NCBI GenBank assembly: GCA_017522905.1
Contig: JAFWXY010000122.1
Coordinates: forward strand, 1-39,439
Origin: Clostridia bacterium
Lineage (GTDB): Bacteria > Bacillota > Clostridia > Oscillospirales > CAG-272
DNA: 39,439 nt
Reading direction: 5' to 3'
Part shown: piece after piece, positions 1-39,439 of the stretch
How the letters are laid out: every line of letters begins with the position of its first letter
Position numbering within the stretch: the stretch's first letter is position 1
Notes under the pieces: generated by a model
Databases searched by the model: none
Seen by the model: only the letters and a program-made list of their open reading frames with translations
Told to the model about the DNA's origin: nothing
Made by a program: the position numbers and the translations under genes

Positions 1-131
1 ACTAGATTGGCACCCTCCTTAGCGTATGCCAGCGCGATGCCGTATCCAATAGAGCCTGCCGAACCGTCCTCAAGAGGCTCTGCTCGTCCGCCGCCTGTGA
101 TAATTGCTACCTTGTTTTTCAAAAAGCTCAT
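1..131 (-). CDS. Short-chain dehydrogenase/reductase-like protein, N-terminal fragment (gene continues off the left edge)
   Basis: The reverse complement from ATG at 131 reads MSFLKNKVAIITGGGRAEPLEDGSAGSIGYGIALAYAKEGANL. This is a Rossmann-type Gly-rich TGGG...G.G N-terminus. The gene is truncated by the window. Confidence 0.55.
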   Translation of the reverse strand, partial: MSFLKNKVAIITGGGRAEPLEDGSAGSIGYGIALAYAKEGANL

Positions 132-341
132 TTTACGTCTCCTTTGTATTGTTTTTTTGCTCGCCGCATAAATAGGGGCGATGAATATGCAAAAAGCCTA
201 TGCCTTTGCTCATATTTTAATTATATCATAACCGATATGTGCTGTCAATCACCGTGTTTTCGTTTTTTTATTAAAAATTAACTTTTTATAGTCTGAAAAC
301 AATGAAAAACGCCTTTATTTATAAAACTTTTTGAAAACCTC

Positions 342-370
342 TTGACAAGACGAATGTATAATTGTATAAT
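342..370 (+). promoter_or_regulatory. Sigma-70/SigA-type promoter of the citrate synthase operon
   Basis: TTGACA at 342-347, exactly 17 nt of spacer, TATAAT at 365-370. It lies about 90 nt upstream of the preferred GTG start at 460. Confidence 0.6.
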
Positions 371-380
371 TGTATACAAT
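369..380. promoter_or_regulatory. Perfect 12-bp palindrome ATTGTATACAAT, candidate GntR-family operator
   Basis: The sequence is its own reverse complement. It has the T.GT...AC.A core typical of GntR/FadR operators and overlaps the -10 and the start-site region. It is preceded by two direct TGTATAAT units at 355-370. A GntR regulator is encoded inside the same operon. Confidence 0.45.
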
Positions 381-459
381 TCTTGATGTTGCAAAAACAG
401 AGATATTTGCAACTGATAATCCGAATATAACGAAAAAGAAACAAAAAGGAGAGAAAACA

Positions 460-1836
460 GTGCTTGAGATATCGAATAAAACCAACCTGCTTGAGCAGAA
501 GCAGTATCGCTATCAGCTACAGGACGTAGAGGAGCCTAATCTTTACAGAGATATATACGATTACGAGTCGGTGCCGAAGGTTGCGTTCAACCACCGCCGT
601 GTACCGATAAATATGCCCGAGGAGATCTGGATAACCGACACCTCGTTCAGAGACGGACAGCAGTCGGTCAATCCCTATACGGTCGAGCAGATCGTAAATC
701 TCTATAAGCTTATGTCGAGGCTTGGCGGTCCTTACGGAATAATCAGGCAGACTGAATTTTTCATTTACAGCCAAAAGGACAGGGAGGCAATCGAAAAATG
801 CCGTGAGCTTGGACTTCGCTTTCCCGAAATAACCACCTGGATAAGAGCCTCGAGAGAGGATTTTAAGCTTGTGCGTGACCTTGGAATACGCGAAACGGGT
901 ATTCTCGTCAGCTGTAGTGATTATCACATTTTTAAGAAGATGAAGATGAGCCGCAGTGAGTGCATGAAAAAGTATCTTGAGACGGTATATGATGCATTCG
1001 AGGCGGGCGTTATGCCAAGATGTCACCTTGAGGATATCACCAGAGCAGATTTTTACGGATTTGTCGTTCCCTTTGTAAACGAGCTTATGAAAATGTCAAA
1101 AGACGCAGGGATTCCCGTTAAGATCCGCGCGTGTGATACAATGGGCTACGGTGTACCCTATACAGAGGCTGCACTCCCGAGAAGCGTTGCCGGTATCATT
1201 TACGGATTGCAGCACTACTCCGACGTTGAAAGCGAGATGCTGGAATGGCACGGCCACAACGATTTCTACAAGGCGGTAGCAAACGCGAGCACAGCATGGC
1301 TTTACGGCGCGAGCGCAGTCAACTGCTCCTTGCTGGGAATTGGCGAGAGAACGGGAAACATTCCGCTTGAGGCGATGGTATTTGAATACGCGTCGCTTCG
1401 CGGCTCGCTTGACGGTATGGATACGACGGCTATTACCGACATAGCCAACTATTTCAGCGAGGAGATGGGATATAAGATACCGCCCATGACACCCTTCGTA
1501 GGCAGAGATTTCAACGTTACGCGTGCCGGAATCCATGCCGACGGACTTTTGAAGGACGAGGAAATATACAACATCTTCAATACAAGGAAAATACTGAACC
1601 GTTCGGCGGGCGTTCAGGTAAGTAAAACCTCGGGACTTGCAGGGATCGCCTATTGGATCAACGAAAACTACAAGCTCACGGAATCCGAGCGCGTTGACAA
1701 GAAGGACGACGTCGTTGTTAAAATGAAGGAATGGATAGATAAGGAATACGAGGGCGGCAGAGTTGCGGCTATGTCGACGTACGAGCTTGAGACCAAGCTT
1801 GAGGAGCTGTCGCAGGGCAGATTTAAACGAATTTAA
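460..1836 (+). CDS. HMGL-like / 2-isopropylmalate-homocitrate synthase family enzyme, probably Re-face citrate synthase
   Basis: It has the motifs ITDTSFRDGQQS and EWHGHNDF of the DRE-TIM metallolyase (IPMS/homocitrate synthase) family. It sits directly upstream of aconitase and isocitrate dehydrogenase. The ORF track starts at a TTG at 370, but an in-frame GTG at 460 has an AAAGGAGAG RBS at 446-454, so 460 is preferred. Confidence 0.8.
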   Translation: MLEISNKTNLLEQKQYRYQLQDVEEPNLYRDIYDYESVPKVAFNHRRVPINMPEEIWITDTSFRDGQQSVNPYTVEQIVNLYKLMSRLGGPYGIIRQTEFFIYSQKDREAIEKCRELGLRFPEITTWIRASREDFKLVRDLGIRETGILVSCSDYHIFKKMKMSRSECMKKYLETVYDAFEAGVMPRCHLEDITRADFYGFVVPFVNELMKMSKDAGIPVKIRACDTMGYGVPYTEAALPRSVAGIIYGLQHYSDVESEMLEWHGHNDFYKAVANASTAWLYGASAVNCSLLGIGERTGNIPLEAMVFEYASLRGSLDGMDTTAITDIANYFSEEMGYKIPPMTPFVGRDFNVTRAGIHADGLLKDEEIYNIFNTRKILNRSAGVQVSKTSGLAGIAYWINENYKLTESERVDKKDDVVVKMKEWIDKEYEGGRVAAMSTYELETKLEELSQGRFKRI

Positions 1837-1854
1837 TTAATCGGAGATGGGGAA

Positions 1855-2523
1855 ATGACATTAAACAGCGAACACAAGATAGTATCTTTGGCTGATCAGG
1901 TATTTGAGAAGCTTGAGCATGATATTCTGGTTGGAAATTACCGCAAGGGAGAGGTCTTTACCGAGCTTAAGCTTGCCGAGATCCTTGGAGTGAGCAGAAC
2001 TCCTGTCAGGGAAGCACTCCGCAGACTTGAGCAGGAGGGCATTATAAAGATGTCGACCAAGGGCGCGGTCATTGTCGGCATTTCGACGGAGGATATTTCG
2101 GACATATATGAAATGAGAATACGAATCGAGGGCTATGCGGCGCGTCTGGCGGCAGAGAGGGCAAGCGACGAGGAAATCAAGGAGCTCTTTGATGTGGTTG
2201 ACCTTCAGGAGTTCTATATAATAAAGGGTGACAACGACCAAACGATAGCGTGTGACAGCAATTTCCACAGCGTGCTTTACAGAATGTCGAGTAGCATGCC
2301 CGTGCATTCCACACTTTCGGAGCTGCACAAAAAGATAGTAAAATTCCGCAAGGCATCGATCGAGCAGAGCGAGAGAGCCAAAAAGTCACTCGGTGAGCAT
2401 AAGGCGATCTGTGGCGCGATAGCCTCGCACAACGGAGATCTTGCGGAGGAGCTTACGGTGGCACACATAATCAACGCGCGCGATAATATTATGCAGAAGA
2501 TCGCAGAGGGGCAGACAAAATAA
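1855..2523 (+). CDS. GntR-family transcriptional regulator (FadR-like, C-terminal FCD-type all-helical domain)
   Basis: The N-terminal winged HTH reads ELKLAEILGVSRTPVREALRRLEQEGII. The rest is a helical C-terminal domain. RBS GGAGATGGGGAA precedes the ATG. Confidence 0.85.
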   Translation: MTLNSEHKIVSLADQVFEKLEHDILVGNYRKGEVFTELKLAEILGVSRTPVREALRRLEQEGIIKMSTKGAVIVGISTEDISDIYEMRIRIEGYAARLAAERASDEEIKELFDVVDLQEFYIIKGDNDQTIACDSNFHSVLYRMSSSMPVHSTLSELHKKIVKFRKASIEQSERAKKSLGEHKAICGAIASHNGDLAEELTVAHIINARDNIMQKIAEGQTK

Positions 2524-2535
2524 GAGGTAAAGGTC

Positions 2536-4464
2536 ATGGGACTTACAATAGCACAAAAAATAATAAAAGAGCATCTGATCTCCGGTGAGATGAAGCCGGG
2601 CAGTGAGATCGCGCTCAAAATAGATCAGACCCTGACTCAGGATGCCACGGGAACGATGGCATACTTAGAGTTTGAGGCGATAGGAATTCCGAGAGTACGT
2701 ACCGAGCTTTCGGTGGCGTATATAGACCACAACACCCTGCAGTCGGGCTTTGAAAACGCCGACGACCACAGATACATACAGTCGGTCGCAAAGAAATTCG
2801 GGCTTCGTTTTTCACGCCCCGGCAACGGTATCTGCCACCAGGTTCATCTGGAGCGATTCGGAGTGCCCGGAAAGACACTTATCGGCTCGGATAGCCACAC
2901 ACCCACGGGCGGAGGTATCGGTATGCTTGCTTTTGGCGCGGGCGGTATGGACGTTGCGGTTGCAATGGGCGGCGGAGCGTATTACATCACGATGCCGAAA
3001 ATGTATAAGGTCAACCTTACGGGTAAGCTTCGCCCGTGGGTCAGCGCAAAGGACGTAAGCCTTGAGATCCTTCGGATCCTCTCTGTAAAGGGCGGAGTCG
3101 GGGCGATAATTGAGTGGGGCGGTGATGGAATCAAAACTCTTTCGGTTCCCGAGCGAGCAACTATCACCAATATGGGAACAGAGCTTGGCGCGACCACGTC
3201 GATCTTTCCGTCAGACGAGATAACAAAAGCCTTTTTGGAGGCAGAGGGCAGAGGAGACGCGTATATTCCGCTCTCATCCGACCCCGACGCGGTCTATGAC
3301 AGAATAATCGATATTGATCTATCAGAGCTTGAGCCGCTCATGGCTTGTCCGCACAGCCCCGATAATATAAAGAGAGCAAGCGAGCTTTCGCACGTGAAGG
3401 TGAATCAGGTGTGCATCGGCTCCTGCACAAACTCTTCTTTAAGAGATATGCTGAGGGTTGCGGCGATCCTCAAGGGCAAGAAAATTTCAGACTCGGTAAG
3501 CCTTTCGGTCTCTCCGGGATCCAAGCAGGTGCTTTCAATGCTTGCCGATTGCGGCGCGCTTTCCGATATTATTGCATCGGGAGCGAGAGTGCTTGAATGT
3601 GCGTGCGGTCCTTGTATAGGAATGGGCTTTTCGCCTGAATCGGGCGGCGTATCGCTGCGTACCTTTAACCGCAATTTTGAGGGAAGAAGCGGCACTCGCG
3701 ACGCGGGCGTTTACCTTGTTTCTCCCGAGATAGCGGCGGCAAGTGCGATCACGGGATACATCACGGACCCAAGAGAGCTTGGCGAATATCCCGAGATCGA
3801 GATGCCCGATTGCTTCAAGATCGACGACAGCGCGGTAATAGAGCCTGCAGAGGAGAGAGAAGCAGAATCTCTTCCCATTCTTCGAGGACCAAATATAAAG
3901 CCTTTCCCCGAAACCAGACCGCTTGATAATAATATCAAGGCAAGTCTTACCTTAAAGGTAGGCGACAATATAACGACAGACCATATTATGCCCGCGGGCG
4001 CAAAGATACTTCCTTACCGCTCCAACATTCCGTATCTTTCAAAATTCTGCTTTGGCGTTTGTGACGAGAGCTTCCCCGAGAGAGCCTTGGCGGCAGGCGA
4101 GAGTATCATTCTCGGCGGCGTGAACTACGGTCAGGGCTCCTCGCGTGAGCATGCGGCACTCGTTCCGCTTTATCTCGGAGTTCGAGCGGTAATTGCCAAG
4201 AGCTTTGCGAGAATACACGCGGCAAATCTTATAAATGCGGGAATTATCCCCCTGACGCTTGATGATCCCGATGACTACGACGAATTATCACAGGGCGACG
4301 CTCTTGAGCTTTGCGACGTGTTCTCGGCTCTTGAGAGCGGCAGAATGACCGTTAAGAATAACACTACCGGGAAGCAATATACCGCTATGGGCGAGTTCTC
4401 GGAAAGACAAAGAGGAATACTTTTAGCAGGCGGACTTCTTCCGTACACCAAAACCAACCGATAA
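2536..4464 (+). CDS. Aconitate hydratase (about 640-aa clostridial type)
   Basis: Fe-S ligand and substrate motifs are GSDSHTPTGG, IGSCTNSS and CGPCIGMG. The swivel-domain motif is NYGQGSSREHAA. Confidence 0.9.
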   Translation: MGLTIAQKIIKEHLISGEMKPGSEIALKIDQTLTQDATGTMAYLEFEAIGIPRVRTELSVAYIDHNTLQSGFENADDHRYIQSVAKKFGLRFSRPGNGICHQVHLERFGVPGKTLIGSDSHTPTGGGIGMLAFGAGGMDVAVAMGGGAYYITMPKMYKVNLTGKLRPWVSAKDVSLEILRILSVKGGVGAIIEWGGDGIKTLSVPERATITNMGTELGATTSIFPSDEITKAFLEAEGRGDAYIPLSSDPDAVYDRIIDIDLSELEPLMACPHSPDNIKRASELSHVKVNQVCIGSCTNSSLRDMLRVAAILKGKKISDSVSLSVSPGSKQVLSMLADCGALSDIIASGARVLECACGPCIGMGFSPESGGVSLRTFNRNFEGRSGTRDAGVYLVSPEIAAASAITGYITDPRELGEYPEIEMPDCFKIDDSAVIEPAEEREAESLPILRGPNIKPFPETRPLDNNIKASLTLKVGDNITTDHIMPAGAKILPYRSNIPYLSKFCFGVCDESFPERALAAGESIILGGVNYGQGSSREHAALVPLYLGVRAVIAKSFARIHAANLINAGIIPLTLDDPDDYDELSQGDALELCDVFSALESGRMTVKNNTTGKQYTAMGEFSERQRGILLAGGLLPYTKTNR

Positions 4465-4475
4465 AGAGGAACAAT

Positions 4476-5678
4476 ATGTCAAAGATAGAGATGACGACGC
4501 CGCTAGTTGAAATGGACGGCGATGAAATGACGAGAATACTTTGGAAGATGATCAAGGACGAGCTTATTCTCCCTTTCGTTGATCTGAAATCCGAGTATTA
4601 CGATCTCTCGCTTGAAAACAGAGATGCTACCGACGATCTTGTAACGGTTCAGGCGGCAGAGGCAAATAAAAAATACGGCGTGTCGGTAAAATGCGCCACG
4701 ATTACTCCCAATAAGCAAAGGGTTGAGGAATACAACCTCAAGAAAATGTGGAAGAGCCCCAACGGAACCATCAGAGCTATCCTTGACGGCACGGTGTTCC
4801 GAGCCCCGATACTTATAGATTCAATTAAGCCCGCTGTGAGAAATTGGAAGGAGCCTATCACCATCGCGCGTCACGCATACGGTGATGTATACAAGGCGAC
4901 CGAGCTGAGAGTCACCGAGAAAGGAAAGGCGGAGCTTGTTTTTACAAACGAGCAGGGTGAGGAGACATATCGCGAGACGGTATACAACTTTGAGTGCGCA
5001 GGTGTGCTTCAGGGACAGTACAACAAGGATTCCTCCATCCGTTCCTTTGCCCATTCCTGCTTCAAATATGCTCTTGCCACAAAGCAGGATCTTTGGTTTT
5101 CCACCAAGGATACTATCTCCAAGCAGTACGACCAGACCTTTAAGCTCATCTTTGAGGAGATATACGAGTCCGACTACAAATCCGACTTTGAGTCTGCCGG
5201 GATCGAGTATTTCTATACTCTTATCGACGACGCGGTGGCAAGAGTGATCCGCAGTAAGGGTGGATTCATCTGGGCGTGCAAAAACTACGACGGCGACGTT
5301 ATGAGCGATATGGTTTCGACCGCATTCGGCTCGCTTGCCATGATGACGAGCGTGCTGGTATCTCCCGATGGGAACTACGAGTACGAGGCGGCGCACGGAA
5401 CGGTCACGCGCCATTATTACAGATATCTTAAGGGCGAGGAGACATCTACTAACCCTATGGCGACTATATTTGCTTGGTCGGGCGCGCTATACAAGCGTGG
5501 CGAGCTTGACGGACTTGATGAGCTTTGTGACTTTGCAAAGCGACTTGAAGCTGCATGTATCAGAACCCTCGATGACGGTATTATGACAAAGGACCTTGTT
5601 GGCCTTGTCAGCGATGGAACGAAGGCAGTAGCGGTGAATTCACATGAATTTATTAAGGCCATCCGCCAAAGAATGTAA
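4476..5678 (+). CDS. icd: NADP-dependent isocitrate dehydrogenase (about 400-aa homodimeric, eukaryote-like subfamily)
   Basis: The N-terminus reads PLVEMDGDEMTRILW. Also present are KCATITP, SPNGTIR and DGDVMSD. Length and sequence are typical of the IDH1/2-like subfamily. Confidence 0.9.
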   Translation: MSKIEMTTPLVEMDGDEMTRILWKMIKDELILPFVDLKSEYYDLSLENRDATDDLVTVQAAEANKKYGVSVKCATITPNKQRVEEYNLKKMWKSPNGTIRAILDGTVFRAPILIDSIKPAVRNWKEPITIARHAYGDVYKATELRVTEKGKAELVFTNEQGEETYRETVYNFECAGVLQGQYNKDSSIRSFAHSCFKYALATKQDLWFSTKDTISKQYDQTFKLIFEEIYESDYKSDFESAGIEYFYTLIDDAVARVIRSKGGFIWACKNYDGDVMSDMVSTAFGSLAMMTSVLVSPDGNYEYEAAHGTVTRHYYRYLKGEETSTNPMATIFAWSGALYKRGELDGLDELCDFAKRLEAACIRTLDDGIMTKDLVGLVSDGTKAVAVNSHEFIKAIRQRM

Positions 5679-5690
5679 ATAAAAGAAAGA

Positions 5691-5726
5691 CGGCTCGCGT
5701 GATCGTCACGCGAGCCGTTATTTTGC
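5691..5726 (+). terminator. Rho-independent terminator of the citrate synthase-acn-icd operon
   Basis: Hairpin CGGCTCGCGTGA-TCG-TCACGCGAGCCG at 5691-5717, followed by TTATTTTGCTTTTT. Confidence 0.75.
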
Positions 5727-5804
5727 TTTTTCGTATCAAAACATTTTCCTCCCGTGGGGCATATAATGTCTTATGACCGATAACGGTCAAAAGGGGGGAG
5801 CAAA

Positions 5805-6452
5805 ATGACAACAAGCAAAATGACAACAGCCGAAAGACGGTATCTTGCAGATATATTTTCGCGGTGTATAGACACAGAGTACTTTACGGTAGAAAACGGA
5901 GGAAGCTTTTCGTTAGAGCGGGAAGGCAATCGTCTTTACGTTTTTTTTGAAAAGAGCGACGGGGCGGTTGATTGGGAAAATAATTTTGATTTTCCTGCCG
6001 AGGAGTTGCGCAGAGAATGTGCGAGAGAGTGCGAGTCGTGGTATGCTCACGGAGGATTTCTTCGAGTGTGGCGGAGTGTTTTACCTTATATAGAGGGGGC
6101 TCTCCTTGATCTTGGTATGCGCGAGATTGTTTCGGTAGGATACAGTCACGGTGCGGCGCTTGCCCTGCTTTGTCACGAGCATATCTGGTATAACCGACCT
6201 GATATCAGGTCAGGTATCTCGGGATACGGATTTGGTTGCCCGAGGGTTGTTTGGGGCAAGGTGCCTTCCGTGAAGGAGCGTTGGGAAAGCTTTTACCGCA
6301 TCAAGAATTATGATGATATAGTCACCCATCTCCCGCCGCGTGCATTTGGCTTCAGACACGTAGGCGGGGAGATAAATATAGGCAGGCAAGGCAGATACTC
6401 AAGGGTTGATGCGCACAGAGCGGAAAATTACATAAAAGAGCTTGAGACGTAG
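5805..6452 (+). CDS. Lipase class 3-like alpha/beta hydrolase
   Basis: It has the nucleophile-elbow motif VGYSHGAALA (GxSxG) and a downstream DDIVTHLPP. This is typical of the Lipase_3 family. RBS GGGGGGAG. Confidence 0.6.
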   Translation: MTTSKMTTAERRYLADIFSRCIDTEYFTVENGGSFSLEREGNRLYVFFEKSDGAVDWENNFDFPAEELRRECARECESWYAHGGFLRVWRSVLPYIEGALLDLGMREIVSVGYSHGAALALLCHEHIWYNRPDIRSGISGYGFGCPRVVWGKVPSVKERWESFYRIKNYDDIVTHLPPRAFGFRHVGGEINIGRQGRYSRVDAHRAENYIKELET

Positions 6453-6473
6453 ACCTGATGTCCTTCTATCCGC

Positions 6474-6502
6474 TTGACAAAAGGGGAGAAATAGGTTATA
6501 AT
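6474..6502 (+). promoter_or_regulatory. Consensus SigA-type promoter upstream of the 303-aa orphan gene
   Basis: TTGACA at 6474-6479, 17 nt of spacer, TATAAT at 6497-6502. The leader contains the hairpin GCCGAA-GTATT-TTCGGC. Confidence 0.55.
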
Positions 6503-6559
6503 TACAATGCCGAAGTATTTTCGGCTACAAAACGTTAGTGCAAGGAGCGCTTTTAAAAA

Positions 6560-7471
6560 TTGCTTGAGATAATTGACAATATATACGTTTTTGCGCTTTC
6601 GCGTGCGAGATTTGGCGACATAGTTGCCTCAAGAACAAGGACGCGGTCTGTAAAGAGGGATATTTTCTCACAGCTGTCGCTCGCGGAAGAGGAAAAAGAT
6701 TTCCTGATGACCGCCTGGGAGAACAATCGTAACAGGCTAATATGCGTTATGGGCGAAAGAGACGAAAATCCCGTGCCTGTGATTTTGGTAAATAGCCTTT
6801 GCGGGGCGGAAACTCTTGGTCTGGTTGTAGAGCTGCTTGAGTACGATCCCTCGATGCTCAGAAGATCTATTTTGAATTTTGGAGGATACGCGGCGGTATC
6901 GAATGCCATATGTGAAATAATCGAAGGCGACTTTGAATTTGGCACATACGACGACTCGGTCCTTCAATATCTTGACAGCGTAGGCCAGGCGAAGCTTCTT
7001 TCGGAGATTGCCCCTTTTTGCGAGAAGGATATATACGAGGCCTTGCAGGCGATATCCCGTTTTGCCGGTGTGAGAATAGAGGTAAGCGAGGCAGGTGATG
7101 GCGCGTGTGAGGTCGGTATTGCCAAACGGCACTTCGCAGGGAGTGAGGTTTTGGGAATGCTTACGATTCTGGCTTTGTCCGCCAGGGAACACGCCAAGGA
7201 TCGCACTCTGTCGGTCAGGATAAACAGATTTGAGGAGGGAATGACTCTGTCTGTGTCCTTTGTGACAGAGAAAACCGATTTCACAAGGCTTGGGCAATAT
7301 CTGGATGATCTTGCCGATCTTGTTGGCGTAATACACGCCACGGATATGGTGGGTGAGACATTCAGATACCGCATTCTCCCCTACGTTGAGGACGTGTCGC
7401 TTCTCGGGGTCAAGGCACCGGACGATTTGATCGTTGATCTGTGCTTTTTGGGTGTAGATCTTACAGAATAA
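6560..7471 (+). CDS. Hypothetical protein (303 aa as tracked; TTG start uncertain)
   Basis: This is a long ORF with no recognisable motif. An AAGGAG lies 12 nt upstream of the TTG at 6560. Antisense ORFs at the same locus are shorter. Confidence 0.5.
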   Translation: MLEIIDNIYVFALSRARFGDIVASRTRTRSVKRDIFSQLSLAEEEKDFLMTAWENNRNRLICVMGERDENPVPVILVNSLCGAETLGLVVELLEYDPSMLRRSILNFGGYAAVSNAICEIIEGDFEFGTYDDSVLQYLDSVGQAKLLSEIAPFCEKDIYEALQAISRFAGVRIEVSEAGDGACEVGIAKRHFAGSEVLGMLTILALSAREHAKDRTLSVRINRFEEGMTLSVSFVTEKTDFTRLGQYLDDLADLVGVIHATDMVGETFRYRILPYVEDVSLLGVKAPDDLIVDLCFLGVDLTE

Positions 7472-7522
7472 ACATAAAAAAATAATGAAACAATATAATC
7501 ATAAATTGATTGGAGAATAAAA

Positions 7523-7897
7523 ATGGCAAAATACAGACAGGGGAGAATAAACGACGAGTTCCAAAAGGAAGTTGCAATGATACTCAGAGACGTTAAGGAC
7601 CCCAGAGTGTCCGGCGCGTTTATCAGTGTAACTGCGGCAGAGGTTACACCCGACCTTAAGTTTGCAAAGGTATATTATTCTGCACTTATGGGCGACAAAA
7701 AGGAGGTCAAGCGCGGACTTTTGTCAAGCGCGGGCTTTATTCGCGGTCAGATTGCAAGGAGAATGAACCTTCGTATTACTCCCGAGATCACATTCGTTGA
7801 GGATGGCTCGATTGAATACGGAGCGAAAATCTCAAAGATACTCGAGGGAATTACCATTACAGACCCCGACGAGATTGATGGAGAGAATGATGATTGA
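7523..7897 (+). CDS. rbfA: Ribosome-binding factor A
   Basis: The N-terminus MAKYRQGRINDEFQKEVAMILRDVKDPRV and the about 120-aa length are typical of RbfA. Confidence 0.9.
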   Translation: MAKYRQGRINDEFQKEVAMILRDVKDPRVSGAFISVTAAEVTPDLKFAKVYYSALMGDKKEVKRGLLSSAGFIRGQIARRMNLRITPEITFVEDGSIEYGAKISKILEGITITDPDEIDGENDD

Positions 7898-8912
7898 AGA
7901 AAAGATTGAATTTCGAGCACTGTCAATAGACGAAGCGGCGGATAGACTTTGGAGGGCGGATAGAGTACTTATACTCTTTCACGTAAATCCCGACGGAGAT
8001 GCCACGGGCTCTGCTTTTGCGCTTCGCCACACCTTAGAGGCGATAGGCAAGAGAGCGTGGTGCATTTCGCCTACCGAGGTGCCCGAGAGGCTTTTGTTTG
8101 CTATGACTGATACTCAGGGCAGCAGCCTGTGCGAGAGCATACCGTCAGATTTTGTTCCCGATCTTATCGTCAGTGTTGATACCGCGTCTCCCTCTCAGCT
8201 GGGTGCGCTTTACGAGGTCTATAAGGATAAGATCGATCTTATGGTGGATCACCATGCAAAGGGAATAGTCTATGCGGACAATTATATAGTTCCCGGCGCA
8301 TCCTCTTGCGGAGAGGTGCTTTGCGATATTGTTGACATTCTTCTTGACAGGGCGGGAGCGGATATGCCGCACCGCGTATGTGAGCTTATATATACCGCGC
8401 TCAGTGCAGATACGGGATGCTTCAGATACAACAATACGTCCCCGTCGTCGCACACCTTGGCTGCGAGATTGCTCTCGTGCGGAGTGGATACCGCGGATAT
8501 AAATCACAAGCTCTTCGGTATAAAGACACTCAAGCAGATGCAGGTCGAGCATGCGGGCTTTGAAAGAATGAATTTCTATGCAGGCGGACGAATTGCTATG
8601 ATAGCTTTTCCGTACGATCTTAAAAATCAATACGGCGCGACGGATGAAAATCTTGAAACTCTTATTGACGTTGCGCGTTGCGTAAAGGGAGTAGAGGTCG
8701 CCGCGGTCATAAAGCAGCCGACCGAGGAAAACAAGTTCAGAATTTCAATGCGCTCCTCTTGCAATTTCGACGTATCCGAGATCTGCGCGCATTACGGTGG
8801 TGGCGGACATGAGAGAGCCGCGGGCTGTACGGTATCGGCGGACTCGATCTTGGCCGCAGAAATGGCAATGGTAGTTGCTGTTGAGCACAAGATGCAGGAT
8901 GATAAAAAATAA
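7887..8912 (+). CDS. nrnA: DHH/DHHA1-family phosphoesterase (NrnA-like oligoribonuclease / pAp phosphatase)
   Basis: Motifs are HVNPDGDATGS, VDHHAKG and GGGGHERAAG. The tracked start at 7797 overlaps rbfA by 100 nt. ATGs at 7887 and 7890, behind GGAGAGA and overlapping the rbfA stop, are preferred. Confidence 0.8.
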   Translation: MMIEEKIEFRALSIDEAADRLWRADRVLILFHVNPDGDATGSAFALRHTLEAIGKRAWCISPTEVPERLLFAMTDTQGSSLCESIPSDFVPDLIVSVDTASPSQLGALYEVYKDKIDLMVDHHAKGIVYADNYIVPGASSCGEVLCDIVDILLDRAGADMPHRVCELIYTALSADTGCFRYNNTSPSSHTLAARLLSCGVDTADINHKLFGIKTLKQMQVEHAGFERMNFYAGGRIAMIAFPYDLKNQYGATDENLETLIDVARCVKGVEVAAVIKQPTEENKFRISMRSSCNFDVSEICAHYGGGGHERAAGCTVSADSILAAEMAMVVAVEHKMQDDKK

Positions 8913-8920
8913 ATAAAAAA

Positions 8921-8946
8921 CGGATTGCCGCGTGGCAATCCGTTTT
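8921..8946. terminator. Bidirectional rho-independent terminator between convergent genes
   Basis: Hairpin CGGATTGCC-GCGT-GGCAATCCG. It is flanked by an A-run upstream and TTTTG downstream. Confidence 0.75.
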
Positions 8947-8959
8947 GATTTATCTTAAA

Positions 8960-9769
8960 TTATTCTTCCTCGGTCTCTTCCTCGGCCATCTGTGCAACGT
9001 AGTCTGCTGCATACGAGCCTGCGGGAACCTTGATGTTGTTCTTATCAATTCCGCTGAATGCGAACTCGCCGATCTCCTTGATGGATGCGGAAAGTGTAAG
9101 CGCACCGTCTGCGTCAAGTCCGTCACATCCGTGGAAGGTGAGAGTGCCGATCTTCTTGAGTGTGGAGGGAGTGGTAAGAGACTTTATAGACTTGCAGTTT
9201 CCAAATGCCTGGTTACCGATCTCTTCAAGACCCTCGGGAAGAACGATGGTCTCAAGTGCGGTGCACTCAAGGAAAGCAAAGTCGCCAATGCTGAGAAGCT
9301 CATGACCCTTGAACTCGATGCTCTTAAGAGAGGTGCATCCGTAGAATGCGAACTTGTCGATGTATGTAACCGATGCGGGGATAACGATCTTCTCAAGAGC
9401 GGTACAGCCCGCAAATGCAAGCTCCCCGATAAATGTAACGGTATCGGGAAGGGTAACTTCCTTGATAGTAGGCGTCTGGTAGAATGCCTTCTCGCCGATT
9501 CCGGTAACGTCTCTGTTAGCCTCGGAGATCTGGGCGGGAACTACGACCGAGTGGAGCTTAGAGGGTCCTGTGTAGTCGGAAATAACAGCACTCTCTGCGT
9601 GTCCGTCGATAAACGTAAGCATACCGCCACCCTGCTCAGCTGTAAGCTTGTGGGTATAGTTAGGTGCGGCATAATCATCTATACTGCTTCCGTCCTCTTC
9701 AGCTGCTACGCAAGCAAAAAGGGAAAGAGAGAGTAACAATGTCAAAAGTAAAGCTGTGATCTTTTTCAT
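8960..9769 (-). CDS. BspA-type leucine-rich-repeat surface lipoprotein
   Basis: The signal peptide has a lipobox (LSLFAC). Repeated units are of the type I.IP..V..IG..AF..C..L. RBS AGGAGG. Confidence 0.75.
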   Translation of the reverse strand: MKKITALLLTLLLSLSLFACVAAEEDGSSIDDYAAPNYTHKLTAEQGGGMLTFIDGHAESAVISDYTGPSKLHSVVVPAQISEANRDVTGIGEKAFYQTPTIKEVTLPDTVTFIGELAFAGCTALEKIVIPASVTYIDKFAFYGCTSLKSIEFKGHELLSIGDFAFLECTALETIVLPEGLEEIGNQAFGNCKSIKSLTTPSTLKKIGTLTFHGCDGLDADGALTLSASIKEIGEFAFSGIDKNNIKVPAGSYAADYVAQMAEEETEEE

Positions 9770-9996
9770 TATAGGACCTCCTGTTAGCGCGGTTTACAAA
9801 AATATACATGGTAATTATAACTCAAAATATTTAAATTGTCAAGGGCTTTGCATAGAGTTTACAATCTTCTTTTGTAAAATATTTATTTTAGGGAACAAAG
9901 AGGTAAAAAGATAGGAGCATACGGTTGCGTTTTTGGAAAAAATATGATATAATTCTCATATATGCATATGCATGACAAAGCGAGGGGTCAAATAAA

Positions 9997-11556
9997 ATGT
10001 TATCACAGGTTTTCAGCGCAGGAATATTCGGTATAGACGGATACATTGTAACAGTTGAGGCGGATGCTCAGCCCAGATTGCCAAATTTTGAGCTTGTCGG
10101 ACTTCCCGATGCGGCTGTTAAAGAGGCAAAGGACAGGGTAAGAACTGCTTGTTTCAACAGCGGCTACCGTTTTCCCGAAATGTCGTTTATGCTTAACCTC
10201 GCGCCTGCAGACCGCAAAAAAGAGGGCTCGGCGTATGATGTTTCAATCCTGCTTGGAATAATGAAATGTGCAGGCATAGTTAAAAGTGACCTTGATATCT
10301 CTAAAAAGTGCTTTGTCGGTGAGCTTTCGCTTTCCGGTGAGCTTCGCGAGGTGCGCGGAGTTCTTTCTATGTGCGTTGCGGCACGCGATGCGGGATTTGA
10401 GGAGTTTTACGCTCCTGCCAAGAATGCGCGCGAGGCGGCGGCTGTTGAGGGAATAAGGGTCTATCCCGTAAAGGATATGAGAAGCCTTGTCGCGCATCTT
10501 AACGCAACCGAGACCATTTCGCCTATCGAATACGACAGAGACGACTTTTTCTCACTTACGTCAAACTACAGTATTGATTTTTCCGACGTCAAGGGTCAGG
10601 CACAGGCAAAGAGAGCTATGGAGATTGCCGCTACGGGCGGCCATAACATTTTGCTCATCGGCCCTCCCGGAACAGGAAAATCCGTGCTGGCAAAGCGACT
10701 GCCTACGATATTACCGCCCCTGAGCTTCCCCGAAGCGATTGAAACGACAAAGGTTCACTCGGTATCGGGAACGCTTCCCGACGGCGTATCATTGATCTCC
10801 GCTCGCCCCTTCCGCTCACCTCACCATACCATGAGCGCGGTAAGCCTTGTTGGCGGCGGAGTTAACCCTATGCCGGGAGAGGTATCGCTTGCCGATAACG
10901 GAGTTTTGTTTCTTGACGAGCTGCCGGAGTTTCCAAAGCAGGTAACAGATGCGCTCCGTCAGCCTCTCGAGGACAGGAAGGTAACTATCACAAGAGCAAG
11001 CGGACGTGTGACCTTCCCGTGTAATTTTATGCTCGTCGGTGCAATGAACCCTTGCCGTTGCGGATATTTCGGACATCCCACGCGCAAATGCACCTGCAAG
11101 CCTATTGACGTAAAGAGATATATTTCGCGTATAAGCGGACCGTTGCTTGACAGAATCGATATTCAGATAGAGCTCCCCAGTCTTACCTATTCCGAAATCT
11201 CGGACGATTCGGGATCGTCGGAGAGAAGCGAGGATATTAGAAAAAGAGTAATTGCGGCGCGAGAATTCGCACAAGAGCGAATGAAGGGTGACGTATATAT
11301 TAACAACGCCTCTCTCGACCCTGCGGGAATCCGCAAGTATTGCAAGGCAGACGAGATGGCGATGAAGCTTTTGCACATGGCGTATGATTCTATGGGACTG
11401 TCTGCGCGCGGATACGACCGTATAATGAGGGTGGCAAGAACGATAGCCGATCTTGACAGAAGCGAAATGATACTTGCGCCGCATGTTGCGGAGGCGATAC
11501 AGTACAGAAGCCTTGACAAAAAATATTGGGGCATGGGCGAGGAAGAAGAGGACTAA
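9997..11556 (+). CDS. comM: YifB/ComM-family Mg-chelatase-like AAA+ ATPase
   Basis: It has a Lon-protease-like N-terminal domain, Walker A GPPGTGKS, and FLDELPEF. The Cys cluster CRCGYFGHPTRKCTC is typical of the family. Confidence 0.9.
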   Translation: MLSQVFSAGIFGIDGYIVTVEADAQPRLPNFELVGLPDAAVKEAKDRVRTACFNSGYRFPEMSFMLNLAPADRKKEGSAYDVSILLGIMKCAGIVKSDLDISKKCFVGELSLSGELREVRGVLSMCVAARDAGFEEFYAPAKNAREAAAVEGIRVYPVKDMRSLVAHLNATETISPIEYDRDDFFSLTSNYSIDFSDVKGQAQAKRAMEIAATGGHNILLIGPPGTGKSVLAKRLPTILPPLSFPEAIETTKVHSVSGTLPDGVSLISARPFRSPHHTMSAVSLVGGGVNPMPGEVSLADNGVLFLDELPEFPKQVTDALRQPLEDRKVTITRASGRVTFPCNFMLVGAMNPCRCGYFGHPTRKCTCKPIDVKRYISRISGPLLDRIDIQIELPSLTYSEISDDSGSSERSEDIRKRVIAAREFAQERMKGDVYINNASLDPAGIRKYCKADEMAMKLLHMAYDSMGLSARGYDRIMRVARTIADLDRSEMILAPHVAEAIQYRSLDKKYWGMGEEEED

Positions 11557-11594
11557 ATCTCCCGCTCCCCAAGAGAGCAAAGAGAGGAATAATT

Positions 11595-12758
11595 TTGACT
11601 AACTTACTTATAAGACTGTTTATAAAGGACAGCGAAAACATAAAATCTCCCGACGTCAGGCGATCATACGGAACGCTTGGAAGCGTGGTGGGAATAATAT
11701 TCAATCTTATCTTAGCGATAGGTAAATACACAGTTGGCTTCTTGTTTGGTGCGATCTCGCTTATGGCGGACGGAATCAATAATCTTTCGGATGCGGGCTC
11801 GCAGATAATTTCGTTTATCAGCTTTAAGATGGCGGCTAAGCCTGCTGACCGAGACCATCCCTTCGGGCACGCGAGAATTGAATACGTCGCGTCGATGATA
11901 GTTTCGTTTTTCATTCTTCTTGTCAGCTGGAATCTGCTTTCCGACTCTCTGGAGAAGATACTCGACCCCGAGATCACTACCGAGTTTTCTTGGTTGATGA
12001 TCATCGTCCTTGGCGTCTCGGTTATTATCAAGCTTTGGCTTTGCTATTTCAATCGCAGACTTGCAGATAAGATAAATTCATCTGTAATGAAGGCGACTGC
12101 GGCGGATTCCTTGAGTGATGCAATTGCTACCTCGGCGGTGCTTGTTGCAATGCTTGTTTTCAAGTTCACAGGCTTTGATGCTGACGGATATATGGGAATT
12201 GCGGTTGCCGTTGTAATTTTCATAGCGGGTATCAAGATACTCAATGAGACCAAGAATGCAATTCTCGGTGAATCGGCAGACCCCGAGGTTGTAGAAAGCG
12301 TAAAGAGAATCGTCTCGGAGTTTCCCGATGCGCTTGGCATACACGATATGGTGGTGCACAGCTATGGGCCCGGGCAGACGATAGTCACATTACACATCGA
12401 GGTGGACGGAGACAAGAGCGTGTTTGATTCGCACGATATGATCGATATGATAGAGCGACGGCTTAATACCGAGCTTGGCATACAGTCGAATATACATATG
12501 GACCCCATCGTCACAAACGATGCGGAGGTCAGCCATATGCGAGAGGTGACGAGGGGGCTTGTTAAGGAGATCGACGAGAGACTTGACATTCACGATTTCA
12601 GGTTTGTACGCGGCGTAACGCACACTAATTTGATATTTGATATAAGCGCGCCCTTTGAGCTTAAAATGAGCGATAACGATCTCAAAAAGGAGATCGACCG
12701 CAGAATAAGTCAGCACAATTCCGAATATTTCACGGTTACGACCATTGACAGAACATAA
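11595..12758 (+). CDS. Cation diffusion facilitator (CDF) family transporter
   Basis: It has six predicted TM helices. The metal-site region is ADGINNLSD and HPFGHARIEY, followed by a C-terminal cytoplasmic domain. The tracked ATG at 11526 lies inside comM. A TTG at 11595 behind AGAGAGGAA gives the usual N-terminus. Confidence 0.85.
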   Translation: MTNLLIRLFIKDSENIKSPDVRRSYGTLGSVVGIIFNLILAIGKYTVGFLFGAISLMADGINNLSDAGSQIISFISFKMAAKPADRDHPFGHARIEYVASMIVSFFILLVSWNLLSDSLEKILDPEITTEFSWLMIIVLGVSVIIKLWLCYFNRRLADKINSSVMKATAADSLSDAIATSAVLVAMLVFKFTGFDADGYMGIAVAVVIFIAGIKILNETKNAILGESADPEVVESVKRIVSEFPDALGIHDMVVHSYGPGQTIVTLHIEVDGDKSVFDSHDMIDMIERRLNTELGIQSNIHMDPIVTNDAEVSHMREVTRGLVKEIDERLDIHDFRFVRGVTHTNLIFDISAPFELKMSDNDLKKEIDRRISQHNSEYFTVTTIDRT

Positions 12759-12762
12759 AAAA

Positions 12763-12797
12763 AGCACTTACGGTACTTGTTGCCGTAAGTGCTTTTA
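12763..12797. terminator. Bidirectional rho-independent terminator
   Basis: Hairpin AGCACTTACGG-TACTTGTTG-CCGTAAGTGCT. It is flanked by AAAAAA and TTTTAT and lies between convergent genes. Confidence 0.75.
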
Positions 12798-12810
12798 TGT
12801 TGGAGAGTCT

Positions 12811-13965
12811 TTACCAGATCTCTCTTAAAATTTCTATAATATCCGCCTTGGTAGGAACGCGGGGATTGGTAGGCGTGCATCTGTCAAGCAGAGCCGCGTC
12901 TGCCATAGCGTCAAGCTTGGATTCATATTCCTCATATGAGACCTTCGGTATTGCATCGCGTACTCGAATGGGCATTCCCATTTCGATCTGCATCGAGCGG
13001 ATGAAAAACGTAAGTGACTTTACGCAGGCGATGTCGTCGTATCCGATCAGACCGATTCGGCGGGACATGTTAGCATATTTTGACACGCAGGGCGCGGGAT
13101 CGCTTAACACAAAGGTGGTTGGCGTAAGCTCTGAGTTATACAGTATTACGTTCGGGAGAACTATCGCGTTAGCACGTCCGTGAGGAATGTGGAACTGCGC
13201 GCCAAGCTGATGTGCTATACTGTGGCAAATTCCAAGAGATACCGCGTTGAATGCAACACCGGCGAGGCAGGATGCAACGTGCATCTTTTCTCTTGCTTTG
13301 TTTTCGTGAGTTTTGGGATAGTTATAGGAGCGAACGAGATAGTGCTTGCAAAGCGAGGTTGCTTTTTCTGCGTACATATCTGAGAAATAATCTGCTTCTG
13401 TGCTGACATATGCCTCAAGCGCGTGTGCCATAACGTCCATTCCTGTGTCAGCCGCAATAGATGCGGGGACGCTCTTGACCATTTCAACGTCAAGGATAGC
13501 CTCGTTGGGAAGAAGGAATTCGTCTATAAGCGCGTGCTTTACGTTCTTTTGGCTGTCGGTTATGACTGCAAACGAGGTCACCTCGCTACCCGTACCGCTG
13601 GTCGTAGGAACGGCGATGAAATAGGGGGCGTAATCGGGATACATACGGTGGGCAAAGAGACGAACCGATTTCGCAAGGTCGATAGCCGAGCCGCCTCCCA
13701 CTGCGATAAGGCAGGGAGCCATCTCCTTTACAAGCGCGGTAACACCTGAGACCACCTTTTCGATAGAGGGGTCAGGTACGACGTCGGAATAGACGGTGTA
13801 TTCAATTTTTGATGCCTCAAGGTGCTTTGTCGCCGCCTTGATAAGACCGCTTGAAACAGTATAGGGGTCAGCAATAATGAAGACCTTCTTGTATTCAAGG
13901 GTGGCAAGACGCGAAAGCGCGTTGCCTTCAAAATTAATGGTAGTTTTAAGGGTGCAGCTACGCAT
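12811..13965 (-). CDS. Iron-containing (group III) alcohol dehydrogenase
   Basis: Motifs are GGGSAIDLAK and the His-rich metal site HSIAHQLGAQFHIPHG. The tracked ORF extends to 14076, but GGAGG at 13974-13978 is 7 nt upstream of the ATG at 13965. Confidence 0.85.
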   Translation of the reverse strand: MRSCTLKTTINFEGNALSRLATLEYKKVFIIADPYTVSSGLIKAATKHLEASKIEYTVYSDVVPDPSIEKVVSGVTALVKEMAPCLIAVGGGSAIDLAKSVRLFAHRMYPDYAPYFIAVPTTSGTGSEVTSFAVITDSQKNVKHALIDEFLLPNEAILDVEMVKSVPASIAADTGMDVMAHALEAYVSTEADYFSDMYAEKATSLCKHYLVRSYNYPKTHENKAREKMHVASCLAGVAFNAVSLGICHSIAHQLGAQFHIPHGRANAIVLPNVILYNSELTPTTFVLSDPAPCVSKYANMSRRIGLIGYDDIACVKSLTFFIRSMQIEMGMPIRVRDAIPKVSYEEYESKLDAMADAALLDRCTPTNPRVPTKADIIEILREIW

Positions 13966-14156
13966 TTGCATACCTCCTGTGAAAATATACATATACGAGT
14001 ATATTGTATCACATAAATTAAAAAAAGTAAATACGTTTTGTAAAAAACAGATCAAAATCGGCAAAATATTCCACACCTATTAACGCCCGCGCTCCCATTT
14101 TATGCATTACGCTATTATCCCTCTCATATATTGGCTTTAGGACAAACATAAAGGGA

Positions 14157-16874
14157 GTGATTGTAATAAATACAACGGTACAAAAGGGGATTGTGAATCA
14201 AAGTGAGCGGTTGGTCGGGCTATCTCGCGCGGAGGTTGAAAAATCAAGGAGGGAGCACGGCAGAAATCTGCTCTCACCGACAAAGAAAAAGAGCTTTATG
14301 CGAAAATTTTTTGAGAACCTTGGTGACCCTGTAGTCAAAATACTCATCGGAGCTTTAATTATCAATGTTATTTTCATGTTTAAACGGGCAAACTGGGTGG
14401 AGACGGCAGGGATCGCGGTATCAATCCTGCTTGCCACGTTTATTTCAACCTTGTCGGAGCACGGGTCAGAGGGAGCGTTTGACCGATTGTGCCGTGAGGT
14501 TGGTCAGACTAACTGTCGGGTTATACGCGAAGGCGAGCTTGTCGAAATAGATATAGGAGACGTTGTTGTGGGAGATCTTTTGAGTGTTGTAGCAGGGGAG
14601 CAGATATCGGCGGACGGTATACTGGTTTCGGGGGAGCTGCGTACAGACCAATCTGCCATGACGGGAGAGAGCAAGGAAATAAAAAAGCGCGCGCGTACGC
14701 GCACGGACAGGGAGGATCTTACACCGTCGTCACCCTATTACTGTCTGAGAGGATGCACGGTGATCTCGGGGGGCGGAGTTATTAAGGTCTCAAAAGTGGG
14801 AGACTCAACCATGCTTGGCGGTATCTCCAGGGAAATACAGACCGATACGCGATCAAGTCCGCTGAAAATAAGGCTTGAAAAGCTTGCAGGGCAGATAAGT
14901 GTGCTTGGATATATTCTTGCCGCACTTGTTGCGCTTGTCTATCTTTTCAACATTTTCGTAATAGACAGTGCGTTTGACGTGGGGATAATCAAATATAAGC
15001 TGACCTCCTTTTCCTATTTGTTTTCGCATCTATTTCACGCCTTGACGCTTGCCCTGACAGTCGTGGTTGTAGCCGTCCCTGAGGGGCTTCCGATGATGAT
15101 CGCGGTGGTGTTGTCATCAAATATCAAAAGAATGGTGCGCGATCAGGTCCTGGTACGGAAGCCTGTAGGGATAGAGGCGGCGGGAAGCATGAATATTCTG
15201 TTTACCGATAAAACCGGAACTCTTACCGAGGGCAGACTGTCAGTTGGAGAAATATATCTCGGAGACGGGGGCGGGATTTCATCTATCCGGCAATTCAAGA
15301 CGTGTGAGAGGGCATATGAAAGCTATGTTTTGGGAGCTTACGCCAACTCATCGAGCGTTCCGGGCAAAAATAAGCAAGGGATAAGGGATGCGCTGGGCGG
15401 CAATTCTACCGACAAGGCTATATTGCTTTCCGTCATGGGAGCCGAAAGGAAAAAGCCGTCATACGAGATTGTTGACCGACTTGAGTTTGACAGCGCAAGA
15501 AAATACTCCGCCGCACTGATAAGTAATGGCGGCAAAAAGAAAATACTGATAAAAGGTGCGCCCGAAAGGATATTACCGAGGGTTAGCGGATATATAAGTG
15601 AGAGTGGAGAGATAAGACCTATCAAAAAAAGTGTATGCGATGAGGTGTGTTCCTCTCTTACAAGACAAGGTAAGAGGGTAATCGCTATTGCGGAGGGAGA
15701 CGGATCATATATATCATCCTGCCGCGATCTGAGTGCTTACGACGGGCTTACGCTCATCTGCCTTGCCACACTTGAGGACAAGATAAGATACGAGGCACGC
15801 GGCGCAGTGGAGCGACTTTGCGGCGCGGGGATCGGTGTGGTTATGATAACGGGAGATAACCGTGACACCGCGGAAAGTATAGCGAGAAGATGCGGAATAA
15901 TCAGAGAGGGAAGAGATATTGTGTTGACGGGCAATGATATCTCGCTTATGTCGGATAGCGCGCTTAAGGAGGTAATTCCGCACTTGGCGGCGGTTGCACG
16001 CGCGCTGCCTAATGATAAGAGCCGCCTCGTGCGTTTGTCGCAGGAGCTTGATTTGGTCGTTGGTATGACGGGAGACGGAATAAACGACGCACCCGCGCTC
16101 AAGCGTGCCGACGTCGGCTTTTCAATGGGGAGCGGAACGCAGGTTGCAAAGGACGCGGGGGATATAATCATCATTGACAACAACCTTTCTTCAATTGCCG
16201 GGGCAGTCCTTTACGGCAGAACGGTATTTAAGAGCATCAGAAAGTTTATTTCCTTACAGCTGACAATGAATTTGTCTGCGGTGGGAGTCTCGATAATCTG
16301 CCCCTTTTTGGGCTTAGATTCGCCCGTTACGGTCGTGCAGATGCTTTGGATCAATATTATTATGGACACGTTGGGCGGCTTGGCATTTGCGGGTGAGGCT
16401 CCGCTTGAGTCCTATATGAAGGAAAAGCCGAAGCGGCGCGATGAGCCTATTTTGTGCGGATATATGGTAAATGAGATAGTGCTGTGCGGTGCGTTTACCG
16501 TTGCGCTTTGTATCGCCTTTCTGAAGGTGCCGGAGATAAGCAGTATATTCCGCTCGGCAAGTGATAATATCTATCTTTTGACGGGATTCTTTGCGCTCTT
16601 TATCTTTGCATCGGTCTTCAATTGCTTCAACGCCAGAACCGACAGACTGAAGCTCCTTTCGGGAATTACGAGAAACCCTGCTTTTATTTTTATCATGGTG
16701 GCGGTGCTACTCGTGCAGATAGCATTCGTTTATCTCGGCGGAGCGGTGCTGAGAACGGCGCCCTTGACACTCACGGAGCTTAGTATCACAGCGGCACTGG
16801 CGCTTTGTGTGTTCCCATTTGAGCTTATCCGCAAGCTGCTATGGCGTCTCTTTTTTGGAAAGAGGGGCTATTGA
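14157..16874 (+). CDS. P-type (P2, Ca2+-type) cation-transporting ATPase
   Basis: Motifs are DKTGTLTEG, MITGDN, TGDGINDAPALKRADVG, and PEGLP in TM4. It has 10-TM architecture. The start codon is uncertain (GTG at 14157, alternative GTG at 14193). Confidence 0.85.
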   Translation: MIVINTTVQKGIVNQSERLVGLSRAEVEKSRREHGRNLLSPTKKKSFMRKFFENLGDPVVKILIGALIINVIFMFKRANWVETAGIAVSILLATFISTLSEHGSEGAFDRLCREVGQTNCRVIREGELVEIDIGDVVVGDLLSVVAGEQISADGILVSGELRTDQSAMTGESKEIKKRARTRTDREDLTPSSPYYCLRGCTVISGGGVIKVSKVGDSTMLGGISREIQTDTRSSPLKIRLEKLAGQISVLGYILAALVALVYLFNIFVIDSAFDVGIIKYKLTSFSYLFSHLFHALTLALTVVVVAVPEGLPMMIAVVLSSNIKRMVRDQVLVRKPVGIEAAGSMNILFTDKTGTLTEGRLSVGEIYLGDGGGISSIRQFKTCERAYESYVLGAYANSSSVPGKNKQGIRDALGGNSTDKAILLSVMGAERKKPSYEIVDRLEFDSARKYSAALISNGGKKKILIKGAPERILPRVSGYISESGEIRPIKKSVCDEVCSSLTRQGKRVIAIAEGDGSYISSCRDLSAYDGLTLICLATLEDKIRYEARGAVERLCGAGIGVVMITGDNRDTAESIARRCGIIREGRDIVLTGNDISLMSDSALKEVIPHLAAVARALPNDKSRLVRLSQELDLVVGMTGDGINDAPALKRADVGFSMGSGTQVAKDAGDIIIIDNNLSSIAGAVLYGRTVFKSIRKFISLQLTMNLSAVGVSIICPFLGLDSPVTVVQMLWINIIMDTLGGLAFAGEAPLESYMKEKPKRRDEPILCGYMVNEIVLCGAFTVALCIAFLKVPEISSIFRSASDNIYLLTGFFALFIFASVFNCFNARTDRLKLLSGITRNPAFIFIMVAVLLVQIAFVYLGGAVLRTAPLTLTELSITAALALCVFPFELIRKLLWRLFFGKRGY

Positions 16875-16877
16875 CCC

Positions 16878-16906
16878 TTGACAAAGCCCCCGCGCTTTGG
16901 TAAAAT
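16878..16906 (+). promoter_or_regulatory. SigA-type promoter with extended -10
   Basis: TTGACA at 16878-16883, 17 nt of spacer, TGgTAAAAT ending at 16906. Confidence 0.5.
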
Positions 16907-16947
16907 ATAATTGTATAAATATAATTAAATTTAATTAGGGGGCCGCT

Positions 16948-17538
16948 ATGACGAATAAGGAAAAATTTGTTGCGATCTATAAAGAAAAAATAAAGAGAGA
17001 CGGCGCTGATAAGCTGCTTGATTTTCTGCTTTCAAGCTCAAGTGATTTTTTCACCGCGCCTGCGTCAACACGCTTCCACGGCAACTACGAGGGCGGACTC
17101 TTAGAGCATAGTCTTAACGTTTACGAGTGCTTGTGCGACATAATGAAGCGCCCGAGAATCAAAGAGGTGTACGGAATTGAATATAGCGAGGAGAGCATTG
17201 CTATTGCCGCGCTCCTGCACGACCTTTGCAAGATAAACTTCTATAACGTATCCTTCAGAAACGTAAAGAACGATATGGGCAAGTGGGAATCCGTGCCCTT
17301 TTACACAATAGACGATTCGCTCCCCTACGGACACGGCGAAAAGTCCGTATATATTATTTCAGGATATATGCGCCTAACACGTGACGAGGCGTTTGCAATA
17401 AGATACCATATGGGATTCTCTGCGGATAAGGAGAACCACGGCAACGTAGGCAAGGCTATGGAAATGTTTCCGCTTGCATTCTTCTTAAACTGCGCGGACT
17501 CCGAGGCGGCTTATTACGTAGAGGGCTCTGAAAAATAA
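16948..17538 (+). CDS. HD-domain phosphohydrolase
   Basis: It has H...HD metal-binding motifs (FHGNYEGGLLEHS and ALLHDLCK) and a downstream HGEKS. Confidence 0.7.
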   Translation: MTNKEKFVAIYKEKIKRDGADKLLDFLLSSSSDFFTAPASTRFHGNYEGGLLEHSLNVYECLCDIMKRPRIKEVYGIEYSEESIAIAALLHDLCKINFYNVSFRNVKNDMGKWESVPFYTIDDSLPYGHGEKSVYIISGYMRLTRDEAFAIRYHMGFSADKENHGNVGKAMEMFPLAFFLNCADSEAAYYVEGSEK

Positions 17539-17554
17539 TCAAGGTAGGTAAAAA

Positions 17555-17965
17555 ATGAAATACGATAAGGAAATGCTTGTAAAGAGAGCTTGCGATGCAA
17601 GACTTAAGGCTTATTCGCCTTATTCAAGCTTTTGCGTCGGTGCGGCTCTGCTTTGCTCTGACGGTGAGATATATGAGGGTGCAAATATTGAAAACGCATC
17701 CTACGGTGCAACAAATTGCGCCGAGAGAACCGCTATTTTTAAGGCGGTAAACGAGGGAAGAAGAGATTTTGAGGCAATCTCTATTGTAGGCGCCAAGCGC
17801 GGCGAGGAGATAGGCGAGATATGCGCGCCTTGCGGCATTTGCAGACAGGTAATTGCCGAGTTCTGCAATCCCGATTTTGAAATTTTGCTTTACGACGGCA
17901 AGGATATAAAGACCTATACTTTAAGAGAGCTTTTGCCCGAGTCCTTTAAAAAGGAAACACTTTAA
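17555..17965 (+). CDS. cdd: Cytidine deaminase
   Basis: The zinc-site motifs CAERTAIF and PCGICRQ are present. The 136-aa length fits the tetrameric type. Confidence 0.9.
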   Translation: MKYDKEMLVKRACDARLKAYSPYSSFCVGAALLCSDGEIYEGANIENASYGATNCAERTAIFKAVNEGRRDFEAISIVGAKRGEEIGEICAPCGICRQVIAEFCNPDFEILLYDGKDIKTYTLRELLPESFKKETL

Positions 17966-17967
17966 AA

Positions 17968-18186
17968 ATGGAAAAGAAGATACAAGCCACTGCCGCGACA
18001 CCCAAGTACGCGAGCAAAAATTGCGACAGCTGTGAATTCTACGACTACGACGAGGAATGGGGAGAATACGTCTGCTCAATGTCGCTTGACGAGGACGAGA
18101 TGATAGACTTTCTCGGTGGAAACACAAGGGGATGCCCCTATTACCGCTATTACGACGAGTACAAGAGCGTTCATAAGCAAATATAA
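17968..18186 (+). CDS. Small acidic Cys-rich protein (72 aa), function unknown
   Basis: The ATG is 2 nt after the cdd stop. The sequence is CDSCEFYDYDEEWGEYVC...GCPYY, a zinc-ribbon-like spacing. Confidence 0.5.
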   Translation: MEKKIQATAATPKYASKNCDSCEFYDYDEEWGEYVCSMSLDEDEMIDFLGGNTRGCPYYRYYDEYKSVHKQI

Positions 18187-18197
18187 AGGATAAACAC

Positions 18198-18713
18198 ATG
18201 GAAAATGAAAAGAAAAGCGCCAGAGCTCTGGCGATCAGGATCATTAAAATAATACTCTTTTCGGTGATGGTATGCTTTGTCATGTCTGCCATTCTTTCGG
18301 TGTATCTTGACGCCGTGCCCGAAAAGATAGCCGAGCTTACCGAGAAGGGCAAGATGGAAAACACCATCTGGCTTGTTAAATACGCGTCTTATTTGTCGCC
18401 GATCATTATTATTTCGGTAATACTTACCGTCTGCTATAAATTCGGATACGTCAAGGTTGAGTCGCAGAGAGACAAGGCGGTAATACTCGCCGTGCTTCTC
18501 ATATTTATCTATGCTGTGATGCTTCCCGATGCTATTACAAAAAGCGAGGGCTGGCTGGATCCTCCGCTTGAGGGTGAGGAGGAGACCGTGTCCGTGCTTG
18601 AGCAGAGTATTGGCTGGTTTGCCGCGCAGATAATACCCTTTGCAATAGCAATTGGATATCATTTGGTGAAGGCGTCAAGCGAGAAGAAGGAGCTTTGCGA
18701 CAATGAAGAATAA
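18198..18713 (+). CDS. Integral membrane protein, function unknown
   Basis: It has about four hydrophobic helices. RBS AAGGA. Its end overlaps the next gene. Confidence 0.55.
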   Translation: MENEKKSARALAIRIIKIILFSVMVCFVMSAILSVYLDAVPEKIAELTEKGKMENTIWLVKYASYLSPIIIISVILTVCYKFGYVKVESQRDKAVILAVLLIFIYAVMLPDAITKSEGWLDPPLEGEEETVSVLEQSIGWFAAQIIPFAIAIGYHLVKASSEKKELCDNEE

Positions 18714-20082
18714 AATATTTATTATCAAAGCCGCTGCTCTTTTATTGGCACTTCTTTTGTGTCTTAGTATCTCACTTGCGTCTTGCTCTGAAAATGAGGA
18801 GCAGGAAAGCGTGGAGGCTGAGACCGATGAGCCCTTCGAGCCCGTCTTGGATAAGGGAGAGGGCAGTGAGCTTGGCAAAAGATATGAGGAATACAAGGAA
18901 AACGCCACTCTTGCATTCAAGAGCAATTCGCCGCAGGACAAGGAGTCATTCTCATATGACAAGACGGACGGCAAGGTTAAGATAGTCAAATATACGGGCA
19001 GCGACTCCATCGTTGTCATTCCCGAAACGATTGACGGTGCAGCCGTTGTTGAGATAGCCGAGGGCGCATTCTCGGGCGGCGCGATTCGCGCGGTCTACGT
19101 GCCCGACAGTGTTACAAAGATAGCGCAGGGCGCGTTTGATGATTGCGAGGGCCTCTCGACTCTTCGCTTGCCCTTTGTCGGTGACGGTGGCGAAAATTCA
19201 TTTGTGGGATATATATTCGGTGCGGATGAGCCCGACGAGAACGCGATTGCTCTCCCTCCAAGTCTTGATATGATAATAATCGGCGATAACTGCGATAGCA
19301 TATCCGACGAGGCGTTCAGGGGCGCAAAAACACTTTCTGCAATCGTTCTTTCGGAGAATATAAAGAGGATCGGCAAGCTGGCGTTTTATCAGTGCCTCGA
19401 TCTCGTGTACCTCTCTATTGACGGAGTGCTTGAGATAGACGAGTATGCTCTGGCGTACTGTAAATCTCTTTACAGTATAGATATATCAAGCGCTGAGAGC
19501 GTTGCAAAGGGCGCGCTTTTCTCCTGTAGCGCAATCAATTCCATTACGTTAAATTTAGGCGAAGACGATTATCTCGGCAGGATCTTTGATGCCGAGGGCG
19601 CAGAGTTTAACGATGAGCTTGTTCCTGCGTCGCTTCGTACGGTAACTGTTGCTGAGGGATGCAAGGAGATACCAAGCAGAGCGTTTTATATGTGCAAATA
19701 CATAACGAAGGTTAATCTCCCCGAATCCCTTGAGGTGGTTGGAATCAGAGCCTTCTACGCTTGCCGCTCGCTTAGTGGGGTAACGATTCCCGATAACGTC
19801 AAGATGATCCGTGACGATGCATTCTTTGGTTGTGACAACCTCTCAGAGCTTAAGCTTGGAAATTCACTTGAAATCATAGGCATGCAGGCATTCTACGGTT
19901 GTGCGGCACTTAAGAGTGTTGAATGTCCCGGGGCTATGATCGAGATAGGTCCTTCTGCCTTTTATGGTTGTAAGTCGCTTGTGTCGGTTGACCTTGGCGG
20001 TACAATAGGAGTAGGCAAGGACGCGTTTGGCGATTGCCCCCGACTCTCTCCGATTGATTACAGCGGAGTCGCTTTAGAATGA
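18703..20082 (+). CDS. BspA-type leucine-rich-repeat surface lipoprotein
   Basis: The signal peptide has a lipobox (SLASC) and is followed by an acidic linker. Many repeats of the type IP..V..I...AF..C..L follow. Confidence 0.75.
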   Translation: MKNKIFIIKAAALLLALLLCLSISLASCSENEEQESVEAETDEPFEPVLDKGEGSELGKRYEEYKENATLAFKSNSPQDKESFSYDKTDGKVKIVKYTGSDSIVVIPETIDGAAVVEIAEGAFSGGAIRAVYVPDSVTKIAQGAFDDCEGLSTLRLPFVGDGGENSFVGYIFGADEPDENAIALPPSLDMIIIGDNCDSISDEAFRGAKTLSAIVLSENIKRIGKLAFYQCLDLVYLSIDGVLEIDEYALAYCKSLYSIDISSAESVAKGALFSCSAINSITLNLGEDDYLGRIFDAEGAEFNDELVPASLRTVTVAEGCKEIPSRAFYMCKYITKVNLPESLEVVGIRAFYACRSLSGVTIPDNVKMIRDDAFFGCDNLSELKLGNSLEIIGMQAFYGCAALKSVECPGAMIEIGPSAFYGCKSLVSVDLGGTIGVGKDAFGDCPRLSPIDYSGVALE

Positions 20083-20951
20083 TGAAGTCTCTTAACAAAA
20101 AAGCTAAAACAATTATAATAGCTGCATTCGCCGCCGTACTCTTTGTGTCAGCGGCGGTTGCATTTATCCTAAATTACCACAATATATACGCCTTTGCGCT
20201 TAAAAACGGCTGGTTTTGCACACCTGTAGCGGTAGAGAATGCTGACGATACAGACCTTCAGGAATATAGCCTTAATGAGCTCTTGTCGGATAGCAGAGTA
20301 AGCTTTGACCAAAGCCTGATGCTTGTAAATACTACCTATCTTCTCCCCGAGGATTTTATTCCCGACGTTGTAGAATATAAGGACACAACGGTCTTTATGA
20401 GCCGACCGATGATAGACGCCTACGCGCAATTATCGGGTGCAGTCAAGGAGCTGACAGGGAACAAGTTATACGTTTCAAGCGACCTTAGAACCCGTGAGGA
20501 GCAGGAGGCGCTGTATAGAGAAGATCCTGCGACCGCGACTATCCCAGGTGCAAGCGAGCATCAAAGCGGACTTGCCCTCGACGTATACGTCGCGTATTAC
20601 GCCGGAGATGCGTTTTTGAAGTCTCCGTCCGGCAGATTTGTGAATACCCACGCGCATGAATACGGATTTATAATCCGCTATCCGTCGTACGGCGAGGAAA
20701 TAACGGGCATCAGATACGAGCCCTGGCATATCCGTTACGTAGGCGCGCCGCACGCAGGAGTGATATATAACAATCAACTGACCCTTGAGGAATATATACT
20801 TTCCTTTGAGATTGGCGAGTGGTACGAGATAGATGGATATCTCGTGTCAAGACAGACTATGGGCGGAAATATTACGATGCCCGAGGATTTTACATCCTGC
20901 ACCATTTCCCCCGACAACACGGGATGCTATATAATAACTGTAAAAAAATAA
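20079..20951 (+). CDS. M15-family D-alanyl-D-alanine carboxypeptidase (VanY-like), membrane anchored
   Basis: It has an N-terminal TM helix. The zinc-site motifs are SEHQSGLALD and EPWHIRYVG. It overlaps the upstream gene by 4 nt (ATGA). Confidence 0.85.
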   Translation: MMKSLNKKAKTIIIAAFAAVLFVSAAVAFILNYHNIYAFALKNGWFCTPVAVENADDTDLQEYSLNELLSDSRVSFDQSLMLVNTTYLLPEDFIPDVVEYKDTTVFMSRPMIDAYAQLSGAVKELTGNKLYVSSDLRTREEQEALYREDPATATIPGASEHQSGLALDVYVAYYAGDAFLKSPSGRFVNTHAHEYGFIIRYPSYGEEITGIRYEPWHIRYVGAPHAGVIYNNQLTLEEYILSFEIGEWYEIDGYLVSRQTMGGNITMPEDFTSCTISPDNTGCYIITVKK

Positions 20952-20957
20952 AATAAA

Positions 20958-20985
20958 AGCTCCACTTGGAAACCCAAGTGGAGCT
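20958..20985. terminator. Bidirectional rho-independent terminator
   Basis: Hairpin GCTCCACTTGG-AAAC-CCAAGTGGAGC. It is flanked by A-rich and TTTGTT tracts and lies between convergent genes. Confidence 0.75.
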
Positions 20986-20995
20986 TTGTTATTAC

Positions 20996-22942
20996 TTAAT
21001 TTGTAATTTTTTCAACCTTAAAATCGTTCGAACCGAACATATACATATACCCGTCAATATAGACGCCGCGCATATTTGCGGGATCGCCAAAAAGCGGTAC
21101 GTTTACAAGCTCTACAAGCTCGTATCCGTCAAAGTGCAGGAGTATATATCTGCGTGCTTCATCAGAATGCTTATCTGTGTTGTAGTAACTATTATCAATA
21201 ACACCAACACCAACAAACTGATTTTTACGGTCTACGTAATAAGATTTATATTCAGTTGAATATTCTGCATTTTCAAGCTCATATGCACATACCGAACGAA
21301 CGCCGTCCTTAGCTTCTTCGTACACTTCGATTTTGAAGCTGCTCCAGTTATCACCTCTGCCAATTCCAAGCAGATAACCGTTTCCGATGTTAATAAGAGA
21401 GGTTGAGAATCCCTCTATAGTACCGGTATCCTTGTAGGTGATGTTGTTCAGGTCGGAAAGATCAAAGAAGAATACGGGGTCAGAAAGTTCAATAGAGGTA
21501 CAAACATATGCCGTTTCCTTATCGAATCTTACCGACTGAATTTCCTCACGTGGAGGCGCAAAATCAATTACCGAAGCAACAATTTCAAATGTGGAAAGGT
21601 CGATGCAGTATAGGCTTGCATTAGATTGTCCTGTGGCAGTTTGAAGTATATTGGAAGAAATAATTCCGTTATCATAATACTGTTCTTGAATAGTTGTGGC
21701 ATTTGTGGTAGTGAAGACACGAAGAATGCCCTCGTACTCATCCATGCTCCACTGATCCTTGACGTATCCTCTTACAGTCACGTTTCCTTTTCTTTCAAAG
21801 GTGTCGCCACCATAGGTTAAACAAGAAATTTCGGTCATAGAGTTTCTTGTAATCGTTCCGTCTTCGTTTTCTTTCTTATCTGCGAATACGTGAGTTAAGA
21901 ATACATGATCCTCGGAAACGTATACGTCCTCGGAATAGGAGAGATATGCCGCGGTTCCTTGTATATCAAGCGTGTTTTCGTCGAGCTTCATCACGACGGT
22001 ATAACGAGTATTGCTCAGATTATCGGGAGATACAATGCCACCGGCGGGAATACTGTATGAGCCATTACCCTCGTCAATTTGAGGAAGGAATGTGGTCTCA
22101 TCGTTGAAATCAAGCTCTCGTTTGTTGATAACGAACTCGGTTAACAGCAGAATGCTTCCGTCTACCATACGGGATGACATATACTCACCCGTAATATTGA
22201 ATTCATCTTCTTTTACGATGTTGGCAGGGTCGCTAACGTCCAGCGAGATCAGATTTACATAACGACGTGATACATTCTCGTTTTTGGAATAATACTGGGT
22301 AACCACCGTTACAGTCTTGCAATCGCTTGAAAGGTAGAATTCCCACTGATCCATATAAGGTCCTTTACCTTCTTCATAGATGGTGTAGTTACCGATCTCT
22401 GCGGTGTTTTCCTTGTCAATAGAATAGATTCGAAGCACATCCTCATCGAGATAATAAATGTGCGTGTTGCTACGCTTGATGCGGTCAGCCTCTATAATTC
22501 CTTTGACCTGGTTGTCAGTGATTTCTTGATAGGAATCCTCTCCGCCAAGAAATCCTTCATTAGGGTTGCTTTCCGGTATGGGCGCTTCGCCTGCCGCCTC
22601 GTCCTTGACCCATCCGCCAAGATTCAGCGAAATGTTCTTCAGTCCTGCCCATAGCTTTTCTGAATTGTTTTTGTATTTGGGCTGCTCAAAGGTGAGTGCG
22701 TTTAATTTTTGAATCAGACCATAATATTCACTGTTAGAATATTGTGACACGTCCGGCGCAGTATTATTAAAAGGTACAAACAACCACAGATTGCCGATAA
22801 TGAGTGCCAAGCATGCACAGGCTGCCACAAAAGAAATCAAAGCTCTATGATTTTTCGATTTGATTACATTGTCGGGATGTGCCTCGGTAATATATTTATC
22901 ATCGGCAAGGCTTAAGCCACGATACCAATTCTTTTTCTTCAT
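20996..22942 (-). CDS. Membrane-anchored beta-propeller-domain protein, probable partner (anti-sigma-like) of the adjacent ECF sigma factor
   Basis: It has a short cytoplasmic N-terminus, one TM helix (ALISFVAACACLALIIGNLWLFV) and a large extracytoplasmic domain. The domain ends in VRFDKETAYVCTSIELSDPVFFFDLSDLNNI, which resembles the Beta_propel (COG4880) family. Its start overlaps the sigma gene stop (ATGA). Confidence 0.75.
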   Translation of the reverse strand: MKKKNWYRGLSLADDKYITEAHPDNVIKSKNHRALISFVAACACLALIIGNLWLFVPFNNTAPDVSQYSNSEYYGLIQKLNALTFEQPKYKNNSEKLWAGLKNISLNLGGWVKDEAAGEAPIPESNPNEGFLGGEDSYQEITDNQVKGIIEADRIKRSNTHIYYLDEDVLRIYSIDKENTAEIGNYTIYEEGKGPYMDQWEFYLSSDCKTVTVVTQYYSKNENVSRRYVNLISLDVSDPANIVKEDEFNITGEYMSSRMVDGSILLLTEFVINKRELDFNDETTFLPQIDEGNGSYSIPAGGIVSPDNLSNTRYTVVMKLDENTLDIQGTAAYLSYSEDVYVSEDHVFLTHVFADKKENEDGTITRNSMTEISCLTYGGDTFERKGNVTVRGYVKDQWSMDEYEGILRVFTTTNATTIQEQYYDNGIISSNILQTATGQSNASLYCIDLSTFEIVASVIDFAPPREEIQSVRFDKETAYVCTSIELSDPVFFFDLSDLNNITYKDTGTIEGFSTSLINIGNGYLLGIGRGDNWSSFKIEVYEEAKDGVRSVCAYELENAEYSTEYKSYYVDRKNQFVGVGVIDNSYYNTDKHSDEARRYILLHFDGYELVELVNVPLFGDPANMRGVYIDGYMYMFGSNDFKVEKITN

Positions 22943-23490
22943 ACAAATATCCCCTCCTTTGTAAGATACTCTTTGAATTTGCTTCTGGTTCTATGTAGTA
23001 TGACGCTGACATGAGTTTCTGAAAGACGCATGCCGTCAGCAATATCCTTGACACTCATCGAATACCAATATCTACGCATAAATATAACGCGAGTGCGGAC
23101 ATCAAGGCTTTCAAGGAATCCATTGATCGCCTGCTTCATTACATATTCATCCTCGATTGAAGCATCTCCATTGGGAATACACTCCCAATATTCGTCAATC
23201 GCACTGTCTACTTCTGCGCCGCGCTTTTGTGCGCTGTCATAGCGGTATCGGTCAATGGCGATATTTCGCGTAATACGAGCAAGAAAACTCTGCAATTTGG
23301 TTGGTCTTTCGGGAGGTATAGCATTCCACGCCCCGTTCCACGTATCATTCACACATTCGTCCGAATCTTCGCGCGAGTGAAGGATGTTGTATGCTATGGA
23401 GTAGCAATATTTGCCGTACTTTGCTTCGGTTTCCCGAATTGCATTCTCATTGCGGTCCCAATATAGCGTAACAATTCTTTGGTCATCCAT
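22939..23490 (-). CDS. ECF-type RNA polymerase sigma-70 factor
   Basis: Region 2 reads DECVNDTWNGAWNAIP....P..L..FLARITRN.AIDRYR. Region 4 HTH reads MSVKDIADGMRLSETHVSVILHRTRSKFKEYL. RBS AAGGAGG. Confidence 0.85.
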   Translation of the reverse strand: MDDQRIVTLYWDRNENAIRETEAKYGKYCYSIAYNILHSREDSDECVNDTWNGAWNAIPPERPTKLQSFLARITRNIAIDRYRYDSAQKRGAEVDSAIDEYWECIPNGDASIEDEYVMKQAINGFLESLDVRTRVIFMRRYWYSMSVKDIADGMRLSETHVSVILHRTRSKFKEYLTKEGIFV

Positions 23491-23754
23491 ATAGCTACCT
23501 CCTTACATGTCGGATAAAGGCCTTTCACCCATATAGTCGAAAAATAAATCTAAAATCTTACATTAGTAGAAAAAAATATTTATAAAACACATATTTTACC
23601 TTTATGAATTTATTTTATCATATTTTAGTATCGTTTTCAACCCATTTGTAATTATCCCCGATTACATAAGCTCTTAATGTGAGAGACTATGATTGCCTTT
23701 TTTTAAACAACAAAACCCCTCCGTCTTAGGCTCCTTCTCATAAGGATGTTTACC

Positions 23755-23823
23755 GCAGGGGCGATCATTGATCGCCCGCAAACAACCGCAAAACCAAAAC
23801 GGGCGACCAATGGTCGCCCCTAC
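23755..23823. repeat. REP doublet (REPIN/BIME-like): two 19-nt palindromes in inverted orientation
   Basis: GCAG+GGGCGATCA-T-TGATCGCCC lies at 23755-23777. GGGCGACCA-A-TGGTCGCCC+CTAC lies at 23801-23823. Each has 9-bp arms. The flanking GCAG / CTAC (GTAG on the other strand) tetranucleotides point outward, as in REP elements. Confidence 0.5.
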
Positions 23824-23885
23824 AAACAAATTTCGGCAGAGACATTGTTTTCTCTGCCGATTTGTGTTATAATGGAACTAACAAA

Positions 23886-24081
23886 AAGCCTTCCTCCGGG
23901 AGGTAGCGAAGCGGCGCGAGGGTGGTGTCAGAGCCCGAGCGTGACCGAGCCGAGGCGAGACGGTGGCACGCGTAGCGTGACGGAAGGAGCCCGCGTGGCT
24001 TTAGATTTGTACTGACTTCATTGTAACGCGCTCTCCCTCAGTCAGCTTCGCTGACAGCTCCCTCCCGGAGGGAGCCTTTGG
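23886..24081. repeat. Pair of about 40-50-nt inverted repeats enclosing about 105 nt with internal AGCGTGAC-type direct repeats
   Basis: The left arm at 23886-23925 and the right arm at 24031-24081 (reverse complement) share the blocks CCTCCGGGAGG, AGCGAAGC and GAGGG. The right arm also has local hairpins GTCAGC-TTC-GCTGAC and GCTCCCTCC-C-GGAGGGAGC. Internal repeats are GAGCGTGACCGAG and TAGCGTGACGGAAG. Confidence 0.45.
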
Positions 24082-24191
24082 ACGTGCGAAACTTTAGGGG
24101 TATGGGCTTTGCCCGAAGCCTTTGTAATACAAAGGCGAAACTTGCGATAAACAGAACGATAAATAAGAATTTGATGAATGGAGGAACCTGT

Positions 24192-24935
24192 ATGAAACGC
24201 ACACTATCAATACTAATCGTATTATTATTTTGTCTTTCTGTCTTTGTTGGCTGTGACAATGCATTGTCACAAAACGCTGGTTCTCAAACAACGAATACGG
24301 AGTGTGAGCATAATTGGGAAAGAATAGGCAATTTAAATGAATCTACCGCACGAGATAGATGTACTATATGCGGTGAAACAAGGCTATACACAGACCCCGA
24401 TAGTATCAATAAACCTAAAGATGAAATTGCAGGAATGAAAGGGATAAGAGTTTGGGACTGGCATCATCCCGATGACTCAGAAAGAAATCCTGAATGGGCA
24501 ATTACATTTGCGTCGATTCCAAACATTGAGTTTAAGAGAGAAAACTCGTCCGTATATGCCAATGACGAACTGCTGATAGGTGGATCAGGATATGCTTGTA
24601 TGAGTTTTTATACTGCAGAGTTAACAGTAACTAACAAAACACTTCTTTGCTTCGGTATGAGCTTAGGATCGGGAATATGCGATGAAAGAATTGTTATCAT
24701 GGATTTTGACACTAAGCAAGAACTCTTTGCGATTCATGATAGAATGAACTATGACTATCAATTATTTGTTCGTAATGGGATTTTGTGTGTACGCGAGATG
24801 AAATATGGAACGAATGAAATTACTCGCACAGGAATCTTTTATGATGAAGGAACAAAAATCCAAATTTTATGGGATGAGCATATAGTTTTGGATGAAGATA
24901 GAGATCAAGTGCAAACCGGTCAGCCTATTTCCTAA
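24192..24935 (+). CDS. Orphan lipoprotein, function unknown
   Basis: ATG at 24192 behind GGAGGA. The signal peptide has a lipobox (VFVGC). A CxH...CxxC segment follows (CEHNW...CTICGE). The tracked upstream extension from 24078 runs through the repeat element. Confidence 0.6.
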   Translation: MKRTLSILIVLLFCLSVFVGCDNALSQNAGSQTTNTECEHNWERIGNLNESTARDRCTICGETRLYTDPDSINKPKDEIAGMKGIRVWDWHHPDDSERNPEWAITFASIPNIEFKRENSSVYANDELLIGGSGYACMSFYTAELTVTNKTLLCFGMSLGSGICDERIVIMDFDTKQELFAIHDRMNYDYQLFVRNGILCVREMKYGTNEITRTGIFYDEGTKIQILWDEHIVLDEDRDQVQTGQPIS

Positions 24936-24990
24936 CATTGTTTGGTAATAATTTGTTAGACAAATTCCAATTTATCAAACAGTACAACAA

Positions 24991-25020
24991 GCCCCGGCAG
25001 ACTTAAAAATCTGTCGGGGC
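24991..25020. terminator. Bidirectional rho-independent terminator
   Basis: Hairpin GCCCCGGCAGA-CTTAAAAA-TCTGTCGGGGC, with one G-T pair. It lies between the convergent lipoprotein and ATPase genes. Confidence 0.7.
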
Positions 25021-25141
25021 TAATCTTTGTCTTTTGCGGAGCAATTATATCTTATCGGACCGTCGAGGACGCCGGCCCTACAAGGAGAATGGGAACATCC
25101 TTATGATAACCAGCCTTTTACGGAGAGGTTTTTTATCATTG

Positions 25142-27031
25142 TTATTTCAAATTTCTCATAGAGTTCAATATTGCAATTACCGCAACGCCGACGTCGGCGA
25201 AGATGGCAATTCCGAGTCCAACGATGCCAAGCGCACCGAGGATAAGTGCCAATGCCTTAACAGAGAGGGCAAAGGCGATGTTTTGAATCACAATGCTTCG
25301 GGTTCTCTTTGAAAGGGCAACCGCATCGCCTATTTTTTCAAGGTTGTCATTCATCAGTACAATGTCTGCCGCCTCAATTGCTGCATCGGAGCCAAGCGCA
25401 CCCATGGCAATTCCAACGTCTGCTCGCGCAAGCACGGGAGCATCGTTAATTCCGTCGCCCACGTAGGCGCAAAGCTTTTCGGAGCTTTTCATTATCTCCT
25501 CAAGGGCCGATACCTTGTCAGAGGGCAAAAGCTCGGCGCGATATGAGTTAAGCGAGAGTGCCTCGCAAATTCTCCTTGCCTCGTTTTCCTTGTCACCGCT
25601 GAGCATAACGGTTTTGATAATTCCTTGCTCGAAGAGAGCGGAAATTGCCGTCTTGGCGTTATCCTTGGGTTTATCGGAAAGCGCAAGGGAGCCCAAATAT
25701 CTATTGCCAAGCGCAACGTATACTCCAACGCCAGGCGAAACAGTCTCAACGTCAATATTGCTCTCACGCATAAGCCTGTCGTTGCCTACAAGCAGGATCT
25801 CTCCTTGATATTGTGCCTTTACGCCGAGTCCCGAGATCTCCTCAATTTCCGATACTTCGGGGGAGGGTGCATAGCTATTTTCCTCGCCGAAACGACGGAT
25901 AGCCGCAGCTATGGGGTGGGTAGAATACTTCTCGGATGCCAAAGTAAGTGAGAGAAGCTCGTTCTCGTCAACGCCCTCTCCGCACTTTATTTCAGTTACC
26001 GAGAACACACCCTTGGTAAGGGTTCCTGTTTTGTCAAAGACGATAGTGTCGCAGTGAGAAAGTGCATCAAGGTAGTTGGAGCCCTTTATCAGTATGCCTT
26101 TCTTTGATGCCGCGCCGATGCCGCCGAAATACGAAAGCGGAACCGAGATTACAAGCGCGCAGGGGCAGGAAATAACAAGAAACGTCATCGCGCGCATTAC
26201 CCATTCGCGCCAGATTCCGCTGTCGTTTATGCAGATTATCACAGGGGGCAGTACTGCAAGGAATGCCGCCAAAATAACGACCGTGGGGGTGTAAACACGC
26301 GCAAATTTAGTAATAAAGTCCTCGCTTTTTGACTTGTTCTCGGCAGAGGATTCCACAAGCGCGAGAATTTTTGACACTGTTGATTCTTCAAAGGGCTTTG
26401 TGACTCGAATTTTGAGTACGCCGCCCTCGTTTATGCAACCGCTGAGAGCCTCGTCACCAATCTCAACCGCTCGGGGAAGGGATTCACCTGTGAGAGCCAC
26501 GGTGTTAAGAGAGCTTCTGCCCTCGACTATCACTCCGTCAAGCGGAATCTTTCCGCCCGATTTTACGGTGATAATATCACCGACTTTAATTTCCTCGCAG
26601 TCAATTTCGTCAAGATTTCCATCCTCATCCTCGACAAAAGCAGTGTCTGCGCGGATGGAGAGCAGGGATTTTATCGAGTCGCGGCTCTTTCCAACCGCGA
26701 TGTGCTCAAATAGCTCGCCAACCTGATAAAAGAGCATTACGAATACCGCCTCGGCATATTCGCCCGTGACAAGCGCCGCAATAGTGGCAAGCGACATAAG
26801 AAAATTCTCGTCAAACACCTGTCCGTGGGCAATGTTTTTGCCCGCGCTGAGTAATACGGGATAGCCTACGGGTATGTAGGGAATAAGATAAGCTATCAAG
26901 GGAAAAAGGTCAAATCCCCAAAGGGTAAGCGAGATAGGGAAGCCCCAAAGCTTATCTATAGCGACGATTATACCGAGAGATATAGCCGAGATAATGATGC
27001 GTATCAGTTGTTTTTTGTCTTTTCTTCTCAT
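25142..27031 (-). CDS. cadA: Heavy-metal-translocating P1B-type ATPase (Cd/Zn/Co-type), without a fused N-terminal metal-binding domain
   Basis: Motifs are CPC in TM6 (VISCPCALVIS), FDKTGTLT, SGDK and VGDGINDAPVLARADVG. The symbol is a best guess at the class, not an ortholog call. Confidence 0.8.
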   Translation of the reverse strand: MRRKDKKQLIRIIISAISLGIIVAIDKLWGFPISLTLWGFDLFPLIAYLIPYIPVGYPVLLSAGKNIAHGQVFDENFLMSLATIAALVTGEYAEAVFVMLFYQVGELFEHIAVGKSRDSIKSLLSIRADTAFVEDEDGNLDEIDCEEIKVGDIITVKSGGKIPLDGVIVEGRSSLNTVALTGESLPRAVEIGDEALSGCINEGGVLKIRVTKPFEESTVSKILALVESSAENKSKSEDFITKFARVYTPTVVILAAFLAVLPPVIICINDSGIWREWVMRAMTFLVISCPCALVISVPLSYFGGIGAASKKGILIKGSNYLDALSHCDTIVFDKTGTLTKGVFSVTEIKCGEGVDENELLSLTLASEKYSTHPIAAAIRRFGEENSYAPSPEVSEIEEISGLGVKAQYQGEILLVGNDRLMRESNIDVETVSPGVGVYVALGNRYLGSLALSDKPKDNAKTAISALFEQGIIKTVMLSGDKENEARRICEALSLNSYRAELLPSDKVSALEEIMKSSEKLCAYVGDGINDAPVLARADVGIAMGALGSDAAIEAADIVLMNDNLEKIGDAVALSKRTRSIVIQNIAFALSVKALALILGALGIVGLGIAIFADVGVAVIAILNSMRNLK

Positions 27032-27032
27032 A

Positions 27033-27251
27033 TTAAAGAACTATGCGGCAGTCGGGCTCTATCTTTTTGATAGCCTTCTGCGCTTCCTTGAGGATGCGGT
27101 CAAAATCCTTTTCGTCAGCCTCAATAGTGAGCTTCTGGGTCATAAATGCGATTTTAGCCTCGAGCACACCTTCAATTTTGGAGATAGCAATCTCCATTTT
27201 AGCCGCACAATGTGCGCAATCAAGATCCTCAAGCTTACAAGTCTTTCTCAT
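27033..27251 (-). CDS. Stand-alone heavy-metal-associated (HMA) domain protein
   Basis: It has the CxxC metal site LDCAHCAAKME in a ferredoxin-like about 70-aa protein. ATG at 27251 behind GAGGTG is preferred over the tracked 27287, which would overlap the ArsR gene. Its stop abuts the ATPase start. Confidence 0.8.
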   Translation of the reverse strand: MRKTCKLEDLDCAHCAAKMEIAISKIEGVLEAKIAFMTQKLTIEADEKDFDRILKEAQKAIKKIEPDCRIVL

Positions 27252-27267
27252 AATACACCTCGTTTTA

Positions 27268-27627
27268 TTATTCGTTGATATGGTCAACGCCCATGTTGAT
27301 TATAGTTTTTACGTGGTCGTCGTCAAGGGAGTAGAGGACCGATTTGCCCTCCTTGCGATACTTGACAAGACGCGAATTTTTGAGCACGCGGAGCTGATGC
27401 GATATAGCCGACATGCTCATAGAGAGCTTTTCGGAGATGTCGCATACGCACATTTCGCCCTCAAAGAGGAGATAAAGAATCTTTATGCGGGTACTGTCTC
27501 CAATTACGGAGAAGAACTCTGCAAGCTCAAAGAAATGCTCGTCATCAGGCAATTCTATGCGGTCGATTATCTCGTGATGCGCCTCGTGCGACACACAAAG
27601 CGGAATTCTTGTTTTTTCTTGTGACAT
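27268..27627 (-). CDS. ArsR/SmtB-family metalloregulator (CadC-like)
   Basis: It has the wHTH with the alpha3 Cys motif GEMCVCDISEKL, then LSHQLRVLKNSRLVKYRKEGK, and an N-terminal CVSHEAHHE. ATG at 27627 behind AAAGGAGA is preferred. Confidence 0.85.
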   Translation of the reverse strand: MSQEKTRIPLCVSHEAHHEIIDRIELPDDEHFFELAEFFSVIGDSTRIKILYLLFEGEMCVCDISEKLSMSMSAISHQLRVLKNSRLVKYRKEGKSVLYSLDDDHVKTIINMGVDHINE

Positions 27628-27653
27628 AATCTCGTCTCCTTTCAATAAAACAC

Positions 27654-27669
27654 TTGAACATTTGTTCAA
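27654..27669. promoter_or_regulatory. ArsR/SmtB-type operator: 7-2-7 perfect inverted repeat
   Basis: TTGAACA-TT-TGTTCAA lies immediately downstream of the -10 of the metal-efflux operon promoter. Confidence 0.6.
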
Positions 27670-27677
27670 CTGTTGTT

Positions 27678-27706
27678 ATTATAACATGTTTTTGTGGCAT
27701 TGTCAA
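27678..27706 (-). promoter_or_regulatory. Consensus SigA-type promoter of the arsR-HMA-ATPase operon
   Basis: On the minus strand: TTGACA at 27706-27701, 17 nt of spacer, TATAAT at 27683-27678. Confidence 0.65.
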
Positions 27707-27714
27707 TAGCGTAA

Positions 27715-27748
27715 GCAAAAAAAGCAGGGGCGCGATTACGCGTCCCTG
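27715..27748 (-). terminator. Rho-independent terminator ending the microcompartment operon
   Basis: The minus-strand transcript reads CAGGGACGCG-UAAU-CGCGCCCCUG (one mismatch) followed by CUUUUUUUGC. It lies 18 nt after the stop of the 118-aa gene. Confidence 0.7.
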
Positions 27749-27765
27749 TAATTCTTCGTGCTATA

Positions 27766-28122
27766 TCAGAGGAGATGCACGGGCATCTTTTCACCTACCT
27801 GTACTTTTTCAAACCCCTTATTCTCCTCGTGACCGATAACCGCCTTTACGGTTTCGGGGGAGACGTTTGCAAGTACGGTTGTTTCAACCGCGGTAGGAGG
27901 TGTAAGCTTTTCTGAAGCGGTGGTCTTTTTAGCTGCAGGCTTCTTTGCTGTAGAAGTAGTTTTCTTCGCGGGAGCCTTCTTGGGAGCCGCCGCTGTGGTT
28001 GCCACAAGCTCGGGAGCTATTTTTTCTTCCTTTTTAGCGCTTGTCTTGGGGGCGGTGGTCTTTGCCTCTGTTGTAGCCGGCTTTGCTACTCTTTTTGTAA
28101 TGCTGTCCTTACCTATCGGCAT
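27766..28122 (-). CDS. Small basic low-complexity protein (118 aa), candidate ParA partner / McdB-like adaptor
   Basis: ATG at 28122 has AAAGGAG about 10 nt upstream and overlaps the ParA-like gene by 14 nt. The protein is Lys/Ala/Thr/Pro-rich with roughly 20 Lys. It contains KKAPAKKTTSTAKKPAAKKTT repeats and a basic N-terminus, MPIGKDSITKRVAK. The last about 35 aa are more ordinary. No HTH, Cys or Trp is present. Confidence 0.6.
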   Translation of the reverse strand: MPIGKDSITKRVAKPATTEAKTTAPKTSAKKEEKIAPELVATTAAAPKKAPAKKTTSTAKKPAAKKTTASEKLTPPTAVETTVLANVSPETVKAVIGHEENKGFEKVQVGEKMPVHLL

Positions 28123-28900
28123 ATTTCAAAATCTCCTTTGCCATTTCCATATATTCACCCGCCGCACGGCTGGATTTCTTATAAACCATAACAGGCTTTG
28201 AGTTGTCCTGAGACCACTCGATGTTAGAGTCAACTCTGATTATCGACTCAAAAAGTCTTACGTTTTCAAGAGAGGAAAGTGTTTCAATCGTCTGTTTGAA
28301 GTAATTCTTGCGCTCGCTTGCCTTGGTAATTGCGATACCCATAAGCTCAAGAGAGGGAGAGATCTTCTTAACCTGCTCATAGAACTCGAACATGTTTGCA
28401 AGTCCGAAAAGTCCCCAAGGCGATGCCTCAACGGGAATTACAAGGAAGTCTGACGCGCACATAATGTTCATTGCCCAGCATCCGAGTGTCGGGGGAGCGT
28501 CAATGAGTATGTAGTCGTATTTGCCCGATTCCTTGATCTTTTTAAGACCCTCACGAAGAATGAATTCTCTCTGCCACTTGGTAAAGAGCTGGAACTCGAT
28601 TCCGCTCATAAGGGTGGAGGAGGGAATGAGATCGAGGTTTTCGTACTCGGTTGCTCTTGCAAAGTCGGAAAGATCGCGCTGCTCAACTATTCCTACGTAA
28701 ATATTCTTCTGGCTCTTTGCCATTTCAAGTGACTGCTCGTCGTCAAAGAACTGCAAGGTCAGATTCATCTGCATATCGGCGTCGATAAGCAGAACTCTTT
28801 TTCCGAGTGTTGAAAGCGAATATCCTACGTTAGCGCAGGTAGTTGATTTTCCGCTTCCGCCCTTGTTGTTGGCAAAGCAGATTGTCTTGGTTGCAGACAT
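28109..28900 (-). CDS. ParA/MinD-family P-loop ATPase (deviant Walker A)
   Basis: The deviant Walker A is ANNKGGSGKST, with the signature Lys. Walker A' is LLIDADMQ and Walker B is YILIDAPP. RBS GGAGGGG lies 5 nt upstream of the ATG. Only 24 nt separate it from the EutP/PduV stop. Confidence 0.85.
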   Translation of the reverse strand: MSATKTICFANNKGGSGKSTTCANVGYSLSTLGKRVLLIDADMQMNLTLQFFDDEQSLEMAKSQKNIYVGIVEQRDLSDFARATEYENLDLIPSSTLMSGIEFQLFTKWQREFILREGLKKIKESGKYDYILIDAPPTLGCWAMNIMCASDFLVIPVEASPWGLFGLANMFEFYEQVKKISPSLELMGIAITKASERKNYFKQTIETLSSLENVRLFESIIRVDSNIEWSQDNSKPVMVYKKSSRAAGEYMEMAKEILKYADR

Positions 28901-28924
28901 GGCGTCCCCTCCGTCAATTTGATT

Positions 28925-29356
28925 TTAGTCGTTAAGATATGCGATAATTCTGTCAAATCCTTCGCCTGTATACGAGCTGATGTAAAACATTTTCTCGGGT
29001 TTAACGCCGCAATTGGCAAGCCATCGCTCTACAAGCGGAACGTTGGCGTCGGGCTTGTCTATGCCCGAAATGATGCCTATAACGTCGCGGTTGACGTGGT
29101 GCGTGCAGTTGGGCGGGAATACGCAAAAGGGCTCGTTTGCGCTTATTACAAGACCGATAACGTCAGCCTCGTAGGAGTAAACGCCAAGCGCCGCCGCCAA
29201 GGTGTGCACCTCGGTGTACTCTCCGGGAGTATCGATTATCGTGTCCATGTAATTTATATATTGGGTCTTGCAGTAGTGTATCTGCTCGCCCTTCAAGGCT
29301 TGAGTCAGCGTGGTCTTGCCCGCGGCAACTCTGCCCATCAAAATAAGCTTCTTCAT
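28925..29356 (-). CDS. EutP/PduV-family small GTPase
   Basis: MKKLILMGRVAAGKTTLTQAL (P-loop), then IDTPGEY. The about 143-aa length fits the family. The ATG at 29356 overlaps the upstream stop (TAATG). The tracked 29377 start lies inside the upstream gene. Confidence 0.85.
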   Translation of the reverse strand: MKKLILMGRVAAGKTTLTQALKGEQIHYCKTQYINYMDTIIDTPGEYTEVHTLAAALGVYSYEADVIGLVISANEPFCVFPPNCTHHVNRDVIGIISGIDKPDANVPLVERWLANCGVKPEKMFYISSYTGEGFDRIIAYLND

Positions 29357-29727
29357 TATGTTCTTGTCATCTCGCAAACGGTGAACTTGAGATTGTTTCT
29401 GAAGTATTCCGTGATTGCGGAGAATGATGCCTCGACCTCTGCGACCTTACCTGTGATTATGAGAGTGCCGGAGAATCTGTCAACAAATCCGAGGTCTGCG
29501 CCCGAGGATTTGAGGGCGATATCTGCGGTAATAACCGCGGTCTCCGCAGGGCTAACGGTGAGAACACCGATAGCAGCCTTTTCATAATCAAGCTTGGGAT
29601 CAAGACCAAGCTTCTGATAAAGCGTGGGGTCGGGATTTGCGATAATGTGAGCAAGTGTGATCTGTCGACCGGGTACAAGCTCCTGTACTATTCGCATTTT
29701 ATCCTGATATTCAAATGAATTAATCAT
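29356..29727 (-). CDS. Circularly permuted BMC shell protein (PduU/EutS type)
   Basis: RIVQELVPGRQITLAHIIANPD...AIGVLTVSPAETAVITADIALKSSGADLGFVDRFSGTLIITG closely follows the PduU/EutS pattern. Confidence 0.85.
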   Translation of the reverse strand: MINSFEYQDKMRIVQELVPGRQITLAHIIANPDPTLYQKLGLDPKLDYEKAAIGVLTVSPAETAVITADIALKSSGADLGFVDRFSGTLIITGKVAEVEASFSAITEYFRNNLKFTVCEMTRT

Positions 29728-29740
29728 ATGCTATCTCCTT

Positions 29741-30538
29741 TTAGCCTCCTATCTGCACGCGCAGACTGGGAGCAGCTCTTTTTGCGACCTTTAAAAGGTC
29801 TGCCATAAGCTCGTTAGATGGGGGTTCAATTCCTTCCATTAGGTACTGACGTCCGAGACCTACGTATTTGTCCTGTCCGAGTCGGTGGTAGGGGAGCAAG
29901 TGAAGCTCGCGCACACCGTCAAGGCTTGACGCAAATCTTGCAATCGCCGCGATCTCATCGGTAGTTGCATTAAAGGTGGGAACTGTGGGAACGCGGATAA
30001 TCAGGTTTTTCGCGTTCTCTGCAATAAATTTTGCGTTTTCGAGTATCTGCTCGTTACCCCTGCCCGTGAATTCTTCGTGTTTCTTAGAATCCATATGCTT
30101 GATGTCCATCAAAAAATAATCAACGTGTGGGAGGAGTCTTGCAACTACGTCGCGGCTCGCGCACGCGGTAGTCTCGATTGCGGTATTAAAGCCGTAATCA
30201 TGGCAGGCGCGCAAAAGCGCCTCTGCAAAGTCGGGCTGAGCCATACACTCGCCGCCCGAAAGGGTAATTCCGCCGCCGCTTCTCTCGTAATATCTGCGGT
30301 CCCCGGAAAGCTCGTCCATAAGCTCGCCAACGGTTACGTCACGGCCCATGATTTCTTTCTTGCCCGCTCGAGTCATTTCCTCTATGTTATAGCTCTGTGA
30401 CTCGGGGTTGCAGCACCAACGGCAACGAAGATAGCAGCCCTTGAGAAAGACAATGGTTCTGATTCCGGGACCGTCGTGCAGAGAATATCTCTGTATATCA
30501 AATATTCTTCCGCCAACAGAATAAATATCCTTATTCAT
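29741..30538 (-). CDS. Glycyl-radical enzyme activating enzyme (radical SAM)
   Basis: FDIQRYSLHDGPGIRTIVFLKGCYLRCRWCCNPES carries the CX3CX2C motif. GGITLSGGE is also present. ATG at 30538 behind AAGGAG is preferred. No additional CxxCxxCxxxC motifs are present. Confidence 0.9.
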   Translation of the reverse strand: MNKDIYSVGGRIFDIQRYSLHDGPGIRTIVFLKGCYLRCRWCCNPESQSYNIEEMTRAGKKEIMGRDVTVGELMDELSGDRRYYERSGGGITLSGGECMAQPDFAEALLRACHDYGFNTAIETTACASRDVVARLLPHVDYFLMDIKHMDSKKHEEFTGRGNEQILENAKFIAENAKNLIIRVPTVPTFNATTDEIAAIARFASSLDGVRELHLLPYHRLGQDKYVGLGRQYLMEGIEPPSNELMADLLKVAKRAAPSLRVQIGG

Positions 30539-30673
30539 GCCTTTCTCCTTTCTCAAGATTTGCTGTGATTTATAAAAGTGAATTCTTATGAAGGTTTTAG
30601 GAAGGGGCTCGGGGAGAACCCTTTTGGGAAAGGATTTCCCCGGCGCATACCCTCGCGTCCCCTCGCATCCCCC

Positions 30674-33205
30674 TTAAATTCCCGACTGCTCGGTACGGTT
30701 GATAATATCGTCCTGGAGTGAGCGGGAGAGGGTTGTAAAGAGTGCGCTGTATCCTGCTACGCGGACAACAAGCGTCTTATACTTTTCGGGATTCTTCTGC
30801 GCATCAAGGAGGGTCTCTCTTGATACGACGTTATACTGAACGTGCATACCCTTTTGATCAAAGTAACCACGCAGATAAGCCACGAACTTTTCAAGTCCGC
30901 CCATTCCTGCAAGTGCGGAGGGGTGGAACTTCTGGTTGAAGAGTGTACCGTTAGATGCGATACCGTGGTCAAGGCGAGCAACCGAGTTTGCGGTAGCTGT
31001 CGGGCCCTTGACGTCTCTGCCCGATGCGAGGCCTACGCCGTCCGCGATAGGTGTGAAGGCAAGTCTGCCGTCGGGAGTAGCACCTGTCTGGTATCCAAGC
31101 GGAACGTTTGCGGAAACAGGGTAAAGACCTGCCTGGAAAACGCCGCCACGGTTGTTTGTGAAGTTAGCGAAGGGCTTTGTATAGGTGTTTCCAACCTGAC
31201 GCGCAAATGCGTCAACCTCGGGAATATCGTTTCCGTACTTGGGAAGAGCAGCGATCATATCAAGGATCTCCTGATATCTCGCCTTCTTTTCTGCACTAAT
31301 AGAATCTGCGTTTGTGATGTTCTTATATACAGCGCGGATAATTTCCTCATTCACCTGAACTCCGTTTGCGTCAAGCTGACGTGCAACCTCGGTTGTAAGC
31401 TCAAGAGCCTTCTTGGGGATAAGTCCCTTGCCGAAGTTATCCTGAAGCGCCTCCTTCATCTCACGCATAGTGACCTTCTTCTCGTCGAACACGAGGGTCT
31501 TCATAGCGAGGAGCGCATCGGTCATATTAGCGATACCGAATCCCTGAGGACCTGTGAAGTTGTAGTGCGCGCCACCCTCCTGAAGAGATACGCCGCGCTC
31601 AATGCAGTCGTTGCAAAGCGAGGACTGGAAGGGGAGAGGACAACGAACGCTGTGGGCGTAGTCAACAGCATTGTCCGCGTGTACCATCATTTCTATAAAG
31701 TGGAGCTGCTGAGCCTTGTAAGCCTCAAAGAACTCCTCAAACGTCTTCATTTTCTCAACGTCACCGGTCTGGAGGCCAATAAGCTCGCCCTTGTCATATC
31801 CGTTTGAGAATACAAGCTCGAGGGGACGGCACATATTGAAGAATGCCGCGTCGTGCCAACCGTCGGTACGCGCGCCCTTCTGGGGCTCAACGCAACCTAT
31901 GATGCAGTAGTCACGCGCATCCTCAAGTGTAAGACCTCTTGACATGATAGAGGGAATAATTACCTCGTCGTTGTAGAATGCGGGCACACCGAGGCCCTCG
32001 CGGGTAACGGCAGCCGCCTTGATAAGCAAGTCGTGGGGTGTCTTGTTCCATACACGGATGGAAAGAGAGGGCTGGGGGAGACGAACGTGAACCGTTGCTT
32101 CCATACACATATAAGAAAGCTCGTTCGTTACGTCAACACCCTCCTCGTTCTGACCGCCTACAATGAGGTTCTGGAAGAGGCCGTAGCCTGCAAAGCCCTC
32201 GGCAGATGCCGCGTCACGAACCTTGTTGAGGTCGTTGAGCTTTACCCAGATACAGTCGAGATATTCCTGCGCGGAGGTGATCGTCTCGCGTCCGGAATCG
32301 ATATCCTTCTTGAACAAAGGGTACATATACTGGTCGAAGCGTCCGGGAGAGATAGAGTGTCCGCTCGACTCGCACTGGAGAAGCTGCTGAATGAACCAGA
32401 AGCTCTGGCAAGCCTCGTAGAAGCCTCTTGCAGGCTTTGCGGGAACCTGAGCGCACGCCTCACTGATGCGGAGAAGCTCTGCGCGACGAATAGAGTCAGT
32501 GCAAGCATCCGCCTCTCTCTTTGCGAGAGCAGAGTATCTCTTGGCGTAGGTGATAACACCTTCACAGCTCTCAAGAACAGCCTCAAGGAAGGCCTTGCGC
32601 TTAAGGTAATCTCCGTTGCCTATGTAGAGCTTTGCGAGAGCCTCGCGGGTCTCTGCCATAACGCCCTCAAGACCGCAGTTTATAACCTTTGCGTAATCTA
32701 CGTTGATGTGACCGATACCGTTATAGAAGTAGTTTCCTACTGTAAATATTCCGTGATTTAAGAATACGTCAAGCACCTTTTCGTCCATGCTCTGTGCGGC
32801 AAGGTCGCTTACGGTCTTGCCCTTCCAGTAAGGATATACCTTCTTCAGTCTCTCAACAGTAGAAGGAGAGATATAGAAGGGGTCAGCCTCACGTGTAGCA
32901 ACCGTGTCGTATTCCTTTTCAAGCCACTCATAGGAATATTCGGGGAAGGTCTGGCATCCGCGGGGCGCTATCGAGTTGCTTCCTACGATAAGCTCGTCGG
33001 GACGAATGACTATCGGAATATTCTCAAGAATGTGGCGGAACGCCGCGGAGCGGCGCTTTATTATCGGCAAGCCCTCGGTCGCCTTGTAGCTTTCGGTTAC
33101 AAGCTCGGCTCTGTCAGCCTCGATCTCGGGCATATTAGCATATAAATGATCGATAAGTCTCTGAATTCTCGGACTTTTCTCGATTACAAATTTGATTTGA
33201 CTCAT
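30674..33205 (-). CDS. Glycyl radical enzyme of the B12-independent diol dehydratase class (probable 1,2-propanediol dehydratase)
   Basis: The glycyl radical motif is VVRVAGYSA (Gly818). The Cys loop is IIGCVEPQ (Cys438/Glu440), followed by GWHD (Asp452). GIGHINVDY provides His166. The sequence is alignable end to end with my recollection of C. butyricum DhaB1, apart from one internal insertion of about 50 aa. YPVSANV stands where glycerol dehydratase has YPSSINV. Confidence 0.9.
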   Translation of the reverse strand: MSQIKFVIEKSPRIQRLIDHLYANMPEIEADRAELVTESYKATEGLPIIKRRSAAFRHILENIPIVIRPDELIVGSNSIAPRGCQTFPEYSYEWLEKEYDTVATREADPFYISPSTVERLKKVYPYWKGKTVSDLAAQSMDEKVLDVFLNHGIFTVGNYFYNGIGHINVDYAKVINCGLEGVMAETREALAKLYIGNGDYLKRKAFLEAVLESCEGVITYAKRYSALAKREADACTDSIRRAELLRISEACAQVPAKPARGFYEACQSFWFIQQLLQCESSGHSISPGRFDQYMYPLFKKDIDSGRETITSAQEYLDCIWVKLNDLNKVRDAASAEGFAGYGLFQNLIVGGQNEEGVDVTNELSYMCMEATVHVRLPQPSLSIRVWNKTPHDLLIKAAAVTREGLGVPAFYNDEVIIPSIMSRGLTLEDARDYCIIGCVEPQKGARTDGWHDAAFFNMCRPLELVFSNGYDKGELIGLQTGDVEKMKTFEEFFEAYKAQQLHFIEMMVHADNAVDYAHSVRCPLPFQSSLCNDCIERGVSLQEGGAHYNFTGPQGFGIANMTDALLAMKTLVFDEKKVTMREMKEALQDNFGKGLIPKKALELTTEVARQLDANGVQVNEEIIRAVYKNITNADSISAEKKARYQEILDMIAALPKYGNDIPEVDAFARQVGNTYTKPFANFTNNRGGVFQAGLYPVSANVPLGYQTGATPDGRLAFTPIADGVGLASGRDVKGPTATANSVARLDHGIASNGTLFNQKFHPSALAGMGGLEKFVAYLRGYFDQKGMHVQYNVVSRETLLDAQKNPEKYKTLVVRVAGYSALFTTLSRSLQDDIINRTEQSGI

Positions 33206-33241
33206 GTTTATCTCCTTTGGAGAGAATGTAAGGTAATTTTA

Positions 33242-33787
33242 TTAGATCTGATTCCAGAGAAGCTCGTGGGGAGCGGCGATTACGGAGGAGTTGCAGAATA
33301 CTCCCTGATCCTTTGCGTGCTGTGCGCCGGCCTCAACTGCGGCAGTAACGTCGCCGACCTCACCCGTGATAAGGCAAATACCCTTACCGCCCATGCCGCG
33401 GGATGCGCGAAGCTCAAAGATCTCTACGCGAGCGGTCTTTACAGCAATATCCGCAGCCTTGATAATGGAAGCGGCGGAGAATGTCTCGATTACGCCAAGG
33501 CTTCCTTTCTTTTCAGAAAGAACCGTGCCGAAGAGAGCGGTGATTACCTGCTCGTCAATACGACCCATTACGGAAACGTCAACGAGCTTGTCTTCAAAGC
33601 GGCTCTTAACGTGATCAACTGCGCTCGTTACGTTGGATATAGTACCTGTAAGAATGATCTCAAACTTACCGGGACAAGCTGCGCGAGCAGAAACAAGAGT
33701 TACGCCTGCGCTTTTGAGGGCGGCATCTGTAGCCTCGATGCCCTTGGATATACTTTTAAGTTCAATTACACCAACTGCCTGATACAT
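33242..33787 (-). CDS. Tandem-domain BMC-T shell protein (PduT-like, probable [4Fe-4S] pore)
   Basis: It has two BMC domains in 181 aa. Cys38 in ARAACPGKF is at the position of the PduT cluster ligand. Confidence 0.85.
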   Translation of the reverse strand: MYQAVGVIELKSISKGIEATDAALKSAGVTLVSARAACPGKFEIILTGTISNVTSAVDHVKSRFEDKLVDVSVMGRIDEQVITALFGTVLSEKKGSLGVIETFSAASIIKAADIAVKTARVEIFELRASRGMGGKGICLITGEVGDVTAAVEAGAQHAKDQGVFCNSSVIAAPHELLWNQI

Positions 33788-33844
33788 TTTTGTGCAATAC
33801 CTTTCTGTGCTAAATTTATATGTGTGGTTCGGATTATCGTAATG

Positions 33845-35167
33845 TTATGCCTCGATAACGATCTTTGTGGGATCGCAGGATACAACGGTACCCGAGATCG
33901 AAGCGTACTGAGGAACTGAGAGACCTGCTCCTGCATTTGCGATCATATCGCCGACCTTTACTGTGTCGCCAACGCTTACGCAGGGCACGGAGGGTGCTCC
34001 GATATGCTGGGACATAGCAATCTCAACGCGGGAAGCGGTAAGGGTCTTAGGCAGATAAGTCGGGATCTTATCAAACTTAAGCACGCCAAGCATGTCGCTC
34101 CACTTACTTGACTTAATAAGTCTGTAGGGACGGTCGGGATTTACGGGGAAATCCTTGTCGGCAACAAATCTGATCTTGTTCTTGCCAAGGATCTTCTTGA
34201 GGTTAAGAATAACGTCCTTGGGAGAGATGTTCTGGCAGCAAACCTCGGCACATACACCGCAAGAGCAGCAAAGCGATGCGGTAGCGATGAGCTCGGGGTG
34301 ATCCTCAACTACGGTGTTGAGTGCCGCACGGATCATCTTGTGGGGCTCAAGCGGATAGCCGAGCTGATGACGGGGGCACATTTCAGTACAACGTGTGCAT
34401 CCACAGCAAGCCGAAGCCGCTCTGCGGAGCATGTCGTCCATGCTAATCTGCTTGCCTTCAATTGCGCGGGTGTTGTTGGGGAGAATAAGAAGAGATTTTG
34501 TGGTCTTTCTTACTACTGCGCGGTCGGGATTTATGATGCTTCCCATAGAGGGTCCGCCGTCGATAACCGAGTGGTTCTCATCAACCTTGATACCAAGCTT
34601 CTTGAAAATCTCGGAAACTCTCATACCGATAGGAGCCTTGAATGCGATCTTCTCGGGAACGTCGCCGCCAATTGTGATCCACTTTTCAATTACGGGCTTG
34701 CCGGACTCGATTGCCTCACACGCATTGTAAACAGTCTCAGAGTTCATAACGATAACTCCTGCTGTAATCGGAAGGTTACCGGGTCTTACAAGTCTGCCAG
34801 TAGCCTCGTATATAAGTCCGATTTCATCACCGATGGGGTAGATACTCGGTAGATATTTAATTGTTACGTTTTTGCCTACTGCTTCGCCGTCAGAATAGCC
34901 AAGAGCCTCTGCGCGGTATCCCTTGATTGCAACGTATGTATGCTTGATATTTGTTGCTTCCATAATGAGCTCTGCTCCATGTGCAACCTTTGCCATCTCT
35001 TCGCGGCAGATGGTCAAATCGGTATAAATCAGGGGCTCGCACTCAGCGGCGTTGATGCAAAGAATATCTGCACCGTCTGCGAGCTTTGCATAAGTGGGGA
35101 AACCTGCACCTCCTGCACCTACGACACCGGCGTTCTGTAATAATGTTTTGATCTCTGTGATTGACAT
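33845..35167 (-). CDS. PduS/RnfC-like Fe-S flavoprotein
   Basis: It has the nucleotide/FMN motif GVVGAGGAGFPT. Two ferredoxin motifs are present, CCGCTRCTEMCP and CCSCGVCAEVCC. ATG at 35167 lies behind AAAGG (the tracked start at 35182 is GTG). Confidence 0.85.
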   Translation of the reverse strand: MSITEIKTLLQNAGVVGAGGAGFPTYAKLADGADILCINAAECEPLIYTDLTICREEMAKVAHGAELIMEATNIKHTYVAIKGYRAEALGYSDGEAVGKNVTIKYLPSIYPIGDEIGLIYEATGRLVRPGNLPITAGVIVMNSETVYNACEAIESGKPVIEKWITIGGDVPEKIAFKAPIGMRVSEIFKKLGIKVDENHSVIDGGPSMGSIINPDRAVVRKTTKSLLILPNNTRAIEGKQISMDDMLRRAASACCGCTRCTEMCPRHQLGYPLEPHKMIRAALNTVVEDHPELIATASLCCSCGVCAEVCCQNISPKDVILNLKKILGKNKIRFVADKDFPVNPDRPYRLIKSSKWSDMLGVLKFDKIPTYLPKTLTASRVEIAMSQHIGAPSVPCVSVGDTVKVGDMIANAGAGLSVPQYASISGTVVSCDPTKIVIEA

Positions 35168-35235
35168 TTGCGTACCTTTCACCGCAGATTGCGGTATTGT
35201 TGATTTATATTTACCTTAATATTACCTACTACCTA

Positions 35236-35496
35236 CTACTGAATCTTATCTACAACTCCGACAACAACTGCGTCAATGGGGCAGCTCTCGTCGCAAAGCG
35301 CCATTCTCGCACCGCTTCCAGTCGTAATAAGCACCTCTTCGCCGATACCCGCGCTTACCGTGCGGTCAACAGCAACGATGTACTTGTCAGTAAGCTGTGT
35401 GTTCTCGATAAGCTGTATCTCAAGGAACTTGAAGCCAACGAGCTTGTCGAGCTTATTCGTAGATACGATATTTCCTATTACTTTTCCTCTTAACAT
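35236..35496 (-). CDS. BMC-P pentameric vertex protein (EutN/CcmL family)
   Basis: MLRGKVIGNIVSTNKLDKLVGFKFLEIQ...AVDRTVSAGIGEEVLI..GS.AR. The length is 86 aa. Confidence 0.9.
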   Translation of the reverse strand: MLRGKVIGNIVSTNKLDKLVGFKFLEIQLIENTQLTDKYIVAVDRTVSAGIGEEVLITTGSGARMALCDESCPIDAVVVGVVDKIQ

Positions 35497-35517
35497 TTTA
35501 TATTACCTCTTAATAAA

Positions 35518-36189
35518 TTACTTAACGGGAACTACGGTAGAGCCATTTTTGAAGCCAACTGCGTTAGCATCATCGGTGTCAACGTGCATTTCAAGGCGGA
35601 AGTCCTTGTGAACGCGGACCTGAACGTCAAACCAGCGTGTGCGCTTGGTTCCGCTCATCGCGTCAACGTCGATATAGTCGCCATCCTTAACACCAAAGTG
35701 AGCTGCGTCATCGGGAGACATGTGGATGTGGCGGTTTGCTATGATACAGCCCTCTGAGAGCTGAACGATGCCCTTAGGACCGATAATTGTTATAGGAGCA
35801 GATCCTGCGATCTTACCCGACTCTCGTACGGGGGGCTTGACCTTGAGAATATAGGAATCTGTAACCGATATCTCAACCTGGCTTGCGCGACGAACGGGGC
35901 CGAGAACACGGACACCCTCGATAGAGCGCATAGAAGGACCCACGATTGTAAGTGTCTCCTTGCAAGCGTACTGACCGGGCTGGGAGAGATCCTTGAAGTG
36001 GGTAAGGGAGTAACCCTTGCCAAAAAGTATCTCAAGATGCTCCTGGGAGAGGTGAATGTGGCGGTTAGAGATACCAACGGGGATCTCGTAGCCTGTTTTC
36101 TGGGGAGCGGATGTCTTTGCACCGCCGTCCTCCATCTCGGAAACTATCCTTTTAACGATAGCTTCAATTTCGATGTTAGATATGTTCAT
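35518..36189 (-). CDS. pduL: Phosphate propanoyltransferase PduL with N-terminal encapsulation peptide
   Basis: It has the duplicated PduL signature GISNRHIHLS and ANRHIHMSPDDA. The N-terminal amphipathic helix NIEIEAIVKRIVSEM is followed by a Gly/Ala/Pro linker. Confidence 0.9.
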   Translation of the reverse strand: MNISNIEIEAIVKRIVSEMEDGGAKTSAPQKTGYEIPVGISNRHIHLSQEHLEILFGKGYSLTHFKDLSQPGQYACKETLTIVGPSMRSIEGVRVLGPVRRASQVEISVTDSYILKVKPPVRESGKIAGSAPITIIGPKGIVQLSEGCIIANRHIHMSPDDAAHFGVKDGDYIDVDAMSGTKRTRWFDVQVRVHKDFRLEMHVDTDDANAVGFKNGSTVVPVK

Positions 36190-36352
36190 GATAGAACTCC
36201 TTTCAGAAATTCTCGCAAATTTTCATATAAAAACGTTCAAAAACACCCTTGAGCGCAGATATACGAAAATTTAAAAGAGTTAGGGGGGCGGGGTGTCCCA
36301 CCCGCAAAAACGGGTAGGACACGTCCCGGGACTTCCTCCAAATCGACTTATA

Positions 36353-36628
36353 TTAGCCGAGTGTGGGGAGAAGCTTGTTAACGTCGGTGTGAGGACGGGG
36401 AATAACGTGAGTTGCAACAACCTCACCGAGGTTTGCTGCAGCTGCGCCGCCTGCCTCAACAGCAGCCTTAACTGCGCCAACGTCGCCGCGAACCATAACG
36501 CTTACGAGTCCGCTACCGATCTTCTCGGAGCCGATCAGCTGTACGTTTGCTGCCTTAACCATAGCATCTGCTGCCTCGATAGCAGCTACAAGTCCTCTGG
36601 TCTCTACCATTCCAAGAGCTTCATTCAT
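36353..36628 (-). CDS. BMC-H hexameric shell protein (PduA/EutM type)
   Basis: [27 protein letters not shown]...[25 protein letters not shown]. The length is 91 aa. Confidence 0.9.
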
Positions 36629-36717
36629 AGTAAAATTCTCCTTTTTGGATAAAAATTTTTAAGATTTAGATTATTCGGGGTCACCCCGATAATTTTAGTG
36701 TTATAACAGGTGCGAAA

Positions 36718-37002
36718 TTAAACGCCCTTATCTGTTTTAATAAATCTCACGATGTCTGCGTGCGGACGAGCGATAACCTCTGCGCATGCAACGTTACCAA
36801 CGGCCTTTGCCGCCTCAACTCCTGCCTCAAGAGCAGCAGTTACTGCGGAAACATTGCCCTCGACAACTACTGTTACGAGTCTTCCGCCAAGACGCTTTTC
36901 AACGTGGATAAGCTTGACGTTCGCCGCCTTGACCATTGCGTCAAGACCAACGATAGCCGTTACCATAGCTTGAACCTCAAGCAAAGCGATAGCGTTTTCC
37001 AT
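36718..37002 (-). CDS. BMC-H hexameric shell protein (divergent paralog)
   Basis: [57 protein letters not shown]. The length is 94 aa. Confidence 0.9.
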   Translation of the reverse strand: MENAIALLEVQAMVTAIVGLDAMVKAANVKLIHVEKRLGGRLVTVVVEGNVSAVTAALEAGVEAAKAVGNVACAEVIARPHADIVRFIKTDKGV

Positions 37003-37079
37003 AGTTTTTCTCCTTAATAAGTAATTTTGGGAGTGAAAAGCGAAGCTTTACCTCTTCACCTTTCACTCTTCACTTTTAC

Positions 37080-37355
37080 TTAACCGAGTGTGGGGAGAAG
37101 CTTGTTAACGTCGGTGTGGGGGCGGGGAATAACGTGAGTTGCAACAACCTCGCCAAGACGAGCTGCAGCAGCGCCGCCTGCCTCAACAGCAGCCTTAACT
37201 GCGCCAACGTCGCCACGAACCATAACGCTTACGAGTCCGCTACCGATTTTCTCGGAGCCGATAAGCTGTACGTTCGCTGCCTTTACCATTGCGTCTGCTG
37301 CCTCGATAGCAGCTACAAGTCCTCTGGTCTCTACCATTCCAAGTGCTTCATTCAT
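37080..37355 (-). CDS. BMC-H hexameric shell protein (PduA/EutM type), near-identical paralog of 36353..36628
   Basis: 90 of 91 residues are identical to the 36353..36628 product (Arg versus Asn in AAA[R/N]LGEVV). Confidence 0.9.
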
Positions 37356-37410
37356 GAGTTTTTTCTCCTTTTATTTTCAAATAATTTTTTATAAATTTTG
37401 TGTATCCGAC

Positions 37411-37743
37411 TTATTTGTCGAGATTTCTGAGCTTATCCTTGCCTGTTGCGGTAAGATCTGCAAACCACTGAACCTGATCGTCAAGTCCCGCGATAACCTT
37501 TGACGTGATGTAAAGTCCGCGGCGCTCTGCCTCGGCAACACCTGCATCGTGTGCAGACTGAACTGCACCTGCGTTACCCATAAACTTGACCACCATAACG
37601 AGCGGTACGGGACAAGCATCTGCATTTGCAGGCTTGTTCTTGTCAATGGCTACAACTTTTACGTCAGCCGTCTTGGCAACGACGTCTGCAACAACTATCG
37701 AGGTCGTGTAGCCGTAGACCTCTATCATACCGAGAGCTGCCAT
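37411..37743 (-). CDS. Atypical BMC-H shell protein with extended Cys-containing pore loop and C-terminal tail
   Basis: The BMC fold signature is ALGMIEVYGYTTSIVVADVVAKTADVKV...VVKFMGNAGAVQSAHDAG. The usual K-I-G-S-G pore loop is replaced by DKNKPANADACPVPL. The protein has 110 aa. Confidence 0.75.
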   Translation of the reverse strand: MAALGMIEVYGYTTSIVVADVVAKTADVKVVAIDKNKPANADACPVPLVMVVKFMGNAGAVQSAHDAGVAEAERRGLYITSKVIAGLDDQVQWFADLTATGKDKLRNLDK

Positions 37744-37758
37744 ATTTGCGCCCTCTTA

Positions 37759-38985
37759 TCACTCGTTGATATAGCAGATCTTGATTCCTGCCTGAGCAAC
37801 GTTTGTTTCCATAGCCTCGTTCATCTTGTCGAGGGGGAAGGAGTGAGTAATGAGATCCTCGATCGGGATGTTCATCTCGCGGCACTGCTTAAGGAATGCC
37901 ACTGTCTTAGGATAATCCTCTGCGGAGTAGTCCCAGGAGCCTACGATGTCGATCTCCTTGTTACACATAGCGAGGTGGGGGTTAACCTGATACTCGCCGT
38001 TGTTTACGAAGAAGCCCATTTCGCACATACCGCCGCCGCGGCGGATGTAGCTGTAAATATCTGCAGCTGCAACAGGGGCACCTGTGCACTGGTAAGCAAA
38101 GTCAACGCCAACGCCGTTAGCGATTGCCTTGACCTTTGCAACTCTCTTATCAAGAGTGTCCTCATCGGGACGGCGGAAGCAGATAGTTGTCTTAGCGCCC
38201 ATCTTTTGTGCGACCTTAAGTCTGTCCTCATTACCGTCAACTGCGATGATGTGGTTGATACCGGCAGCGCGGAGAACAGTGATCATAACAAGACCAACAG
38301 GTCCGCAGCCCTGAACGAGGACCTTGGAGCCGAAGTTGAGAAGACCCGTCTTCTGACCTCTCTCAAGTGCGTGTACGCAAACGCAAGCAAGCTCAAGGAT
38401 CATTCTCTGCTTGAGGTCAAGCTCGTTGACCTGGAAATATGTAGCGCCGAGTCCGCCCTTGATAACCATGTAATCTGCAAACCAACCGTTTACGCGGTTG
38501 CCTTCATTCTGACCTCTCCTGTCACCGATAAGTCCGAAAACGCCCTGATTGTCGCAGAGGTTTGTTCTTCCGGGAACCATGCGGCATGCGTAGCATTCGC
38601 CGCAGCTGATAACAGAGGTAACGATCTTGTCGCCAACTCCGAGAGGCTTTCCTGCGGTGTCGACCTTGATGTTCTTTCCGACTGCAACGACCTCACCGGT
38701 GCCCTCGTGACCGAGGATAACGGGTATAAGGCCGAACGGGTCGGACTTCCATTCATGAACGTCTGTACCGCAGATTCCCGCACCCTCAACGCGGATGAGA
38801 ATGTCGTCGTCACCGAGCGGAGGAATGGGAAGCTCTTGTACTTCAATCTTCTTTGTACCGGTAAGCATTGCGACGCGAGCCTTTGTGGGGATGGAGCCTG
38901 CCGCCTTAGGAGCGGATGCGCCTGCACCCATGGAGCTTATCACGGAGCGAACTATGCTTTCGATCTGGGAAGCTGTAATATCCAT
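37759..38985 (-). CDS. Zn-dependent medium-chain alcohol dehydrogenase with N-terminal encapsulation peptide
   Basis: The catalytic Zn site is GICGTDVHEW and GHEGTGEVV. The structural Zn site is CGECYACR...C. The Rossmann motif is VQGCGPVGL. An N-terminal extension of about 35 aa reads ASQIESIVRSVISSM plus a Gly/Ala/Pro linker. Confidence 0.85.
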   Translation of the reverse strand: MDITASQIESIVRSVISSMGAGASAPKAAGSIPTKARVAMLTGTKKIEVQELPIPPLGDDDILIRVEGAGICGTDVHEWKSDPFGLIPVILGHEGTGEVVAVGKNIKVDTAGKPLGVGDKIVTSVISCGECYACRMVPGRTNLCDNQGVFGLIGDRRGQNEGNRVNGWFADYMVIKGGLGATYFQVNELDLKQRMILELACVCVHALERGQKTGLLNFGSKVLVQGCGPVGLVMITVLRAAGINHIIAVDGNEDRLKVAQKMGAKTTICFRRPDEDTLDKRVAKVKAIANGVGVDFAYQCTGAPVAAADIYSYIRRGGGMCEMGFFVNNGEYQVNPHLAMCNKEIDIVGSWDYSAEDYPKTVAFLKQCREMNIPIEDLITHSFPLDKMNEAMETNVAQAGIKICYINE

Positions 38986-39027
38986 TTTGTTTCTGTCCTT
39001 TCTGAAAATTTGCTGTTCTTCCTATTA

Positions 39028-39439
39028 TTAAATAATACGGAAGCTGTCGACCATTACGCAACGGCGCTTTCTTGTAAAGGAGCGAGCCGATGTGATACCC
39101 TCACCGGTAGGACCTGCGATCGTAAAGGTCGTGTGTCCCTCGCCGCCGAATCCGATTCCTGCGTAAGAGGGAGCGTTCTTTACAAATATAGTGGTCTCAA
39201 CCGCGCGTGCAAACGCCGTGAGGTTGTCGATGTTTTTGGAATGCATATGTGCTGTATGGCGGTTGCCGTGCTCAGCCTTGACCGCAAGCTTGATAGCTTC
39301 GTCTATGTCCTTGACGCGAACGATACCCAGAATAGGCATCATAAGCTCCTCCTGGACAAATTCGTGCTCGAAGGGAACCTCCGCGATAGCGCATCTTATG
39401 TCGTCACCGACCTTGATGCCGATCTTTTCAAGGATGACC
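39028..39439 (-). CDS. CoA-acylating aldehyde dehydrogenase (PduP/EutE family), C-terminal part only
   Basis: MMPILGIVRVKDIDEAIKLAVKAEHGNRHTAHMHSKN...IFVKNAPSYAGIGFGGEGHTTFTIAGPTGEGITSARSFTRKRRCV matches the EutE/PduP C-terminus. The reading frame stays open to the window edge. Confidence 0.85.
   Translation of the reverse strand, partial: VILEKIGIKVGDDIRCAIAEVPFEHEFVQEELMMPILGIVRVKDIDEAIKLAVKAEHGNRHTAHMHSKNIDNLTAFARAVETTIFVKNAPSYAGIGFGGEGHTTFTIAGPTGEGITSARSFTRKRRCVMVDSFRII

Follow-up and report, generated by a model that had tools for sequence, protein, structure and literature searches.

A ParA-type ATPase with a basic, disordered partner at the end of a glycyl-radical microcompartment operon: a candidate McdAB-like positioning system

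The analysis concerned a ParA/MinD-family ATPase gene and an open reading frame for a small basic protein that form the last two cistrons of an operon for a glycyl-radical microcompartment (GRM). Both lie in the window, that is, the whole 39,439-nucleotide stretch of clostridial DNA that was analyzed. The original prediction had proposed that the pair may be the McdAB equivalent for a GRM metabolosome, and this idea was retained as the best reading on the basis of the synteny, the absence of the partner from the plasmid and phage collections, and the invariant N-terminal peptide of the partner. We conclude that the two genes probably specify a McdAB-like system of two components, dedicated to positioning the microcompartment encoded in the same operon.

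Gene pair and operon end

The ATPase gene (28109..28900, minus strand), which is Soj-like and a candidate McdA analog, encodes 263 aa with matches to Pfam AAA_31 (1e-52) and CbiA (4e-19). Directly upstream lies a PduV/EutP-family small NTPase gene (28925..29377, minus strand; Pfam PduV-EutP, 2.5e-45). The sequence and the table of gaps confirmed that 24 nt separate the PduV/EutP stop from the ParA start and that ParA has a GGAGGGG ribosome-binding site of its own within this gap (28906..28912, minus strand). The partner gene (27766..28122, minus strand; 118 aa plus stop) encodes a basic protein, predicted to be disordered, that is a candidate McdB-like adaptor. Its start overlaps the ParA stop by 14 nt (28109..28122, minus strand) and is preceded by an AAAGGAG ribosome-binding site (28139-28133, minus strand), again in agreement with the original prediction. 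The overlap suggests translational coupling; among related loci, 102 share the length of 14 nt, and 6 have a longer overlap of 26 nt.

The pair is followed directly, as had been claimed, by an intrinsic terminator (27717..27749, minus strand) consisting of a hairpin (27749-27724) and U7. The hairpin folded at -20.9 kcal/mol (z = -4.7), with equal stability in 0 of 200 shuffles, and 73 of 99 related loci have a run of at least five T in the 90 nt that follow the partner gene. The position of the pair as the operon end was confirmed by the minus-strand cluster of 16 genes, in which every intergenic gap is ≤163 nt and the 3' end reads PduV/EutP, ParA, partner and then terminator. The remainder of the GRM operon (29356..39439, minus strand) was assigned from Pfam matches, and its gene order matches that of related loci. 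It encodes a BMC-H (123 aa), the GRE activase, the glycyl-radical enzyme, BMC-T, a PduS/RnfC-like protein, EutN/BMC-P, PduL, four BMC-H proteins, a Zn-ADH, and an AldDH whose reading frame is cut by the window end. Since ParA and the partner are the last cistrons and are probably translationally coupled, their synthesis would be limited to conditions in which the organelle is produced.

No promoter of its own was found for ParA in the short interval after the PduV stop, so its expression is presumably tied to induction of the catabolic operon, an arrangement appropriate to an organelle factor but not to a DNA-segregation system. This argues against a highly unlikely alternative, namely that the pair is a DNA-partition or chromosome-organization module (a type Ib-like ParA with a small ParB analog) that has no microcompartment role and is merely fixed beside the GRM operon, or that serves the segregation of a former mobile element or of part of the chromosome. 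Such a module is further disfavored by the lack of iterated parS-like repeats in 27000-30000, where only short two-copy chance matches were obtained. The rest of the window contains housekeeping genes only, with no replication, mobilization, or phage genes; the original prediction was right on both of these points.

Occurrence of the pair

The partner family comprised 85 representatives at 50 % clustering among 1.84 billion proteins and 439 homologs at 90 % clustering. Its genomic context was taken from 65 species-representative genomes, 37 metagenome loci of a distant subfamily, and individual look-ups; for four distant-subfamily proteins on short contigs broken inside ParA, the context came from the metagenome scan. 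In about 110 loci, all from uncultured gut Clostridia, the partner always follows ParA and ends the GRM operon, and no partner was found outside a GRM operon in the 65 genomes and 37 metagenome loci. The order GRE - activase - BMC-H - PduV - ParA - partner was conserved wherever upstream DNA exists. Among loci with enough upstream DNA, PduV was present in 77 of 78 and GRE plus BMC-T in 45 of 46, which bears out the expected association of a ParA and a Lys-rich open reading frame with GRM loci. The downstream flank differs among loci while the upstream BMC genes are constant, and from this it was deduced that the pair travels with the BMC operon. Consistent values were obtained for sequence divergence, as that of ParA correlated with that of GRE, BMC-T, EutN, PduV, and BMC-H (Spearman 0.84-0.93).

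The partner family was absent from 72,556 plasmids and 50,697 phages, and the best plasmid ParA was only 40 % identical. The locus was found on chromosomal contigs of up to 1.78 Mb, the largest being a MAG chromosome (L063). A plasmid or phage partition module was rejected from the zero matches in these collections and the lack of repeats, and the situation that would have told against the original prediction, a pair found mostly beside plasmid or phage modules, was not encountered. The confinement of the partner to GRM operons and the variable downstream flank likewise count against a partition module without a microcompartment role. All loci, however, share a single GRM operon architecture and come from a single group of uncultured gut Clostridia, so the perfect synteny may reflect a single acquisition followed by vertical or whole-operon inheritance rather than repeated association.

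The ATPase and its partner

The motifs reported for the ATPase were all found in the translation: NNKGGSGKST with the signature lysine K13 and K18, LLIDAD, and ILIDAPP. The deviant Walker A, K13-G-G-S-G-K18-S-T (28841..28864, minus strand), is invariant across 90 members of the ParA clade, as are the Walker A' Asp and Walker B (D42 and D134), and 60 of the 263 positions are invariant in total. K13 aligns with K16 of Bacillus subtilis Soj. The best solved relative was the chromosomal ParA of Myxococcus xanthus (8RAY, 1e-34), within a Soj/ParA range of 1e-34 to 1e-22, and the match to McdA (6NOO, 7e-15) was weaker. The proximity to chromosomal Soj/ParA rather than to characterized McdA counts against the McdAB-like reading and is what a partition module would predict. 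A word-indexed protein search with ParA retrieved only relatives of >82 % identity and thus did not reach the nearest clades beyond BMC loci. A 357-aa ParA match (P0202) was considered as a natural ParA-partner fusion and was rejected as an internal duplication or assembly artifact.

By alignment, the ParA clade lacks one of the two canonical DNA-binding arginines. N226 in the window ParA is the equivalent of R218 in B. subtilis Soj, R238 in M. xanthus ParA, and R224 in Caulobacter crescentus ParA, and this position is T, A, or N across the clade (arginines from PMC7229837 and PMC12462528); the equivalent of Soj R215 is missing as well. The loss of the second DNA-binding arginine, as deduced from the alignment, counts against the McdAB-like reading and speaks for a nucleoid tether, an alternative judged unlikely. 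In such an arrangement the partner would bind DNA through H1-like Lys/Ala/Pro repeats or, in some lineages, an FtsK-gamma winged helix, and the shell through its C terminus, anchoring microcompartments on the chromosome. The ParA with its altered DNA-binding surface would then, in an equally doubtful role, regulate or mobilize the tether and not be the sole nucleoid-bound matrix. We know of no adaptor described for any bacterial microcompartment that tethers the organelle directly to chromosomal DNA. The basic patch of ParA nevertheless persists: R197 (the equivalent of Soj R189), K198, and R245 are invariant across the clade, R222 is 96 % conserved, position 241 is K (96 %) or R (4 %), and position 242 is K (78 %) or R (22 %). 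Furthermore, DNA-binding residues are poorly conserved among ParA-like ATPases in general (PMC7229837), which weakens the case for a tether.

The composition claimed for the partner was verified, with 17.8 % K, 16.1 % A, 15.3 % T, and 9.3 % P, a pI of 9.9, and a basic N terminus; K, A, T, P, S, and E together account for about 70 % of its residues. It matched no Pfam or NCBIfam family, and no HTH, RHH, or ParB/Srx domain was detected in the window copy in these scans or in its AlphaFold2 model, which was disordered. This agrees with the domain content originally described and counts against a partition module. The proposed disorder prediction was run with AlphaFold2 on a 28-sequence alignment and gave a mean pLDDT of 55 and a pTM of 0.15, with a single helix of 8 residues (89-96); the disorder call is taken from the pLDDT, as a TOP-IDP window profile gave no usable call. 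Because of these low values and the lone short helix, the whole partner looks disordered and carries conserved linear motifs. The earlier view that its last ~35 residues are foldable was not borne out.

Residues 1-14 of the partner, MPIGKDSITKRVAK (28081..28122, minus strand), form a basic peptide with a net charge of +2.5. In alignment A1, M1, I3, G4, K5, and S7-A13 are invariant. The peptide is identical in 32 of 65 genome loci and differs at 1-3 positions in the others, and the distant subfamily still has its MPIGK core. It is predicted to be a ParA-binding, ATPase-stimulating motif. In the McdB of Halothiobacillus neapolitanus, binding to McdA requires the first 20 residues, with K7, and these also suffice for it (PMC12139897). 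The peptide also bears on the most improbable of the alternatives, in which the partner is a scaffold, luminal or associated with the shell (CsoS2-like, or bearing an encapsulation peptide and nucleating the assembly of cargo or shell), and ParA is an assembly or disaggregation chaperone and not a positioning motor. A disordered, basic, and repetitive protein with a short predicted amphipathic helix (89-96) and a conserved C terminus could serve as a scaffold, and McdAB likewise influences the size and the assembly of carboxysomes (bioRxiv 10.1101/2025.09.22.677801). However, an invariant basic N-terminal peptide together with a conserved ParA overlap is the signature of ParA/MinD partner proteins (PMC12139897), and the last-cistron partner shows no sign of scaffold-level abundance.

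The central part of the partner contains a conserved motif followed by a basic stretch. The motif, residues 32-47, EEKIAPELVATTAAAP (27982..28029, minus strand), has an AP[ED][LM] core; E32, A36, P37, E38, L39, A41, T42, and P47 are invariant in A1, and the distant subfamily has APDMENS at the equivalent place. Residues 48-78 (27889..27981, minus strand) consist of Lys/Ala/Pro/Thr repeats (AKKTT, AKKP) that are histone-H1-like, carry a net charge of about +8, and differ in length among orthologs. Some family members match Pfam HC2 (histone H1-like) and some are named HU-like in their source records. In three separate 50 %-identity clusters (P0260, P0267, and P0271), which represent a minority of partner orthologs and all follow ParA in GRM operons, an FtsK_gamma domain (E 2e-13 to 4e-18) sits between the usual N- and C-terminal motifs. 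In P0271 an acidic stretch largely replaces the Lys-rich stretch. Both the repeats and the FtsK-gamma inserts point to possible DNA binding by the partner itself, a property foreign to the McdB paradigm that counts against the McdAB-like reading and would suit both the nucleoid tether and a partition module. With regard to the tether, FtsK-gamma is added rather than cleanly substituted, since P0260 and P0267 keep their Lys-rich repeats beside it, and basic disordered regions are known to drive McdB condensates without DNA binding (PMC11321042).

Residues 79-118 (27769..27888, minus strand) form a conserved C-terminal block that is the predicted shell-binding end. The invariant or near-invariant alignment columns read V-x-T-x-V-L-x-N-V-S-P-E-T-V-x-A-V-I-G-H...G-E-K-M-P-V-H-L-L, and the family ends in ...G-x-x-[ML]-P-x-[Y/H/F/W]-L-[LM]. 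The P-x-[YHFW]-L-[LM] end was present in 97 of 100 complete partner reading frames, and the remaining 3 were frameshifted or N-masked. The residue at position -3 was Y in 51, H in 24, F in 18, and W in 5; Trp in this family is confined to that position. In 64 of 65 orthologs, all aromatics lie within the last 40 residues, and the single Phe of the window partner, its sole aromatic residue by composition count, lies there too. A C-terminal aromatic mediates carboxysome binding in McdB, is Y or F in GRM/PDU McdB-like proteins (PMC11321042), and is a published hallmark of the non-carboxysome proteins (PMC11321042, PMC8359340). Because the aromatic at -3 matches this hallmark, the original reservation that the partner lacks the C-terminal Trp of McdB largely falls. 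The window copy has His116 at -3, an aromatic absent from the reported McdB-like set, and having His in place of Tyr, Phe, or Trp counts against the McdAB-like reading.

Relation to known systems and proposed function

The closest counterpart was the alpha-McdAB system of H. neapolitanus (PMC8359340). In both, a ParA/MinD ATPase with the signature lysine is followed directly, within a BMC operon, by a small disordered or low-complexity partner without a coiled coil; among McdA proteins, this lysine occurs in the alpha and beta-type-2 forms. The partner has the further McdB hallmarks of an invariant, charged, basic N-terminal peptide of no more than about 20 aa (K7 being critical in the H. neapolitanus McdB) and an aromatic within the last 4-5 residues, here at -3, as part of a C-terminal motif that in McdB binds the cargo. 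Homology to characterized McdA or McdB was not found, as the partner has no detectable McdB similarity or family match and the ATPase is nearer to 8RAY than to 6NOO. McdB is not defined by homology, the mean identity among all McdBs being 6.7 % (PMC11321042). Unlike alpha-McdAB, the partner aromatic is Y, H, or F and rarely W, at a fixed position within a longer P-x-aromatic-L-L end. The central AP[ED][LM] motif, the H1-like Lys-rich middle, and the occasional FtsK-gamma are extra, and the cargo would be a catabolic GRM of anaerobic Firmicutes.

The closest ATPase by sequence belongs to the ParABS/Soj-Spo0J group (M. xanthus ParA 8RAY; PMC12462528). The catalytic motifs and the equivalent of Soj R189 are intact, and 5 of the 6 hydrophobic residues of the ParB-peptide pocket, mapped by hand from the 8RAY-search alignment, are hydrophobic in the window ParA. 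The partner N terminus, I-G-K-D-S-I, resembles the ParB motif L-G-R/K-G-L (PMC12462528), and this h-G-K/R likeness to the ParA-binding peptide of ParB is a further point for a partition module. In contrast to ParABS, a ParB/Srx CTPase, HTH, or dimerization domain is missing from the partner, the ATPase lacks the second DNA-binding arginine (Soj R218), and the setting is a catabolic operon. None of the marks of ParABS or type Ib systems (a centromere-binding domain, parS repeats, or a location on a plasmid or prophage or near oriC or replication genes) was found for the pair.

PduV, a Ras-like NTPase with a proposed role in Pdu compartment movement, and PduK, an anti-aggregation shell protein in Salmonella, have been linked to how catabolic BMCs are distributed in the cell. 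Like the present pair they are encoded in a metabolosome operon, but they belong to other protein families with other presumed mechanisms, even though a PduV/EutP homolog lies directly upstream of ParA. Members of the EutP family also carry annotations as acetate kinases (NCBIfam NF012011), and two adjacent NTPases therefore need not be two positioning factors. The H. neapolitanus McdAB failed to reposition Salmonella Pdu compartments, and ParA/MinD proteins were not needed there (PMC12866334), which indicates that metabolosomes do not universally rely on such systems.

ParA (PF01656) was noted in BMC loci by Axen 2014 (PMC4207490), and putative McdAB-like pairs beside GRM/PDU loci were described in MacCready 2021 (PMC8359340 section 2.9, Fig. 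8f), in PMC8262871, and in Basalla 2024 (PMC11321042, Fig. 4); a 2025 review lists such genes near non-carboxysome BMCs as a suggestion (PMC13052382). MacCready 2020 makes no mention of GRM/PDU McdB-like proteins, and neither Sutter 2021 nor the 2026 GRE review mentions ParA in GRM loci. The reported pairs likewise combine a ParA-like gene with that of a small partner, inside or next to a metabolosome operon; among the last 4-5 residues of the partner, Trp is replaced by Tyr or Phe, often near an acidic residue. They are a handful of examples, against about 110 loci here, and were compared by description only. The claim that no such system has been experimentally characterized in a metabolosome stood, as no report of a native test was found in the literature to August 2026. 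The novelty implied was overstated, since such pairs have been in the literature as bioinformatic predictions since 2021 (PMC8359340, PMC8262871, PMC13052382). What is new is the tripartite motif architecture of the partner with its His and Trp variants, the FtsK-gamma-inserted partners, and the loss of one DNA-binding arginine in the ParA clade.

For the McdAB-like system, we infer the following binding steps and positioning phenotype. The ATPase would dimerize with ATP and sit on the nucleoid. The disordered partner would act as the adaptor, attaching to the shell exterior through its C-terminal motif (...G-x-K-M-P-x-aromatic-L-L), and MPIGKDSITKRVAK would dock at the ParA dimer interface, stimulating ATP hydrolysis and release. 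Microcompartments would thereby deplete ParA locally and climb ParA gradients as a Brownian ratchet. They would be kept separated and off the poles and be passed to both daughter cells, with the pair synthesized only alongside the organelle.

In the spacing and inheritance of catabolic microcompartments, only PduV and PduK have been implicated so far. The partner family provides a well-delimited candidate, a minimal two-gene module with about 110 orthologous loci, and the three short motifs of the partner are directly mutable (K5/K10/R11, the AP-E-L core, and the aromatic at -3). As the hosts are uncultured gut Clostridia, testing would require heterologous reconstitution. The pair could also widen the set of positioning tags for engineered organelles (bioRxiv 10.1101/2025.09.22.677801). 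A mechanistic twist is hinted at by the FtsK-gamma variants and by the changed DNA-binding surface of ParA; the tether, if true, would be a variant positioning logic in which the adaptor ties the organelle to DNA and the ATPase modulates that tie.

Gene structure of the ParA-partner pair and its operon

The ParA/MinD-family ATPase is encoded by a 263-aa ORF at 28109-28900 on the minus strand (Pfam AAA_31 1e-52, CbiA 4e-19), 24 nt past the stop of the PduV/EutP-family gene (28925-29377, minus strand; Pfam 2.5e-45), and has its own RBS, GGAGGGG, at 28912-28906. Its catalytic residues are intact, with the deviant Walker A motif NNK13GGSGK18ST carrying the signature lysine, followed by LLIDAD42 and ILID134APP. 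The ParA stop is overlapped by 14 nt by the ATG of the 118-aa partner ORF (27766-28122, minus strand), which has the RBS AAAGGAG at 28139-28133. Directly 3' of the partner is a terminator hairpin (27749-27724, minus strand) followed by U7, with a computed folding energy of -20.9 kcal/mol (z = -4.7) that none of 200 shuffled sequences equaled. All of these elements had been described in the original prediction and were recovered here.

The genes upstream of the pair all lie on the minus strand with intergenic gaps of at most 163 nt. By Pfam, they encode a 123-aa BMC-H protein of the bacterial microcompartment (BMC) shell, a glycyl-radical-enzyme (GRE) activase, an 843-aa GRE, BMC-T, a PduS/RnfC-like flavoprotein, EutN (BMC-P), PduL, four further BMC-H proteins, Zn-ADH, and an AldDH that is truncated by the window end. 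The assignment of the GRE (30674-33205) as CutC was rejected, as it scored 578 bits where the CutC cut-off is 1050, and it fell under the cut-off of all specific NCBIfam equivalogs. The glycyl-radical microcompartment (GRM) of the window is therefore of a non-choline type. At one distant locus, an alpha-L-rhamnosidase gene lies a short way downstream (L070:1794-3995), which may point to a setting of deoxy-sugar or 1,2-propanediol use. The PduV/EutP homolog scored 131.7 bits, just under the NCBIfam EutP/PduV cut-off of 138.35. Since this family is also annotated as acetate kinase (NF012011), the two adjacent NTPases first proposed to serve compartment dynamics may instead be one positioning ATPase and one metabolic kinase.

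Beyond the terminator is an ArsR-HMA metallochaperone-P-type ATPase cassette (25142-27706, minus strand). Its promoter at 27706-27678 is a perfect sigma-70 consensus (TTGACA-17-TATAAT) with a TG extension and begins a few bases past the GRM terminator. The cassette is also found 3' of about 20 related loci, in some cases with approximately 1 to 7 kb of other DNA between.

Distribution and synteny of the pair

The partner counts 439 relatives when clustered at 90% and, in 1.84 billion proteins clustered at 50%, only 85 representatives; the family is thus small and specific. Four library proteins (P0257, P0252, P0299, and P0302) join the partner C-terminal block to unrelated N termini (IF-2-like, zinc ribbon, or a signal-peptide-like start) and are probably assembly or gene-calling chimeras over low-complexity DNA coding for Lys, Ala, and Pro.

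Scanning a single genome for each species located the partner in 65 genomes, all of them gut MAGs (animal or human) assigned to Clostridia, Eubacteriales, or Oscillospiraceae. Annotation by BLASTP against the proteins of the window gave the same order, ...PduL-EutN-PduS-BMC-T-GRE-activase-BMC-H-PduV-ParA-partner, at every genome locus, with 69 to 98% identity to the window copy for ParA and 34 to 77% for the partner. A distant subfamily with the pattern MPIGKNSIKRV-x-NNGYS...APDMENS...G-x-E-M-P-x-Y-L-L held the equivalent position in this type of operon at 37 loci from a metagenome contig scan (ParA 52 to 73% and GRE 68 to 71% identical). Of the pooled loci, 78 extend 700 nt or more upstream of ParA, and 77 of these have PduV there; 46 extend 5.5 kb or more, and 45 of these have GRE plus BMC-T. 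The ParA/partner overlap was 14 nt in 102 loci and 26 nt in 6, and a run of five or more T residues followed within 90 nt of the partner in 73 of 99. The 3' flank varied with lineage (ArsR cassette, PRK, TspO, or glycosidases). ParA identity tracked that of the shell and enzyme genes (Spearman 0.84 to 0.93). As all loci share one operon architecture within one bacterial group, the association may go back to one acquisition event, with purifying selection maintaining it since. The metagenome contigs of the distant subfamily (L070-L073 and many of L074-L110) very often break off within ParA or a short way before it, and the repeated BMC-H paralogs further upstream may be what interferes with assembly.

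It is very improbable that the pair is a DNA-partition module unrelated to the compartment. The pair has no promoter of its own and was never found outside the GRM operon, most partner members have no DNA-binding fold, and, as originally noted, no parS-like repeat array is present within 27000-30000. The remaining 25 kb of the window contains ordinary chromosomal genes and no replication, mobilisation, or phage functions. The association with plasmid or phage modules that would have told against a compartment role was not observed, as tblastn of the partner gave no match in 72,556 plasmids or 50,697 phages. The best plasmid-borne ParA was 40% identical to that of the window, and one of the partner loci is part of a MAG chromosome of 1.78 Mb.

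Motifs and variants of the partner protein

The partner is rich in K (17.8%), A (16.1%), T (15.3%), P (9.3%), and E (9.3%), has a pI of 9.9, and contains AKKTT and AKKP repeats. It matched no Pfam or NCBIfam family, in keeping with the lack of an HTH or ParB-like domain noted originally. AlphaFold2 with a 28-sequence alignment gave a mean pLDDT of 55 and a pTM of 0.15, with a helix at 89-96 as the sole secondary structure, and on this model the whole protein looks essentially disordered. The anticipated disorder was thus reproduced, while the last ~35 residues, originally considered foldable, were predicted to hold only that helix. The ortholog alignment revealed three short, strongly conserved blocks separated by Lys-rich linkers of freely variable length: an invariant N-terminal MPIGKDSITKRVAK, with the pattern M-P-I-G-K5-D-S-I-T-K10-R11-V-A-K14; a central E-x-x-IAPELVAT-x-AAAP; and a C-terminal V-x-T-x-V-L-x-N-V-S-P-E-T-V-x-A-V-I-G-H-x-E...G-x-K-M-P-x-[aromatic]-L-L.

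Among 100 complete ORFs, each starting with the N-terminal motif, 97 end in P-x-[Y/H/F/W]-L-[L/M], and the 3 exceptions are frameshifted or N-masked assemblies. The residue at position -3 from the C-terminal end is Y in 51, H in 24, F in 18, and W in 5, and an acidic residue lies within -4 to -9 in 63 of 98. The five tryptophans are the family's only ones at any position, and their bearers (L076, L078, L079, L099, and L100, of the distant subfamily) end in ...MPYWLL. In carboxysomal McdBs, a C-terminal Trp is invariant and required for carboxysome binding, and these five echo it; putative McdB-like proteins beside PDU/GRM loci have Tyr/Phe among their final five residues, frequently with an acidic residue close by (PMC11321042; PMC8359340 section 2.9). 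Judged from sequence, the fixed aromatic is this published McdB hallmark. The caveat that the partner lacks the McdB Trp therefore largely falls away; the window copy has His at -3.

Three separate 50%-identity clusters carry a genuine FtsK_gamma winged-helix domain (Pfam E 2e-13 to 4e-18) inserted between the usual N- and C-terminal motifs, in each case after ParA in a GRM operon: P0271 (L067:10001-10594), P0267 (L111:6641-7555), and P0260 (L112:10001-10696). The Lys-rich stretch is largely lost in P0271 and kept in P0260 and P0267, so the domain is an addition rather than a clean replacement. These insertions, taken with the histone-H1-like repeats, HC2 matches for some family members, and a ParA without one canonical DNA-binding arginine, could indicate an adaptor that itself contacts DNA as a tether instead of a pure McdB-like linker, although this was considered rather unlikely.

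The ATPase and the proposed positioning mechanism

The closest solved relative of the window ParA is Myxococcus xanthus ParA (8RAY, 1e-34). It is nearer to chromosomal ParA/Soj proteins such as this one and HpSoj (3e-23) than to McdA (6NOO, 7e-15). Its DNA-binding residues give a mixed picture. R197, which we take to be the equivalent of Bacillus subtilis Soj R189, is invariant in the clade, as are K198 and R245; R222 is 96% conserved, and positions 241 and 242 are K/R (96%/4% and 78%/22%). In place of the second canonical DNA-binding Arg (Soj R218, M. xanthus ParA R238, C. crescentus ParA R224; PMC7229837), the window ParA has N226 (28223-28225) and the clade T, A, or N, and the Soj R215 equivalent is V or I (V223, 28232-28234). 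The determinants of DNA binding show little conservation from one ParA-like ATPase to another (PMC7229837), and nucleoid binding therefore remains a plausible prediction. [quoted passage not shown] The invariant basic N terminus of the partner fits this pattern at the level of sequence. The M. xanthus ParA pocket residues V116, L150, L152, L155, L187, and L192 (PMC12462528), mapped by hand through alignment, correspond to F103, L, C, M, Q, and I, of which five of six are hydrophobic.

The pair is probably a Brownian-ratchet system of the McdAB type, dedicated to the GRM compartment. ParA dimers carrying ATP would sit on the nucleoid, the adaptor C terminus would attach to the shell, and its N-terminal peptide would stimulate ParA release; the compartments would hence space themselves and be inherited, with the system made only upon operon induction. 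That the pair acts instead as an assembly scaffold or chaperone was deemed very improbable.

The presence of ParA (PF01656) genes at BMC loci was pointed out in 2014 (PMC4207490). McdA/McdB-like genes, with a C-terminal Tyr, were reported within or next to GRM, PDU, and other metabolosome loci in 2021 (PMC8359340; PMC8262871), again in 2024 (PMC11321042), and as a suggestion in a 2025 review (PMC13052382). Metabolosome pairs of this kind are thus already known as a prediction. Salmonella Pdu compartments were not moved by H. neapolitanus McdAB (PMC12866334), and a 2026 preprint describes carboxysomal McdAB as the only known minimal organelle-positioning system (10.1101/2025.09.22.677801). The partner family joins the predicted McdAB-like pairs as a new member, or at any rate one newly delimited here. 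What it adds is an architecture of three motifs, an aromatic fixed at -3 with variants carrying His or Trp, the FtsK_gamma variants, and a ParA with an altered DNA-binding surface. The pair is no conceptual surprise but gives experimenters a good and well-defined way into the spacing and inheritance of catabolic microcompartments.
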